This document shows, piece by piece, positions 1-64,000 of a stretch of DNA of 64,000 bases. The notes beneath the pieces were generated by a model that was not told where the DNA came from, did not search any database, and saw only the letters and a list, made by a program, of their open reading frames with translations. This stretch comes from a virus. Its lineage: Duplodnaviria; Caudoviricetes. The stretch is taken from positions 20,218 through 84,217 of the IMG/VR virus record IMGVR_UViG_3300017755_000003, one strand, 5' to 3'. The translations under genes and the position numbers were made by a program. Position 1 is the stretch's first letter. Every line of letters begins with the position of its first letter.

Positions 1-3000
1 TTAGTATTAAGTTCAGCACAGAGTTTAACTAACGATGTTGCTTTATCTTTCAACACATCATACAGAACAGGTGATGTTGTTAGAGTTGGTGGTTACACAT
101 ATCTTGCAATAGCAGATACAACAGGTAACAGACCACCAAACGCAAGTTACTGGGAAAAACTTAACGAAGGTATTAACTGGAGAGACAGTTGGACTAACGC
201 AACTTACTATGACGTAGGTGATGCTGTTAGAGGTATTAACAACGTTAACTCTTATATTTGTGTAACTGCACATACATCAGATCAAACTTCTGCACAGAAC
301 AGACCAGATCAAGATGTTGACGGTAGTGAATGGAAATTAATTTCAGGTGGTGCTGAGTCAGGCAACTTAACAACTGCTGGTGACTTATTGTACTACGGTG
401 GATCAGGACCAGCTAGATTACCAGTAGGTATTGCAGGACAGGTATTAAAAGTAAATGACGCCGGGAATGCTCCGGAATGGTCATATTTTGGACAAGTAGA
501 TCAAGTTTATTATGTAAGTCCAGCAGGTAAAGATGAAGCGGCACCAGGATATGGTGTTACTATTGACAAACCTTGGAAAACATTAAGACATAGTTTACGT
601 GAAATTAAACGTGGACCAAGAAATCCAATTCTAGCAGATATTTTAACAAGAAACAAACACTTTATCCAAGTTGAAGCAGGTAAAGAATATCCAGCTTACC
701 AAATTGCAAATGCAGGTGGTAGTGGTATTTGGAACGGCTTTACTTTTGACAATGCAAAATGTCAAAGAGATATGGGATTAATCACTGACGCAATCATACA
801 TGATTTAAGACATGGTGGTAATGAGCGTTCAAGAGAGATGGCACAGGCATACTTTAGCACAGGTGGTGCTTCATATGTTGCAGGACAAGAAGCAAATACA
901 GTAGAAGTTATTAATTACGCAAATACAATGATGCAGAGAATTGCACAGAACTTAACTGTTACAACAAATTACCAAGCATTAAACGGTATTGCCGTAAACG
1001 CAAGAGTATTACAATATACTTCAGCTCTATCACCAGAGACTGGAAATACAACAATAATTGCGGCCTTACTTGCTACTATTACAGAAGTTATTACAGCAGG
1101 AAACTTAACAGGATTAAATCCTAAAGTAAAACCAAACACAACATTATTTGTTAAAACAGGAAAATTTACAGAAGTACTTCCGTTGATTGTACCGGCAGAT
1201 ACAGCAGTTGTTGGTGACGAATTACGTTCAACAGAGATTGGTGTATACCCAACAGGTATAACAGGAACAAATGATGCTACACTTTCAATGGCGGCTTTAA
1301 CTAGAATCAAAGCTGTTATGAGTGATTTAATTTTAGGTAACGCAATTACAAAAACACCAGCAGGTGCAATGGTTAAAGTTGATACTTTTAGTGCCGCTGA
1401 CGCAAGTAGAACACAAGGTAGCTACACAGGTGTTGCAGGAGCAAGTGCAGGATCAGGAACAGTTGGTACGTTTGACGTAACTGTTGATGCAAATGGTGCC
1501 GTAACAGCAGTAACAGTTGTTACTGGTGGATCAGGACACGTACTTAACGATACAATTACAATTAACGACTCAGTACTAGGTGGCGGAGGCGGAGCAAACT
1601 TTACTTGTGACGTTTCGGAGATTGCCGCAGGTAATACACAAACACAAAATGATGCTTTACCAGATGGTGATGCAACAGCAGTAACTACTATGACTGGTTT
1701 AATTGATGATATCACTAACAAAATTAACTTTGGTGTAAACGGTGTAGGTTCAGACATTGTTGTAACAGGACAAACTACAACGAATGCTAGAGCAGGCGAT
1801 GTTTATGCTAGAGGTACTTTGTATGCTAACTTAGACTTTATCATTGAAGAAGGTCAAGAATATATTAAAGCAAACAATACAAAAATGTACATGGAGAAAG
1901 AAGCAACATATGGTTCTACTCACGGTGCAAAATGTAAAGACGATTTAAAACGTTACATAGAAGCTATATTAGATGATGTAAGAGATTACGGAAACTACAA
2001 TTCAGTATTAGCGGCAAGATATCTAGTAAATGCGATCCAAGGATCTAATTTAGAAGATATGTTCTACATGGAAAACGGTACTGGTTTAAGAAACTGTACT
2101 GTTAAAGGATTATCAGGAACATTAGGTAGTGCAAACGCATATGGATCTAAACGTCCAACAGCAGGTGCTTTTGTTTCACTTAACCCAAGTTGGGGACCAG
2201 CAGATACAAGAGCTTGGATATCAACACGTTCACCATACGTACAAAACGTAACAACTTTTGGTACAAAATGTGTTGGAATGAAAGTTGATGGAGATATACA
2301 CGCAGGTGGTAACGATTCGATCGTTGCTAACGACTTTACACAGATCTTAGATCAAGGTATTGGTGCTTGGGTAACTAACTTAGGTAGAGCAGAGCTTGTT
2401 TCCGTGTTCTCATACTACGGACACATTGGATACCTAGCAGAAAACGGCGGAAAAATTAGAGGAACCAACGGTAACAGTTCATATGGTGACTTTGGTTGTG
2501 TTGCAGAAGGTGTTGATTTAACAGAATCACCAATTGAAGCATTTGTTGATAACAGATCATTTGATGCACTTGTAGGTGCAACTATAACTGATAACAATAA
2601 TATCATTGCAATAGAATATCAAAATGCAGGAAGAGATTACACACCATCCACAACAACAATTAGTTTCAGTGGTGACGGTTATGGTATAACAGGATTAACT
2701 CCTGTTGTAGTAACAGGTGGTTTAATGGAAGTTAGAATGACAGGTGACGCTACAACATTTGGTGGCGCTGATTACAAAACTGCAACTAACACTCCACAGG
2801 CAGGTACCGCAACAGAAATTACTTTATCCAACACTGACGTGGCGTTAAGTGCGGCGTATGTTGGAATGGCAGTATTCATTACAGGTGGTAAAGGTGCTGG
2901 ACAGTATGGTTATGTTAACACATACAACGCAGGTACTAAAGTTGCTACAATTAAAAAATATTCAGACAACAGTGATGGTTGGGAACAAATTGTAAGTGGT

Positions 3001-4872
3001 AGAGCTATTGAAGCCGCGTTAGACAACACAACAGTTTATAGTGTTGAGCCAAGAGTTGTTGTACAGGCTCCAGGAAATGATGGATCAACAGCAACATCAA
3101 CTGCATTATGTAGAGCCAAAGTTGCAGATGGAAAAATTAGTGAAGTAAGAATTATCCACCCAGGAAGTTCTTATACAACTGCACCAACAGTAACATTTAC
3201 AGATCCTAACAATACAGCAGATGCTCCATTAGAAACATTTGTTGGTGATGGTGTATTAGCACAACCGGCATTTACTTCAAGAGGTACAGGTTGGACAACT
3301 TTAAGTGCAACTATTGAAGATGTAGGTCAAGAAAAAGATATCACAGGTGTTACCTTTACTGCTAATCCTTATGCAGAAATATTATTAACTGCAAACAAAG
3401 AATATATTGCAGATGAAACAGTGGCTTGGATTAACAATAAGATTGCTACAGAACCAAACTCAACTACTTGGGGTGGATTTATTTACGATTCAGTTAAGTG
3501 TGAAAGAGATACTAAACTAATCATTGACGCTATGTTACATGATATTAAGTTTGGTGGAACTAGAGAAACACTTAAGGCGGCTAAGGCTTACTGGATTGGT
3601 ACACAATCACAAGTAACTGGACAACAAACACAAACAGTATTATCATTGTTACAAGCAAAAGTAATTATTAATGATTACGTAATGGATAATGCGGCTTACA
3701 CTTCTTTACAGTCAGTAACTTCACAAACTACAAACAGTAACAATGGTGAAGCGGCGGCACAAACTAAAGTTGCAGAATTGTTTGCACTTATAACTGAAGT
3801 AATTAATAACGGTTTAGGTGCGGCAGATAGTTTCCCAGCAGGACCTGGTGTGGTTAACTTAACAGTTGCAACACATAACTTGTTAGACAGAACAAAAATT
3901 TCAATTAAAGAAGTTGGTGGTACAACACAGATTAATGCAAACAACTATTATGTAAAAGTTATTGATGCAAATACTTTACAACTTTATATTGATAAAGATT
4001 TATTATTCCCAGCAGTACTTACAACTGGAACAGCTTATAGTTCAGGTGGTAAGATTACATTTGGTGCTGGTTACAGAGATGCAAAACAATCTGGAAAATA
4101 TGTACAGGTTGAAGGTATGTTAGCCATACCACAAGCGGGTGCTAACGTAGTACTTGCTGATCAGCCAAACATATTCTTTAAACTTGTTAGTGTTACGAAC
4201 TTGACAGGGTCAGGACCATACGCGGCACTATTACAAATTTCACCAGATCAAGAAATTGACAATGCACCAGCACATGGTGTAAAAGTTGAGATGAGAATTA
4301 GATATTCACAGGTACGTTTGACAGGACATGACTTCCTAGATATTGGTACAGGTGGATTTACTACAACAAATTATCCTGGAACACCAACTATACCATCAGA
4401 TCCATTAGATGAAGCAGTTACTGGTGGAGGCGGAAGAGTATTCTTTACGTCAACTGACCAAGATGGTAACTTTAGAGTTGGTGGATTGTTCAACGTTGAA
4501 CAGGCAACTGGTATTGCTACCCTAAATGCTGATGCATTTAGTATTTCAGGATTACAAGAACTACAGCTTGGTAGTGTTGCATTAGGTGGAACAGGTGCTA
4601 CAATTAACGAGTTTAGTACAGATGGAACATTTACAGCAAATAGTGATAGCATTGTGCCAACACAGAAGGCAATTAAGACATATATTACCTCCCAAATTGG
4701 TGGCGGTGCTTCAGAATTGAACGTAAATACAGTTACAGCTGGTGTAGTACATATTAGCGGAAACACGATTACAACAACGACGGCGGTTCCGATAAATATA
4801 ACTGCAACAATGAACTTTACTGGTGGTATTAGTGGATCACCGGTAGCGATGCAACAATTTATATTGAGTTAA
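1..4872 (+). CDS. Giant tail/virion structural protein, 5' end outside the window. Contains CBM5/12-like repeats, a beta-helix-like core and three phycobiliprotein-like helical domains
   Basis: Frame 1 is open from base 1 (LVLSSAQ...YRTGDVVRVGGYTY...WTNATYYDVGDAV) into the listed 388..4872 ORF. YYVSPAGKD...KPWKTL...VKTGKFTE..P..VP....VVGDELRST resembles a beta-helix start. Thr/Gly/Ala-rich, located in a structural cluster. Confidence 0.8.
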   Translation, partial: LVLSSAQSLTNDVALSFNTSYRTGDVVRVGGYTYLAIADTTGNRPPNASYWEKLNEGINWRDSWTNATYYDVGDAVRGINNVNSYICVTAHTSDQTSAQNRPDQDVDGSEWKLISGGAESGNLTTAGDLLYYGGSGPARLPVGIAGQVLKVNDAGNAPEWSYFGQVDQVYYVSPAGKDEAAPGYGVTIDKPWKTLRHSLREIKRGPRNPILADILTRNKHFIQVEAGKEYPAYQIANAGGSGIWNGFTFDNAKCQRDMGLITDAIIHDLRHGGNERSREMAQAYFSTGGASYVAGQEANTVEVINYANTMMQRIAQNLTVTTNYQALNGIAVNARVLQYTSALSPETGNTTIIAALLATITEVITAGNLTGLNPKVKPNTTLFVKTGKFTEVLPLIVPADTAVVGDELRSTEIGVYPTGITGTNDATLSMAALTRIKAVMSDLILGNAITKTPAGAMVKVDTFSAADASRTQGSYTGVAGASAGSGTVGTFDVTVDANGAVTAVTVVTGGSGHVLNDTITINDSVLGGGGGANFTCDVSEIAAGNTQTQNDALPDGDATAVTTMTGLIDDITNKINFGVNGVGSDIVVTGQTTTNARAGDVYARGTLYANLDFIIEEGQEYIKANNTKMYMEKEATYGSTHGAKCKDDLKRYIEAILDDVRDYGNYNSVLAARYLVNAIQGSNLEDMFYMENGTGLRNCTVKGLSGTLGSANAYGSKRPTAGAFVSLNPSWGPADTRAWISTRSPYVQNVTTFGTKCVGMKVDGDIHAGGNDSIVANDFTQILDQGIGAWVTNLGRAELVSVFSYYGHIGYLAENGGKIRGTNGNSSYGDFGCVAEGVDLTESPIEAFVDNRSFDALVGATITDNNNIIAIEYQNAGRDYTPSTTTISFSGDGYGITGLTPVVVTGGLMEVRMTGDATTFGGADYKTATNTPQAGTATEITLSNTDVALSAAYVGMAVFITGGKGAGQYGYVNTYNAGTKVATIKKYSDNSDGWEQIVSGRAIEAALDNTTVYSVEPRVVVQAPGNDGSTATSTALCRAKVADGKISEVRIIHPGSSYTTAPTVTFTDPNNTADAPLETFVGDGVLAQPAFTSRGTGWTTLSATIEDVGQEKDITGVTFTANPYAEILLTANKEYIADETVAWINNKIATEPNSTTWGGFIYDSVKCERDTKLIIDAMLHDIKFGGTRETLKAAKAYWIGTQSQVTGQQTQTVLSLLQAKVIINDYVMDNAAYTSLQSVTSQTTNSNNGEAAAQTKVAELFALITEVINNGLGAADSFPAGPGVVNLTVATHNLLDRTKISIKEVGGTTQINANNYYVKVIDANTLQLYIDKDLLFPAVLTTGTAYSSGGKITFGAGYRDAKQSGKYVQVEGMLAIPQAGANVVLADQPNIFFKLVSVTNLTGSGPYAALLQISPDQEIDNAPAHGVKVEMRIRYSQVRLTGHDFLDIGTGGFTTTNYPGTPTIPSDPLDEAVTGGGGRVFFTSTDQDGNFRVGGLFNVEQATGIATLNADAFSISGLQELQLGSVALGGTGATINEFSTDGTFTANSDSIVPTQKAIKTYITSQIGGGASELNVNTVTAGVVHISGNTITTTTAVPINITATMNFTGGISGSPVAMQQFILS

Positions 4873-4886
4873 AAGGAGACTAAATT

Positions 4887-5207
4887 ATGGCCACAGGAAG
4901 ATTAGGACACGCAGATTTGGCGGCGGCTACAGATACTTCTCTTTACACTTGTCCAACTAACACTTTTTCAATTGTTACTTGTTCAATATGTAACAGAGGG
5001 AATGCGGCTGTGTCAGTTAGAATTGCGGTTGCTAGTGCGGGAACACCCGTAAACAGCGAATACATTGAGTATGATGTAGAGTTGTTACCCAAAGGGGTAT
5101 TAGAAAGATCAGGTATTGCATTGGCGGCAGGGCAAATACTTGTAGTATACTCGAGTGCCGTTAACGTAAGTGCTGTAGCGATGGGCATTGAAACATCAAC
5201 AGCATAG
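4887..5207 (+). CDS. Small putative virion structural protein
   Basis: 106-aa ORF with AGGAG SD, beta-rich composition, in the tail cluster. Confidence 0.65.
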   Translation: MATGRLGHADLAAATDTSLYTCPTNTFSIVTCSICNRGNAAVSVRIAVASAGTPVNSEYIEYDVELLPKGVLERSGIALAAGQILVVYSSAVNVSAVAMGIETSTA

Positions 5208-5231
5208 ATAAATACATAAAAGGAAGATAAA

Positions 5232-5564
5232 ATGGGAAGATATATATCAACAACTGGAACTGCAAGTAGTGTTATCCGTAACGTAAGTACTACTTTCACT
5301 GCCACGGTTAATGATCGTATTCTTGCTAACTCATCAGGTGGAGCATTTACAGTGACTCTACCATTAAACAGTTCTTTACTGGTTAATGATGTAGTTCAAA
5401 TCGTCGACGTAACGGGTTCGTTTAACACAAACAACGTAACATTAAGTCGTAACGGTAGTAAGATTCAGAATTTAAGCGAGGACTTGGTGCTAGACATTAA
5501 CAATATTGCGGTTACAATGATTTATACTGGATCAACCTACGGTTGGATTATTTCAGGAACGTAA
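5232..5564 (+). CDS. Tail fibre/baseplate-type beta domain protein (resembles T4 gp34 N-terminal/gp9-gp10-type repeats)
   Basis: Pattern FTVTLP...ND.VQIVD..G.F.TNN.T..RNG.KI....EDL.LD......IY...YGW; upstream GATAAATA and AGGA. Confidence 0.6.
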   Translation: MGRYISTTGTASSVIRNVSTTFTATVNDRILANSSGGAFTVTLPLNSSLLVNDVVQIVDVTGSFNTNNVTLSRNGSKIQNLSEDLVLDINNIAVTMIYTGSTYGWIISGT

Positions 5565-5579
5565 GAGAGGAAACAAATT

Positions 5580-6320
5580 ATGGCAAACCTCAGAGTATTA
5601 ATGGGAGACCAAATAGAAGGTGCTTCAGTACCAACGAAGTTTTACTACGTCTATAATAATAATAGAGGTATTAACAACGGTGGCTGTTGCTGTCTATGGA
5701 CTGTACCAGCGTCAATTAAGAATGTGACGTTTGAATTATGGGGCGCAGGAGCGGCGGGAGCCGGTGCTTGTTGCTGTATGTGGAGTTCACAAAACGCAGG
5801 CGGTGGATCTTATTCAATAAGATCAGTGAACACTACACCAGGATGCCAATATACAATTTGTGCGGCAGGTAACGGAAACTGTTGCGAAAGAGATTGCTTG
5901 GGATATGATGGATCAACTTCATTTGTAAGTGGTTCAGGTATTTCAACAACGTGTGCTAGAGGTGGATGTACAGGAAGAACAAACTGTCATGCTCACTATG
6001 CCTACAACTGTTGCTTTGGTTGTTCTTGTATTTCAGGAGGAACACAAGGTGACTTTAGATTAGGACACTCTAGAAACGCACCACTACATACACATTATTG
6101 TCACAACCAAATGTGGGATTATGTAAGTGGACCACCAAAAGGTGGAATGACTAGACACGGCAAAGATTACTGCGGTAAGCCGATGACGTGTTCGGGTTGT
6201 GGATGGGGATGTGCTCAACCATATCCAGGAGACGGAGGCTTTAACGGAACATCATGCGGTGGTGGTTGCTGTTGGGGTCACTGGGGTTCTGGAGGAATGG
6301 TAAAAGTATCATACAGTTAA
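5580..6320 (+). CDS. Cys/Gly-rich protein, paralog 1 (putative fibre-tip glycine-rich domain)
   Basis: About 26 Cys in 246 aa; CCCLWTVP..FELWGAG..G.G.CCC, ends G.GG.V.V.Y. Confidence 0.75.
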   Translation: MANLRVLMGDQIEGASVPTKFYYVYNNNRGINNGGCCCLWTVPASIKNVTFELWGAGAAGAGACCCMWSSQNAGGGSYSIRSVNTTPGCQYTICAAGNGNCCERDCLGYDGSTSFVSGSGISTTCARGGCTGRTNCHAHYAYNCCFGCSCISGGTQGDFRLGHSRNAPLHTHYCHNQMWDYVSGPPKGGMTRHGKDYCGKPMTCSGCGWGCAQPYPGDGGFNGTSCGGGCCWGHWGSGGMVKVSYS

Positions 6321-6352
6321 ACATATGACTAAATACAAAGGAAGAAGATAAA

Positions 6353-7048
6353 ATGGCTACAGAAATTACAAAAACATTTACATATGATATCCCCGACGAG
6401 TATTTGGCTCAAACAAACTCGAACGGAGATACCGCTACAGCATCATATACAGGACCAGACAAATTGTATGTGTTCGTAGATGAAGCAACAAACAAGAATA
6501 CAGACGCTCAACAACCACCTGATGAAGATTTTCATTACAATCCAAGTACAGATACAGCACCAGACGGTGAACGTATTGTAGAACTTGATTGTGCAGGTGC
6601 AGATACTTTAATGTGTGCTATATTTTTACCACACGCAGTAACTATTGCACAAGAGCAAGTAACAGTTGCACTACCAACAGGTTATGGAAACTATCAGAAT
6701 CCGTGGCCACCATATCCAGATCACGCATATGAGAGAACACTTTCTACTCATGATATAGGAACTGGTGATTGGACATTGACATGGAAACAACCATGGCAAA
6801 CTTGGGCAACATTGATTACGTTAAGAAACGATCGTCTAGATGCAACTGATTCAAAAGTTGCTAGTGATTCACCGGATGCTATTAAGCAACCGTGGATCGA
6901 CTTTAGACAAAAATTAAGAGATATTCCGGTTACATGGAAAAAAGGTGAATCAGATGAGTATCCAGCACACATGGTTAAGTTTCCAGAAGAACCAGTTGTG
7001 GGCGGATTTGCTGAACCACCCGCTGACGATGGCGTAGGAATAGGATAA
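6353..7048 (+). CDS. Tail fibre assembly chaperone-like protein
   Basis: C-terminal LRNDRLDATD...W.DFRQKLRDIP...FPEEP is typical of phage tail assembly chaperones. Confidence 0.7.
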   Translation: MATEITKTFTYDIPDEYLAQTNSNGDTATASYTGPDKLYVFVDEATNKNTDAQQPPDEDFHYNPSTDTAPDGERIVELDCAGADTLMCAIFLPHAVTIAQEQVTVALPTGYGNYQNPWPPYPDHAYERTLSTHDIGTGDWTLTWKQPWQTWATLITLRNDRLDATDSKVASDSPDAIKQPWIDFRQKLRDIPVTWKKGESDEYPAHMVKFPEEPVVGGFAEPPADDGVGIG

Positions 7049-7063
7049 TAGGAGAGTAAACTA

Positions 7064-7834
7064 ATGTCTGCATTAAGATCTTTACTTCAACTAGGGGGCA
7101 ACGAAACGGCATTGTCGTTACGTACTGTGTATGTCTATCATACTAGTATGGATACAACACGTAATAGTAACCCAGGTTGCTGTTGTTTATGGACAGCATC
7201 ATCAGATGTGAAGTGGGCGGCTTTTGAGACATGGGGAGCAGGCGGAGACGGCGGCGGAGGCTGTTGTTGTATGGCTGGATTCCCTGGAGGTTCAGGATCC
7301 TACGGAAGAAAAATTGCAGAAATTACACCAGGTGCAGGATTTACCTTATGTGCAGGATCGGCGGGTTGCTGTCGTCCAGTAATGGGTTGTACAGGTTGTG
7401 GTAGTTATGCTTGTTCAGGTACTGGTTGCTGTGACGGAAGTTACTTCTGTTTATGCTCATCAGGAGGTGGATATGGTTGTGCTACTTGCGGATTTGGAAC
7501 TGCATGGGGCGGACATTGTGGATGTCCTAACTACGTATGTGGTTGTGTAAAAGGAGCAGATTTTAGTATTTGTGGATTCAACGGTGGTGGAGCAGGAACA
7601 TCTATGTGTTCTAGTTCATCATGGGAGAATATGACATCAGCACCATACGGCGGACAAAGTGCTAGAATGTCAAGAGATAATTGTTATAAAACACACGGTC
7701 GTGATAGTGACGGACCAGCTGACTTCCCAGGAGGAGGCGGTGGTACACTACACACTCATAACGGTACTTGTTACTGTGGTGGACCGGGAGCAGGCGGATT
7801 AGTAGTAGTTTACTATCAATCCGACATAGGATAA
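7064..7834 (+). CDS. Cys/Gly-rich protein, paralog 2
   Basis: About 27 Cys in 256 aa; CCCLWTA..FETWGAGGDGGGGCCC...FPGGGG...GAGGLVVVYY. Confidence 0.75.
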   Translation: MSALRSLLQLGGNETALSLRTVYVYHTSMDTTRNSNPGCCCLWTASSDVKWAAFETWGAGGDGGGGCCCMAGFPGGSGSYGRKIAEITPGAGFTLCAGSAGCCRPVMGCTGCGSYACSGTGCCDGSYFCLCSSGGGYGCATCGFGTAWGGHCGCPNYVCGCVKGADFSICGFNGGGAGTSMCSSSSWENMTSAPYGGQSARMSRDNCYKTHGRDSDGPADFPGGGGGTLHTHNGTCYCGGPGAGGLVVVYYQSDIG

Positions 7835-7847
7835 GGGGAGTATATAA

Positions 7848-8648
7848 ATGGCAAGTTTAAGATCTTTTGTACCAGGCTATGATACAGGCGTTAAGGCTCC
7901 TCAAGCATTTACAGTAAGTTATGCTTGGAATTATGACCATAACGAAGCATGGCCAAGACAAGCTAGAGGCGTACCACCAAGTTCAAGATTTTGTTGTAAT
8001 AACAACGGTGGAAAATGTTGCTTATTTACAATTCCTTCAGGAAGTAGTTTTGCAGTATTTGAAATGTGGGGCGGTGGAGCATCAGGCGTAGGCGGATGTT
8101 GCTGTATGCAAGGTATGCCAGCTGACTCAGGTGGATATGCTATTAAATCAACAAACGTAACAGCAGGTGATCAATTCACAATTTGTGCAGGTAGATCAGG
8201 ATGTTGTTTATATGCAGGTAATAACTATGCAGGACATAACAGCTTTGTTATGGGAACACCAACAGGTGCTTCATGTTTCTGTGCAGTAGCTTGTGGTGGA
8301 TACTGTAGTAACTGTACTCACTGTCATGGTTACTTTAGTTGTTATGGTTGCTGTATGAACTGTTACAACTGTCAAATTCAACCTAATAACGTTGACTTTG
8401 GTATTGCAAGTTACACAGGTTCTTCACAAAGATCACAGCATTGTGGAGACAGAGGACTACAATTTACACCGGTTGCGCCAATGGCACAATCAGGACCAAG
8501 AATAGGACCAAACGGTTGTTGTACACGTGGAGGTGACCAATTTGGATCATGGCCAGGTGGAGGTGGAGTACACGGATCACCATACGGTGGTGGATGTTGT
8601 TGTGGATCACCAGGTGCCGAAGGTGCTGTTTATGTGGTATACTACTAG
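7848..8648 (+). CDS. Cys/Gly-rich protein, paralog 3
   Basis: About 27 Cys in 266 aa; CCLFTIP..FEMWGGGASGVGGCCC...WPGGGG...CCCGSPGAEGAVYVVYY. Confidence 0.75.
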   Translation: MASLRSFVPGYDTGVKAPQAFTVSYAWNYDHNEAWPRQARGVPPSSRFCCNNNGGKCCLFTIPSGSSFAVFEMWGGGASGVGGCCCMQGMPADSGGYAIKSTNVTAGDQFTICAGRSGCCLYAGNNYAGHNSFVMGTPTGASCFCAVACGGYCSNCTHCHGYFSCYGCCMNCYNCQIQPNNVDFGIASYTGSSQRSQHCGDRGLQFTPVAPMAQSGPRIGPNGCCTRGGDQFGSWPGGGGVHGSPYGGGCCCGSPGAEGAVYVVYY

Positions 8649-8657
8649 GATATAATT

Positions 8658-10118
8658 ATGGGACACGGATTAGACGCAGTAAATAGAAGAAACGAAATTG
8701 AAGTTCAGTTTTCATATGATATGCCCGATGCATATTTGTATACAACTTCTAAAGAAGGTAAAGTAGGTCAATGGACTTATAAAGGCCCAGAAAAAATGTG
8801 GGTGTTTATGAGAAAAGTAGACAACAAACGTTCAGGAGAAGTTAGATACTCATACGAAGTTGAAGAAGGTTTTGTACCATCAGCACATGAGTACATGGTT
8901 CTAGTTGACTGTAAAGAAAATCCATTACTATGTGAGCTTATGGAAGTACACCAAGACACATTATTCTTGGAAGGTAGAGAACACGTAACAGAAACATTAC
9001 CACAAAAAGATATTAATGGTAATTACTTTAAGCATATTGAGCCTAAAGTTCCTACACCAGATCACACATACGATAGAGATGAAATTGTTTATGATCCGGT
9101 TGCAAAAGCATGGCCTACAAAATTTCCTTTTATTAAGCCACACACAGGTTGGGCTGAAATTAAAAAAGTACGTTGGTCACAACTATCATGGTCAGACTCA
9201 CACTTATCAGATGATATGCCAGAGAGTTTAGCAAATAACTGGAAACAGTTTAGACAAGAATTAAGAGATTTACCAGAAATTTATGGTGCTTGTTGGACAC
9301 CTACTATCACAGCAGGTGGAACAGGTTACTCAGTAGGCGATCACTTATTAGTTGATGCTACTGTATTAGGTTATTCAAATGATCAAATAGGAACATTAGA
9401 TGACTTATCAACACCAATGGGACAAAGACCAGGTTTTGATTTTGAAGCAGATCCAAATGATGGAGAAGCATGGAAACCAGATGCAACAGTTGATACTGCT
9501 AGTGGTTCATTAGACGTAAACATTATTGTTACAAGCATTGGACAAGACGGTGCTATTACTGGTGTTAGAACACGTAACGCCTTTAATGCTCGACACATGA
9601 AAGAAGCAAAAGTTATTAACAATGTAGCATATACTATTGTTAAAACAGGTGACAGTTCTACTACAGGAACAGGTGCTACATTTAAATTAGAAAAGAAAGT
9701 ACGTATTGATCCTTGGAAAGTTAGAATTCCACAATCACCAAAAGCTAAACAACCAGGTATTTGGGGCGAAAGCGATCAGTTCCCAGGACAAACTGGACGT
9801 TATGGTGCGGTTGTAAACGGTATGGACGCATCAACTACATTAGGTGATAACGTTCCAGATGGTACAGATGCTAATAACAGAGACAATCCAGCAGATGGTT
9901 GGCTAATGGAACACACATATCACCCTTCAACAGGACATATGATTCCACCAGAAATGGATGGACACTACTTTGGTACAGACCTAGCTAGATTAGGATTAAG
10001 CACAGACGGTACTCCATTCGACGATGGTGTAGCTGACGGCTTACCTGCGGCGCCTACAGACGCTAAAGGCAAGACTAGAATAGCTGGAACTATCACAGCC
10101 AGAAAACAAACTTCCTAA
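8658..10118 (+). CDS. Tail fibre assembly chaperone-like paralog with an added beta-repeat module and C-terminal extension
   Basis: Shares F.YD.PD.YL, Y.GP.K..VF, V..DC...L.C, PDH.Y.R and W..FRQ.LRD.P with 6353..7048, followed by a GGTGYSVGD module. Confidence 0.65.
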   Translation: MGHGLDAVNRRNEIEVQFSYDMPDAYLYTTSKEGKVGQWTYKGPEKMWVFMRKVDNKRSGEVRYSYEVEEGFVPSAHEYMVLVDCKENPLLCELMEVHQDTLFLEGREHVTETLPQKDINGNYFKHIEPKVPTPDHTYDRDEIVYDPVAKAWPTKFPFIKPHTGWAEIKKVRWSQLSWSDSHLSDDMPESLANNWKQFRQELRDLPEIYGACWTPTITAGGTGYSVGDHLLVDATVLGYSNDQIGTLDDLSTPMGQRPGFDFEADPNDGEAWKPDATVDTASGSLDVNIIVTSIGQDGAITGVRTRNAFNARHMKEAKVINNVAYTIVKTGDSSTTGTGATFKLEKKVRIDPWKVRIPQSPKAKQPGIWGESDQFPGQTGRYGAVVNGMDASTTLGDNVPDGTDANNRDNPADGWLMEHTYHPSTGHMIPPEMDGHYFGTDLARLGLSTDGTPFDDGVADGLPAAPTDAKGKTRIAGTITARKQTS

Positions 10119-10191
10119 TATAATTCCTTTTAAATAACTGTATAATGCTTGTTATATAAGCATGAATTACGCACAGTTAAAAGGATGATAA

Positions 10192-11169
10192 ATGACAACA
10201 GATAAAAGAAGTTCAGCTATTTTTATTAATGGCGGTGCCGGTCGTGTGATAGCATCTATCCCTGCTCTAGAAAAGTTTCAAGAAGAAAACCCAGATGATA
10301 ACTTTGTTGTTGTTTGTGAAGGAGGTACTGATTTCTTTAAAGGTCATCCTACTTTATATGCTAGAGTATATGATCATTGGCACAAAGGCTTATTTACAGA
10401 TAAGTTAAAAGAACGTGAATTGATTACACCAGAGCCTTACAGGGTTTGGGAGTATTATAATCAGTTATGTAGTATTGCTCAAGCATATGATATTGCAATC
10501 AATAAAAAAGGTTTACGTGAACTACACAAACCTAAAATTAAGTTAAACAAAGAAGAAATGATCTTTGGTAAAAAACTTGTTGATGAAGTTAGAGAAAAAA
10601 CTAAAAAAGACAAGGTAGTAGTATTCCAACCATTTGGTAGAACAACACAACACGAAAACGGTATGATTTCAGACTACAGTGGTAGAAGTTTTGAAGCTGA
10701 AAATTCAGTTAATATTGTTAAAAAACTTTCTAAAAAATATGGCGTAATTCATATGGCAGAGTTTGGCATTGACTTTTCTAAACACAAAGTAAAAGAAGCA
10801 GTAGCAAGTCCTATGGGTGCAGACCTTAGACATTGGGCTGGCATTATTGCAAATGCAGATTACTTCTTAGGTTGTGATAGTTCAGGACAACACATGGTCC
10901 ATGCACTAGATAAAAAATGTACAGTAGTAATTGGATCAACTTTTCCTGTTAACGTTTCTTATCCAGGTGATGAAAACTTTGATATTTTAGATATGGGTGC
11001 AGGTGCAAGAACTTACAGTCCAATTAGAGTTACACATGATGAGTTTTCAGATAGAACCAATGATGGTGTTATGGCAATGAACGATAAAGTTGAAGATATT
11101 ATTGTTGAGTCAGTTACTAACGGACTTAAAGGCGGACCTAAACTAGGACCTAAATACCAAGAAGAATAA
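10192..11169 (+). CDS. Glycosyltransferase family 9-like (heptosyltransferase-like)
   Basis: N-terminal GGAGRVIASIPAL and C-terminal IIANADYFLGCDSSGQHMVHALDKKCTVVIGST match the GT9 pattern (G.DSG..H.A.A). Confidence 0.7.
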   Translation: MTTDKRSSAIFINGGAGRVIASIPALEKFQEENPDDNFVVVCEGGTDFFKGHPTLYARVYDHWHKGLFTDKLKERELITPEPYRVWEYYNQLCSIAQAYDIAINKKGLRELHKPKIKLNKEEMIFGKKLVDEVREKTKKDKVVVFQPFGRTTQHENGMISDYSGRSFEAENSVNIVKKLSKKYGVIHMAEFGIDFSKHKVKEAVASPMGADLRHWAGIIANADYFLGCDSSGQHMVHALDKKCTVVIGSTFPVNVSYPGDENFDILDMGAGARTYSPIRVTHDEFSDRTNDGVMAMNDKVEDIIVESVTNGLKGGPKLGPKYQEE

Positions 11170-11170
11170 G

Positions 11171-11989
11171 ATGGATAGGCTGTATACATTCGGCTGTTCA
11201 TATACATCTTGGAACTGGCCTACATGGGCAGACATCATGAGCCTCGAAGCAAACTATTACGAGAATTGGGGTCATGCTGGTTTAGGTAATCGTGCTATTG
11301 CTGAACGTGTAGCAGAATGTAACATAAAAAATAAATTCAATCACAAAGATCAAGTTGTAGTACAATGGACTAGTCATCTAAGACACGACTGGTTAAACTT
11401 TAAACACAAAGAACCTTGGCAAACAAAAGGAAGTATGTTCAGTTATCAGAACGAAGAACTATATGATAAAAAATGGATTGATACTTTTTACGACGAGAAA
11501 GCATATTTCTTACATACATTACACGCAATAGAATTAACAAAAGGGTTGTTAGAATCTACAGGGTGTGAATTTTACTTTACAAGTATAAGCAATCTTAATA
11601 CACTAGGTACAGACATACCGCATCAAACCGGACATGGTGAAAACTTAAGAAACACACCAGAACTTGCAAACGGTATTGAGGAGTTTGGCTTAGAAGAATA
11701 TAGTGATGTGCTTAAAGGAGATCATTGGTTATGTCCAATTGGTATTCATGCTTGGAATAGACCTGATTTACAGTGGTGGTTTGAAAATGAACAAGGTAAC
11801 AAGTGGGTAGAACTACATCCTAGTCCTAATCAACACTTGGATTGGGTACATAATCACAACCAGAACGTAACTAAAGAACAAGAAAATTTGATAGATACTA
11901 CTAATAGTGCAAAAACTAACGACTACAAAGAAACTATCGCAAACATTACTCGCACAGTAGATTGGGATAGAAAGTATAGAGGATTTTAA
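11171..11989 (+). CDS. SGNH/GDSL-like hydrolase or acyltransferase-like protein
   Basis: FGCSYT block, G.AG.GN, VQWT..R.D and C-terminal HPS..QH. Confidence 0.55.
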   Translation: MDRLYTFGCSYTSWNWPTWADIMSLEANYYENWGHAGLGNRAIAERVAECNIKNKFNHKDQVVVQWTSHLRHDWLNFKHKEPWQTKGSMFSYQNEELYDKKWIDTFYDEKAYFLHTLHAIELTKGLLESTGCEFYFTSISNLNTLGTDIPHQTGHGENLRNTPELANGIEEFGLEEYSDVLKGDHWLCPIGIHAWNRPDLQWWFENEQGNKWVELHPSPNQHLDWVHNHNQNVTKEQENLIDTTNSAKTNDYKETIANITRTVDWDRKYRGF

Positions 11990-13792
11990 ATGGATAAGAA
12001 ACCAGTTTGGATCGCCGGTATTGCTAGAGGACACAACGCAGGTGTTTGCTTATTAAAAGATGGCAAGATCGTATTTGCAATAGAAGAAGAAAGACTAACA
12101 CGTCAGAAATATGATGGTGGTCCTTATGCTTCTATGATGAAAATTTTAGAATACACAGACAAACTAGATTTCTTATGTGTTGCACACACACAAAATTTAC
12201 AAAGAACAGCAGGTAGAGTAGACTTTAGTGGAGACGATGTTTACACAGGACTTGCACGTAAGATGGGATTAATAAGCAGAAAGCCTTATAACCCAGAAGA
12301 AAATCACCCACAAGTTATTGACATGAGTCATATACATCATAAGCTACACGCCGCTACAGCTTTTTATAGATCAGGATTTGATCAAGCAGTAGCAGTTATT
12401 GTAGATGGTGCAGGAACATTTATTGATTTACAAACAAATCAAGAACCTATGACTGTATGGGAAACAGAAACAATATACGATTGTACATATCCAGATAATT
12501 TTAAAACTATGTACAAGCATCTAGGTACTAACGGTCCTATTACATCACAATATCTAAAAAATATGTCAAGTGAATTATATGACGAACCTAAGGAATGGAC
12601 ACATGATGCATTTCTTACAGAGAACGCAGGTATTGTAAAAACATACGAAGCAGTAACTGAATACTGTGGCTTTAGTTTTATTGAAGCAGGTAAAACAATG
12701 GGATTATTTCCATATGGTAAGCCTAGTGATATAAAATTATGGAGAGAAGACAGTATGTGGCCGTTGTCTGATAGACAAATGATTGTGCCTACATATCCAA
12801 ATGGTGCTCACGTAAACTATAACTTGTTTGAATATCTTGCAACGCACGATAATGAAGATGTAAGCAAATTAGATAATAGAAGAGACATGGCTTATGCTGT
12901 ACAAACACAATCACAGGATCAAGTTGTAAAACTAATTAGACGTGCAGTTGAAATATCAGGTAAAAATAAAGTTGTTATTAGTGGAGGTTATGGACTTAAC
13001 TGTGTAGCAAACTATGAATATTTAGATCAACTAAAAGACGATAACATTCAAATCTATGTTGAACCAGTAAGTAACGATGCAGGAACGGCCATGGGTGCGG
13101 CAATGTTAATGCACAGAAAACTTACAAAGGATAACACAGTACAAGAACAGCAAGATACATTATACGAAGGTCCTGCTTATAGTTACTCAGATGAAGAAAT
13201 TAATAATGCTGTAGAAAAGTATGGTGCAACAGTTGAAGAAGCAGATGATAATAAAGTTGTTGACATCTTAGCTGATAGAAAGATTTGTACTATCTTCCAA
13301 GGACGTAGTGAAAATGGTCCTCGTGCATTAGGTAACAGAACTATTATGTATGATCCAAGTGACCCCGATGGTAAGGATCATGTTAATCTTATTAAACGTA
13401 GAGAATATTTTAGACCATTTGCAGGTAGCATACTAGAAGAAGATGTGCATGAATGGTTTGATTTACGTGGAATGGAAAGTTCACCAACAATGATGTATGC
13501 TGTAAACTGTCAACCAGGTATTGCAGAAAGAATTCCAAGCATCATACACGTTGACGGAACTTGCAGAATACAAACTGTAAGTGAAAAACAAAATCCTCAT
13601 TACTATAAGTTAATTAAGGCGTGGAAAGAAAAGACAGGACTGTCAATTATTTTCAATACAAGTTTTAATTTAGGTGGAGAGCCATTAGTTGAAACGTTAG
13701 ATGATGCTGTACGCACATTGAAACACAGCGACATTGAGTACTTGTACCTACCTGAATATAACAAACTTATAACGCTGAAAAATGACGGATAA
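11990..13792 (+). CDS. O-carbamoyltransferase (NodU/CmcH/TobZ family)
   Basis: EEERL.R.K, HHKLHA, DGAG, GG..LNC.AN, NDAG.AMGAA, GPRALGNR, KRRE.FRPFA, HVDGT.R.QT, NTSFN motifs. Confidence 0.92.
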   Translation: MDKKPVWIAGIARGHNAGVCLLKDGKIVFAIEEERLTRQKYDGGPYASMMKILEYTDKLDFLCVAHTQNLQRTAGRVDFSGDDVYTGLARKMGLISRKPYNPEENHPQVIDMSHIHHKLHAATAFYRSGFDQAVAVIVDGAGTFIDLQTNQEPMTVWETETIYDCTYPDNFKTMYKHLGTNGPITSQYLKNMSSELYDEPKEWTHDAFLTENAGIVKTYEAVTEYCGFSFIEAGKTMGLFPYGKPSDIKLWREDSMWPLSDRQMIVPTYPNGAHVNYNLFEYLATHDNEDVSKLDNRRDMAYAVQTQSQDQVVKLIRRAVEISGKNKVVISGGYGLNCVANYEYLDQLKDDNIQIYVEPVSNDAGTAMGAAMLMHRKLTKDNTVQEQQDTLYEGPAYSYSDEEINNAVEKYGATVEEADDNKVVDILADRKICTIFQGRSENGPRALGNRTIMYDPSDPDGKDHVNLIKRREYFRPFAGSILEEDVHEWFDLRGMESSPTMMYAVNCQPGIAERIPSIIHVDGTCRIQTVSEKQNPHYYKLIKAWKEKTGLSIIFNTSFNLGGEPLVETLDDAVRTLKHSDIEYLYLPEYNKLITLKNDG

Positions 13793-14417
13793 CTTTACAC
13801 AATACTTCGACACAAAAATATACTGGACAGACGAAATTGACGGTTGTGGTAACACCATGATCGATGACTTCCTTGATGCAACAAGTTTCATTACACAAGA
13901 TAAAAAATTTTATAATACATTAGAATGGTGTAGTGGTCCAGGCTTTTGGGGATTTGGTTTACTAGGTACAGGTAAAACAGAAAAGATTACATTATCAGAT
14001 GTATGGGAACCGAACAAACCAGCAGTACTACAAACAATATTACAAAATAATCTAGATGAAAAGGCACAGTTTTTTTTAAGTGACAATTTTACAAACATTC
14101 CTGAACAAACTTTTGACCTAATTGTAGCTAATCCTCCACATTTCAACGGTGACCCGTATGTTGCACACTATGATGATCCAAGGAAATACAAAGATTTAGA
14201 CTGGTCTATACACAAAAACTTCTTTGATAACGTAGAAAAATACCTATCAACAGACGGTGTTATTGTTCTTGCTGAAAATGTATGGGGATCAAATCCTGAT
14301 ACATTTAAAGACATGATTGAAAAGAATAACTTAAAAATTACACATCATTTCCCTTCTAAACAGTATCCATTAGATATGTGGTATTTGGGAATCGCGAGAG
14401 AATCCGCGGAGCGGTAA
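13782..14417 (+). CDS. Class I SAM-dependent methyltransferase (NPPx type)
   Basis: EWCSGPG SAM-binding motif and DLIVANPPHF. Confidence 0.8.
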   Translation: MTDNFTQYFDTKIYWTDEIDGCGNTMIDDFLDATSFITQDKKFYNTLEWCSGPGFWGFGLLGTGKTEKITLSDVWEPNKPAVLQTILQNNLDEKAQFFLSDNFTNIPEQTFDLIVANPPHFNGDPYVAHYDDPRKYKDLDWSIHKNFFDNVEKYLSTDGVIVLAENVWGSNPDTFKDMIEKNNLKITHHFPSKQYPLDMWYLGIARESAER

Positions 14418-14456
14418 AACGCAAATTTAATGCCGCGAAGCGGTAAAAAGCGGTAA
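14404..14456 (+). repeat. Short GC-rich direct repeats CCGCG(G/A)AGCGGTAAAA x2 plus a partial third AAGCGGTAA
   Basis: 14404-14419, 14433-14448 and 14448-14456 read directly from the sequence. Confidence 0.7.
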
Positions 14457-14513
14457 TATGCTTTAGGACGTAAGCCGCTACTAATTGAATAAATACTACA
14501 AAGAGGATGTTTA

Positions 14514-16211
14514 ATGGCGTTTGATATCAGTAAGTTTTTCCGTAAAGGACAAAACAACACAATAGAATTTAGAGGCGGTAGTAACCTAAGTTATGCCGGT
14601 CCTTCTGCTACACTTGTAGAAAATGGTACTGAATTAGACCGTTGGTATGTTGGTTCTTATTTCGGCGTAGAATACACTATTGCTTGTGATGTGAACTCAG
14701 CACGTAAAGAAATCATTAAATGCCTATGTACAGCAAGTACAAGCACAGCAAACATAGTAATATACGGTAGAAGTAACCTAGGTAATGATTTATTACAGCT
14801 AGAAGTTGAAGTAACAGACGCTTACTTTAAACTTATGGCATATCCAAAGGTACAGGAAGATTCAACTAATATTACCGGAGCAAAAGTCATACATAGTGCA
14901 AACTATTATGCAACACTAAACGAACCAGGACCTGTTATTGCAGGATCAAGTTCAAGTGCATACGATCCAACTTACACATTATCAAGATCTACTTCATTGG
15001 TTAATGAAGGACAATCATTTAGCATTACACTTATTACAACAAACGTCAATGCAGGTACAACTGTTCCATTTACAATTACTGGAGTACAGAGTGCAGACAT
15101 TGGTGGAGCAGACCTTACAGGAAACTTTATAACTGGAACCACTGATACATTTACGTATCCAATAGCATTAGACTTACAAACTGAAGGTCCAGAAACATTT
15201 ACAATGACATTGGATGGTATAACTCCAACCACTGCGGCCAACGTAACCATAGCAGACACATCACAGACTCCTGCAATTACTTACAACTTGACAACAAGTG
15301 TAGGAAACGTTTCAGAGGGTGACACATTTAGAGTCACACTAACAACAGGTAACGTTGCGGCAGGAACTGAATTATCTTATACGGTAACTGGAGTTGATGC
15401 GGCTGACTTATCAGCAGGTAACGTAACAGGATCATTTGTTGTAGGAACAACAGAATTCCTTGACTTTACACTTGCAGAAGATACAACAACTGAAGGCATT
15501 GAAAGTTTTATGATTTCATTGGACAACGGACAAGCAACTGCACAGATACAGGTTGCAGATACTTCACAAGCGGCGGCAGTAGAAAGCTACAGCTTAGGAC
15601 GTTCGGCGGCAACTGTAAACGAAGGTGGAACATTTACTATCACACTTACAACTGAAAATATTGCACCAGGTACGAGTTTGCCTTACACTATCACAGGTGT
15701 ACAAACTGGAGACATCGGCAATACTGCTCTAACAGGAGACTTTATTGTTGGCACAACTGATTCAAGAGTGTTTAACGTTACAGCAGATTTAACAACTGAA
15801 GGTTCAGAAGTTTTCCAACTTGCATTAGACAACGGTGAAGCTACTGTAGGCGTAACCATTGCTGATACAAGCATAACACCAGGTAACAACTATACTGTTA
15901 ACGTATCCAATGCAGGTGCAGGTGCATACACATTATCAGGTACTGATAGAAACGGAAGTGTAACTGGAAATAATCAACAGATTAATTTAAATGTTAACGA
16001 CAACTTAACATTAACAATGAATGCGGCGGGACATCCGTTGTATCTAAAAACAACAAACTCGACAGGTACAAGTTATCAAGTTACAAACCCAACTGCGGTC
16101 AACCAAGGTGCGGTTACAGGTAACATAACTTGGACACCTAGTGCGACTGGTACATATCACTATAACTGTCAATACCATAGTGCTATGCACGGCTTAATTG
16201 TGGTAAGCTAA
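14514..16211 (+). CDS. Virion protein with three Calx-beta/Ig-like repeats and a C-terminal cupredoxin (type-1 Cu) domain
   Basis: Three repeats of Y.L..S...V.EG..F..TL.T.N...GT...Y/FT.TGV...D; C-terminus GHP...GTYHYNCQYHSAMHGLIVV. Confidence 0.75.
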   Translation: MAFDISKFFRKGQNNTIEFRGGSNLSYAGPSATLVENGTELDRWYVGSYFGVEYTIACDVNSARKEIIKCLCTASTSTANIVIYGRSNLGNDLLQLEVEVTDAYFKLMAYPKVQEDSTNITGAKVIHSANYYATLNEPGPVIAGSSSSAYDPTYTLSRSTSLVNEGQSFSITLITTNVNAGTTVPFTITGVQSADIGGADLTGNFITGTTDTFTYPIALDLQTEGPETFTMTLDGITPTTAANVTIADTSQTPAITYNLTTSVGNVSEGDTFRVTLTTGNVAAGTELSYTVTGVDAADLSAGNVTGSFVVGTTEFLDFTLAEDTTTEGIESFMISLDNGQATAQIQVADTSQAAAVESYSLGRSAATVNEGGTFTITLTTENIAPGTSLPYTITGVQTGDIGNTALTGDFIVGTTDSRVFNVTADLTTEGSEVFQLALDNGEATVGVTIADTSITPGNNYTVNVSNAGAGAYTLSGTDRNGSVTGNNQQINLNVNDNLTLTMNAAGHPLYLKTTNSTGTSYQVTNPTAVNQGAVTGNITWTPSATGTYHYNCQYHSAMHGLIVVS

Positions 16212-16239
16212 ATGAAGGTAAATACAATAGGAGCATAAT

Positions 16240-17268
16240 ATGGCAGTCGTAAAATCAGCATTTGAGGCACAACATGGATTTAAATCTCCAGGATTCACAG
16301 TAGATGAAGCAGGTAACGTTACTCTTAGAAGTGTAACATATACGGTTACCGACGAAGTAACTGATGTATCAGGTGACTATGTTGTTAGAGATGCAGGTGG
16401 TAACTTTACATTTGATGCAGAATTTCAAGAAGATGGTACAACACTAAAAGTAAATCCAGGTGTTACACTAACAAGAGGTAGTGCATACGTATTCAACTTG
16501 ATACTAAGATCAGTTAACCAAGCAGGACAAACTCTTGGTAACATGAGTTTAAACATTTTTTCAAATGACGGCACAGGATACACATTATATAACACTGGCG
16601 TATCACACACAGCTCTTGATGGACAAACAAAATTAGAATTATCAGAAGCACAAGGACAGTTTTCAGGAAAGGTAACGTTTACAGTTCCTACAAATGCTCC
16701 AAATGAATTATATTACGGAGACGGTGATCAAACTCCAATAGGTATATTAACAATTATTGACCCGACTATTACTGGTGTTGGTAGTTTTTCAAGCATACTT
16801 ACAACGGGTAACGTCACAGCACAAGGTGAAAATGCTGTAATTACACTAGCACCTACAGGAAGTTCAGGTACAGTTGTAATTAATCCATCAAATGGTGGAA
16901 CATTAAGTAACATGGATGTTAACGCACTACGTTTAACAACCACAGATAACGTTACAATTAATGGTGAAAACGCAGACATTAGAATTGTTCCTACAGGATC
17001 AGCAGGTACAGTATTAATAAATCCTAGTGCAGGAGGTAGCATAGATAATGTTAATTTAGGTGCTACAACACCCGGAACTGTATCAGCCACAATTTTAACG
17101 GCGAGTGCAGGAACGATAAATAATACAAAGATAGGAAATACTAAACCAAGTACTGCTACCTTTACCGTTGCAAACGTTCAAGCAAAACCAGTTAGTCCAA
17201 CTGGGGCCGCCAACAAGAAATATGTTGATAATAGAGCAACTGCATTGGCAATAGCATTAGGAAGTTAA
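16240..17268 (+). CDS. Putative tail fibre-type structural protein with a degenerate cupredoxin-like domain
   Basis: NPGVTLTRGSAYVFNL...VTFTVPTNAPNELYY; repeated V.INPS.GG; C-terminal P.SPT.AANKKYVD fibre motif. Confidence 0.6.
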   Translation: MAVVKSAFEAQHGFKSPGFTVDEAGNVTLRSVTYTVTDEVTDVSGDYVVRDAGGNFTFDAEFQEDGTTLKVNPGVTLTRGSAYVFNLILRSVNQAGQTLGNMSLNIFSNDGTGYTLYNTGVSHTALDGQTKLELSEAQGQFSGKVTFTVPTNAPNELYYGDGDQTPIGILTIIDPTITGVGSFSSILTTGNVTAQGENAVITLAPTGSSGTVVINPSNGGTLSNMDVNALRLTTTDNVTINGENADIRIVPTGSAGTVLINPSAGGSIDNVNLGATTPGTVSATILTASAGTINNTKIGNTKPSTATFTVANVQAKPVSPTGAANKKYVDNRATALAIALGS

Positions 17269-17273
17269 ATTAG

Positions 17274-20200
17274 ATGGCTAAACAAAAAGTAGAATCGTAT
17301 ATATTCCAACCAGGAATTCCGATAACAGACAATCGTTATCCTGGAGCCTACGAACTGATCAAAAATAATGTAGAATTTATTTGCGATGAAGTTGTAGCAT
17401 GGATTGCCGCACAGGTAACGGCCAATGCTAGTGACCCAACTAGCTTTTGGTACAATTATACGTACAACTCACCAAAGTGTGAGAGAGATACCAGATATAA
17501 TCTACAAGGTACTGACGGGAATGGCGGTGTCATCTACGATTTAAGATACGGGGGAAATCAACAAGCAAGATTTTTAGCAAGTAAGTATTGGATTAACAGT
17601 ACTCCACAGATTGATGGTGATAGACAACCAGAGATAGCGGCTAAAAACTTTGCAAGAGATTTAATTAATAATTATATCTTAACTCAAGCAACTTTTACAT
17701 CTGCACAAAGTCCAGTTGTTACAACACAATATAAAAATAACGCAACTAACTATGAAACAGGTGCTGATGCAAGAATAACTGAACTAATGTTTGTTATCAC
17801 AGACGTTATTCAAAACGGACTTGACAATGTTCCAGCATTACAAAGAACACAGATTTCTAGTGTTAAGATGCAGACTCGTGTTCCAACAAACGACTTGTTG
17901 TTAATTACAGATACAACTAACAACGAAGTATTGTTTAACTTTAGTGATCCAGACTTAGGTGCAAGTGTTACGTTCCAAACAGATGACACTAGTTTGTTAA
18001 CAAAAGGTGTTGAAGAAGACTTTCCAAAGTTCTTAGAAAGAACAGGAACAGTTACAACAGTTTACCTAACTAAAAGCACAGACAATCCTAGTTACTCTGC
18101 TAAAGCAGTTGCAGTACTAGAAGCAAACTTAGAATTTTTAAAGAAAGAAACTGTGGCTTGGATCGCAGATCAAGTTGCAAATGCAACAACAGGATCAACT
18201 TGGGAAAACTATACATACAACACTACCAAGTGTGAAAGAGATATGGGATTAAACGTAATTGGTATTACAGAAGATATCAAATACGGTGGTAATGCAAACA
18301 CACATTACAACGCAAGTAAATATTGGATTCAAACTACTCCACAGATTGACGGAGATAGACAACCTGAGATACTTGCAAAACAATTTTGTAGAGATTTAAT
18401 TAATAATTATGTATTAAAAAATATTGCATATACTTCACAGCAAACAGGTGCAGGTGCAGTTTCACAAAACATAATTTTAAGTTTACCTGAACCAGGTGTA
18501 AACACAAGAGTAACTAACTTATTCTTTATTATTACAGACGTTATTCAAAACGGTACAGACAACTTACCTATTAAAGAAACTATTCCGTTATATTACGAAA
18601 CAGATGACTTACAGATCTTTATTGATCAAGGTGAGATGAGAACCAAACCATTCGACTTTGGTGTTGATGCTATTGAACGTATGAGAGTTTCAAACTCCAT
18701 ATCCATGCTTGATGCTGACTTTGAATACGGGCTACAGCCTACGAAGTGGCAGGCCATTGGTATGCAAAGAGGTTATCCAAGTATTTACGAATTACCAGGT
18801 ACTGATAAAGTTGTTTCAAGTGTTAAAACAGATGCTTCAGAAGGTACAGGTGGAGTTGGTCAAAGTTTAATTACTGTAACTACAGTTGGTGCTCACGGTA
18901 TTGAAGCTGGTACACCTATTACAATTAAAGCCTTAGAAAATAGTATTCAAGGGGCAAGTAGAGCAGAAGGATCGTTTGTTGTATCAACTGTTCCTACTGC
19001 AAGTACATTTACATATTTTGCTAAATCAAAAGTTGGTACAGCAAATAATCAGATACTTTCAACTTATTATACACAGTTAAGACAGGGTGGATTTTATACA
19101 GGGGCGGCGATTGGTACTCCAACATTTTCAATTCTATCACAAGGTACAGCAGGTGTATTTACTAACCCATTAGGTGCAACAGTTGGTGGAGATAAAGTTA
19201 CATGGATAGGTAACACACCAGAGATTGGTGCTCCGATGCAAAACGTTAACGGTCAGATTACAACAGTAAACACATATTCGGCCGCTGACGCAAGTAGAAC
19301 AGCAGGAACTTACACAGCAATAACAGGTAACTCAAGCAGTATTGCTACAGAATTAATTGTTGGTACATTTGATATTACTGTTGACGGAACAGGTGCCGCG
19401 ATAGCAAGTAACTTTAAAGGTGGTAGAAATAACGCAGTTGGCGATACTATCACTGTTGGGGATTCTTTCTTAGGTGGCGGCGGTGGAGCAGATTTAACGT
19501 TCCTAATTGCAAGTATTACAGACGGAACAGGTATTGACAGTGGTGCACAGGTTACTGTTGTTACAGGTACAGGTGGAGAAATTGCTACACTATCAACAGC
19601 AGGTGACTATGCCGGCGGAGTTAACTCAATTGAAGTTAGCGACGTTTCAGGAATTTTAGCAGGACAGGCCATTGACAGAGGAGATGGAACTGCTATCCAT
19701 GTTAGTTCTGTTGTTGGAAATACAGTTAACCTAGATGGAAACACAACTTCAGCTATCGTTGGTAACAACGTTCAGTACAATGCAGTTGCAGGAACAAATT
19801 ATAACAGCACAGGTTTTAGTGCAACATTTGATATTGACAGAGCAGGTGGAAACTATACAGTTGTACTAAATGGTACAGGTGGTGATCAATACGAAGTAGA
19901 CGATGTTATTGTTGTACTTGGTAACCAATTAGGTGGTCAAACACCTACTAACGATTGTAGAATTACAGTAGACTCAGTTGATTCAAGCGGATCAGTTACA
20001 TCATTTACAGCAGTAGGTTCAGCTTTTGATGGTAACGGAAGTTATACCAACCAAGTTGGTCAAAACATGAACGGTAATGGTTTAGGTGCAATATTTGATT
20101 TAGCATATACAAACAATGCTTTCACAGTAAGTTTAGCACAACCAACGTATGCCAATAATGCATCAGGTGTAACACAGGGTGGAATAGGTAACGGCTCAGC

Positions 20201-23200
20201 TTGGGATGTCACATTAACAAATAACAACTACACCGTGACAGAAAACGCGGCGGCGACTGAAACTGGATTTGCCGTAGGTGACGCATTAAAAATTAATGGT
20301 ACACAATTTGGTGGTGATATATCAAACGATTTAACAATTTCCGTAACAGGCGTTGACGGTAGTGGTGGTATTACATCATTTACATCAAGTGGTTTAGGAC
20401 CAGATGCACAGAATAACTTTACTGAGCCAGCTTACACATACAGTGGTATTGGTAGTGGTGCTTCGTTTGGTGTTGGTTACAATGGAACAACTTATACTGC
20501 TAACGTTGTAAGTCCTGGATCAGGATATAGTGCAAGTGAAACTTTAACAATTGATGGTGCAAACATTGGTGGTACTAGTTCAACAAACGATGCTGTAATA
20601 CAAATAGATAGTGTTGACGGTAGTGGTGTTATTACTGCAATTAGCATTACAGGTACAGCAAGTAACAGCAGAGCATTTACAAATATAACTTCAGCTACAA
20701 ATATAATTGGAGCGGCGGCATCATTCAACGTTACTGTAAACTACAATAACAGTTATACAGTTACGCAAGGTAATGAAGTAGGAACAAACTATGCTGTAGG
20801 AAATCAAATATTATTTGATGGTACAACATTTGGTGGTCTAACTTCTACAAACGATTTATTATTAACAATCACAGGCGTTAATGGCGCAGGTGGTATTACA
20901 GGATTTAACAGTTCTGGTACGGCTCCAGATGCAACAACAGGATACGCGGCTGGTGATAGATTAAGAATTGAAGGAACAAATATAGGTGGTTCAAGTCCAG
21001 TTAACGATGCTATTGTAAAAGTTGACGCTGTAAGCGGAACAGGAAGAATTAATACAATTAGTGTAACTGGTACAGCACCAGATGCCACTGAAAGTTATAA
21101 CAATCCAACTTACACTACAAACACAGTTGGTGGTGCAAGTGCAGAATTTAACGTAACAAGATTAGATACGGCCTATAGTGCAACTGCTCCAGTTGGTGGT
21201 ACAGGTTACCAGGTTGGTGAAGAATTTGTTATTGATGGTGCACAATTAGGTGGTGTAAGCAGTACTAACGATTGTACAATCCTAGTTGCAACAGTTGACG
21301 GTAGTACTGGTGAAATATTAACAATAACAGTAGCAGGTACAGCCTTAGACACAAAAACAATTACAGATTTAAGTCAGTTTGATGGAGAAGCAACAAACTT
21401 ACAAGGTAGTACTGCATCATTTGATATTACAATTACAGGCGGAGTTTATAGTTATGCTGTAAACACTCCAGGTACAGGTTACTATGCAGATCAAAACATT
21501 AAGATCCAAGGTAACCAAGTAGGTGGTGTAAGTCCAACTAACGATATCACAATCAATATCACAAGTGTAGGAACAGGTGGTGACATTACAGGTATTAGTG
21601 GTTCAGGTACAGGACCTTCAGGTACAGGAAGTTACACACAGATAGGTGGACAAAACTTACAAAACAACGGATCAAATGCAACGTTCAACGTTACAAGAAA
21701 TGCAGGTGCATATTCAACAGCAACAGTTTCCAATGATGGTATTAACTATCAAGTAGGAAACAAGATTAAATTATCAGGTACAGACTTAGGTGGACAAACT
21801 CCAACTAACGATGCAGTTGTTACTATTACAGAAGTTGCAACAGACGGTGGTATAGTTTCAGTAACAAGTGCAGGTACGGCCATTAATGGTACAGTTGTTA
21901 AAACATACAGTACAGTAACTATGTCAGAGGTTATGACAGCGGGAATTCCAGCAAACACTACAATAAGTTTTGCGGCATTGGCAACTGTTGAAGTTACATT
22001 TACAACTGCACACGGATTAGTTCCAGGAGATTCATTCCTGGTAACAGTAAGTTCCGACGATGGTGCAAACAATCACACGTTACTAGAAGGACCATTCTTT
22101 GCACAGCAAGTTCCAACTCTAACAACATTGAGATATCAGTGTAGAGCGGCGGGAGCCATTGGTGCTGTTGGTGACATTACTGCTATTTTATATCCAAGAC
22201 CAGATTCATTCTTTGTACACAGACCATATGATGGTGGTGTTATGTTAGGAACAGGTGGACCACAACACGGTGCACAGGCAATTAGACAGAGTAAAAAATA
22301 TATTAGATACCAGTCAGGTAAAGGTATCATGTATACAACGGGTGCCTTGTTTGCACCAAGTTATGATTTATTAGAAGTTACAGCAGATGCAACTGCAATA
22401 GGTTCATTTATTAATGTAACTACAGATGATGTTGACCACGGACTACAGGTTGGTGGACAAATTAAATTGATTGGTATTGAAACACCAGGATATAACGGAC
22501 CATACACAATCGCAAGTATAACAAGTGAACGTACATTTAGAGTTATTGCAACTACAGACTTAGGTAGTGTAACTCCTGTGTTAAGTCCAAAGGCTCAAGT
22601 TTCATTATTATACTGGCATGGTGCAACTGTACGTTCAGGTGCATTTGATGACCAGAATGGTATTTTCCAGGAATACGATGGTACTAACTTTAATGCTGTA
22701 CAAAGAACTTCAACATTACAGCTATCAGGTACAATCAGTATTGGTGTAGATTCAAACGCAATCACAGGTATAGGAACAAGATTTAGAGATCAAGTAAAAG
22801 CAGGTGACAGAATTGTTATTAAAGGTATGACACACGTTGTATCACAGGTAGCAAGTCAAACAGCAATGAACGTAACTCCAGACTTTAGAGGTGTAACACC
22901 AGCAAGTGGTGCCAAGTTATGTTTAGTATTTGATAAGAAAACAAAACAAGCAGACTTTAACAAAGATAAATTAGACGGTACAGGTTCGTCAGGTTATATC
23001 ATGGACATCTCTAAGATGCAGATGATTGGGATTCAGTACAGTTGGTACGGTGCTGGATTTATTGACTGGATGCTACGTGGTGATGATGGTAACTTTATTT
23101 TCTATCACAGAATGAGAAACTCAAACATTAACACAGAAGCATATATGCGTACAGGTAATATGCCGGTTAGATATGAAGTATCCAATGAAGGTCCTAATGA

Positions 23201-24638
23201 TAAGTTAGCGGCTAATATGGACGATACACAATCTACTATACCATTGGAAGATGCTTCATTCTTCCCAAGCACAGGTACAGTTATAATTGATAATGAGATG
23301 ATTCAGTACACAGGTGTTAACGGAGATACGTTAACAGGTTGTACTAGAAGTGCTCCATTAACAAACTATGCCGCGGGTGCAACAAGAACATATACGGCAG
23401 GTGTTGCCGCAACGCACACAACACGTACTGGGGTTATATTGATTAGTAATACTATTACACCAATCATATCACACTGGGGATCAGCTTTCCAAACAGATGG
23501 TGGATTTGATAGTGATAGAGGTTATATCTTTTCATATACTTCCACAGGTAACGTTATTTCATCAACAAGAAATACTGTGTTCATGTTAAGATTAGCACCT
23601 AGTGTATCAAACGCAATCGTTGGTGACTTAGGTGAAAGAGAACTATTAAACAGAGCCCAGTTGCTACTTGAAGGTATTGAAATTACATCAGATGGATCAT
23701 CAGGTGGTACACCAATTACAGGTGGTATTGTTGTTGAAGGAATTTTAAATCCGCAAAACTATCCAACTGATCCAGGTGACGTTGGTTGGGCACCATTAAC
23801 GGGTTCAGCGGCTGGTGGACAGCCAAGTTTTGCACAGATTGCCCCGGGTGGATCTGTTGTATGGTCAACAGGTGCAACTCAGATTATTAAAAATGCAACC
23901 ACTGTTGCAGAGATGACATTAGATGTTATAAAGACTGGTAATACAAATAACTGGATTTATCACAGAATTACAAATGCTTCGTATACTACAGCGATTGCAA
24001 ATGGACTAACTACAGGTTTAACAGTTACAGCAACTGGTAACGGATCACCATCCGACTTCCCAAGTGGTACAACACTAACAGAAATTTTAGATTGGTACAA
24101 TCCTCCATACTTAAGATTTAATAATAGAAACAGTGGCGGTCAGGTTAGTAACAATGAAACTATTACTATGTCTATTAACCCAACAGGTGCATTAAGCGGT
24201 ACTAACTTCCTTTACTTTACAAAAGCAAGTTGGGAATCAACAGGTGCTATTGCAGGTACTGAGGTAAGTGACAGTAACTTCCCAGGTGGAACATACGTTT
24301 CTGGTGTACAGGCAGGAGCATTTGGTGGTGTTGATTATTATAGAATTACATTTACACAGAGTTCATTGGGTAACATTACAGCAGGTACAAGTATAGGATT
24401 CTTATTTGGACAACCTCCATATGCACAGCCAGGTGAAACAGTATTTTCATTTATTGCTACGCCAGGTTCAAGTTCAGCACTAGACTTAGGTACATTGAAA
24501 GAGTTGACTAATACTACACTAGGTGGTAGAGGTACTTTTCCAAATGGTCCAGACGTTTTAGCAATTAACGTTTATAAGGCGGCTGGTGCAGATACCAATG
24601 CGAATATTATTATACGTTGGGGTGAAGCTCAGGCGTAA
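17274..24638 (+). CDS. Giant (2454 aa) tail/virion structural protein with two phycobiliprotein-like domains and about 8-9 Gly/Thr-rich beta repeats
   Basis: Two KCERD...YGGN domains near the N-terminus; repeats of GY..G..I.I.G...GG..PTND..I.V..VD..G.I. Confidence 0.8.
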   Translation: MAKQKVESYIFQPGIPITDNRYPGAYELIKNNVEFICDEVVAWIAAQVTANASDPTSFWYNYTYNSPKCERDTRYNLQGTDGNGGVIYDLRYGGNQQARFLASKYWINSTPQIDGDRQPEIAAKNFARDLINNYILTQATFTSAQSPVVTTQYKNNATNYETGADARITELMFVITDVIQNGLDNVPALQRTQISSVKMQTRVPTNDLLLITDTTNNEVLFNFSDPDLGASVTFQTDDTSLLTKGVEEDFPKFLERTGTVTTVYLTKSTDNPSYSAKAVAVLEANLEFLKKETVAWIADQVANATTGSTWENYTYNTTKCERDMGLNVIGITEDIKYGGNANTHYNASKYWIQTTPQIDGDRQPEILAKQFCRDLINNYVLKNIAYTSQQTGAGAVSQNIILSLPEPGVNTRVTNLFFIITDVIQNGTDNLPIKETIPLYYETDDLQIFIDQGEMRTKPFDFGVDAIERMRVSNSISMLDADFEYGLQPTKWQAIGMQRGYPSIYELPGTDKVVSSVKTDASEGTGGVGQSLITVTTVGAHGIEAGTPITIKALENSIQGASRAEGSFVVSTVPTASTFTYFAKSKVGTANNQILSTYYTQLRQGGFYTGAAIGTPTFSILSQGTAGVFTNPLGATVGGDKVTWIGNTPEIGAPMQNVNGQITTVNTYSAADASRTAGTYTAITGNSSSIATELIVGTFDITVDGTGAAIASNFKGGRNNAVGDTITVGDSFLGGGGGADLTFLIASITDGTGIDSGAQVTVVTGTGGEIATLSTAGDYAGGVNSIEVSDVSGILAGQAIDRGDGTAIHVSSVVGNTVNLDGNTTSAIVGNNVQYNAVAGTNYNSTGFSATFDIDRAGGNYTVVLNGTGGDQYEVDDVIVVLGNQLGGQTPTNDCRITVDSVDSSGSVTSFTAVGSAFDGNGSYTNQVGQNMNGNGLGAIFDLAYTNNAFTVSLAQPTYANNASGVTQGGIGNGSAWDVTLTNNNYTVTENAAATETGFAVGDALKINGTQFGGDISNDLTISVTGVDGSGGITSFTSSGLGPDAQNNFTEPAYTYSGIGSGASFGVGYNGTTYTANVVSPGSGYSASETLTIDGANIGGTSSTNDAVIQIDSVDGSGVITAISITGTASNSRAFTNITSATNIIGAAASFNVTVNYNNSYTVTQGNEVGTNYAVGNQILFDGTTFGGLTSTNDLLLTITGVNGAGGITGFNSSGTAPDATTGYAAGDRLRIEGTNIGGSSPVNDAIVKVDAVSGTGRINTISVTGTAPDATESYNNPTYTTNTVGGASAEFNVTRLDTAYSATAPVGGTGYQVGEEFVIDGAQLGGVSSTNDCTILVATVDGSTGEILTITVAGTALDTKTITDLSQFDGEATNLQGSTASFDITITGGVYSYAVNTPGTGYYADQNIKIQGNQVGGVSPTNDITINITSVGTGGDITGISGSGTGPSGTGSYTQIGGQNLQNNGSNATFNVTRNAGAYSTATVSNDGINYQVGNKIKLSGTDLGGQTPTNDAVVTITEVATDGGIVSVTSAGTAINGTVVKTYSTVTMSEVMTAGIPANTTISFAALATVEVTFTTAHGLVPGDSFLVTVSSDDGANNHTLLEGPFFAQQVPTLTTLRYQCRAAGAIGAVGDITAILYPRPDSFFVHRPYDGGVMLGTGGPQHGAQAIRQSKKYIRYQSGKGIMYTTGALFAPSYDLLEVTADATAIGSFINVTTDDVDHGLQVGGQIKLIGIETPGYNGPYTIASITSERTFRVIATTDLGSVTPVLSPKAQVSLLYWHGATVRSGAFDDQNGIFQEYDGTNFNAVQRTSTLQLSGTISIGVDSNAITGIGTRFRDQVKAGDRIVIKGMTHVVSQVASQTAMNVTPDFRGVTPASGAKLCLVFDKKTKQADFNKDKLDGTGSSGYIMDISKMQMIGIQYSWYGAGFIDWMLRGDDGNFIFYHRMRNSNINTEAYMRTGNMPVRYEVSNEGPNDKLAANMDDTQSTIPLEDASFFPSTGTVIIDNEMIQYTGVNGDTLTGCTRSAPLTNYAAGATRTYTAGVAATHTTRTGVILISNTITPIISHWGSAFQTDGGFDSDRGYIFSYTSTGNVISSTRNTVFMLRLAPSVSNAIVGDLGERELLNRAQLLLEGIEITSDGSSGGTPITGGIVVEGILNPQNYPTDPGDVGWAPLTGSAAGGQPSFAQIAPGGSVVWSTGATQIIKNATTVAEMTLDVIKTGNTNNWIYHRITNASYTTAIANGLTTGLTVTATGNGSPSDFPSGTTLTEILDWYNPPYLRFNNRNSGGQVSNNETITMSINPTGALSGTNFLYFTKASWESTGAIAGTEVSDSNFPGGTYVSGVQAGAFGGVDYYRITFTQSSLGNITAGTSIGFLFGQPPYAQPGETVFSFIATPGSSSALDLGTLKELTNTTLGGRGTFPNGPDVLAINVYKAAGADTNANIIIRWGEAQA

Positions 24639-25214
24639 TTATTTTACGTTGAAGGCAATAACAGTTCTAATACAATCTTTTCTACTAGGTAAAACAGTAT
24701 GTTTCAAGTAACTAGGAAACATTAGTATTCTTCCTTTAATAGGTTGGTATACATATTCTTGCCAAGAGTAAGGTGAATTTTCTCTCATTGTGTGTCCGTA
24801 TTCAACAAAAGGATTTGGATTTCTAAACATTATTCCGCCTGCACTTTCATTTGCACGTACATAATACACACCACTAATCTGTCCTACGTTGTGATGATGT
24901 TCATTATGAATGTCACCTTCTTTATAATCTTGTGTCCACCAATTATATGAATAGCCTTCTTGTATTCTATTCATTGCATTTTTATTTTGATAATCTCTAA
25001 CACACATATCTATTTCTGATTTTAATTCAGGTGTGTCGTATTTTAGATCTATAACTTTATCTTTTTCAAAATAGTCAGTGGCATGAGGTGCGTTCTCATC
25101 TGGTCTTTGTAATTTATCTACACGTTCTTCTACAAGTTTTTCTACATGGTCAGCTATAGAAGGAGCAACATCATGTACAAGTATACCGGTTGGAAATATA
25201 TTTTCGTATTTCAT
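24639..25214 (-). CDS. Putative 2OG-Fe(II) oxygenase (TIGR02466-like)
   Basis: H.EHHH...SGVYYV, G.I.F.NP, G.ILMFPSYL.H.V, R..IAFN. Confidence 0.8.
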   Translation of the reverse strand: MKYENIFPTGILVHDVAPSIADHVEKLVEERVDKLQRPDENAPHATDYFEKDKVIDLKYDTPELKSEIDMCVRDYQNKNAMNRIQEGYSYNWWTQDYKEGDIHNEHHHNVGQISGVYYVRANESAGGIMFRNPNPFVEYGHTMRENSPYSWQEYVYQPIKGRILMFPSYLKHTVLPSRKDCIRTVIAFNVK

Positions 25215-25900
25215 TATAGTGGCACGTAATAGTTTAATGGGTTACCGCCTGGCATAAAGTTCCCAGGTTGGTTTGTTCTTATATTGTCTTGATGTAATTG
25301 TAAACCGACCTTAGGTGCCGGATTAACTTTAGGTGTCTGGATATGTTGTAGCATAGTATCAATAGGTTGAATATTAAATGCGACGGTAATACGTGGTTCT
25401 TCTTCATGCCACTCACTTATTCTATGTTCAATGTTTGTTGAATGTGTAATTAATAATTGTCCGTCTTTGTTTTCTACCTTCTCGGCCACGTCTTCCGTTC
25501 CTACTTCTCTGTATTCAGCATAACTTGGTTCACAGTTGATACCTAATATGCCATGAAAGCAATCAACACCGCCACCATAATCATGACCATGCCAATTTAA
25601 TACTTCACCTTTGTTAGGCCAATAGTTTAACCAACCTACTATCCAATACCCTTTTCTTGAATCATGAAGTACTTCTTCTTTAAAGAACATTTGTATATCT
25701 TTATACAAATTAAATATGTCAGGCATTGTGCTTGAGAATAAATTATAATGTGGGCTACAAGCAGTACATAAGCTAGGGTGTGGTGCGTTTGCTAATCCAT
25801 TAGGTATAGCAATCTCGTTAGCAATTTGATTTGCTAAGAACTTTGAGGTATGGACAAAACTATCCTTGTTGTGGCTGAGCTGTTTCTTGTATACTAACAT
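25214..25900 (-). CDS. Putative 2OG-Fe(II) oxygenase-like protein
   Basis: W.N......L.WH.H, FHG, EHR....R.TVAFN. Confidence 0.6.
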   Translation of the reverse strand: MLVYKKQLSHNKDSFVHTSKFLANQIANEIAIPNGLANAPHPSLCTACSPHYNLFSSTMPDIFNLYKDIQMFFKEEVLHDSRKGYWIVGWLNYWPNKGEVLNWHGHDYGGGVDCFHGILGINCEPSYAEYREVGTEDVAEKVENKDGQLLITHSTNIEHRISEWHEEEPRITVAFNIQPIDTMLQHIQTPKVNPAPKVGLQLHQDNIRTNQPGNFMPGGNPLNYYVPL

Positions 25901-26279
25901 CTGGTTCTTTCACGTCTTGGCTGTCACCAGGTAGTATTCTATAGTTGTCTTCGATTGAGTCAGGTGTACTTACTTCTGTAATTGAACTGCCTGCTTCAAT
26001 GGCTTCTAATTGATGTGGCATTAACGGAGGATTCCTCCAAGTATCACCTGCCTTGATAACAACTTCCATGGGTTGTGCCTTAGCAGTATCGATATATCTT
26101 AACTTAAAACTACCTTGGTTTACAAACCAACTTTCATCTTTCTCTTTATGAAAGTGCATAGACATTTTGGATCCTGGCTTTTCAAAAACCATAATTTTTC
26201 CACAGTATAAGTCATTGGTTGCCCAAATTAATTCGTATCCCCAACCTTTATCTACCTTACCACTATGTCTTGCTGGCAT
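25860..26279 (-). CDS. Cupin (sugar-phosphate isomerase-like)
   Basis: KGWGYE, SMHFHKEKDE.W, PHQLEA, EVSTPD..EDNYR. Confidence 0.75.
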   Translation of the reverse strand: MPARHSGKVDKGWGYELIWATNDLYCGKIMVFEKPGSKMSMHFHKEKDESWFVNQGSFKLRYIDTAKAQPMEVVIKAGDTWRNPPLMPHQLEAIEAGSSITEVSTPDSIEDNYRILPGDSQDVKEPDVSIQETAQPQQG

Positions 26280-27105
26280 CTATATACTCCTGTATAGTCT
26301 TAAACTTATAGTCACCTATACTATTAATTAGTTTTGAATTGTCTGCACACGTATAGAACTGATACTGTCCAATTAAGTTTGCAGGCATAGGAACATATTC
26401 AATTTCTGCTTTGTGTTTCTTTGCATACCCTTTAGCTATGTCACTAAAACTAGGTGCTGTTCCTGTTCCTAGATTCCAAATTCCTGTTTCATCTACATGG
26501 AAAAACTTTTCAATGATTTGACAAATATCTCCAACCCAAATAAAATCTCTATGTATTCTATCACTGCCTTCAAACAGTGAAATCTTTTTTAAATTTTTAG
26601 CTTGTAAGTCAAACTTACCAAAGACACTTTGTTGTTCACCCTTGTGTTGTTCGCCTTCTCCATACGCATTAAAGATTCTAAATCCTTGCACGTTAATCAT
26701 GTACTCGGGTATTTCCATTACAAGTTTATCAAATAGATACTTGCTCCAAGCATAAGCATTCATTGGATATATGTTGTCAGTCTCTTTTATTTTTTCGACT
26801 TGGTAATGGCTTTGTGTATCTCCATATACACTAGCACTTGAGGCATACATAAAAGTTGTGCCATTGTCATTACATAACTGTAAAAGTCTTTGACTAAATT
26901 CTAGGTTCTGTGTTAAAACTTTTTCTACATCTCTTTCTGTAGTTGAACTTATTGCTCCAAGATGTACAACTCTATCATAAGGTGCAGGATCAGGTACCTT
27001 GTTTGGTTCCCATTCAAAGCCTTCTACTTCATGACCCATGTGTTGTAAATATGAACATAGGTTCTTTCCAATAAATCCTTGGTGTCCTGTTACTAATACT
27101 TTCAT
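26263..27105 (-). CDS. hldD: ADP-L-glycero-D-manno-heptose 6-epimerase
   Basis: TG..GFIG.N, HLGAISSTTE.D, YASSASVYG, Y.WSK, R.FN.YG..E.HKG, RDFI.V.D, YQ.YTCAD; adjacent to hldE. Confidence 0.88.
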   Translation of the reverse strand: MKVLVTGHQGFIGKNLCSYLQHMGHEVEGFEWEPNKVPDPAPYDRVVHLGAISSTTERDVEKVLTQNLEFSQRLLQLCNDNGTTFMYASSASVYGDTQSHYQVEKIKETDNIYPMNAYAWSKYLFDKLVMEIPEYMINVQGFRIFNAYGEGEQHKGEQQSVFGKFDLQAKNLKKISLFEGSDRIHRDFIWVGDICQIIEKFFHVDETGIWNLGTGTAPSFSDIAKGYAKKHKAEIEYVPMPANLIGQYQFYTCADNSKLINSIGDYKFKTIQEYIDASKT

Positions 27106-28397
27106 CTGTGTCCCTTGAATGCTACTTGATTATGTCTTGGATCTTGTTGCTGTCTAATTTTTTCTATTGATTCTGTTGTGCTATAGCCTTCAATAATAGG
27201 AAAAATTTCTACTTTGGCAATGTCATTTCCTACCACTGTATCAGTTGTATAATCACCACCTTTTACTATTACGTCAGGTTGTATTTCCTTTATAACATTG
27301 TATGGTGTATCTTCTTCAAATATAACTACATCATCTACAAACCCTAATTCTAACAATGCTTCTTTGCGTTTCTCTTGACCGTTAATGGGTCTTAAATCGC
27401 CTTTTAAACGCTTAACAGAAGAATCACTATTAATGCCCACCACAAGGCGTTTTCCTAGCGTGTGTGCGTGTCTAAGTAGCTTTAAATGGCCAGTATGCAG
27501 TATATCAAACACCCCATTAGCCCATACGATATTGCGTTCCAAATCGTCTTGTTGTATTATAGCAACACCCCGTTTTTCAACGATCCTAGCCGCGGCATAA
27601 CAAGCCAATTTACAGGCATCAAATATGTCCATACCCTTATCAATACCATAGGCAATAACTGCCATTACAGTATCTCCTGCACCAGTTACATCTGCAACTT
27701 CTTTTACAGGTTCACTAAAATGTTTGTACTCGTCTAGTATGTTTAGTACGTGCATACCATTAGCACCATCAGTAACAACTAACCAAGTCCAGCTATGTCT
27801 TTGCATTTGTCTAAGAGCATCTGCTTGATTCCATTTACCAAACCATGCTTCGTATTCTGCCATGTTTGGTTTAACAAGATATGCTCCATGATAAAAGTTT
27901 GCATCTTGTTTTGGATCAACTAAAATCTTTGCTTCTTTGCTTAATAAGTTTGCTACTGTATCTCGTCTTACAGTACCCTTTGCATAATCACTTACGCAGA
28001 TAATATCATTTTTCTTAATGTATGTTTCTAGTCTATCGTTTGCTTGATCACCAGTGTACTGGACTTCTCTATCCCAACGTACAATATGCTGTCCACCTTT
28101 TGCAACTAGTCTTGTTTTTGTTGTTGTAACATCTTGGTCACCGGCCATTTGACATTCTAAGTTTTGTTTTAATAAAAGTTCTTGTAACTTATAACCTTCT
28201 TTGTCATGTCCTGTAACACTTATTAATGTTACGGTTGATCCTAAACTTTTTATATTGAGTGCTAAATTTCCTGCACCACCTATTGACCATTCTTGATGAT
28301 CTTCTAATAACACAGGTACAGGTGCTTCTGGTGACATTCTATTTGCTTCACCGACTATCCATCGATCTAACATTATGTCGCCGTAGACTTTTATCAT
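27102..28397 (-). CDS. hldE: Bifunctional heptose-7-phosphate kinase / heptose-1-phosphate adenylyltransferase
   Basis: GD.MLD, R.SPEAPVPV, GGAGN.A.N, SDYAKG, VDPK, DVTGAGDTV, then NG.FDILH.GH, GINSD.SV.RLKG..RP, KGGDY, STT. Confidence 0.92.
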   Translation of the reverse strand: MIKVYGDIMLDRWIVGEANRMSPEAPVPVLLEDHQEWSIGGAGNLALNIKSLGSTVTLISVTGHDKEGYKLQELLLKQNLECQMAGDQDVTTTKTRLVAKGGQHIVRWDREVQYTGDQANDRLETYIKKNDIICVSDYAKGTVRRDTVANLLSKEAKILVDPKQDANFYHGAYLVKPNMAEYEAWFGKWNQADALRQMQRHSWTWLVVTDGANGMHVLNILDEYKHFSEPVKEVADVTGAGDTVMAVIAYGIDKGMDIFDACKLACYAAARIVEKRGVAIIQQDDLERNIVWANGVFDILHTGHLKLLRHAHTLGKRLVVGINSDSSVKRLKGDLRPINGQEKRKEALLELGFVDDVVIFEEDTPYNVIKEIQPDVIVKGGDYTTDTVVGNDIAKVEIFPIIEGYSTTESIEKIRQQQDPRHNQVAFKGHR

Positions 28398-28835
28398 TTA
28401 CTTCTCCATTAATGATACTAATTGGAATACAGTTTGTAATTTTGTTAAGTTTGATTTGCTTTGTAATGTGTTACGCAATCCTTGGTGTAATGGCTTTGGC
28501 CAATTACCAAAACTTACCCAAGCATATCCATTATGTTCACCATTTAGTGTTGGAATAAATTCTTCTTTTATAACACAAAGATACGTATGGAAATTAAATT
28601 TTTCATCGTTACTTACAAAAGTTTCTAGTGGAATTGATTTAATAATTTCAGGAGTTTTTCCAACTTCTTCTTTTATTTCTCTCAACAATGCCTGATATGG
28701 AATCTCTTCTGATTCATTAGTTCCACCTACTAGTCCCCAAACATTGGCTTGTCTGCTTTGTGATCTATGCAGAAACAAAAACCTTTGGGTATCTAAGGTA
28801 TAGAAGAGGGCACCACTACAAATAATCTTACTCAT
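28398..28835 (-). CDS. Nudix hydrolase
   Basis: Nudix box GGTNESEEIPYQALLREIKEEVG. Confidence 0.85.
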   Translation of the reverse strand: MSKIICSGALFYTLDTQRFLFLHRSQSRQANVWGLVGGTNESEEIPYQALLREIKEEVGKTPEIIKSIPLETFVSNDEKFNFHTYLCVIKEEFIPTLNGEHNGYAWVSFGNWPKPLHQGLRNTLQSKSNLTKLQTVFQLVSLMEK

Positions 28836-28847
28836 ATAACTACTTAT

Positions 28848-30302
28848 TTAGAGTACTAGGCGCCAGGTTCCTTTTCGATACTCGCCTTCAAACGTAAGCA
28901 ACCATTCTGCTCCGTTCCATTTGTATTGGATACCTGTATTTAAATTGGTTGTATATGTTACTTCTGGTACTGTTGAATCTTGACCACTGTTTGCACTAGC
29001 ATCAAATACTATTTCCCAGTCATTACCATTCCACTCAATTATATCATTTTCGTTAGCTATTAGATCGCCACCTGCACCTTTCCAAGCATCTGGTCCGTCT
29101 GCATTTTCTTTAGAACCTACATCTCCTAGTAACAATACTCTAACACCGTCACCTTTGATATTTGTTGGATTAGTTTTTAAAGGATCTATGATTGCATCAA
29201 TAGTACCTTTTGTAGAAACAGGACCAACTATAACTGTGTTTGTAGGTATAGTATCTTCGTCCCAATTAACTATAATTTGTGTTTCGTCTAAGCTGTTAAC
29301 AGCAAAAGTTCCTACTACTGGTGCAGTAAATCCTTCTCTGTCTAAATAAATTTTACTTAATGAAGCTCTGTAAATACCTGGCTCTGCATCTAATACTGTA
29401 CTCCATTGTATGTCACCTGACACACCGTTCTTACCAAGCTGTACAACATTGTTAATTACTATTGCATCATAACCAGCCGCAGTTGAAACTGCCAAGTGTG
29501 CAGTAGACTTGCTTGATTTACCTGTACCAGGTTTACTTACTGTGCTAGTATCAGAACCTTTCATGGTGTTATCATAACTATCGTCATATGCTTGTAGTTC
29601 AGGCATACTGCTACTTAGGTCAACAGTACCTTTGCTTTCATCAAATATACTCATTATAACATTTGTTATAACACCTAGCTTTTTAACTTTAGCAGGTGGA
29701 CTAATATAAATTGGTGTGCTAAATCCTAGTGTAGCAACATCAATGTCTGATTCAGTTCCTACAGGAATACTTCTTGAACTAAAGTTAATGTTTTCTAAAT
29801 TAACAACTGATAAAGAAGTCCAGTCTACATAGTTATCTGTTGTTTGTATTTCTAAACTTGGATTGAACAGCATTAATATCTGTTCCATGATTTGTAATTT
29901 TTGTTCTGTGTTTGTTGACCAAATATCTGCTGATAATTGCAAAGTATAAGGCGTAGGCATTAAACGTTCTACTGTGTAATTCTTACCTTGTGTGTTTAAA
30001 TATTCTTTACCTGTATTATCATATTCACGTTCTCTTAAATGTATCTTACCTGTGTATGTAGAGTCAGCAGTTCTTGTTCTATCCATCTCCATACCAGTAA
30101 CGTGTACACCTATACGAGGAGCACTTGGAATTTTGTTTTCTGAATTATCTCTAATCAAATGTCCTACTTGTCTAGTAATGTCACCATACATAACAGGAAC
30201 CTGTACTAACGCACCTTTACCATCAGCATAAGAGAAGTTACTCATTAGGCGAATAATCTGCGTAATGTATCTTCTAATTTGTCCGTCGTAAAAATGTTGC
30301 AT
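28848..30302 (-). CDS. Tail sheath stabiliser/terminator (T4 gp15-like) with a long C-terminal extension
   Basis: FYDGQIRRY..Q....., VPV.YG, P.PY.L....IW..N..Q.LQI.EQIL..FNP; follows the neck gene. Confidence 0.7.
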   Translation of the reverse strand: MQHFYDGQIRRYITQIIRLMSNFSYADGKGALVQVPVMYGDITRQVGHLIRDNSENKIPSAPRIGVHVTGMEMDRTRTADSTYTGKIHLREREYDNTGKEYLNTQGKNYTVERLMPTPYTLQLSADIWSTNTEQKLQIMEQILMLFNPSLEIQTTDNYVDWTSLSVVNLENINFSSRSIPVGTESDIDVATLGFSTPIYISPPAKVKKLGVITNVIMSIFDESKGTVDLSSSMPELQAYDDSYDNTMKGSDTSTVSKPGTGKSSKSTAHLAVSTAAGYDAIVINNVVQLGKNGVSGDIQWSTVLDAEPGIYRASLSKIYLDREGFTAPVVGTFAVNSLDETQIIVNWDEDTIPTNTVIVGPVSTKGTIDAIIDPLKTNPTNIKGDGVRVLLLGDVGSKENADGPDAWKGAGGDLIANENDIIEWNGNDWEIVFDASANSGQDSTVPEVTYTTNLNTGIQYKWNGAEWLLTFEGEYRKGTWRLVL

Positions 30303-30478
30303 TATCTTTTACACCCACAATCTCTAATAAAGAAATGCACAACTGCCATTGTAAACCACATCCATGTCATTTCACCTACACCAAGTAAGCTAGGCCCGTG
30401 GTTCATATGTCCTATGTCATTATTTAAAAATATAACACCTAAAATTAAAAATAGCAATCCTGCAAATTTATGTCTCAT
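30302..30478 (-). CDS. 58-aa His/Met-rich small membrane protein (not in the ORF track)
   Basis: Manual translation MRHKFAGLLFLILGVIFLNNDIGHMNHGPSLLGVGEMTWMWFTMAVVHFFIRDCGCKR; 1-nt TAATG overlaps with both neighbours. Confidence 0.7.
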   Translation of the reverse strand: MRHKFAGLLFLILGVIFLNNDIGHMNHGPSLLGVGEMTWMWFTMAVVHFFIRDCGCKR

Positions 30479-31635
30479 TAATTATCGCTCCTTGGCTTTA
30501 ATGCCTTACTGACAGGTTGTCGTTCTTTAACTGTTTCTCCGCCAATATTAGTAGTTGTTGAATTGTTTATAAATGTACCTTTTTGTGTATTCTTAGTATC
30601 AGTGTTAGACATATCAACTCTTACATTATCTTCCATTTTGGTCCAACGTTGTCCGTCAAACCTAAACAATCTATTTGGCATAAAGTCTGTCCTTAAAAAG
30701 TAATCACCTTTGATTTGATTAAGTGGAAAACTTCCACCATGACCAAATGCTTCACCATTTGGTGCAATACCATCACCTAACAAGTAACCATCGTAACCTG
30801 ATCTTTCTGGTGTTTGGTTAACTCTATCTGCAAGTAAACCTTGTTGTGAAATATCTAAATTGTTTATATCAGTTGTAACCATTTCAGGTTTACCTGATTT
30901 GTCAACTTGTAATGTGTATAGCTGACTTGTTTCGTATCCTGACTTACCTGCGTCTGCTTCTGCTTGTTGAACAACAGCATTGTTAATTTGCATTTCTTTT
31001 TCATATGTAGAAAGAACATCACGTAATGTATTTGTACTTCCTTCTTCTGCTGGTAAATCAAGTATTTCTTTGAATTCTTGTGAGTCAACAATTTGTTTCA
31101 TCTTGACTCTGTATAAATGTGGATACCAAGTCTGTGTAAATCCTTCTGCCGCTCTGTTTACATCTTCAACTACGTAAAAACGTTTTAGTGCTACTTGGTA
31201 ATCATTAAGAGCATACTCGTCTTTTAAGTGTGGTAGCTCTATTACGTCACCTGGCATAATCTTACGTCCGAGTGTTTTTACACTATAGTTGATAGGTATT
31301 GTCATAAACAATACATCATTCTGTAGGAACAATCCAAATTGACTCATATCAAAGTCAATATCTGCAACGTTGTAAATACCACGTATTACATAAATGTCTG
31401 GATCATACTTTCTATCCCTGTTTTCAAGGAATAGCATATCTTGTATATTAGTTTCCTTAACAGCATTATACCTAGGTTGAGCCGGTGTCGCATCGGCTTC
31501 ATCAGGATTAACTGGTCCTAAATACTTGTGGACAAATACGTCTGTACCACCTATAGTGAACATCTCCTGGATGGTCTTATCTAGGAAATCGTAATCTTTG
31601 CCCTTTTCGGGTTTGTATAAACTGAGTCTTGGCAT
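30478..31635 (-). CDS. Neck/head-closure protein (T4 gp14-like); likely start 31635
   Basis: MPRLSLY start follows a late-promoter motif; D.LF.ENRDRKY, FD.SQFGLFL, GRK.MPGDVIELP. Confidence 0.7.
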   Translation of the reverse strand: MPRLSLYKPEKGKDYDFLDKTIQEMFTIGGTDVFVHKYLGPVNPDEADATPAQPRYNAVKETNIQDMLFLENRDRKYDPDIYVIRGIYNVADIDFDMSQFGLFLQNDVLFMTIPINYSVKTLGRKIMPGDVIELPHLKDEYALNDYQVALKRFYVVEDVNRAAEGFTQTWYPHLYRVKMKQIVDSQEFKEILDLPAEEGSTNTLRDVLSTYEKEMQINNAVVQQAEADAGKSGYETSQLYTLQVDKSGKPEMVTTDINNLDISQQGLLADRVNQTPERSGYDGYLLGDGIAPNGEAFGHGGSFPLNQIKGDYFLRTDFMPNRLFRFDGQRWTKMEDNVRVDMSNTDTKNTQKGTFINNSTTTNIGGETVKERQPVSKALKPRSDN

Positions 31636-31643
31636 AACATTAG

Positions 31644-31664
31644 TATTTATCGAACGTATAAATA
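31644..31664. promoter_or_regulatory. Back-to-back T4-type late promoters: GATAAATA on - (31644-31651) and TATAAATA on + (31657-31664)
   Basis: Both motifs sit in the 48-bp gap between divergent gp14- and gp13-like genes and form an 8-bp inverted repeat. Confidence 0.75.
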
Positions 31665-31683
31665 CATATGGAGACGAAAGATT

Positions 31684-32442
31684 ATGGCAGATTTGACAAC
31701 ACAGAAACAAGAAGTATTTGATTACATTAACCTAAGTTTAGGCGGTGGTATGGTGGACGTAGAGCTGGATCCAGCACACTACGAAACAGCATTGAAAAAA
31801 TCACTATCAAAATTTAGACAAAGATCAGATAATTCTGTAGAAGAGTCGTATATATTCCTTCCTACAATCATTGATCAGAATACATACATTTTACCTCAAG
31901 AAGTAGTTGAAGTAAGAAAAATATTCCGTAGATCAATTGGTTCTAGATCAGGTGGAGGAGATGGTGGTACATTGTTTGAACCATTCAACCTGGCATACAC
32001 AAACACATATCTTTTAGCAAGTACTAACATGGGTGGATTAGCAACTTATGATATGTTCAGTCAGTACCAAGAATTGGTAGGAAGAATGTTTGGTTCATTT
32101 ATTGAATTCAAATGGAACACTACTACAAAAGAACTTATGGTACTACAACGCCCTAGAGCAGAAGAAGAATTACTACTTTACTGCTACAACTATAGACCAG
32201 ATTCAGAATTATTAAAAGATTACCTAGCCCAACAGTGGATCAAAGATTATGCACTCGCTACTTGTAAGTATATGCTTGGAGAAGCAAGAAGCAAATTTGC
32301 CACTATAGCAGGACCACAGGGTGGATCAACACTAAACGGTGATGCACTTAAAAATGAAGCCATTGCTGAAATGGAAAAACTTGATACTGAGCTTCAGACT
32401 CAGATTGCAGGTGGTGTTGGCTACGGTTTCACAATTGGCTAA
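31684..32442 (+). CDS. Neck protein (T4 gp13-like)
   Basis: LG...VDVEL...., W.KDY.LA..K..LG..RSKF..I.GP.GG..LNG..L..EA..E...L. Confidence 0.8.
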   Translation: MADLTTQKQEVFDYINLSLGGGMVDVELDPAHYETALKKSLSKFRQRSDNSVEESYIFLPTIIDQNTYILPQEVVEVRKIFRRSIGSRSGGGDGGTLFEPFNLAYTNTYLLASTNMGGLATYDMFSQYQELVGRMFGSFIEFKWNTTTKELMVLQRPRAEEELLLYCYNYRPDSELLKDYLAQQWIKDYALATCKYMLGEARSKFATIAGPQGGSTLNGDALKNEAIAEMEKLDTELQTQIAGGVGYGFTIG

Positions 32443-32449
32443 TAACTGC

Positions 32450-32478
32450 TTGACTTTTAGATAAATCTATAGTAACAT
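32450..32478 (+). promoter_or_regulatory. Sigma70-like promoter
   Basis: TTGACT-17 bp-TAACAT upstream of the dNMP kinase gene. Confidence 0.5.
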
Positions 32479-32511
32479 ACATATATTAATACTTAAAGAA
32501 AGGAAACTTCT

Positions 32512-33105
32512 ATGATCGTAGGAATCTGCGGACTTATTGGATCGGGCAAAGATACTATTGCTGATTATTTGATTAGAAAACATGATTTTGAAAAGATCAG
32601 CTTTGCTGACAAACTTAAAGACTCTGTGAGTGTTATGTTTGATTGGGACCGTGAGCTACTAGATGGCAAAACCGATGAAAGCAGAGCATGGAGAGAAGAA
32701 GTTGACGAGTATTGGTCAAAAGAAACTGGTGAAACAATTACACCTAGGCTAGTATTACAACTGTTTGGTACCGAATGTATGCGTGATGGATTTTACGATG
32801 GTATATGGGTAAGCCTAACAAAGAAGAAAATACTAGACAATCCCGGCAAGAACTTTGTTATACCAGATGTACGTTTCCCTAATGAAGCTAAAATGCTATA
32901 TGAGATCAAAGGTCAAGTATGGCGTGTAAAACGTGGTGATGATCCGCAATGGTTTGTAGACTACAGGGACTATGGAACAGAGCCTAAAGAAGTACACCCT
33001 AGTGAATGGGCTTGGGCACAAACTAAATTTACACAGATTATTGAGAATAACAAGACCGTTAACGATCTTACAGATCAGGTACGAGATCTCCTTGTTTCCA
33101 CTTAA
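32512..33105 (+). CDS. Deoxynucleoside monophosphate kinase (T4 gp1-like)
   Basis: GLIGSGKDT P-loop, FAD.LK, TPR..LQ..GTE..R, I.DVRFPNE, H.SE. Confidence 0.9.
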   Translation: MIVGICGLIGSGKDTIADYLIRKHDFEKISFADKLKDSVSVMFDWDRELLDGKTDESRAWREEVDEYWSKETGETITPRLVLQLFGTECMRDGFYDGIWVSLTKKKILDNPGKNFVIPDVRFPNEAKMLYEIKGQVWRVKRGDDPQWFVDYRDYGTEPKEVHPSEWAWAQTKFTQIIENNKTVNDLTDQVRDLLVST

Positions 33106-33406
33106 ACCCTTCCTTATATATAATTTTACTACAATTAGCACACACGGTCTTTAGATTACTAAACCTGATGTTGTTCATGTCACCGTCTACATAGTAGACT
33201 GAAAATTGTTCCTTGTGTTTGCTTTTATACCCACACTTGTCACACTCGTTCTTTTTAGTATAGCCTGACTGTTTGTACTTGGAATATGCGGTACGTGGCT
33301 TGCCATGCCTAACACATGACTCACACTTGCTTCGATAGAAAGGTTTGCCCTTCTTGTAGTAGTTGATTGCTACAGGTTTCTGTCCACATTCACATAAAGG
33401 TCTCAT
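33068..33406 (-). CDS. Zinc-finger HNH-like protein, probably catalytically degenerate
   Basis: CxC/CxxC pairs; VYYVDGD..N....NL..VCANC where HNH nucleases typically have VHH.DG. Confidence 0.6.
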   Translation of the reverse strand: MRPLCECGQKPVAINYYKKGKPFYRSKCESCVRHGKPRTAYSKYKQSGYTKKNECDKCGYKSKHKEQFSVYYVDGDMNNIRFSNLKTVCANCSKIIYKEGFKWKQGDLVPDL

Positions 33407-33411
33407 ATATG

Positions 33412-33419
33412 TATTTACC
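33412..33419 (-). promoter_or_regulatory. T4-type late promoter (GGTAAATA)
   Basis: TAAATA ends 5 nt before the ATG at 33406. Confidence 0.55.
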
Positions 33420-33474
33420 TGCCCTTTTTGATCCCTTTTTCACCGTAGTTATACCATAGGTTTATGCGTTTTGG

Positions 33475-33482
33475 TATAAATA
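33475..33482 (+). promoter_or_regulatory. T4-type late promoter TATAAATA
   Basis: Exact consensus upstream of the tail sheath gene, followed by an AGGAG SD. Confidence 0.8.
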
Positions 33483-33510
33483 CTTGTAATATGCTAACAG
33501 GAGAACTAAA

Positions 33511-36500
33511 ATGGCTTTAACATCACCAGGAGTACAGGTTTCCGTAATCGACGAAAGTTTTTACACGCCGGCGGAACCAGGAACAGTACCAATGATTTTC
33601 GTTGCGTCTGCACAGGATAAACAGAACGCATCAGGAACAGGTACAGCAACAGGAACACAAAGTAAAAATGCGGGAGTACCGTATTTGATTACTTCACAAA
33701 GAGAATTAACAGAATTGTTTGGAGATCCAACTTTCTATACAGATTCTAACAACAATGCGTTACATGGTAACGAGCTTAACGAATACGGATTACAAGCGGC
33801 TTACTCATACTTAGGAGTGGCAAATAGAGCTTACGTAGTTAGAGCAGATTTAAACACTACAGAGCTAATTGCAACTGCAACGGCTCCAGCGGCAAACCCA
33901 GCAGACGGAACATACTGGTTTGATACTGCTAATAGTGTATTTGGAATCTTTGAATGGAATAGTGCTTCAGCATCGACAACTGGTGGTCAGAGCTTTAGCA
34001 ATAAACTTCCAACAGTAATTACAGATGCAACTAAGGTAACAGGCGGAACACCTAAAACTTCTGTTGGCGCAGTAGGTGACTATGCCATTGTTGCAACTAC
34101 AACTTTAAATAAATTCTTCTACAAAAACGCAAGTGGTACTTGGGTACAAGTAGGTTCAAGTGCATGGATTAGTTCATGGGCAACTGTAACAGGAACTGAA
34201 AGCAATCCAACTATTAGTAATGGTGCTACAATGAGCTTAAACGGTTCTGTTGTAACTTCAGGCGGTACTGCACTTTCAGATGTAGTAACAGGAATTACAG
34301 CGGCTGGTATTGCTGGTGTAACTTCAGCAGTAGTAGATGGTAAATTAGAAATTTATTCAACTGGTGCAGATATTGTATTGGCGGCAAATGCTTCTACACT
34401 ATTAGCAGAGATTGGTTTAACAGCAGGTACTTTCAAAGCACCAGCATTAACTATTGCTCCGCACACATCAGTTCCAGAATACAAGTCAACAGACACAGCT
34501 CCAAAACCAACAGGTTCTTTATGGATTAAAACTACAGAACCTAACTTGGGTGCTAAATGGTCAGTTAAGAAATGGAACAACACAACTCAATTATGGGAAA
34601 CAGCGGCGGCTCCAATTTACTCAACTAACCAAGCGGCGTTATACGGTTTAGATAAAACTGGTGGCGGTGCTAACTTGGCAGTAGGTGCTCTTTACATTAA
34701 CTATAATAATGCAGAGGACACTATTGTAGGTGACTTTAAAATTCACAGACGTGTGGCAACAGGTGCAACATCAATTACTTCAAGTATTGTTGCGGCACAG
34801 GTTACAGCAGGAACATACGCATTTAACATTCAAGAAACTTTAGTTAATAACGCGGCTTTACAAGCTGACAAAACTATTAGTGTAACAACTACTGGTGCGT
34901 CAAGTGATGCTGATGTTATTGCAGGTGCTATTAATAGTGCAGGTTTTGTAAATGTAGGTGCAAGTGTTGATGCAAGTAACAGAGTTGTTATTTCACACAA
35001 TGACGGTGGTGACTTTAGAATTAAAGACACTGGAGGCGTATTAGCATTAGCAGGATTTAGTGCTTATGTTGATGCAAACTCAGGTACACCAAACTTATAC
35101 ACAGCACCAACAGGTGATAGTACACATGACTTTGTTGCAAGTAACTGGCAGGTATTAACTTATACTGCAAGTGCAACAGCAGTAACGGCTTTAACAGCTG
35201 ATAAAACTTTATGGTACAGTTCAGTTGTTGACGAAGTAGACATGATGATACACAATGGAACTACTTGGGTAGGTTATCAAGATTCAACTGCTCCGTACTT
35301 TGCGGCGGCGGCTGGTGATAAAACAGATCCAAAAGGTCCAATCGTAAGTGCTACTGAGCCAACTTTACAGTCAGACAGTACTGCACTTAAAAATGGTGAC
35401 TTATGGATTTCAACAGCAGACTTAGAAAACTATCCTAAGATTTACAAGTACAACGCAACTACTTTAAAGTGGGTACTTGTTGATAACGGTGATCAAACTA
35501 CTGAAGATGGTATTTTATTTGCTGATGCAAGATACAACACAGCAGGTGCAAACAGTTCAACAGCAGGTTCAATTGAAGCACTTTTAAGTTCAAACTTCTT
35601 AGACACAGACGCTCCAGATCCAGCACTATATCCAAAAGGTATGTTGCTTTGGAACTTAAGACGTTCTGGATTTAATGTTAAGAAATTTGTTAGAAACCAA
35701 GTTGACACATCAGGCAACAACCTAAGATTTGGTAGTGGCGCAGGTGAGTCAATGGCAGGTTACTATGCTCATAGATGGGTAACTGAATCAGCTAACCAGG
35801 CAAACGGTTCAGGTTCATTTGGTAGAAAAGCTCAACGTAAAGTTGTTATACAATCATTACAAGCAATGGTTAACAGCAACCAAGACATTAGAGACGATCA
35901 ATCAAGAATCTTTAACTTAATGGCTTGCCCAGGTTACTCAGAGTTAATTGGTGAAATGGTTACACTAAACACAGACAGAGGCTTAACAGCATTTGTTGTT
36001 GGTGACTTACCATTTAGATTAACTGCTGATGCTACAACAATTAACAACTATGCAACTAACGTAAACCTTGCAGTTGAAGATAACGATGATGGATTAGTAA
36101 CAAGTGATGAGTATATGGGAACTTTTTATCCTAGCTTATTCACAAGTGATAATGCAGGTAAAAACATTGTTGTTCCAGCATCACATGGTATACTTAGAAC
36201 AATAGCATTAAGTGATAGTGTTTCATTTCCATGGTTTGCTCCAGCAGGAACAAGACGTGGTGGAATTACTAACGCCTCAAGTGCAGGATACATTGATGCA
36301 GAAGGTGAATTTAAAGCAGTTGCTTTAAATACTGGACAACGTGATACATTGTACAGCAATAAAATTAACCCGATAACATTCTTAACAGGTGCGGGACTTG
36401 TCAACTACGGTCAAAAAACTAGAGCCAAAAATGCTAGTGCGTTAGATAGAATTAACGTTGCTAGACTAGTAATTTACCTAAGAGGACAGTTAGATAAACT

Positions 36501-36762
36501 TGCTAAACCATATATCTTTGAGCCAAATGATAAAATCACAAGAGATGAAATCAAAGCTCAAGCAGATAGCTTAATGTTAGAACTAGTAGGTCAAAGAGCA
36601 TTATATGACTTCTTAGTAGTGTGTGATGAATCAAACAACACACCTTCAAGAATTGATAGAAATGAGCTTTACTTGGATATAGCGATTGAGCCGGTGAAAG
36701 CAGTTGAGTTTATTTACATTCCGTTGAGACTCAAAAACACAGGTGAAATAGCACAACTATAA
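33511..36762 (+). CDS. Tail sheath protein (T4 gp18-like) with large insertions
   Basis: L.SPGV.V..IDES, FG.P, W.APAG.RRG, RD.LY...INPI, GQKT....SALDRINV.RL, FEPND..TR, V.CDE.NNT..RIDRNEL..DI.I.P.KA.EFIYI. Confidence 0.95.
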   Translation: MALTSPGVQVSVIDESFYTPAEPGTVPMIFVASAQDKQNASGTGTATGTQSKNAGVPYLITSQRELTELFGDPTFYTDSNNNALHGNELNEYGLQAAYSYLGVANRAYVVRADLNTTELIATATAPAANPADGTYWFDTANSVFGIFEWNSASASTTGGQSFSNKLPTVITDATKVTGGTPKTSVGAVGDYAIVATTTLNKFFYKNASGTWVQVGSSAWISSWATVTGTESNPTISNGATMSLNGSVVTSGGTALSDVVTGITAAGIAGVTSAVVDGKLEIYSTGADIVLAANASTLLAEIGLTAGTFKAPALTIAPHTSVPEYKSTDTAPKPTGSLWIKTTEPNLGAKWSVKKWNNTTQLWETAAAPIYSTNQAALYGLDKTGGGANLAVGALYINYNNAEDTIVGDFKIHRRVATGATSITSSIVAAQVTAGTYAFNIQETLVNNAALQADKTISVTTTGASSDADVIAGAINSAGFVNVGASVDASNRVVISHNDGGDFRIKDTGGVLALAGFSAYVDANSGTPNLYTAPTGDSTHDFVASNWQVLTYTASATAVTALTADKTLWYSSVVDEVDMMIHNGTTWVGYQDSTAPYFAAAAGDKTDPKGPIVSATEPTLQSDSTALKNGDLWISTADLENYPKIYKYNATTLKWVLVDNGDQTTEDGILFADARYNTAGANSSTAGSIEALLSSNFLDTDAPDPALYPKGMLLWNLRRSGFNVKKFVRNQVDTSGNNLRFGSGAGESMAGYYAHRWVTESANQANGSGSFGRKAQRKVVIQSLQAMVNSNQDIRDDQSRIFNLMACPGYSELIGEMVTLNTDRGLTAFVVGDLPFRLTADATTINNYATNVNLAVEDNDDGLVTSDEYMGTFYPSLFTSDNAGKNIVVPASHGILRTIALSDSVSFPWFAPAGTRRGGITNASSAGYIDAEGEFKAVALNTGQRDTLYSNKINPITFLTGAGLVNYGQKTRAKNASALDRINVARLVIYLRGQLDKLAKPYIFEPNDKITRDEIKAQADSLMLELVGQRALYDFLVVCDESNNTPSRIDRNELYLDIAIEPVKAVEFIYIPLRLKNTGEIAQL

Positions 36763-36765
36763 AAG

Positions 36766-36773
36766 GATAAATA
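36766..36773 (+). promoter_or_regulatory. T4-type late promoter GATAAATA
   Basis: Lies between the sheath and tube genes. Confidence 0.65.
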
Positions 36774-36795
36774 GTTTAAACAGGAGATATTAACA

Positions 36796-37425
36796 ATGGC
36801 AATTTCAACACTATCAAAAATTACAGTCCCATTAGATTCTAGTGCATCTAGTTCTAATCAGGGCTTGTTGATGCCCAAACTCCAGTATCGCTTTAGAGTG
36901 AGCCTGGAAAATTTTGGAGTTTCAACACCAACAACAGAACTAACAAAACAAGTTGTAGACGTAACTAGACCAAACGTAAGTTTCGAACAGATTACAGTTG
37001 ATGTATACAACTCAAGAGTATACCTAGCAGGTAAACATACTTGGGAACCAATTACATTAAACTTAAGAGAAGATGTTTCAAACAACGTACAAAAACTAGT
37101 TGGTGAACAACTACAGAAACAATTTGATTTCTTTGAACAATCAAGTGCGGCTTCAGGTAGCGATTACAAATTCGTTACAAGAATCGAAATACTTGATGGT
37201 GGTAACGGAATCAATACAGCAAACGTTTTAGAAACATTTGAATTGTATGGTTGTTACTTAGAAAGTGCTAACTACAATACATTAGCATACGCAACTAACG
37301 ATCCAGTAACTGTAGCATTAGCTATCAGATACGATAATGCAATACAAAGTCCACAAGGAACTGGCGTAGGTACAGCAGTAGGTAGAACTGTTAATACGTT
37401 AATTACAGGTGGTGGATCTACATAA
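36796..37425 (+). CDS. Tail tube protein (T4 gp19-like)
   Basis: Follows the sheath gene; PKL.YRFRV, P..SFE, GK..WE.IT...R.D, W/F.L.GC......Y..L.Y, I.YD.A. Confidence 0.85.
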   Translation: MAISTLSKITVPLDSSASSSNQGLLMPKLQYRFRVSLENFGVSTPTTELTKQVVDVTRPNVSFEQITVDVYNSRVYLAGKHTWEPITLNLREDVSNNVQKLVGEQLQKQFDFFEQSSAASGSDYKFVTRIEILDGGNGINTANVLETFELYGCYLESANYNTLAYATNDPVTVALAIRYDNAIQSPQGTGVGTAVGRTVNTLITGGGST

Positions 37426-37460
37426 GATCTATAATTAAGTAATATTTCCTGAATATTTAA

Positions 37461-37492
37461 AGGGGGCTCTTTTTATTAAGAGCTCCTTTTTT
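37461..37492 (+). terminator. Rho-independent terminator
   Basis: GGGGCTCTT/AAGAGCTCC stem followed by a T-run after the tube gene. Confidence 0.7.
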
Positions 37493-37516
37493 ATTATCTG
37501 CGTACTTTATTTTTTA

Positions 37517-37524
37517 GATAAATA
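37517..37524 (+). promoter_or_regulatory. T4-type late promoter GATAAATA
   Basis: 5 nt upstream of the ATG at 37530. Confidence 0.65.
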
Positions 37525-37529
37525 TTAGT

Positions 37530-38912
37530 ATGGCAAATAAATTAAACGGTTTTTTGGATAATGTAGTTAGTGGTGCTTTAAGCCCAAAAGGTAACCTTGG
37601 TGACTTTGCTCACGGTGCCAGACTATATGTAGATGACGCACACAGGTTATCTCCCAAACATAAATTTTTATATCACGTAAGTTTTAACTTGAATCCTGTT
37701 GCAGTGAAAATTATTCCGCAACTAGAAACAAGAGAAATTAATATGCTCGTAAAGAGTGTTGACTTACCTAAGTATTCTATTAGTACTACACTTAAACATC
37801 AGTACAATAAGAAAGCAAACTTACAAACAAGATTAGATTACGATCCAATTAATATAGTATTCCATGATGATAACTATGGACAGGTTACTGCTATGTGGGA
37901 AGCCTACTATCGTTATTATTACAAAGATGGTAACTATGCTTCATTAAACGGAAGTTCAGATCCTGTTACGACATCAGGTGCATATCAAAGATCAAATACA
38001 TATCAAGCTGAAGGTAATCATTATAGATACGGACTAGACAACGACAGTCATTCACACTTCTTTGAAAGCATACAAATTTATCAACTACACAGACATAGAT
38101 ATACTTGTTTTACTTTAGTTAACCCTATCATTAGTGAATGGGGTCACGATACAATGGAAAACAGTTCAAGTGATCCTGTGCAGAACACTATGCAGGTACA
38201 ATATGAAACTGTATGGTATGCAAGAGGCGGAGTTGAAGAAGGAGCTTCACCTAAGTCATTTGGAGCGGCAAGTGGACACTATGATAAGATGCCATCACCT
38301 AATTCATTAGCAGGTGGCGGTGCGGCTAACTTGTTTGGCCAAGGTGGTATAGCCGCAGGGGCGGCAGATGTGTTTGGAGACATTACAAGTGGACAAGCAT
38401 TTAGTTCTCCAGCAAGTTTCTTAGGTACAGTTTTAAAAACTGGAAGTGTTATAGGTAACGCAAAACAATTAAGTAAAGAAGGATTGCGTGAAGAAGGCTT
38501 TGGTATATTAAAAGATCAAATAGGTAAGGCAGGAGGCATTGACGTAAGTGGTGTTGCCAACACAGCATTTCCTAAAGGAATAAGTGCAGGCAACTTTGAT
38601 GTTACTACAGCAGTTGCAGGTATGGCGGCAGGTGCGGCAGTGGTAAGTCAACTTAAAGGTGGATCATTAAGTAGTGTAACGTCTTTAGTTAGTAGCAATC
38701 CAGGTATACTAGACAGCATTACTAAAGCAGAAGGATTTAAAAAGGCACACCTAGCTTCAGGTGGTGATGCAACTCCAGATGCAATTTCAAGTGCATGGAA
38801 TAGTGCCACTTCATCAGCCAAGGAGGCCTACAATGCGGTAACTAAAGGTAACTTGAATTCAATATCTAATAAGAATACATACAATATTAAAGACGGAGGC
38901 ACTTATACATAA
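37530..38912 (+). CDS. Tail tube-like baseplate/tube initiator protein (gp48/gp54-like) with an Ala/Gly-rich tail
   Basis: PK.KFL..V.F, VK..DLPK, QYNKK....T...Y.PI.I.FHDD, L.NP.I....HD, ...YE is a tube-fold pattern. Confidence 0.6.
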   Translation: MANKLNGFLDNVVSGALSPKGNLGDFAHGARLYVDDAHRLSPKHKFLYHVSFNLNPVAVKIIPQLETREINMLVKSVDLPKYSISTTLKHQYNKKANLQTRLDYDPINIVFHDDNYGQVTAMWEAYYRYYYKDGNYASLNGSSDPVTTSGAYQRSNTYQAEGNHYRYGLDNDSHSHFFESIQIYQLHRHRYTCFTLVNPIISEWGHDTMENSSSDPVQNTMQVQYETVWYARGGVEEGASPKSFGAASGHYDKMPSPNSLAGGGAANLFGQGGIAAGAADVFGDITSGQAFSSPASFLGTVLKTGSVIGNAKQLSKEGLREEGFGILKDQIGKAGGIDVSGVANTAFPKGISAGNFDVTTAVAGMAAGAAVVSQLKGGSLSSVTSLVSSNPGILDSITKAEGFKKAHLASGGDATPDAISSAWNSATSSAKEAYNAVTKGNLNSISNKNTYNIKDGGTYT

Positions 38913-39274
38913 TGCCAAACATTCCAGCAAAGAAATTAGGAACTACAGAAAAAGTTAAAAAGTTTTTTAGCGAATATTACTCAGCACCTTTAGAATTTCC
39001 TTCAAACGAAGTTGATGCTGTAGTAGGTTTTTTTGAAACAAGAGGCTTTGAAAGATTATCTGCACAAACAATAGGTGCAGTACTAATGAGACAAGCAAAG
39101 ATAGACGACATAAAAGTTTTTGAATTGCTTGACACACTAAAAGGTTTCGATGAAATACAACTGTCGTCAGTAGTAACAGAAACATTAAATTACAATAGAC
39201 AAAAAATTAGTTCACTAGGCTACAAAGTAGACCAATCACAAAATAAATTAGAAACTAGAAACATACTGGTATAA
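38912..39274 (+). CDS. Conserved hypothetical phage protein
   Basis: 120-aa ORF translationally coupled by a TAATG overlap. Confidence 0.65.
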   Translation: MPNIPAKKLGTTEKVKKFFSEYYSAPLEFPSNEVDAVVGFFETRGFERLSAQTIGAVLMRQAKIDDIKVFELLDTLKGFDEIQLSSVVTETLNYNRQKISSLGYKVDQSQNKLETRNILV

Positions 39275-39278
39275 GCTC

Positions 39279-39719
39279 ATGGCAAGTAAGTTTGCACAAG
39301 GTAGATACAGCATGAAGCACCCAGACAAGTACTTGGGTAACAAGACTCCTTTGTATAGATCAAGTTGGGAATTTGCTTTTATGAAGTTCTGTGATGAGTC
39401 ACCTAGTGTAAGCAAGTGGGCAAGTGAGGCAGTAAAGATTCCTTACAAAAATCCTTTAACAGGTAAGATGACTGTTTACGTTCCAGACTTTATGATACAG
39501 TATACAGATGCAAAAGGTAAACAACACGCAGAGCTTATAGAAGTTAAACCTGAAAATCAAATGAAGTTAAAGGAAGTAGGTAGAGATAAATTTAGACAGG
39601 CACAGTACGTACAGAATGTTGCAAAGTGGGAAGCCGCCAGACATTGGTGTAAGAATAAAAAGATCTTTTTCAGAGTAATTACAGAAAAAGATATCTTCCA
39701 TCAGGGGAAGAGAAAATGA
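39279..39719 (+). CDS. Head completion nuclease (T4 gp4-like, TnsA-type)
   Basis: G.Y..K.P.KY.G, YRSSWE..FM..CD, W.SE...IPY, Y.PDF, IEVKP, N.AKW.AA...C. Confidence 0.88.
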   Translation: MASKFAQGRYSMKHPDKYLGNKTPLYRSSWEFAFMKFCDESPSVSKWASEAVKIPYKNPLTGKMTVYVPDFMIQYTDAKGKQHAELIEVKPENQMKLKEVGRDKFRQAQYVQNVAKWEAARHWCKNKKIFFRVITEKDIFHQGKRK

Positions 39720-39725
39720 GGGTAA

Positions 39726-39962
39726 ATGATAATCCACGCATTCGTGTTAGTTGTAGTTTTGGGAACAGGAGACGATCGTAGGGAACAACCAAATCCAATG
39801 TACTTTAGAAGTATAGATGTATGTCAGTATTATGCTCGACGCATACCTAGACAATACGGAAATTACGGTAATAAACATTTGGTTCCTGCAAAAGATCGTA
39901 TAACTGCATACTGCAAACCAACAAGTGTTGACGATTCAAAGACGTTAGTTTACGATCATTAA
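39726..39962 (+). CDS. Small hypothetical protein with a hydrophobic N-terminus and two Cys
   Basis: 78-aa ORF with a GAGG SD filling the gap. Confidence 0.55.
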   Translation: MIIHAFVLVVVLGTGDDRREQPNPMYFRSIDVCQYYARRIPRQYGNYGNKHLVPAKDRITAYCKPTSVDDSKTLVYDH

Positions 39963-40001
39963 ATGGACTAAATAATAGTAGCATATAATGGATTTAAAAA
40001 T

Positions 40002-40496
40002 ATGACCAAAAAATTAGAAGAACTACTTAACTTACCTGAAAGCCAGGATATAATAAAGGCTGATAAGGAAAAGGCTGACTCCAAGGAGAAAGCAGTAGTT
40101 GAGCAAAAAGAAGACTTCCGTGAAATAGCTGAACTAGATAAAATTAGTGCGGCACTACCACAAGTTAAGGGTCTGGGTGAACTAGCTGACAAAGAGCTAA
40201 ACGAAGTAGCAGACAAGGCCATGACTGCATATGATGATCTTATGGATTTAGGTATGAACGTAGAATCACGTTATAGTGGTCGTGTATTTGAGGTTGCAGG
40301 ACAGATGCTTAAAACTAATTTAGACGCCAAAACTGTAAAGCTACAGAACAAACTTAAGATGGTTGAACTGCAATTAAAGAAAGAAAAGCAGGATAAAGAA
40401 GGTGGAATTGATGGCGAGTCACTTGTAAATGGCGAAGGATACGTAGTAACTGACCGTAACTCTTTGCTTGATAAATTGAAAAACATGGATAAATAA
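40002..40496 (+). CDS. Terminase small subunit (T4 gp16-like), putative
   Basis: Coiled-coil with R.FEVAGQ.LK motif; upstream of terL; ACTAAATA at 39967-39974. Confidence 0.55.
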   Translation: MTKKLEELLNLPESQDIIKADKEKADSKEKAVVEQKEDFREIAELDKISAALPQVKGLGELADKELNEVADKAMTAYDDLMDLGMNVESRYSGRVFEVAGQMLKTNLDAKTVKLQNKLKMVELQLKKEKQDKEGGIDGESLVNGEGYVVTDRNSLLDKLKNMDK

Positions 40497-40513
40497 ACAT
40501 ATAAGGAAATACA

Positions 40514-41080
40514 ATGAAGAACTTTGAAACATATCTAACTGAAGCAAAAAAGACTTATAAGTTTAAGTTTGGTATTGCTGGGGACTTACCAGAAGGTTTT
40601 ACAGACAGTTGCGAAAGCTGTATGCAAAAATTTGGCCTTGTTAACATGACGCCACCTAAGAAGACTCCAATTCAAGAACGTCCATTAGACTTTCCTAAAT
40701 TACAAAATGTAGAGACTCACTACTTTGAAGTGGAATTGTCATATCCAACTACTGCACAAATACTAGGTGAATATATTTCACAAGTAACAGGAGTTGATCC
40801 AGCTTATATTTGTTTACGTGATGCAGAAGCACCACAAGAAGAATACCAAGACAAAGATTACAAACAAATTTACGAGCCTAAGTTAGGTTCAGAGATGGAA
40901 TCAGCTGATCCAGATGCACAAAAACAAGTAGCAGGTAATAGAGTGATGGACTTACTTAAAGAGCTTGAAGCTACTAGAAAAGATCGTGCAAACGATCCAA
41001 GTGTAGCAAGTGAGCCAGATAAAGAACAAAAACACGACATGGGTGAAGTTAGTACAACTAGTCCAGTAGGGAGCAAATAA
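40514..41080 (+). CDS. Hypothetical late (possibly head-associated) protein
   Basis: GATAAATA at 40488-40495; begins MKNFETYLTEA. Confidence 0.6.
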   Translation: MKNFETYLTEAKKTYKFKFGIAGDLPEGFTDSCESCMQKFGLVNMTPPKKTPIQERPLDFPKLQNVETHYFEVELSYPTTAQILGEYISQVTGVDPAYICLRDAEAPQEEYQDKDYKQIYEPKLGSEMESADPDAQKQVAGNRVMDLLKELEATRKDRANDPSVASEPDKEQKHDMGEVSTTSPVGSK

Positions 41081-41709
41081 TGAAAGCAAAAGATATTTAC
41101 AAAAAAATTGATTCATTAAATGAAGCTGTAAACATGAGCATTTCGATGTCAGGTGAAACTGCTGATGACGTAGCAACATTAATGAAGATGGTAAAGGACG
41201 CAGGCGGTAAGCCAGAGATAATGGCGCCTATGCCGAAACTGTCACCAAGAGATGACATAGAAAAAAGTTTAAAGGTAATGGATTTACCTATGCCACCAAA
41301 AGATGGTCCAGAGATGGGCGACATGGAGCCAGGTTGCGAAGATGAAGTAGCACAAGAAGGCGAAGGCGAATGGGACAATTCACCAGATGAGCAACACCAA
41401 GACACAGCTTATATGCAAAATGATTTAGCAGGTGGATTAAACAGACAGAAAAAATCTTATCCAAAAGTTGCAGGCGGAGATAATCCAATGGCACTTGAAG
41501 ATGAAATTAGAGCTGAGCTACACGCAAAACTTTCAGAAGTAATGAAAGAAGATAAAGAAGCTAAATTTGACGAAGCTGGTTGTGGAAAGAAAATGAAAAA
41601 ACTTAACGCAAGTGGCTGTACAAAAAACGAAATGAAGAAAAAAATAACTGCTGAGTATGGTTGCGATAGTAAGAAGTTTGAAAAACTATACGCAAGTCAT
41701 TGCGGTTAA
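41080..41709 (+). CDS. Acidic hypothetical protein (possible head internal/core protein)
   Basis: Low-complexity acidic 209-aa ORF. Confidence 0.55.
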   Translation: MKAKDIYKKIDSLNEAVNMSISMSGETADDVATLMKMVKDAGGKPEIMAPMPKLSPRDDIEKSLKVMDLPMPPKDGPEMGDMEPGCEDEVAQEGEGEWDNSPDEQHQDTAYMQNDLAGGLNRQKKSYPKVAGGDNPMALEDEIRAELHAKLSEVMKEDKEAKFDEAGCGKKMKKLNASGCTKNEMKKKITAEYGCDSKKFEKLYASHCG

Positions 41710-41739
41710 TTAACTAATTTCCTCCCAATTAGTAAAACC

Positions 41740-41764
41740 AAATAGCGTCTTCGGACGCTATTTT
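41740..41764 (+). terminator. cUUCGg hairpin terminator
   Basis: AAATAGCGTC-TTCG-GACGCTATTT followed by T; T4-type tetraloop. Confidence 0.75.
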
Positions 41765-41768
41765 CACC

Positions 41769-41776
41769 TATAAATA
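41769..41776 (+). promoter_or_regulatory. T4-type late promoter TATAAATA
   Basis: Exact consensus 5 nt before the terL ATG. Confidence 0.8.
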
Positions 41777-41781
41777 CTAGT

Positions 41782-43374
41782 ATGGCAACTACAAAAAGTC
41801 TAGACGGTGTTCTAACCAAAAAAGCACACCAACGTGAAAAGTTTAATGAAGCAGGAATTGAGGAACTAAAGAAATGTATAGATCCTGATACAGGGTATCT
41901 ATATTTTTGTCAAAAGTTTTTTCATATACAACATCCTGTTGACGGAAAGGTTATGTTTGATCCTTTTCAGTATCAAGAACGTTTACTAGAAAGTTATCAC
42001 AATCACAGATTTAATATTAATATGTTGCCAAGACAAAGTGGCAAGACAACTACTGCCGCGGCATACTTGTTATGGTATGCTATGTTTCATCCAGATCAAA
42101 CAATACTAATTGCCGCACACAAATACACAGGTGCTCAAGAGATCATGCAACGTATTAGATACGGATATGAATTATGTCCTGATAGCATTAGGGCAGGTGT
42201 AACAAACTACAACAAAGGTTCAATGGAATTTGAGAATGGTAGTAGAATAGTTAGTGCTACTACAACAGGTAACACAGGAAGAGGTATGTCAATATCTTTA
42301 CTATACTGTGATGAGTTTGCATTTGTTAATCCAAGTATTGCAGATGAATTTTGGACTTCGATATCTCCAACACTAGCAACAGGTGGTCGTGCAATTATCA
42401 CAAGCACACCTAACTCAGATGAAGATACGTTTGCTATTATATGGAAAGAATCACAAAACAAGTTTGATGAAAGTGGCAACGAAAGTTTAATAGGTACTAA
42501 CGGCTTTCATGGCTTTACTGCTAAATGGGACGAACATCCTGATAGAGATGAAGACTGGGCTAAAGTAGAAGTAGGTAGAATTGGTGAAGAAAGATTTAGA
42601 CGCGAGTATGGTTGTGAATTCTTAGTTTATGACGAAACACTTATTAACAGTATTAAACTTTCTAGTTTAGAAGGTACCGAGCCTACAATGAATATGGGGC
42701 AAACACGTTGGTATGGTAAGCCAGAAGGTAATAGCACTTATGTTGTTGCACTAGATCCTGCTATGGGAACAGGTGGCGACTTTGCCGCTATTGAAGTATT
42801 TGAATTGCCAACATATAAACAAGTTGCTGAATGGCGACACAACACTACACCAATACCTGCACAGATAAGAATATTAAAAGACATTTGTAATTATATAAAA
42901 GAATGCTGTCAAAATGATGGACAAAACATCTATTGGTCAGTAGAAAACAACAGCATCGGAGAAGGTGCATTGATAGTTATTAGAGACATGGGCGAAGAGA
43001 ATATACCAGGTATGTGTGTATCAGAACCCATTAGAAAAGGTCATGTACGTAAGTTTAGAAAAGGATTTAACACTACACACAGCACAAAGATAAGTGCTTG
43101 TACTAGATTAAAAAACATGGTTGAAAACGACAAGCTAACAATAAACAGCAAAGTATTAATAAGTGAACTTAAGGCTTTTGTTGCTAGTGGTAGTAGTTTT
43201 AAAGCAAAACCAGGTGAAACAGACGATCTAGTGAGTGCTTGTTTACTGAGTATGCGTATCATGGCAGTATTAAAAGATTGGGATCCTAGAGTGTATGAAA
43301 CCTTCAATCAAGCGGATACAGGCGACGATGCAACACCGCCCATGCCTATATTTGTTTCAACAAACATAAGATAA
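41782..43374 (+). CDS. terL: Terminase large subunit (T4 gp17-like)
   Basis: PRQSGKTT Walker A, LLYCDEFAFV Walker B, ITSTPN, F.REY.CEF, LDPA.G.G.D, VENN..G, DDLV.A. Confidence 0.95.
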   Translation: MATTKSLDGVLTKKAHQREKFNEAGIEELKKCIDPDTGYLYFCQKFFHIQHPVDGKVMFDPFQYQERLLESYHNHRFNINMLPRQSGKTTTAAAYLLWYAMFHPDQTILIAAHKYTGAQEIMQRIRYGYELCPDSIRAGVTNYNKGSMEFENGSRIVSATTTGNTGRGMSISLLYCDEFAFVNPSIADEFWTSISPTLATGGRAIITSTPNSDEDTFAIIWKESQNKFDESGNESLIGTNGFHGFTAKWDEHPDRDEDWAKVEVGRIGEERFRREYGCEFLVYDETLINSIKLSSLEGTEPTMNMGQTRWYGKPEGNSTYVVALDPAMGTGGDFAAIEVFELPTYKQVAEWRHNTTPIPAQIRILKDICNYIKECCQNDGQNIYWSVENNSIGEGALIVIRDMGEENIPGMCVSEPIRKGHVRKFRKGFNTTHSTKISACTRLKNMVENDKLTINSKVLISELKAFVASGSSFKAKPGETDDLVSACLLSMRIMAVLKDWDPRVYETFNQADTGDDATPPMPIFVSTNIR

Positions 43375-43377
43375 ATA
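43370..43377 (+). promoter_or_regulatory. T4-type late promoter GATAAATA
   Basis: 5 nt before the ATG at 43383. Confidence 0.65.
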
Positions 43378-43382
43378 GTTAT

Positions 43383-45563
43383 ATGAGCAATATGAACAAT
43401 ATATCAGATCAGCTATTTGCTAAGATTAGAGGCAGATTTCCATCAGTTACAATCGGTGACGAAAACGGAGTTGTAACAGACGAGCCTAAGTTAGCACGTT
43501 ATTTTGACTTTGACTACAAAGTAGGCGAAGATTCATTAGGTAAAGTAAGTGTGTCACTTACTGAAAAAGAAGTTGCTGTAACATACAACAACACTTTTGT
43601 AAGCGAACAGCCAGATAGCATCAAAGGACAGTGGTACGATTTTCTAAAAGAATTAAGATCGTTTTCCAAAAGAAATATGCTTAACTTTGATACACGTGAT
43701 ATAACAAAAAGTAATCTTGATAAAAGAGATTACTCACACTTAACTAAACAGAACGATACTGCCGGAGACAAAACAATGAGTGAATCAAAAATGTACGGCA
43801 CTAGTAGAACAAGTTACGAAGATGTAGACAAAGCTAGGCTAGTACTTAAACATACACAACCAGTTAACCAAGAGTTACCTGGAGCAAGAACACAACACGT
43901 ACACAGCATTTATATTGAAAGTGACAGTGGCGAAAGATTTAAATATCCATTTAGACACTTGAATGGTGCAAGAGCTTTAGCTAGACACGTAAGCGAAGGC
44001 GGAAATTTATATGATGACTTTGGTAAACATATCGTTTCACTCAGCGAAGAATTATCAAAGCTACGTCAATTTAAAACTTACATGAATCGTTCAGCTGTAA
44101 TGGCAGAAGGTTTATCAGGTTACATGGATCTAGTTAACGAAAGACTAGACACAATTAAAACTGAAGTATTGAAATTGCAACGTGCAGGACATTACGCAGA
44201 AACAGTTAAAGATTTTAAACCAGCTGTGATGGAAGAAGTTCCAGAAGAATTACAAAACAGTTGGATTGACGAACTAACTATTAGAACTTTTAACGAAGAA
44301 CTAAAAAGTGTATTCCCATACATTAACAAGTTAGTAAGTGAAAAGAATAAAATTGAAGAAGTAGGTCCAAGTGATATGGGCATGAACAAATACGGTTTGT
44401 CAGCAGTACACAAGGGCGGAAAATTTTATTCTTACAGAGATGGAAAAGAAACAGGTGGACCATTTGATTCAATGGAAGAACTTGCAAAACATCAAGAAGA
44501 ATTAATTCAAGACGAAGCTATGGGACACGAAGGTGGATCAGAAGCACACGCACACAAGATTGATATCGATGGTGACTATGATGAAGACAGAGGCATTAGC
44601 GAAAAAGATTGTGAAGAAATGGAATATGCTTGTGGAAAAGCTGGTATCAAATGTAAATGCGAGCCAGATGAAATGAGCCAAGGTGGAGTTATTGTACACA
44701 CAATGGCACCACGTGATGCAGTAATAGATGCTTTGGACAAAGAAGGTTATTCTGTCAATGAGGACAGCGACCTACATCCAGAAGCAGAATTCGAAAATGA
44801 ATTATCCATGATAGTGGGAGAGACAGAAGATGCTTTAATTAACGGTGAAGGTAAAGACCAAGAAGCCGCAATTAAAAAACTAAATGGCTTAATGGCACAG
44901 CATTTCCCGGCTGGTGTTAATGGTAACAATGCTGTTCAAAGTTTGAAGGGCATCATAGATGACCCGATGCTACTCGATATGTTTAAGAAAGTAGGACAAA
45001 AAGATGCAGACCAGTGCATAAGACCTTTAGTAGTAAAATACGTAAAAGCGAAAGCACCTACTATTTCATCTAAAATTGATTCAGGTGATATGGAAGCTCC
45101 TACAGAAGAGTCAATGGACTTGAAAGACAAGGAAGATTACAAAGCAAAGAAAAAAGCATTACAAGATATCCAAATGGATCCAAACACGCACAAAGACGAA
45201 AAGTTAAAGAAAGAACTTATGCGTAAGAAAGCGGATTTGGACTCAGCGGCAAAAGACAAAGGCTACAAGGAAGATGATGACACTATTGATGTTAAAATTG
45301 GACCAGATGGTAGTCTTGAAAAAGATGACAAAGCGATGAACAAAGAAGACGATAGAACACCAGGTGAGAAGTTAGAAGAATTGGTTAAGTCACATTACGA
45401 CTACACTTCTAATTCATTTCCAAAAGGTGAAACTGCTATCGTAACTGCTTGTGAAAAAGAGTTTGGCGATAAGGCAATACCATTTGCTGTTAAAATGATC
45501 GAAAGACTTAAAGGCGGTAAAGATCGCGAGATGGAAAGAATTAAACACCTAGCAGGTGTATAA
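43383..45563 (+). CDS. Large acidic hypothetical late protein (possible head internal protein)
   Basis: 726 aa; GERFKYPF.HL.GARA.ARHV..GG..YD..G..I; ends ERIKHLAGV. Confidence 0.65.
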   Translation: MSNMNNISDQLFAKIRGRFPSVTIGDENGVVTDEPKLARYFDFDYKVGEDSLGKVSVSLTEKEVAVTYNNTFVSEQPDSIKGQWYDFLKELRSFSKRNMLNFDTRDITKSNLDKRDYSHLTKQNDTAGDKTMSESKMYGTSRTSYEDVDKARLVLKHTQPVNQELPGARTQHVHSIYIESDSGERFKYPFRHLNGARALARHVSEGGNLYDDFGKHIVSLSEELSKLRQFKTYMNRSAVMAEGLSGYMDLVNERLDTIKTEVLKLQRAGHYAETVKDFKPAVMEEVPEELQNSWIDELTIRTFNEELKSVFPYINKLVSEKNKIEEVGPSDMGMNKYGLSAVHKGGKFYSYRDGKETGGPFDSMEELAKHQEELIQDEAMGHEGGSEAHAHKIDIDGDYDEDRGISEKDCEEMEYACGKAGIKCKCEPDEMSQGGVIVHTMAPRDAVIDALDKEGYSVNEDSDLHPEAEFENELSMIVGETEDALINGEGKDQEAAIKKLNGLMAQHFPAGVNGNNAVQSLKGIIDDPMLLDMFKKVGQKDADQCIRPLVVKYVKAKAPTISSKIDSGDMEAPTEESMDLKDKEDYKAKKKALQDIQMDPNTHKDEKLKKELMRKKADLDSAAKDKGYKEDDDTIDVKIGPDGSLEKDDKAMNKEDDRTPGEKLEELVKSHYDYTSNSFPKGETAIVTACEKEFGDKAIPFAVKMIERLKGGKDREMERIKHLAGV

Positions 45564-45598
45564 GAATTTATAAAGCCACTTTTTTGGCATCATAAAGG

Positions 45599-45627
45599 TT
45601 GACTTTATAAGTAAGTTTGTGTATTAT
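45599..45627 (+). promoter_or_regulatory. Sigma70-like promoter
   Basis: TTGACT-17 bp-TATTAT upstream of gp32. Confidence 0.65.
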
Positions 45628-45701
45628 AGTAAATGTACTGCACAATCAAGGCAATACAACAACAAGCAACGAAGGCTTAAAAATTATAGGAGGCTTATAT
45701 T

Positions 45702-46679
45702 ATGGCTACATTAGCAGAAATTCGTGCAAAACTAAAAGAACAGGAAACCCGCTCATCGGGTCAATCCACAGGCGGCGACAACGCCATTTACCCATTTTGG
45801 AACTTAAAGGAAGGCGAAACATCAACTGTTCGTTTCTTACCTGACGGTGACGAAAACAATACATTTTTCTGGCAAGAACGTTTGATGATCAAACTTCCAT
45901 TTGCTGGAATCAAAGGTGAGACAGACTCTCGCCCTGTACAGGTACAAGTACCTTGTATGGAAATGTATGGGGAAACTTGCCCAGTACTTTCAGAAGTACG
46001 TGGTTGGTTTAAAGACAAGAACTTAGAAGACATGGGACGTAAGTATTGGAAAAAACGTTCATATGTATTCCAAGGCTTTGTTACAGACAATCCTTTAAAA
46101 GAGGATACCACTCCAGCAAATCCAATTAGACGTTTCATAATTGGTCCACAAATATTCCAAATTATTAAAGGAGCATTAATGGATCCGGATATGAACGAAC
46201 TACCTACTGATTATACAGCAGGTGTAGACTTTAGGATTGCTAAAACATCAAAAGGTGGTTATGCAGACTACTCAACATCAAATTGGGCTCGTAGAGAGAG
46301 ACCATTAGATGAAGCAGAGTACAAAGCTATTGAAGATAGCGGTTTGTTTAATCTAAGTGATTACTTGCCTAAGAAACCAGATGAGGTTCAAGTTGGCGTA
46401 ATTAAAAAGATGTTTGAAGCATCAGTTGACGGTGAAGCATACGACATGGAACAGTTTGGTCAATACTTTAGACCAGCAGGCGTAAGTGCAAGAACAGGTG
46501 ATCCTGTAAAAGCAAGTACTCCAACTCCAGCGGCGGCTCCAGCACAGGCGGCACCAGTAGTAGAAGCTACTGCAACGGCTCCAGTGACACCAGCGGCAAC
46601 TACTGAGTCAGCAACTGCACCAGCAGACAATAATAAAGCGGAAGACATTCTTGCAATGATCCGCAACAGACAACAGTAA
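45702..46679 (+). CDS. Single-stranded DNA-binding protein (T4 gp32-like)
   Basis: VRFLPD, PC.E..GE.CPV, KKRSY, G.DF.I.KT..GGYADYS.S.W, Ala/Pro linker; precedes uvsX. Confidence 0.85.
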   Translation: MATLAEIRAKLKEQETRSSGQSTGGDNAIYPFWNLKEGETSTVRFLPDGDENNTFFWQERLMIKLPFAGIKGETDSRPVQVQVPCMEMYGETCPVLSEVRGWFKDKNLEDMGRKYWKKRSYVFQGFVTDNPLKEDTTPANPIRRFIIGPQIFQIIKGALMDPDMNELPTDYTAGVDFRIAKTSKGGYADYSTSNWARRERPLDEAEYKAIEDSGLFNLSDYLPKKPDEVQVGVIKKMFEASVDGEAYDMEQFGQYFRPAGVSARTGDPVKASTPTPAAAPAQAAPVVEATATAPVTPAATTESATAPADNNKAEDILAMIRNRQQ

Positions 46680-46687
46680 TTATATTA

Positions 46688-46713
46688 GGGGTGTGTTGTA
46701 ACAGGCACACCCC
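46688..46713 (+). other. Intergenic RNA hairpin
   Basis: GGGGTGTG...CACACCCC 8-bp stem between gp32 and uvsX with no T-tract. Confidence 0.55.
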
Positions 46714-46737
46714 AAGTATATGGATTAAGGAGATATA

Positions 46738-47796
46738 ATGGCTAATAAAGCATTTGACGTTTCTAAGTTTCGAAAAAACTTAACAAAATCTATCACAGGC
46801 ATGAGTAGTGGATTTAACGATCCGACTGATTGGATTTCGACAGGTAACTATGCCTTAAACTATCTTATTAGTGGCGACTTTAACAAAGGTGTTCCGCTAG
46901 GTAAGGTAACTGTTTTTGCAGGAGAATCTGGTGCAGGTAAAAGTTATATCTGTGCAGGTAACATTGTAAAGGCGGCACAGGATCAAGGTATCTTTGTAGT
47001 ATTAATTGACTCAGAGAATGCACTTGATGAAGCTTGGTTACAAGCACTTGACGTAGACACTACGCCAGAGAAACTACTTAAACTAAACATGAGTATGATT
47101 GACGATGTTGCTAAAACTATTAGTACATTCATGTCAGAATACAGAGAAATGACAGACGAAGACCGACCTAAGGTGTTGTTTGTTATTGATAGTTTGGGTA
47201 TGTTACTAACACCTACAGATGTTGATCAGTTTAATAAAGGTGATATGAAGGGTGATATGGGTCGTAAGCCTAAGGCATTGACTTCACTTGTTCGTAACAC
47301 AGTTAATATGATTGGTGCACACAACGTAGGACTAGTATGTACTAACCACACTTACGCATCACAAGATATGTTTGATCCAGATGATAAAATATCAGGTGGA
47401 CAAGGATTTATCTATGCAAGTTCTATTGTAGTAGCAATGAAGAAATTGAAACTAAAAGAGGACGAAGATGGTAAGAAAGTAACAGATGTACGTGGTATTA
47501 GAGCGGGTTGTAAGGTCATGAAGACTAGATATGCAAAACCGTTTGAAGGCGTACAGGTTAAGATTCCTTATGAAACAGGTATGAATCCATACAGTGGATT
47601 GGTTGACTTGTTTGAGAAAAAAGGACTGTTAACTCAACAAGGTAATAGACTTAAATACGTGGACAGTAAAGGTAAGGAAAACTTAGAATATCGAAAAGAC
47701 TGGTCGGGTGATAAACTAGACATAATTATGAGTGACTTCGATAAGTTATCCACAGAGCCAACTGTCGAAGAGGAAACTATTAACCCTGAGGAGTAA
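46738..47796 (+). CDS. uvsX: RecA-like recombinase
   Basis: ISTG...LN..ISG, GESGAGKS, IDSE.A, VIDSLG, NHTY, SGG.G..YASS. Confidence 0.92.
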   Translation: MANKAFDVSKFRKNLTKSITGMSSGFNDPTDWISTGNYALNYLISGDFNKGVPLGKVTVFAGESGAGKSYICAGNIVKAAQDQGIFVVLIDSENALDEAWLQALDVDTTPEKLLKLNMSMIDDVAKTISTFMSEYREMTDEDRPKVLFVIDSLGMLLTPTDVDQFNKGDMKGDMGRKPKALTSLVRNTVNMIGAHNVGLVCTNHTYASQDMFDPDDKISGGQGFIYASSIVVAMKKLKLKEDEDGKKVTDVRGIRAGCKVMKTRYAKPFEGVQVKIPYETGMNPYSGLVDLFEKKGLLTQQGNRLKYVDSKGKENLEYRKDWSGDKLDIIMSDFDKLSTEPTVEEETINPEE

Positions 47797-47802
47797 ACTG
47801 AT

Positions 47803-48042
47803 ATGGATGGTACACAGATAGTAGAGACTTGGCAAGTATTTAAAGAGTATTTGGACAAAAAGCATATTGAAACTGTAGCAGAAAAGTTTGTAGATTTATG
47901 TGCAGACTTTGGTACAGAAGATGAAGCATTTAGAGATGCTTTAGGTTCAGATGGTGACCTTGACCAAGCTATTGGGTATTATTTAGAAGAAGACGTAGAC
48001 GACTTAGAAGACAACTACAACGATGTTGACGAGGATTATTAA
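47803..48042 (+). CDS. Small acidic hypothetical protein
   Basis: 79-aa ORF between uvsX and uvsY with an acidic tail. Confidence 0.65.
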   Translation: MDGTQIVETWQVFKEYLDKKHIETVAEKFVDLCADFGTEDEAFRDALGSDGDLDQAIGYYLEEDVDDLEDNYNDVDEDY

Positions 48043-48497
48043 TGGGTTGGTATTCTGATATTGCAAAAGACGTAGGTAAGATACCTGACGCTATACAATA
48101 CTTTGAAGATGAATTGGCTGAAGCAAAAGGTCAAATTCGTATTAAGGGTAACGTAGAACGTGCGGCGGCAGAGATGCCAGGTCTTGTTGAACAACGTTTC
48201 AATCAACTACAAGAGCTTGAAGCAATTTTAGAATATCTAAACATTGAGCTTCGAAGACTTCGTAGTAGTTTCTTTAAGAAGTATTTAGAGAATTATGCAC
48301 GAGCATTATCTAGCAGAGACGTTGAAAAATATGTAGACGGCGAAGCTGACGTTGTTGATTATGAAAAAATAATTAACGAGTTTGCATTAATGCGTAATAA
48401 ATGGTTAGGCGTAACAAAGGCACTAGATCAAAAACAATGGCAACTTACTAACATAGTTAAGTTAAGGGTTGCAGGAATGGAAGACGCAAGTCTGTAA
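48042..48497 (+). CDS. uvsY: Recombination mediator (UvsY-like)
   Basis: Helical 151 aa; Y.E.Y...L...D..KY.DG..D......; K.LD.K.W...N..KL..AG; near uvsX. Confidence 0.7.
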   Translation: MGWYSDIAKDVGKIPDAIQYFEDELAEAKGQIRIKGNVERAAAEMPGLVEQRFNQLQELEAILEYLNIELRRLRSSFFKKYLENYARALSSRDVEKYVDGEADVVDYEKIINEFALMRNKWLGVTKALDQKQWQLTNIVKLRVAGMEDASL

Positions 48498-48531
48498 GTT
48501 CCAGATTAACATAACAAGGAAATAAAACTTT

Positions 48532-49155
48532 ATGAAGATGAGTGAAACTCAACCAACTAACATTGCCAAACAATATGGTGGTAACGTTAGAGAAACTGTA
48601 AACCATGCGGAAAGAACTGACTTACCTGGTGCACGACAATCAATTCAGAAATGGGATATGATTCCATCTGCAGATTTTGTACAAAGGGTAGCTGGAGAGT
48701 TTGTTAGACAAACATCAGATGATCTTTTCAAAGGTAAGAAAGTTGTTGTGTTCAGTTTACCGGGTGCGTTTACACCTACTTGTTCAGAACAGCAATTACC
48801 TGCATACGAAGAAATGTATGACAGGTTTAAACAAGCTGGAGTAGACGAGGTGTATTGTGTATCAGTAAATGATGGTTTTGTAATGAATGCTTGGGCTAAA
48901 GAACTAGGCGTTGAAAAAGTAAAACTATTAGCTGACGGTAATGCCGACTTCACTGATTCAATGGGTATGCTTTGTACTAAAAGAGCAAAAGGTTTTGCTA
49001 ATAGAAGTTGGAGATATTCGTTGTATGCAGTTAATGGAATCGTTCAAGAAGCATTTATTGAACCTGGATTTAATCACAAAGATGAGGACGACGATCCTTA
49101 CACTTGTACAGATCCAGAGACAATGATCCAAATCATAGAAGCAGACGCCAGGTAA
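48532..49155 (+). CDS. Peroxiredoxin (Prx5/redoxin family)
   Basis: FSLPGAFTPTCS..QLP, SVND.FVM.AW, ADGN..FT, RSWRY. Confidence 0.92.
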   Translation: MKMSETQPTNIAKQYGGNVRETVNHAERTDLPGARQSIQKWDMIPSADFVQRVAGEFVRQTSDDLFKGKKVVVFSLPGAFTPTCSEQQLPAYEEMYDRFKQAGVDEVYCVSVNDGFVMNAWAKELGVEKVKLLADGNADFTDSMGMLCTKRAKGFANRSWRYSLYAVNGIVQEAFIEPGFNHKDEDDDPYTCTDPETMIQIIEADAR

Positions 49156-49157
49156 TA

Positions 49158-49165
49158 TCTAAATA
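49158..49165 (+). promoter_or_regulatory. T4-type late promoter (TCTAAATA)
   Basis: TAAATA ends 5 nt before the ATG at 49171. Confidence 0.55.
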
Positions 49166-49170
49166 CTACT

Positions 49171-49938
49171 ATGAAAGTAGTATTGGTCACCGGCGGCTTT
49201 GATCCGTTACATTCAGGACACATTTCTTATTTTAAAGAAGCGAAGAAGCTCGGCGACAAACTAGTAGTCGGGCTTAATAGCGACGAATGGCTTACACGTA
49301 AGAAAGGACAACCTTTCATGCCAATCAAAGAACGTGTAGAAATAATCAGAAACTTAAAAATGGTAGATGACGTTCTTACTTGGGACGACAGTGATGATTC
49401 TGCCTCTGGTGCAATATTTAAACTAATGGCTACATCAGGGTATGGACACGATGTAATATTTGCTAATGGTGGAGATAGAACAGATAAGAACATACCTGAA
49501 ATGTCTACTTGGCACGATAAGGTTGAATTTGTTTTCGGCGTTGGTGGTACTGATAAGAAGAATTCTAGCAGTTGGATTTTGCAAGAGTATAAATACCCTA
49601 AAACAACAAGACAATGGGGGTACTACAGAGTGCTACACGAAGACGGCCCTACAACTAAAGTCAAAGAATTAACTGTTGACCCAGGCAAAAGATTATCAAT
49701 GCAACGCCATCAAAAACGTGCCGAGTATTGGTTAGTAACAGAAGGTACTGCAACAGTTTATACAATTAACAGAACTTCAACAGATTTTGAAATACAAGGT
49801 GTATACGAAAAACATCAGTCCTTAAGAATTGATGAAGGTGATTGGCATCAGTTAGCAAATGAAACAGACAAGCCAGTTAAGATTGTAGAAATACAATATG
49901 GTGAGAACTGTGTTGAAGAAGACATAGAAAGAAAGTAA
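49171..49938 (+). CDS. Cytidylyltransferase-like domain fused to a mannose-6-phosphate isomerase-type cupin
   Basis: TGGFDPLHSGH, GLNSD.WL.RKKG, FANGGDR, K.NSSS; then R.WG.Y.VL, LSMQRH..R.E.W, EIQYG....EDIER. Confidence 0.85.
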   Translation: MKVVLVTGGFDPLHSGHISYFKEAKKLGDKLVVGLNSDEWLTRKKGQPFMPIKERVEIIRNLKMVDDVLTWDDSDDSASGAIFKLMATSGYGHDVIFANGGDRTDKNIPEMSTWHDKVEFVFGVGGTDKKNSSSWILQEYKYPKTTRQWGYYRVLHEDGPTTKVKELTVDPGKRLSMQRHQKRAEYWLVTEGTATVYTINRTSTDFEIQGVYEKHQSLRIDEGDWHQLANETDKPVKIVEIQYGENCVEEDIERK

Positions 49939-50630
49939 TGGAGTTTGAAACTTTTAAAAATCCTACACAGGACGTTAAAGACGCGGTTTTAAAATCTGCA
50001 GACTACAGTATGACTAGCGGAAGACGTTTGGCGCATACATACGTAACTGTGCAAGAGCTAGACGCCAATAACATTGAGGGTGACATAGTAGAATGTGGTG
50101 TATGGAAAGGTGGACAAATCATTAGTGCCTACCTTGCAAACACACAAACTAAAAGAAAGTTTTGGTTGTTTGATACGTTTGAAGGAATGACACAACCAAC
50201 AGAACACGATTTTAGATTACAAGCAGACGGAGTTACTAGAGGCTATGCCAAGGACAGTGGCAAAGCAAAACGTGGTTTCGACCAATGGTGTAGATCAGAA
50301 ATACAAGAAGTGCAACAGAATTTATCAAAGTTTAATATGCCAATGGAACAAACAACATTTGTTAAAGGCGACATAGTACAAACACTAAACGATCCAAGCA
50401 ACGTACCAAATAAGATTGCATTGTTAAGACTAGATACAGATTGGTATGAGTCAACATTAAAAGAATTACAAGTGCTTTGGCCTAAATTGGTTGTAGGCGG
50501 ATACATGGTACTAGACGATTATGGAAGTTGGCAAGGCAGTAAAAAAGCCTTTCATGAGGTGTTTGGAGATAGTCTCGAGATACATAATATTGACGGTAAA
50601 GCTGTTTATATTAAGAAAGATAAAGAATGA
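49938..50630 (+). CDS. TylF/MycF-family sugar O-methyltransferase
   Basis: GDIVECGVWKGG, FDTFEGM, LRLDTDWYEST, GG....DDYG.W.G. Confidence 0.9.
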   Translation: MEFETFKNPTQDVKDAVLKSADYSMTSGRRLAHTYVTVQELDANNIEGDIVECGVWKGGQIISAYLANTQTKRKFWLFDTFEGMTQPTEHDFRLQADGVTRGYAKDSGKAKRGFDQWCRSEIQEVQQNLSKFNMPMEQTTFVKGDIVQTLNDPSNVPNKIALLRLDTDWYESTLKELQVLWPKLVVGGYMVLDDYGSWQGSKKAFHEVFGDSLEIHNIDGKAVYIKKDKE

Positions 50631-51313
50631 GTAATAAAGTATTTGTCGGATATGACACAAGAGAAGATATAGCATACCAAGTATGCGAACACAGTATCTT
50701 ACAGCATAACAAAGATGCAGAAGTCATTCCTTTAGTACAAAAGGATATGAGAGATACCAAGTTGTATTGGAGAGGTGAAGATAAACTTGCAAGTACAGAG
50801 TTTACGTTTACACGTTTTCTTATTCCTCATCTTTGTGATTACAAAGGCTGGGCATTGTTTGTTGACAGCGACATTATCTTTTTAGAAGACGTAGACAACT
50901 TATTTGCATTAGCAGATGACAGCAAGGCTGTTATGTGTGTACATCATGACTACACACCTAAACCAGGAACTAAGATGGACGGACAAGTACAAACACAATA
51001 CCCAAGAAAGAATTGGTCAAGTGTAGTATTATGGAACTGCGGACATCCTAGTAATCAAAAAATTACAGTGGACATGGTTAACAATCCCAACTACGATGGA
51101 AAATATTTTCATAGATTTAGTTGGTTAGATGATAGTGAAATTGGTGAGATACCTAAGGACTGGAACTATCTAGTTGGTTGGTATACAGACGGAACCCCAA
51201 GAGCATTACACTACACGGAAGGTGGACCATGGTTTAAAAATTATAGAAATTGCGATTACCACCAGGAATGGAAGGACGTTCTTTCTAGCATGATGGAGAA
51301 TAAGGATGAGTGA
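50627..51313 (+). CDS. GT-A glycosyltransferase (GT8-like)
   Basis: VFVGYD.RE, STEFTFTRFL.P, FVDSD, YPRKNWSS, WN.LVG.Y, HYT.GGPW. Confidence 0.8.
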   Translation: MSNKVFVGYDTREDIAYQVCEHSILQHNKDAEVIPLVQKDMRDTKLYWRGEDKLASTEFTFTRFLIPHLCDYKGWALFVDSDIIFLEDVDNLFALADDSKAVMCVHHDYTPKPGTKMDGQVQTQYPRKNWSSVVLWNCGHPSNQKITVDMVNNPNYDGKYFHRFSWLDDSEIGEIPKDWNYLVGWYTDGTPRALHYTEGGPWFKNYRNCDYHQEWKDVLSSMMENKDE

Positions 51314-52310
51314 AACTCATGGAGAGTGGGATCCTAGGAACTTGACACCAGAGATGAAAGAATTAGTTGATTCAATATTATACGGAGTAGCAATAGGTAG
51401 CAATAGACACGCCATTGAAGCTATACAAAAAGTATTTGACGACCAAGTAAAAAATCCTAAACTAATATGTATCGACAGCGGTATTAAAAAAGTAGAAAAG
51501 AAAGTTAAGGGCACCTTTGGTATTGTTGATTCCTTTGTTATGGGAATGGCATTAGGTAGTGGTGGAAAATATATTAGGGCAGATAACGTAGCAGACTATT
51601 GGGATCATCCTGCTCCTTTTCTTGTACGTGGATTAGGTAAACAAAAAATTATCAAAGAATGTATTGCACGTGGTAAAGACTTTTACTTTATGGACACAGG
51701 TTACTTAGGTAACAATCCTAGCCCACGTAATCCTAACGGTAAGAAAACTTATCATAGAATTGTAAAGAACGCATTACAAAATCTTCATATGCCAGACAGA
51801 GAAGAAAATCCAAATGCGTTTGGTGGAGAACGTTTTAAACAATTAGGAATAGGATTCAAAGAACACACCGCAGGTAGAAAAGTTTTAATTGTTCCACCAA
51901 GTGAAAAAGTAATGAAATACTTTGAAGAAGATTTAGAAGAATGGATCAAGAACACATTAATAGAAGTTAAGAAGCACACAAACAGACCAGTTGAAGTTCG
52001 TAAGAAGCCTAGCAGAGAAGCTCGTGTTAGTAGTAGCACAATGGAACAAGCATTGGAAGATGATGTACATTGTTTAGTTACATACAACAGTATAGCATCA
52101 TTAGAAGCTATGGTATATGGCAAACCTGCAATAGTATTAGGGCCAAACTGTGCTGGAGACATTGCCGAAGATAGTTTACATAGAATTGAATTTGTAAAAC
52201 ACCCAGGAAGAAAAAACTTAACTTACCTTTGTAGATACCTAAGTAATAATCAGTTTACATACGAAGAGATGTTAAATGGGTATGCTTGGAGGAAATTAAC
52301 GTGCGAGTAG
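51306..52310 (+). CDS. GT-B protein, capsule polysaccharide synthesis (KpsS/KpsC)-like, paralog 1
   Basis: DTGY, V.VR.KP, VTYNS...LEA...GKP. Confidence 0.55.
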   Translation: MSETHGEWDPRNLTPEMKELVDSILYGVAIGSNRHAIEAIQKVFDDQVKNPKLICIDSGIKKVEKKVKGTFGIVDSFVMGMALGSGGKYIRADNVADYWDHPAPFLVRGLGKQKIIKECIARGKDFYFMDTGYLGNNPSPRNPNGKKTYHRIVKNALQNLHMPDREENPNAFGGERFKQLGIGFKEHTAGRKVLIVPPSEKVMKYFEEDLEEWIKNTLIEVKKHTNRPVEVRKKPSREARVSSSTMEQALEDDVHCLVTYNSIASLEAMVYGKPAIVLGPNCAGDIAEDSLHRIEFVKHPGRKNLTYLCRYLSNNQFTYEEMLNGYAWRKLTCE

Positions 52311-53233
52311 TAGGATACACAAAAGTTATACCACCCGGAAAAGCATTAAAGCCGAACAAAGAAAATCACAAACTTGATATTATTAAAAATTTTATTGAGG
52401 GTGTGCGTATGGCAGGTGATACGGGATTGGTATACAACGGATTTGAAATGATGGATTGTGATGTTGCAATCATGCAAGGCTTTGTACATGACAGAAGTGC
52501 TCATGTACCACACATTAACTTGCGGAGAAACATTACAATGAACACACGTAACAAAGCATTTATTACCGCAGACAGTAATCTTTTTTTATATAAAGCAAAG
52601 CAAAACGCACCCTTTCATTATTTAAGATACAGTATCAATGGTGTGTTTAATAACACAGGAACATACTGTAACGATAATCCAGGTGACGAACAATGGAAAA
52701 AGATTTCACGTGACTTAGGTGTTACTGTTAAGCAGTGGTCAATTAATGAACGTGAACACGTACTATTATGTTTACAACGTAATGGTGGTTGGAGTATGAA
52801 AGGTAAAGATGTTGTAGCTTGGGCTAATCATAAGATTGCAGAGATTAGACGATACACAACTAGACCAATTATTGTAAGACCACACCCGGGTGATAAGAAG
52901 GCACCAGACTACATAAAAGGTATCACAGGACCAGATGTACGCATTAGTTTCGAGCCTATGATAGAACACGACCTAGCAAAAAGTTGTGTAACTATTGGCT
53001 TTAACAGTAGTCCTTTGGTAGCAAGTGTTATAGAAGGTGTACCAATTATTTGTGAAGACTACCAAGCTAGTCAAGTAGAAGAAGTTTGCCATAAAGAAAT
53101 AAGCGACATAGCAAGACTAAAACCATTTGATAGAGACATATGGATTAAAAAGATTGCACAATGCCATTGGAGTTTTAAAGACTTACGTGATGGTGTTGCA
53201 TGGCAACACATGAAAAGGTATTTGGAAGTATGA
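52301..53233 (+). CDS. GT-B protein, KpsS/KpsC-like, paralog 2; likely GTG start at 52301
   Basis: GGAGG SD before GTG; LCLQ, IVRPHP, FNSS..V.S..EGVP. Confidence 0.6.
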   Translation: MRVVGYTKVIPPGKALKPNKENHKLDIIKNFIEGVRMAGDTGLVYNGFEMMDCDVAIMQGFVHDRSAHVPHINLRRNITMNTRNKAFITADSNLFLYKAKQNAPFHYLRYSINGVFNNTGTYCNDNPGDEQWKKISRDLGVTVKQWSINEREHVLLCLQRNGGWSMKGKDVVAWANHKIAEIRRYTTRPIIVRPHPGDKKAPDYIKGITGPDVRISFEPMIEHDLAKSCVTIGFNSSPLVASVIEGVPIICEDYQASQVEEVCHKEISDIARLKPFDRDIWIKKIAQCHWSFKDLRDGVAWQHMKRYLEV

Positions 53234-54045
53234 ACATCACAGTAGTAACAACATTTCATCAACCTGGCTTAGAACAATACGGACAACGTTTTATTAATTC
53301 ATTTAGTGAAAAAGTTGATCCAAAAATTAAATTGGTTGTGTATGCAGAAAAGTGCATTCCTGTTAATCCAGATGAAAGCAGAATAACAATACACGATGCT
53401 GACGCAACACTACCAGACTTACAAAAGTTTAAAAGCATTTGGGGACAAGTTCCTAAAGCTAACGGCAAATGTCCTTGGCCTGAAAGAAGACCAAGAGATA
53501 ATCATAAAGAATTTAAATGGGACGCAGTAAGATTTGCAAACAAAGTTTATGCTGTATTCCACGAAGCAAAGAAAGACGATACAGATATACTTGTATGGAT
53601 GGATGCAGATACTTATGTACACAGTCCTATTACATACGGAGAGTTTAGATTACTAGTGCCGCCACAGGCTTGGTTGCATTACTTAGGTAGAAATAGAAAA
53701 TGGCCTGAGTGTGGCTTCTATGGTCTTACATTACGTAGTCCAGGTTGCGATGCTTTCCTTAAAGAGTTTCAACGTGTATATGATGAAGCTGAACAAGGAA
53801 TATTTTTAATGGAGGAATGGCACGATAGTTATGTGTTCTGGGAAGTATTAAAAAAGATACAAGTTCAATACCCGAACGTAAAAGACTTTAGTGGACATTT
53901 AGTGAATGGAGAAGGGCACCCGTTGATCAACTGTGAGCTTGGCAAATACTTTGATCATTTGAAGGGTGTACGAAAATCGGAGGGACGTAGTAGAAAGAGA
54001 GACCTACTGCAACCACGTAGCGAGAATTATTGGAATGAAAGTTAG
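53230..54045 (+). CDS. Putative GT-A glycosyltransferase; likely start 53230
   Basis: ATGA overlap; VVTTF...G...Y, RF..KV.A, WMDAD (DxD), E.GF, EWHDS..F, DHLKG.RK. Confidence 0.65.
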   Translation: MNITVVTTFHQPGLEQYGQRFINSFSEKVDPKIKLVVYAEKCIPVNPDESRITIHDADATLPDLQKFKSIWGQVPKANGKCPWPERRPRDNHKEFKWDAVRFANKVYAVFHEAKKDDTDILVWMDADTYVHSPITYGEFRLLVPPQAWLHYLGRNRKWPECGFYGLTLRSPGCDAFLKEFQRVYDEAEQGIFLMEEWHDSYVFWEVLKKIQVQYPNVKDFSGHLVNGEGHPLINCELGKYFDHLKGVRKSEGRSRKRDLLQPRSENYWNES

Positions 54046-54880
54046 TTTATTTAGAGAGTATGGTGCACAAAATAGTAAACCCGTGTTTGACGCTTTTGCA
54101 GACAGTCTTGTGGATGCTGGGCATACCGTTGTTGATAATGACTATAGCAGTGATGTTGCTGTTATTTGGTCTGTCCTTTGGCATGGCAGAATGGCTGGAA
54201 ACAAAAAAGTTTGGGATGACTTCCACGCACACAACAAAAAAGTAATCGTATTAGAAGTAGGCGGCCTGAAACGAGGCACCACATGGAAGGTAGCAATCAA
54301 TGGAATTAATCGAGACGCCGCGTTTGGTCCTGATGGCAATGGCAGTGATCGTGCTAATTTACTGGGCCTCAAATTAAAACCTTGGTCACTAGGCGGTGAC
54401 AGAATTATAATTTGCGGACAGCATGACAAGAGTCATCAATGGCGCAACCAACCCAACCTAACTGCATGGTTAGGAAATACAATCAACTCTATCAGAGAAG
54501 TTACAGATATGCCTATATATTGGCGACCTCACCCAAGGTGTCCTGTGCCTATGATAGAACATGACCATAAGAACGTACACAGACAACAACCTACACAAAT
54601 AAAAGATACATATGACGACTTTGACTTTGATTGTGAAGGTGCGTATGCTGTAATTAACTTTTCAAGTAACCCTGCCACCCAGGCAGTAATAGAAGGTGTA
54701 CCAGTGTTTACAGGTCCTAGCAGTTTAGCTTGGCCTGTTGCTAACCCAGACTTTACTACGTTAGGTATGCCAAAACGTCCCGATAGAACACAATGGCTCA
54801 ACGATATTGCATACACTGAGTGGACATTGGAAGAAATCGCACAAGGAAAACCACTAAATCGCTTGACTTCTTACCTATAA
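54035..54880 (+). CDS. GT-B protein, KpsS/KpsC-like, paralog 3; likely start 54035
   Basis: ICGQ..., WRPHP, FSSN.A..A..EGVP, R.QWL...AY.EW...EI..G. Confidence 0.6.
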   Translation: MKVSLFREYGAQNSKPVFDAFADSLVDAGHTVVDNDYSSDVAVIWSVLWHGRMAGNKKVWDDFHAHNKKVIVLEVGGLKRGTTWKVAINGINRDAAFGPDGNGSDRANLLGLKLKPWSLGGDRIIICGQHDKSHQWRNQPNLTAWLGNTINSIREVTDMPIYWRPHPRCPVPMIEHDHKNVHRQQPTQIKDTYDDFDFDCEGAYAVINFSSNPATQAVIEGVPVFTGPSSLAWPVANPDFTTLGMPKRPDRTQWLNDIAYTEWTLEEIAQGKPLNRLTSYL

Positions 54881-54891
54881 TATCGTATAAT
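54863..54891 (+). promoter_or_regulatory. Sigma70 promoter
   Basis: TTGACT-17 bp-TATAAT; ATG at 54898 lies 6 nt downstream. Confidence 0.75.
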
Positions 54892-54897
54892 AATACG

Positions 54898-56184
54898 ATG
54901 TACAATAGACCTATATCTAAAAAAGCATTAAACACAGAAGACTGCCTAGAAATAGTTGCTGGTATCAGTGAGCTAAAGTATAGTGGTGACGAAGAATTGG
55001 AAAAGGTCCAAAACTTTAAACTGCATGAAGACAATGCTAATATCATGTTTAGTTTTGCTAAACAAGTATTTAGAGGCACGGCTCTTACTGCAAAGCAATA
55101 TACACTAGCTAAAAAACTGTTGCTAGAATACTACACAGATCAATTTGATGCACATGAAATAGATTTAAAAGTAGCAGTAGAAAAATTAAGATTTCCATTA
55201 CGTGAAATAGACGGTAGCCATTGGATCAAGTTTGTAGATTACAAAGGCGAAAAGATGTTAGCTATTAGATTTCCTTTTAATAAAAAAGTTATAAAGCATC
55301 TTGAAGAATTAAAAAATTCATCTGACAAAGAATATTTTTATGACAAGCACACACATTACTTTCCACAAAAAGAAAAATACATATGGAAGATTGTCAACAT
55401 TAGCAAACAGTTTGCAGATGCAAAGTTTGAAATACAAGATGAGATTTTGGAATTATACAAGCAGTTAGAAGTGTTTGAAAAAAATCCACAAGACTACATA
55501 CCAGGCATATACAATTTTAAATTTAAAAACTTACCTGTCAAAGCAGTTGACAATATGTTTGAAGAATTAGGTGAGCCTAACTATAATAACTTGTACAAGT
55601 ATTACGATAGAAGATATTATTACGGATTAAATTACTTTGATGATCGTGCATTAGTAGAAAGTATTAGTGGCAGAGAAACGTTAACTAAAGCAATCATTAA
55701 TCGTAATTCAAGTCTTATTTGCGTAGATAAAACTAAATGGGACATGGCAACAGTACTCAAAGCCGTTGACGAATTAGAAAGATATCCTCTTTTAATTCTT
55801 ATTGATGCCAAACAAGGTTACAGTGAAGTTACTCTGTATCACAACTTGCTTAGATACTACATACCAAAGGAACAAATGTCCGTTATGTTTAGATTGGATA
55901 ACAAGTTAGGCAATGAAGCTATACAATTTAACCAATACATCAAGACTCAGGGATTAAATAATATAGTTGACAAGAACACAAAAATAGTGTATATTAGTAA
56001 TAATAAGATTCCTAAACCTTTAATGAAACAAGGGTTTAGACCAAAAGGCATTCTCACAATAGGCAGTAAAAAAATTGCTAATAACATCGACAGTTATGTG
56101 AGTGCTCATGATCTTGTTATGCAGTATGATGATGACGCAAGTCCTCATTATAGTTACGGATATATGAAGGCAGATATAATATAA
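54898..56184 (+). CDS. Hypothetical protein upstream of uvsW; likely start 54898
   Basis: Long ORF; start placed from the promoter position. Confidence 0.65.
   Translation: MYNRPISKKALNTEDCLEIVAGISELKYSGDEELEKVQNFKLHEDNANIMFSFAKQVFRGTALTAKQYTLAKKLLLEYYTDQFDAHEIDLKVAVEKLRFPLREIDGSHWIKFVDYKGEKMLAIRFPFNKKVIKHLEELKNSSDKEYFYDKHTHYFPQKEKYIWKIVNISKQFADAKFEIQDEILELYKQLEVFEKNPQDYIPGIYNFKFKNLPVKAVDNMFEELGEPNYNNLYKYYDRRYYYGLNYFDDRALVESISGRETLTKAIINRNSSLICVDKTKWDMATVLKAVDELERYPLLILIDAKQGYSEVTLYHNLLRYYIPKEQMSVMFRLDNKLGNEAIQFNQYIKTQGLNNIVDKNTKIVYISNNKIPKPLMKQGFRPKGILTIGSKKIANNIDSYVSAHDLVMQYDDDASPHYSYGYMKADII
55967..55995 (+). promoter_or_regulatory. Intragenic sigma70-like promoter for uvsW
   Basis: TTGACA-17 bp-TATATT about 190 nt upstream of uvsW. 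Confidence 0.5.
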
Positions 56185-57641
56185 TGATAAGTTGTAGAAT
56201 AATAATACAAGATGAAGTTAACGTCAAGGTAGAAAATTTACCTGTTGAATACAGACGTAAGATAGCTAACAAGCTGAAGTTCCAGGTGCCCTATGCACGT
56301 TACCTTCCTCAATATAAACTAGGGAGATGGGATGGAACTGTGGCTTTTTTCGGAATTGGTGGTACTGGTTACGTTAATCATTTGGATATCATTGTAAACA
56401 CACTTGTAGAAGCAGGTGTTGAAATTGCAGACATTGTTGATCATAGAGACAAACATGATCTTACATTTGATGAGATAGATGAAAACTATTGGGCTCATAA
56501 GAATTGGCCTAAAGGACATCCAGCTGAAGGACAACCAATCATATTAAGAGATTACCAAGTGGAGACTGTTAACAAATTTATAGAAACTCCACAATGTTTA
56601 CAAGAGGTGGCAACTGGTGCAGGTAAAACAATTATTACTGCTACACTATCGCACTTATGCGAGAAGGTAGGTAGAACACTTGTTATTGTACCAAACAAAT
56701 CACTTGTAACACAAACAGAAGAAGATTATGTAAATGTCGGACTAGACGTAGGCGTTTACTTTGGCGATAGAAAAGAACTAGGCAGAACACATACAATTTG
56801 TACTTGGCAAAGTTTAAACATACTAGACAAGAAAACAAAAGATGGAGAGGCAAAACTAACACTAGCTGAATTTTTAGATGGTGTGCAAACAATTATTATT
56901 GATGAAGTTCATCAAGCAAAGGCAGACGTATTAAAGAAATTACTAACACAAAACTTAAGAAATGCACCCATACGTTGGGGCTTAACAGGAACTATACCCA
57001 AGGAACAGTTTGAATTCCAAAGTATACTTGCAAGTATTGGTCCTGTGATTAATCAAATCAGTGCAAAGGAATTACAAGACAAAGGTGTATTATCCAAGTG
57101 TCATGTAAACGTTGTACAACTGCTTGATACTAATGTATACAACTCTTATCAAGAAGAACTCAAATATCTTGTAACAAATAAAGATAGAGTTAAATACTTG
57201 GCCAAGATGTGTAGCAACATTAAGGATAGTGGCAACACCCTAATACTTGTAGATAGAATTAGTGCAGGAGAACAACTCTGCGAAGCAATACCCGATTCTG
57301 TTTTTATTAAAGGTGATGTTAAACTAAAAGACCGTAAAGAGCAATATGATGAAATTAAAGAAGCAACTAACAAAGTACTTATCGCGACATATGGAGTCGC
57401 TAGTGTGGGCATTAACATTCCTAGGATTTTCAATCTCGTACTTATCGAGCCTGGCAAATCTTTTGTAAGAGTAATTCAATCAATAGGTAGAGGCATTAGA
57501 AAAGCCGAAGACAAGGACTTCGTACAAATTTGGGACTTAACTAGTTCATGCAAATATGCGAAGAGGCACCTCACATCTCGTAAAAAGTTTTATAAAGAAG
57601 CAGAGTATCCTTTCACAATAGAGAAGGTTGACTGGTCATGA
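56184..57641 (+). CDS. uvsW: SF2 DNA helicase (UvsW-like)
   Basis: WDG, LRDYQ, ATGAGKT, DEVH, GLTGT, ATYG..S.GINI, QSIGRG.R, RK.FY....YP. Confidence 0.9.
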   Translation: MISCRIIIQDEVNVKVENLPVEYRRKIANKLKFQVPYARYLPQYKLGRWDGTVAFFGIGGTGYVNHLDIIVNTLVEAGVEIADIVDHRDKHDLTFDEIDENYWAHKNWPKGHPAEGQPIILRDYQVETVNKFIETPQCLQEVATGAGKTIITATLSHLCEKVGRTLVIVPNKSLVTQTEEDYVNVGLDVGVYFGDRKELGRTHTICTWQSLNILDKKTKDGEAKLTLAEFLDGVQTIIIDEVHQAKADVLKKLLTQNLRNAPIRWGLTGTIPKEQFEFQSILASIGPVINQISAKELQDKGVLSKCHVNVVQLLDTNVYNSYQEELKYLVTNKDRVKYLAKMCSNIKDSGNTLILVDRISAGEQLCEAIPDSVFIKGDVKLKDRKEQYDEIKEATNKVLIATYGVASVGINIPRIFNLVLIEPGKSFVRVIQSIGRGIRKAEDKDFVQIWDLTSSCKYAKRHLTSRKKFYKEAEYPFTIEKVDWS

Positions 57642-57862
57642 AGAAGTTTACTGTAGAAATAAAAGTTGGAGACGAAGTACAAGTAGGACGTTTTAGAAAC
57701 GTTAGTGCTAAAATTAAAGACATACAGATAGATGCAAAAGGTCAACCCGTCATAGTAACTAGTAAAGGGCCTAAGAATTTGTTTAGTTGTAGACTAGCAA
57801 AACTTGATCCCGATACAGGCAACTTAACGCCAAAACAAATAATGGATAAGAAAAGTAAATGA
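57638..57862 (+). CDS. Small basic hypothetical protein (KOW/SH3-like)
   Basis: IKVGDEV.VGRF.N.....I..D.KG; ATGA coupling on both sides. Confidence 0.55.
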   Translation: MKKFTVEIKVGDEVQVGRFRNVSAKIKDIQIDAKGQPVIVTSKGPKNLFSCRLAKLDPDTGNLTPKQIMDKKSK

Positions 57863-58365
57863 GAATATTAACATTAGAAAACGAAACGTTTCATCTGAAT
57901 AACTTACCAGAGGAACTAACAGAAGACGTCCGCTTTAGTGTGCTAGATAATAGCAATCCTAAAGAACCTGATTTCTTTTTTATGCCTTTAATATTTCTAG
58001 AAAGTTTTAATTCACCAGCAATGGTACTAGAGATAAACGGTAAAGAAATCACAATGCCAGTTGATTGGAACCTAGCAGTAGGAGATAGTGAAGGAGGTGG
58101 AGATATAGAAGTGTTGCCTTTAACAAGTTTAAATGATAGAGGCTTTGAAGCATTTCTTTTTAATCCATTAACAAGCTATACAATGAATTGGGGAGAAGTA
58201 AAAATTACAAACTTCTACAATGATATGAAATGGTATTTTCCTAAAACTAAAAACGGACAACTATTAGGTGTACCAATTACGGACGGACCTAAGCCTTTAT
58301 GTGCTTGGTTCATTAAAGATATTAGTAGACAAAGTGAAATGATAGATTATGGATTACTCATCTGA
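57859..58365 (+). CDS. Conserved hypothetical protein, possibly a degenerate Hint-like fold
   Basis: 168-aa ORF; see findings. Confidence 0.6.
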   Translation: MRILTLENETFHLNNLPEELTEDVRFSVLDNSNPKEPDFFFMPLIFLESFNSPAMVLEINGKEITMPVDWNLAVGDSEGGGDIEVLPLTSLNDRGFEAFLFNPLTSYTMNWGEVKITNFYNDMKWYFPKTKNGQLLGVPITDGPKPLCAWFIKDISRQSEMIDYGLLI

Positions 58366-59077
58366 TAAAATAGTACTAGAAGTATACACTAACCAACAAT
58401 ACGTAATGGATCAGTGTCAACCCACGTTGGCAAAGAACTTTATACCTGAGTGGTGGAAGAGCTTACCAGCTCAGAGAACACATACGAATTTACATACAGG
58501 CGGAAGTCCTGTACCAATTAGTAGCATGAAACAATGTCCTGCTATTAATGAAATACTAAAGCAAGGTGTTATATTTCCTAGTTGGTGTGAACTACATCTT
58601 AAAGCTGATAAGATGGGTAGACTAGATCAAAGAGTGTTTCCAGAACATACTGCAATGATACCACATGATGAACAAGATTGGACTTTCCATAAGCCAGACT
58701 ACTCTCATGTTAAGGTTGGTAGTCCTTGGTTAATAAAAGAATCCACAGGTGTAAAATGGTTGTGGATAAAACCTGAATGGCATCAAAAAGACCCAACTGC
58801 ATATTGGGGTGTACCTGGTATTGTTGAATACAAACACCAACACGCAGTACTTAACAACATAATGGTTAAACACGGTACAGAAGTAAAAATCAATACTGGA
58901 GATCCTTGGTTGCAATTAATTCCAATGTCAGAAAAGCCAATTGAGGTCAAATGCCAGCTCGTGAGTGATACAGAAATGAATAGATTAAATACTACTAACA
59001 TAAGTTCTGTTGGAAGTTATGGCAAGTCAATTAGGAATAAAAAACGTCAGGAAGGTAGATTAAATGAAAACGATTAG
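58349..59077 (+). CDS. Hypothetical protein (beta-barrel/dUTPase-like family common in marine phages)
   Basis: P.WWK.L, MK.CP.I......G...P.W, K..SPW...., PG.V, I..G.P..QLIP. Confidence 0.55.
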   Translation: MDYSSDKIVLEVYTNQQYVMDQCQPTLAKNFIPEWWKSLPAQRTHTNLHTGGSPVPISSMKQCPAINEILKQGVIFPSWCELHLKADKMGRLDQRVFPEHTAMIPHDEQDWTFHKPDYSHVKVGSPWLIKESTGVKWLWIKPEWHQKDPTAYWGVPGIVEYKHQHAVLNNIMVKHGTEVKINTGDPWLQLIPMSEKPIEVKCQLVSDTEMNRLNTTNISSVGSYGKSIRNKKRQEGRLNEND

Positions 59078-59627
59078 TGAAGAATATGTTCATCAGTTGT
59101 CACAACTGCATGATGCAAAAGCATCTTTCGGAGATGCAAAAGGATTAAAGGCTATTGAAAAATGGTTAAAAGAATTTAAACCTCAATCAATTTTTGATTA
59201 CGGTTGTGGTAAGGGCGGAGTGGTACAAGCACTCAGAGAAAATTACAAAGACATTAATGCAGTAGGTTGGGATCCAGGGCACCCAGAGTTTCAAGAAAGA
59301 CAACCAGGACCATTTGATATGCTTATTAGTACTGACGTTCTAGAACATATCGAACCTGTGTTCCTAGACAACGTGCTAAAAGATATGCACGAAACATTTG
59401 CCAGAAACGCATTCCTTATTATTGCTACAAGTCCTGCTAAGAAGTTTCTACCAGACGGACGTAATGCACACTTGATTGTTGAAACACCAGGTTGGTGGAA
59501 AGACAAGATTGAACAAAATATGCCTGGCATTAAAATTATTCATCATGAGTTTGTAGAAAAAACAAGAACAGATAAACAAGGTAAGGTTCACCCAAACAAC
59601 AAGTATATTGTAGTATTGGGGAAGTAG
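59064..59627 (+). CDS. Class I SAM-dependent methyltransferase
   Basis: FDYGCGKG, G.DP, D....TDVLEHIEP, K.LPDGRNAHL.VE...WW. Confidence 0.85.
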   Translation: MKTISEEYVHQLSQLHDAKASFGDAKGLKAIEKWLKEFKPQSIFDYGCGKGGVVQALRENYKDINAVGWDPGHPEFQERQPGPFDMLISTDVLEHIEPVFLDNVLKDMHETFARNAFLIIATSPAKKFLPDGRNAHLIVETPGWWKDKIEQNMPGIKIIHHEFVEKTRTDKQGKVHPNNKYIVVLGK

Positions 59628-60353
59628 ATGTCGTTTACTAATTTAATTACTAATGCGATTGATACTGTAGTAGATGACTTACGTGCTAAAGGTAATCCTA
59701 GTGTTTGCGAACTAGGTAACCAACGTATAAAAAATAATAAATCAAGAGCTGTAATGTTTAATAGACTAAACATTCACAATCAAACTATTACTTCTACCAA
59801 AGACTTTTTCCTTGCAATAGGATTCAAAGAGTATGTTGCTATCGATGTTAACACAGAGAAAGATGCAATAGCAATGGATCTTAATACAGATATCAGTAAA
59901 CAATACAATTATAATAAACAGTTTGATCTAGTCACTAACAACGGTACAGGCGAACACGTATTCAATCAATATACAGTATATAAAAATATGCACGATCTAA
60001 CAAAGGTAGGAGGGTATATGATTCATGTACTTCCTTTTTATCGTTGGGTTGATCATGGCTTCTTTAACACACAGCCTAACTTGTATCCTTGTTTAGCAAA
60101 TCAAAACGATTACGATTTGTTAGGACTATGGATAGGAACTAGTGATGGACAGAAGATTGAGAAGTGCAAAGTTACTGCATTAAGAAGATACAAAGGTTAT
60201 AGACACGACTTCCAATTAGATACTTGGGAACGTGACCCTATGGTTGTTGCTATTATGAAGAAGAAAAATAACAACAAATTTCAGATCCCACAGCAGGAGT
60301 TGTATGCGGGAGATAACATCACCAGCGATGAGATAAGTGACAGATATAAATGA
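59628..60353 (+). CDS. SAM-dependent methyltransferase-like protein
   Basis: ELGNQ, Y.AID.N, DLN, FDLVTN.GT.EHVFNQ, K.GG..IH..P, DHGF. Confidence 0.7.
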   Translation: MSFTNLITNAIDTVVDDLRAKGNPSVCELGNQRIKNNKSRAVMFNRLNIHNQTITSTKDFFLAIGFKEYVAIDVNTEKDAIAMDLNTDISKQYNYNKQFDLVTNNGTGEHVFNQYTVYKNMHDLTKVGGYMIHVLPFYRWVDHGFFNTQPNLYPCLANQNDYDLLGLWIGTSDGQKIEKCKVTALRRYKGYRHDFQLDTWERDPMVVAIMKKKNNNKFQIPQQELYAGDNITSDEISDRYK

Positions 60354-61120
60354 ACAATCAGTTAAGTGTATTACAAAATTTTAAACCAGAAAACCTGAAG
60401 ACGGATCCGTTTCCTTACATATACATTCCAGAAGTTTTACCTTGGGACTTATATGAAAGACTAGAAGCAGAGTATCCTGAACAGCATTGTACTAAAGGTC
60501 AAACAACAGGCTTTGGTACTATGCGTTACCAACAACACGAGTTTGATTACGAGAACGTAGTAACTCCTTTATGGCGTGACTTTGCCGCATATCATACAAG
60601 CAAAGAATATAAAGACGAGCTTATACGTGCATTTAGAGAGCCTATGACACAGCTATATCCTAAGGGTAGATTCGCAGAAGACCTATACACAAAGTATATA
60701 AGGTCAGATACTAGTCCTAGAAAAGCACCTGTAGGTTCAACAGTAAGAATGGAATTACAATTTGTAATGAACGCAATAGATCACAAACACATACGTACAC
60801 CACACGTAGATCAATCAAAAGAATTATTTGCTTGTTTGTTTTATTTTAAGAAGCCAGAAGATACTAAAGAAGATGGCGGACTAAACATTTATAGAAACAC
60901 AGCAGGTAAACAATGGAGAAGGGTAACTGGTCGTGAAGCAGTAGCAGACGACATTGAAGTTGTAGATCATGTACCTTACAAACGCAACACAATGGTTTGC
61001 TTTTTAAACTCTGTTGATAGTCTACACGGTGTTACACCAAGAAATGAACCAACACATATAAGACGTTATGTTAACATTGACGGACATATTGTTGAGAAGT
61101 TATTTGCGTTTCAAGATTAG
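60350..61120 (+). CDS. 2OG-Fe(II) oxygenase-like protein
   Basis: DPFPY, PHVD..K.., GGL.IY, N..V.FLNS..SLHGVTPR, RRY.N. Confidence 0.75.
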   Translation: MNNQLSVLQNFKPENLKTDPFPYIYIPEVLPWDLYERLEAEYPEQHCTKGQTTGFGTMRYQQHEFDYENVVTPLWRDFAAYHTSKEYKDELIRAFREPMTQLYPKGRFAEDLYTKYIRSDTSPRKAPVGSTVRMELQFVMNAIDHKHIRTPHVDQSKELFACLFYFKKPEDTKEDGGLNIYRNTAGKQWRRVTGREAVADDIEVVDHVPYKRNTMVCFLNSVDSLHGVTPRNEPTHIRRYVNIDGHIVEKLFAFQD

Positions 61121-61128
61121 GAGTAATA

Positions 61129-61485
61129 ATGAAAGCAGGAAAAATATGGGGACAAACAGAACTTATCCATGCAAATGGTGTTCTTGAGTTTCACAGAATA
61201 GAATTTAAAAAAGGATTCAAATGTTCAGAGCATGAACATCAATATAAATGGAACGGATTCTTTGTTGAGTCGGGCAAGATGCTTGTTCGAGTTTGGCAAG
61301 ATGACCAAGGACTAGTTGATGAAACTATTCTTGGTGCTGGTGAGTTTACTCAGGTTAAGCCTGGTAAGATTCATCAGTTTGAAGGTATCGAAGACGGTGT
61401 TGCCTTTGAATTGTACTGGGCGGAGTTTAACCATGATGACATTGTTAGACGTACGGTTGGTACAGAAGTAGAAAAACAAAAATAG
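61129..61485 (+). CDS. Cupin-domain protein
   Basis: K.WG.TE, CSEH.H..KWNGF.V..G, PG..HQFE, ELYW......DI.R. Confidence 0.75.
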   Translation: MKAGKIWGQTELIHANGVLEFHRIEFKKGFKCSEHEHQYKWNGFFVESGKMLVRVWQDDQGLVDETILGAGEFTQVKPGKIHQFEGIEDGVAFELYWAEFNHDDIVRRTVGTEVEKQK

Positions 61486-61497
61486 AAGGAGGAACGA

Positions 61498-62142
61498 ATG
61501 TTCTCAAAACTACTTGACGGTGTTGATAAAGCACTTGTCACAAAACTTGTAATTTTACACACATTGGTTATTGCTGTGTCTAATTACCTCGTAACAATTA
61601 GATTTGATTTATTCCCCGGCGCAGAACTACCATTGTTTGGTAGCTTTCCATTAGCGGCGGCGGCTTTTACTTTTCCGATCGTAGTTGTTGCAACTGACTT
61701 AACTGTTAGGTTAGTTGGTAAAGAAGCAGGAAGGGCCGTTGTTGCAATGGCAATTATTCCGGCTATCGTTGCATCGGTGCTTGTATTACTTGCACTAGGT
61801 GACGAACACGCATATAGAGTTGGCCTTGCATCAGGTACTGCATACGCAATTGGTACGATGTTAGACGTGTATGTGTTTCAACATATTAGAGAAAAGTATA
61901 CTGATATGTGGTGGGCGGCTCCGGCAATTTCAACTGTCGCGGCAAACGTCATTGACACTTACGCATTTTTCTTTACTGCATTTGCAGGATCGACAGACGC
62001 AGAAGGCAACTTGACTTGGATAGGTGAGAACTGGCACATCGTAGCACAGAACAACACACTAACTAAGATTGCTGTAGGACTAATTGTGTTCCTACCAGCA
62101 TACGGAGTTTTACTATCTTATCTCAAAAAGAGAGTTAAGTAA
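61498..62142 (+). CDS. yhhQ: Queuosine-precursor (preQ0/preQ1) transporter, VUT/YhhQ family
   Basis: Multi-TM; H..VIA.SNYLV, AFTFP....ATDLTVR..G...., R...AS..AY..G..LDV.VF, WW.AP..ST...N..DT..FF..AF, K.......F.P.YG..L. Confidence 0.8.
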   Translation: MFSKLLDGVDKALVTKLVILHTLVIAVSNYLVTIRFDLFPGAELPLFGSFPLAAAAFTFPIVVVATDLTVRLVGKEAGRAVVAMAIIPAIVASVLVLLALGDEHAYRVGLASGTAYAIGTMLDVYVFQHIREKYTDMWWAAPAISTVAANVIDTYAFFFTAFAGSTDAEGNLTWIGENWHIVAQNNTLTKIAVGLIVFLPAYGVLLSYLKKRVK

Positions 62143-62151
62143 TATCAATTA

Positions 62152-62175
62152 ATGTAGGCCCTTCGGGGCCTACAT
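62152..62175 (+). other. cUUCGg hairpin (terminator or mRNA-stabilising element)
   Basis: ATGTAGGCCC-TTCG-GGGCCTACAT perfect 10-bp stem with no clear T-tract. Confidence 0.7.
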
Positions 62176-62191
62176 AACTACGGAGAGTCCA

Positions 62192-62461
62192 ATGGGGACA
62201 TTAATACCTGGAGAGGCACTTATTTACGAAAGGGTTGACGAAGTGGTATATGCACGATACCGAGATGCTCCACACAATACTATACCAAGATGGGTAGTAG
62301 GTGGAAATCCAAAACAAATGGATATGTTTTACGGACAAGAGTACGAAGATATAATTGAAGCATCCAAACATTATCCAACACTCAAAAAACAACTTGACAA
62401 ATTGCAAACAATATGGTATACTATAAGAGATGAAGCAAAAGAGAAAACTGCCACTGAATGA
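62192..62461 (+). CDS. Hypothetical protein
   Basis: 89-aa ORF with a GGAG SD; IYER...VYAR. Confidence 0.6.
   Translation: MGTLIPGEALIYERVDEVVYARYRDAPHNTIPRWVVGGNPKQMDMFYGQEYEDIIEASKHYPTLKKQLDKLQTIWYTIRDEAKEKTATE
62394..62422 (+). promoter_or_regulatory. Sigma70 promoter with an extended -10
   Basis: TTGACA-17 bp-TATACT, preceded by TGG; ATG at 62430. Confidence 0.7.
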
Positions 62462-62897
62462 GATCTTTATGGCCATGGACATGAACGGCAAGAGTGCGTT
62501 CAATGAATGGTCTGAAGAAGAACGAAAAGAAATTAACTATTGGTTATTAAATCGATATGCTAGTTCCGTTTCGGGTTCAAGAGAAGCAAAGGAATTGGCT
62601 GTGGTTTTGACAAATGAAAACTACAACAAGAATTGGAATGTACTAGGTACTAGGCATCCAAAACTACAATGGCAGTTGTTGTGTACACTACACAATGCAA
62701 AGAGTTCTAGCAAACATCATGTGTGGCAAGGACTAAAACAAAAAAGCGGTGACGTAAAAATAATTAAATTCTTAAAGGGAATGTTCCCTAACATGAAAGA
62801 AGATGAGGTAGAACTACTTGCTAAATTATCTACAACAAAAGAACTTAAACAGTACGCCGAAGACCTCGGGATGGATAAGAAAGATGTCAAACTCTAA
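62430..62897 (+). CDS. Clamp-loader small subunit (T4 gp62-like), putative
   Basis: ..LNRY.S, NE..N, HPKLQW.LL, H.W pattern resembling gp62. Confidence 0.5.
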   Translation: MKQKRKLPLNEIFMAMDMNGKSAFNEWSEEERKEINYWLLNRYASSVSGSREAKELAVVLTNENYNKNWNVLGTRHPKLQWQLLCTLHNAKSSSKHHVWQGLKQKSGDVKIIKFLKGMFPNMKEDEVELLAKLSTTKELKQYAEDLGMDKKDVKL

Positions 62898-63570
62898 ACC
62901 TTATACTTGCGGATACTGTGGAGCGAGTTTTACAAGAGAGAAAACTCTAGCAGTTCATATGTGCGAAAAGAAACGTAGACATCTACAGAAAGATGAGAAA
63001 CGTGTACAACTTGGCTATTTGACATTCAATAGATTCTATAAGCTATGTCAGAAAGCAAAGGAGAATAAAACGTATGAACAGTTTTGTGATAGCCCATACT
63101 ACAACGCATTTGTAAAGTTTGGATCATTCGTAAACAATGTACGTCCTTTGTATCCAGAGAAGTATGTTGACTATGTTGTTACAAGCGGAGTAAGATTAGA
63201 TCATTGGTGCAGAGAAGAGATGTATGAACGTTATGCACTAGAACTAATATTAAAAGAAAGTGTAGAAACTGCACTAGAACGTAGTGTAAAAACTATGATG
63301 GATTGGGGTGATGACAAAGAAGCACGTTGGCAAGATTACTTCAACTATGCAAGTTTGAATAGAGTATGTCAAGATATTAAAGATGGAAAAGTAAGTCCAT
63401 GGTTAGTATTAAATTGTAAGAGCGGAAAAGAGATGTTAGGTAAAATGAATGATGAACAATTACAAATAGTGTATCATGTTATGAATCCTAATCATTGGGC
63501 TATGCGTTTTAAAAGAGGCGTAGCAGATGTTGAACTAGTGAAAGAGATTGTTAAAGAAGCAGGACTATAA
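62884..63570 (+). CDS. Zinc-finger protein (C2H-C type N-terminus); likely start 62884
   Basis: YTCGYC...F.RE.TL..H.CE.KRR. Confidence 0.65.
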   Translation: MSNSKPYTCGYCGASFTREKTLAVHMCEKKRRHLQKDEKRVQLGYLTFNRFYKLCQKAKENKTYEQFCDSPYYNAFVKFGSFVNNVRPLYPEKYVDYVVTSGVRLDHWCREEMYERYALELILKESVETALERSVKTMMDWGDDKEARWQDYFNYASLNRVCQDIKDGKVSPWLVLNCKSGKEMLGKMNDEQLQIVYHVMNPNHWAMRFKRGVADVELVKEIVKEAGL

Positions 63571-64000
63571 TGCCAGATATTGATATTGACTTTGCAAATA
63601 GAGATGTAGTGCTTGATAAGTTAACGCATCGTGTCGCAAGGTTAGACAAAAATAAGAAGCACAACACAGGAGTATATGTAACGGAATGTCCGCACAATCC
63701 TGTTGATATGTTATCTACATTAGATCATAAGACAGCAGAAGATAGAGGATATTTCAAATTAGACTTTCTTAATGTTTCGCTATATAAAGATATAAAAGAT
63801 GAATCGCATCTTACTAAACTTATGACGAAGGAACCATTATGGGATTTACTCACAGAAGCAGAATTCACAAACAAATTATTTCACGTAGGAGAACACAGTT
63901 CCCTGCTAAAACAACTGAAGCCCAAGACGATATTAGAACTAGCGGCGACACTAGCGATAATAAGACCCGCAAAAAGATATCTGCAAAACAGCTCTTGGGA
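63570..64000 (+). CDS. Compact DNA polymerase III alpha (DnaE)-like catalytic protein, 3' end outside the window (not in the ORF track)
   Basis: Manual translation from the TAATG overlap: MPDIDIDF...KHNTGVY...GYFKLDFLN...LA.IRP. Confidence 0.8.
   Translation, partial: MPDIDIDFANRDVVLDKLTHRVARLDKNKKHNTGVYVTECPHNPVDMLSTLDHKTAEDRGYFKLDFLNVSLYKDIKDESHLTKLMTKEPLWDLLTEAEFTNKLFHVGEHSSLLKQLKPKTILELAATLAIIRPAKRYLQNSSW

Follow-up and report, generated by a model that had tools for sequence, protein, structure and literature searches.

Candidate bilin-binding globin domains of phycobiliprotein type in giant virion proteins of a marine cyanophage-type virus

The locus described here raises the question of whether phycobiliproteins (PBPs), familiar from the light-harvesting antennae of cyanobacteria, red algae, and cryptophytes, have relatives among the structural proteins of viruses. 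PBP relatives outside the antennae (BBAGs and photoglobins) have been described only recently, and a full-text literature search (most subscription journals lie outside it) retrieved no description of PBP-type domains in phage fibre proteins. The window, a stretch of 64,000 nucleotides from the 84,217-base contig of an uncultured phage of marine origin, contains an ORF for a 2454-aa protein at whose N-terminus a first-pass annotation had recognized two PBP-like domains, each with a Cys that could hold a bilin.

Using a profile built from 45 domain copies to locate copies across the contig, we recovered both domains as full copies of ca. 165 aa (Table 1), with their Cys codons, both TGT, exactly where they had been placed. 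Copies 1 and 2 share 83 identities over 163 residues (51%; BLASTP E value, 6e-53) in an alignment that includes the near-identical stretches SKYWI..TPQIDGDRQPEI..RDLINNY and ITDVIQNG that had been singled out, as well as the insertion of copy 1 after the CERD motif. This insertion lies within helix E, near the presumed pocket. The proposed internal duplication is still visible in the DNA as direct repeats 71 to 83% alike and spaced 735 to 753 nt, namely, one of 106 nt with 83% identity (17577-17682 versus 18312-18417) and two others of 75 nt (76%) and 65 nt (71%). The earlier count of five copies in two giant proteins also held, since three more are found in the adjoining giant ORF (2108 aa from stop to stop, with the last 1623 aa at positions 1-4872 of the window). 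No sixth copy was detected in the 84,217-base contig with the 45-copy profile.

The carrier has the features of a virion protein. A Pfam scan of the whole 2454-aa sequence returned zero families at E ≤1, and the phrog matches were to phrog_5838, "virion structural protein" (aa 1460-2016; E 3.3e-244), and phrog_4527, "short tail fiber protein" (aa 265-390). Its Gly-rich repeats are spaced 126, 86, 88, 51, 88, 91, and 89 aa apart by regular-expression count. By tblastn, the C-terminal 994 aa are 46.4% identical to S-CAM3 over 100% of the query and 54.4% identical to S-CAM1 over 81% of it, and 41 of the 44 records matched belong to Synechococcus, Prochlorococcus, or Cyanophage entries.

Table 1. 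Features of the giant virion protein genes, in window coordinates
Feature	Position (nt)	Strand	Basis
Domain copy in adjoining giant protein, Cys codon 760-762	631..1134	+	profile i-E 2e-43
Partial, divergent copy in adjoining giant protein (profile positions 2-73), motif C-K-D-D, Cys codon 1933-1935	1804..2058	+	i-E 1.5e-7
Domain copy in adjoining giant protein, Cys codon 3499-3501	3370..3840	+	profile i-E 4e-54
ORF, 2454 aa, giant virion (fibre/baseplate-type) structural protein	17274..24638	+	phrog matches
PBP-type globin domain, copy 1, aa 24-192, helix E with a short insertion after CERD	17343..17849	+	profile i-E 2.4e-64
C-E-R-D motif, copy 1 (Cys69, Arg71, Asp72), Cys codon TGT 17478-17480	17478..17489	+	aligned to PBP CXRD bilin site
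PBP-type globin domain, copy 2, aa 277-437, helix E uninterrupted	18102..18584	+	profile i-E 1.9e-64
C-E-R-D motif, copy 2 (Cys320, Arg322, Asp323), Cys codon TGT 18231-18233	18231..18242	+	
Eight Gly-rich repeats, mostly ~88 aa apart, each ending GG..(S/T)(P/T)ND....(V/I)	19791..21863	+	regular expression
C-terminal 994 aa, common to Synechococcus phage virion structural proteins	21654..24635	+	tblastn

As the first-pass annotation had anticipated, the domain profile matched PBPs: 13 of the 15 PDB rows at E ≤10 were C-phycocyanin alpha chains (best E, 0.062), and the alignment set K-C-x-R-D-x-G-Y on the Cys84 region of phycocyanin alpha and GGN on GGT. A comparison by hhalign with 46 Pfam-verified PBPs gave a probability of 82.2% and an E value of 1e-5 for a match spanning helices B to E only (66 columns), in which the phage Cys, Arg, and Asp fall on the invariant columns C81, R83, and D84 of the 46-PBP alignment. 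Helix E of both copies thus has a CXRD motif where PBPs have Cys84, namely, C69-E-R-D and C320-E-R-D. When the 45 copies were scanned singly against PF00502, two matched (best E, 0.0047), copy 1 of the 2454-aa protein not being one of them; the phage domain stays below the curated threshold (cut-off, 22.2) of this family, against which real PBPs score 170 to 199 bits. A PF00502 search of the 84,217-base contig gave no match at E ≤10, aa 21-449, searched as one sequence against those of the PDB, returned just chance-level dynein light-chain rows (E 0.44), and ESM Atlas features provided no usable match for the domain.

AF2 models of copy 1 (pLDDT 95.5; pTM 0.91) and copy 2 (pLDDT 93.7; pTM 0.88), which are predictions and not solved structures, both contain helices A, B, E, F', F, G, and H of the PBP-type globin fold. 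In VIA-align, where helical models can reach a Z of about 14 without kinship, the top eight rows for copy 1 (Z 12.9 to 10.4; best, 8or7_A, with an rmsd of 2.2 over 117 residues) and the top seven for copy 2 (Z 13.3 to 11.2; best, a PBP with an rmsd of 2.4 over 120 residues) were all PBPs, and globin-coupled sensors scored below them with both copies (Z about 10). Among the Foldseek matches listed, 34 of 35 for copy 1 were phycobiliprotein or phycobilisome entries by title and 33 of 34 for copy 2 were PBP entries; for both copies these rows had a probability of 1.00 and a TM of 0.52 to 0.59, with weak E values of 0.012 to 0.034 and none ≤0.001. The models align only from about PBP residue 25 to 50 onward, and the predicted fold of the phage domain corresponds to the globin part of PBPs (helices A to H) and lacks their N-terminal X-Y hairpin. 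AF2 was possibly steered by the CxRD motif, which makes fold and motif partly dependent lines of evidence. The PBP reading of the N-terminal domains is supported, because the profile search of the PDB, the profile-profile comparison, and two structure aligners all rank PBPs first with the motif in register.

In PBPs, a conserved Asp/Arg pair and the X-Y hairpin build the alpha-beta monomer. The phage domain shares with the PBPs of PF00502 (ApcA/B, CpcA/B, and CpeA/B) the globin-type helical fold, in which they are the best structural matches of both copies, and the C-x-R-D, which lines up with the Cys84 bilin site and precedes a Gly-Gly turn. Unlike them, it has lost the hairpin and the alpha-beta interface residues, including the Asp/Arg pair: the PBP invariants D12 and R90 (46-PBP alignment) are not kept, the R90 column being 79% Asp. 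The phage domain also differs in that 43 of the 45 members are below Pfam detection, in an extra invariant Asp and Tyr, in a bilin that is only predicted, and in its tandem arrangement within virion proteins of 2000 to 7000 aa, whereas PBPs are free subunits of 160 to 180 aa.

Three other systems are instructive. The bilin domain of ApcE is, like the phage domain, a PBP-type domain within a very large multidomain protein; it matched both copies at Z 12.0 (4xxi_A; other VIA rows were 7eyd_19, 7sc7_BD, and 9wg7_N2). ApcE attaches its own bilin autocatalytically, without a lyase, and spontaneous bilin binding in vitro is seen with most apo-PBPs (PMC2327270). However, ApcE has one such domain, in the phycobilisome core, while the phage proteins have 2 to 35 as parts of the virion. 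BBAGs are described by Rockwell et al. 2023 (PMC10151467) as PBP paralogues outside the antenna, some of which have CXRD and self-assemble with several bilins lyase-free; they are small cellular proteins encoded beside haem oxygenase and pre-PcyA genes. Photoglobins or photocobilins (8j2w_B and 8j2y_B; Z 9.0 to 9.7) and the globins of globin-coupled sensors (4uiq_A and 4zva_A; Z 10.1 to 10.5), all below PBPs in VIA, share the general fold and put it to sensory use, but photoglobins carry CXQD (PMC10151467), and haem globins have a proximal His. PMC10151467 groups PBPs, BBAGs, and photoglobins as bilin-binding globins with CXRD or CXQD motifs; in this wide sense, the phage domain, combining globin fold, bilin-site motif, and PBP kinship, is a member.

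The Cys and Asp on which the first-pass annotation had staked its reading did not prove variable. In about 1550 instances the Cys was kept in 97%, the Arg in 96%, and the Asp in 99%, counts that are inflated by the use of a profile containing the motif itself, and C, R, D, D58, and Y74 occurred together in 1445 of 1543 instances, with domain copies only about 25 to 50% identical to one another. D58 (about 100%), Y74 (98%), and N9 (98%) are phage-specific invariants without PBP counterpart. There is one Cys per domain, and the conservation profile contains no conserved His or second Cys suited to haem or metal binding. At 80 IMG/VR loci all five residues were kept in just 138 of 174 instances, and in about 32 of them the Cys has given way to I, L, S, T, A, V, or M, among them copy 2 of some close orthologues of the 2454-aa protein.

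Three queries against 50,697 phage records matched exclusively entries titled Synechococcus, Prochlorococcus, Cyanophage, or Marine virus (213 of 213, 195 of 195, and 123 of 123), the bare title "Marine virus" accounting for 1 to 5 records per query. Among isolates, the module is confined to picocyanobacterial phages. Of 17 classic cyanomyovirus isolates, 14 have it. The carrier proteins bear tail fibre, short tail fibre, or baseplate wedge annotations, and arrays of up to 35 domains per protein occur in giants of up to 6382 aa. A search of contigs with the domain yielded three marine MAG contigs, which we rejected as sources of cellular homologues and read as phage DNA binned into MAGs because one of them, of 335 kb, has a TerL 73% identical to that of the phage. 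The window itself does not come from a T4-like cyanomyovirus, a label rejected on TerL identities: 54% to the Pseudomonas phage PA5oct group and only 34 to 36% to 17 cyanomyoviruses. It belongs to a jumbo lineage related to PA5oct.

The association with pigment genes is uneven. Co-occurrence with bilin-synthesis genes, for which the first-pass annotation had proposed a test, failed for bilin reductase on four genomes; this gene is present in the domain-negative P-SSM2 and absent from the domain-positive S-PM2. The gene cpeT, in contrast, was present in all 14 isolates with the domain and in none of the 4 without it (n = 18). S-SM2 and S-SSM7 are domain-negative, and Syn9, S-SM1, Syn33, and P-SSM4 are domain-positive. 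A TerL tree places the three domain-negative myoviruses in a basal polytomy that it does not resolve, 7 of its 15 inner branches being open; independence of the co-occurrence cannot be claimed, and in this small sample of 18 it may represent a single evolutionary event. On the 84-kb contig we found no cpeT, bilin reductase, or haem oxygenase, and cpeT was likewise not found in the genome holding the domain-bearing 335-kb relative, where the search covered cpeT, psbA, and hli.

We consider it roughly an even chance (ca. 50%) that these domains are members of the bilin-binding globin lineage to which PBPs belong, which marine viruses of cyanophage type have recruited as repeatable modules into their giant fibre and baseplate proteins, each intact domain carrying a putative bilin. 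Bilin binding is inferred: a bilin of the PEB, PCB, or PUB type would be taken up by each intact domain during assembly in the infected cyanobacterium, the Cys forming a thioether to ring A and the Arg and Asp hydrogen bonding its remaining parts. The bilin could attach by itself, in the manner of BBAGs and ApcE, or with the aid of a phage CpeT-like protein; T-type lyases act on Cys-153/155, not on Cys-84 (PMC2327270 and PMC10452541). The host recognition apparatus of the virion would then bear a covalently bound pigment.

Other explanations have to be weighed against this reading. Less probable, yet plausible, is an apo structural module of PBP-type globin descent that would act as a rigid helical spacer or decoration, with the Cys, Arg, and Asp joining D58 and Y74 in a buried polar network for folding or packing and without any chromophore. 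The long arrays resemble other structural repeats of fibres, the phage-only invariants D58, Y74, and N9 suggest a residue network of its own, some copies drop the Cys yet keep Arg and Asp (e.g., copy 2 of the close orthologues), and the lineage of the window shows no bilin or lyase genes on the 84-kb contig and, as far as cpeT is concerned, in the 335-kb relative. However, a lone unpaired Cys in 97% of these diverged extracellular copies is hard to ascribe to packing alone, the kept triad consists of exactly the bilin-holding residues of PBPs while their interface residues are lost, and the isolates with the domain are all phages of bilin-making hosts.

An adhesin or clamp, binding another ligand (host surface molecule, metal, or cofactor) or locking the fibre through inter-chain disulfides, appears improbable. 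The single Cys per domain and the annotations of the carriers would suit it, as would the mutations that the two giant S-PM2 carriers gain during co-evolution with the host (PMC9910659), but a His or second Cys for haem or metal is missing from the conserved positions, the triad in contact with the ligand is the one that holds the bilin in PBPs (PMC10151467), and the CxRD motif is nearly invariant where receptor-binding parts of fibres are usually variable. It is very unlikely that the domain shares no descent with PBPs and has a generic sensor-globin-like helical fold with a CxRD-like motif by chance. Matches do extend to globin-coupled sensors, RsbR, and photocobilin globins (Z 9 to 10.6), sequence statistics other than those of hhalign are marginal, and the ESM Atlas gave no feature match; nevertheless, three independent routes converge on PBPs with the motif in register, and among isolates only phages of PBP-bearing hosts carry the domain.

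If the bilin-binding reading is true, phage particles may carry pigment, and this PBP-type module, its chromophore site intact, would provide the first candidate for a viral structural protein that bears one. The reading would also suggest bilin-binding scaffolds, self-contained, arranged in tandem, and possibly independent of lyases, for use as fluorescent tags. [quoted passage not shown] The role of the pigment is the least certain step; we favour, as a guess, light sensing as a gate for adsorption, and a purely stabilizing chromophore is the alternative. In its fullest form, which we regard as unlikely, baseplate and fibres would be biliproteins and the virion's own photoreceptor, light on the bilin shifting the conformation of the carrier and permitting adsorption. 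Light-dependent adsorption of cyanomyoviruses, for long without explanation, would thereby be accounted for, and the widespread phage cpeT would gain a substrate in the phage's own structural proteins. The support for this photoreceptor is correlative: P-SSM2 and P-SSP7, both of which adsorb without light, have zero domain matches, against 5, 5, and 9 in P-HM1, P-HM2, and S-PM2, none of which adsorb in the dark. In S-PM2, the need for light reportedly does not depend on host photosynthesis (PMC6628666, citing Jia et al. 2010).

The 2454-aa protein begins with two copies of a ca. 165-aa globin-type domain resembling phycobiliproteins (PBPs) and bearing a C-x-R-D motif. The copies share 83 of 163 residues (51%; E, 6e-53) and stay alike at the DNA level over stretches of 106 nt (83%), 75 nt (76%), and 65 nt (71%), confirming the internal duplication read in the first-pass annotation. 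Also as described there, the motif Cys codons (both TGT) lie at the positions stated, copy 1 has a short insertion (here placed 3' of C-E-R-D), and five copies are spread over two giant proteins; the remaining three, of which one proved partial, are in the neighboring giant open reading frame (ORF). The observation of duplicated domains was correct in every detail.

Features in the window (nucleotide positions)
Feature	Position	Strand	Remarks
ORF, 2454 aa	17274-24638	+	Two domain copies at the N-terminus
Domain copy 1	17343-17849	+	Full match to 45-copy profile, i-E 2.4e-64
Cys codon (TGT), copy 1	17478-17480	+	
Domain copy 2	18102-18584	+	Full match to 45-copy profile, i-E 1.9e-64
Cys codon (TGT), copy 2	18231-18233	+	
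Neighboring giant ORF	1-4872 (last 1623 aa)		Full length on the 84,217-base contig, 2108 aa (stop-to-stop)
Terminase large subunit (TerL)	41782-43374		
Gly-rich repeats	19791-21863		Eight; aa ~840-1530 of the 2454-aa protein
SAADASRT module	~1380-1640 and ~19230-19560		Spotted by eye in translations
2OG-Fe(II) oxygenase gene	24639-25214	-	
Nol-like carbamoyltransferase and protein with heptose kinase/adenylyltransferase-like C-terminus	11990-13792 and 27102-28397 (-)		Positions given jointly

Pfam showed no family on the whole 2454-aa protein, and a single-sequence search of PDB sequences gave nothing relevant. The 45-copy profile retrieved 15 PDB rows at E ≤ 10, of which 13 were C-phycocyanin alpha chains (best E, 0.062), with K-C-x-R-D-x-G-Y aligned over the Cys84 region and GGN over GGT. 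When the 45 copies were scanned singly, two matched PF00502 (best E, 0.0047). For a PBP profile, real PBP genes were collected from metagenome contigs by a short degenerate motif and 46 were chosen at <82% identity, four of them verified in Pfam (170 to 199 bits). Against it, hhalign aligned the phage profile with a probability of 82.2% and an E value of 1e-5 over 66 columns (domain 7-73, PBP 40-107), with the phage motif residues Cys, Arg, and Asp lying over C81, R83, and D84, which are invariant in the PBPs. The proposed resemblance to PBPs is thus recovered at the profile level. Another invariant PBP Arg (R90 of the alignment) has a role in the alpha-beta interface; the column below it is 79% Asp in the phage domain, which, in contrast to PBPs, retains the chromophore triad without that interface.

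The AlphaFold2 models, which the motif may have steered, reached pLDDT 95.5 and pTM 0.91 for copy 1 and 93.7 and 0.88 for copy 2. In a non-Foldseek search of 48,161 PDB representatives, the top eight (copy 1) and top seven (copy 2) rows were all PBPs or the core-membrane linker ApcE. Far-red allophycocyanin 8or7_A scored Z 12.9 and 13.3 (copies 1 and 2), phycoerythrin 5aqd_M 12.8 and 12.9, and the ApcE bilin domain 4xxi_A 12.0 with both, values to be read knowing that chance can give helical models a Z of about 14; globin-coupled sensors, RsbR-type globins, and photocobilin globins were lower (Z 9 to 10.6). Foldseek returned no row at E ≤ 0.001 (best E, 0.034 and 0.012), and among the rows listed (probability about 1.00, TM 0.5 to 0.6) 34 of 35 and 33 of 34 were titled phycobiliprotein or phycobilisome. 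Since the alignments start at PBP residue about 25 to 50, the phage domain differs from PBPs in being the globin part alone, lacking the X-Y hairpin. Taken singly, none of these scores is strong. Because three routes converge on one family and one motif register, we consider common descent with the lineage of PBPs and their paralogues, the bilin biosynthesis-associated globins (BBAGs), highly probable (about 0.9).

A profile from the four clear window copies, searched against 1.84 billion proteins, matched 1264 representative proteins at E ≤ 1e-3 (451 at E ≤ 1e-30); these are giant proteins, reaching 6382 aa in length and 35 matched stretches in a single protein. In 1590 instances extracted from the best 150 of these plus the pair of window proteins, Cys was conserved in 97%, Arg in 96%, and Asp in 99%, and Asn9 (98%), Asp58 (about 100%), and Tyr74 (98%) were also near invariant; where all five of the columns C, R, D, D58, and Y74 were filled, 1445 of 1543 instances kept these residues jointly, all these figures being biased by a search profile that includes the motif. 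Cys and Asp are therefore kept among homologues, as the first-pass annotation had supposed. The 2454-aa protein is a virion fibre-type protein with two real, duplicated PBP-type globin domains whose CXRD site is intact and strongly conserved. Full-text literature searches, with most subscription journals outside their reach, found no published description of the domain.

According to passages of Rockwell et al. (PMC10151467), ring A of the chromophore is bound covalently by the Cys of C-x-R-D in bilin-binding globins, with Arg and Asp making hydrogen bonds to the chromophore, and BBAGs that have this motif need no lyase to self-assemble with several bilins. Parts of Scheer and Zhao 2008 (PMC2327270) report spontaneous in vitro bilin binding by most apo-PBPs and autocatalytic attachment in ApcE, with T-type lyases targeting Cys-beta155 and S-type Cys84. 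We put it at even odds that the phage domains bear a covalently attached bilin. The main rival, an apo structural module, is rather less probable. Among 174 instances in 80 IMG/VR loci retrieved by two peptide patterns, 138 kept all five residues, and about 32, including copy 2 of close orthologues of the 2454-aa protein (L002 and L007), had I, L, S, T, A, V, or M in place of Cys.

The module occurs widely, both in picocyanobacterial myoviruses and in the jumbo lineage of the window. Three different tblastn queries matched 213, 195, and 123 of 50,697 phage records, all Synechococcus, Prochlorococcus, or "Cyanophage" except for one to five "Marine virus" records per query. Carriers were annotated as gp7 baseplate wedge (P-HM1 and P-HM2), short tail fibre, tail fibre, tail protein, or virion structural protein. 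BFVD gave 17 structural matches at E ≤ 0.001, the named ones all from Synechococcus phages or uncultured Caudovirales. A restrictive pattern scan of 185,579 species genomes matched only three marine MAG contigs. Two carrying the phage domain, in MAGs labelled Neomarinimicrobiota (PBPT01000016.1, 335 kb, partly duplicated on a second contig from that MAG) and Methanobacteriota (L198), appear to be phage contigs that binning placed in cellular MAGs; the former is phage DNA, as its TerL is 73% identical to that of the window.

Against the Pseudomonas jumbo phage PA5oct group the window TerL shows 54% identity and against Sinorhizobium phage Phosso 50%, versus only 34 to 36% against 17 cyanomyoviruses, which rules out an ordinary cyanomyovirus (Kyanoviridae). 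The contig was estimated as 24% complete, and the genome would therefore be roughly 350 kb. Given the cyanophage type of its fibre proteins, the source may be a jumbo phage, as yet uncultured, that infects picocyanobacteria. Over its C-terminal 994 aa, the 2454-aa protein shows 46 to 54% identity to virion proteins from the Synechococcus phages S-CAM3 and S-CAM1, from which we infer that fibre modules were swapped between unrelated phages with a common, putative host.

Co-occurrence with bilin genes, which the first-pass annotation also proposed to check, was seen for cpeT among isolates, with other results against a link. We surveyed 17 cyanomyoviruses (the classic comparative set) and the podovirus P-SSP7, with names confirmed from the records. 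The domain was found in 14 of the 18, being absent from P-SSM2, S-SM2, S-SSM7, and P-SSP7. cpeT (PF06206) was detected in 12 at E ≤ 1e-3 and, at a relaxed threshold, in a syntenic place in P-SSM7 and S-ShM2 (summed scores 28.6 and 23 bits; cut-off 21), with no candidate in the four domain-negative genomes even then. The resulting 14/14 versus 0/4 has a chance of 1 in 3060 in a 2x2 table uncorrected for phylogeny, two of the 14 resting on the relaxed threshold. As the three negative myoviruses fall in an unresolved basal polytomy of the TerL tree, one gain or loss could lie behind the entire pattern. Against a link, the genome with the 335-kb relative lacks cpeT, psbA, and hli despite 12 domain matches, of which some are duplicates on the second contig; neither cpeT nor a bilin reductase or haem oxygenase gene was found on the window's own 84,217-base contig, a fragment; and domain-negative P-SSM2 encodes a bilin reductase that domain-positive S-PM2 lacks. 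In S-PM2, cpeT lies ~1.5 kb upstream of the carrier S-PM2d218 (3779 aa); this protein and the other carrier, S-PM2d088, gain mutations during co-evolution with the host (passages of PMC9910659). The role of phage cpeT "remains unresolved" in the relevant passage of Sullivan et al. 2010 (PMC3037559). The S-ShM2 TerL match (NC_015281.1, 108612-109703) runs through two in-frame stops (one TGA, one TAA), the longest open frame being just 364 to 386 aa, and the gene may be split or interrupted.

Adsorption in the dark, in sections of Liu et al. 2019 (PMC6628666), does not occur for P-HM1 and P-HM2, is reduced for P-SSM2, and occurs for P-SSP7 and P-GSP1; Demory et al. 2020 (PMC7112961) agree for P-HM2 and P-SSP7. 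The same sections, citing Jia et al. 2010, describe the light requirement of S-PM2 as independent of photosynthesis. The domain is in all three light-dependent phages and absent from both dark-adsorbing phages tested (P-GSP1 left out), a match of five non-independent points that is a lead and no evidence of cause. That the domains are the light sensor behind this behavior, served by phage CpeT, is speculative and unlikely.

The Gly-rich repeats of the 2454-aa protein, without a Pfam family, are mostly ~88 aa apart and each end in GG..(S/T)(P/T)ND....(V/I). Both giant proteins share a further module starting ..SAADASRT.G.YT.., after which comes a G-rich stretch, FD(I/V)TVD...LGGGGGA. The 2OG-Fe(II) oxygenase gene adjoins the 2454-aa gene downstream on the opposite strand; in S-PM2 such a gene (155763-156344) lies just upstream of S-PM2d218, with cpeT slightly further upstream, which may be coincidence or a conserved neighborhood. 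Among the structural genes are also the Nol-like carbamoyltransferase and the heptose kinase/adenylyltransferase-like protein, sugar-modifying auxiliary genes of a type known from cyanophages.
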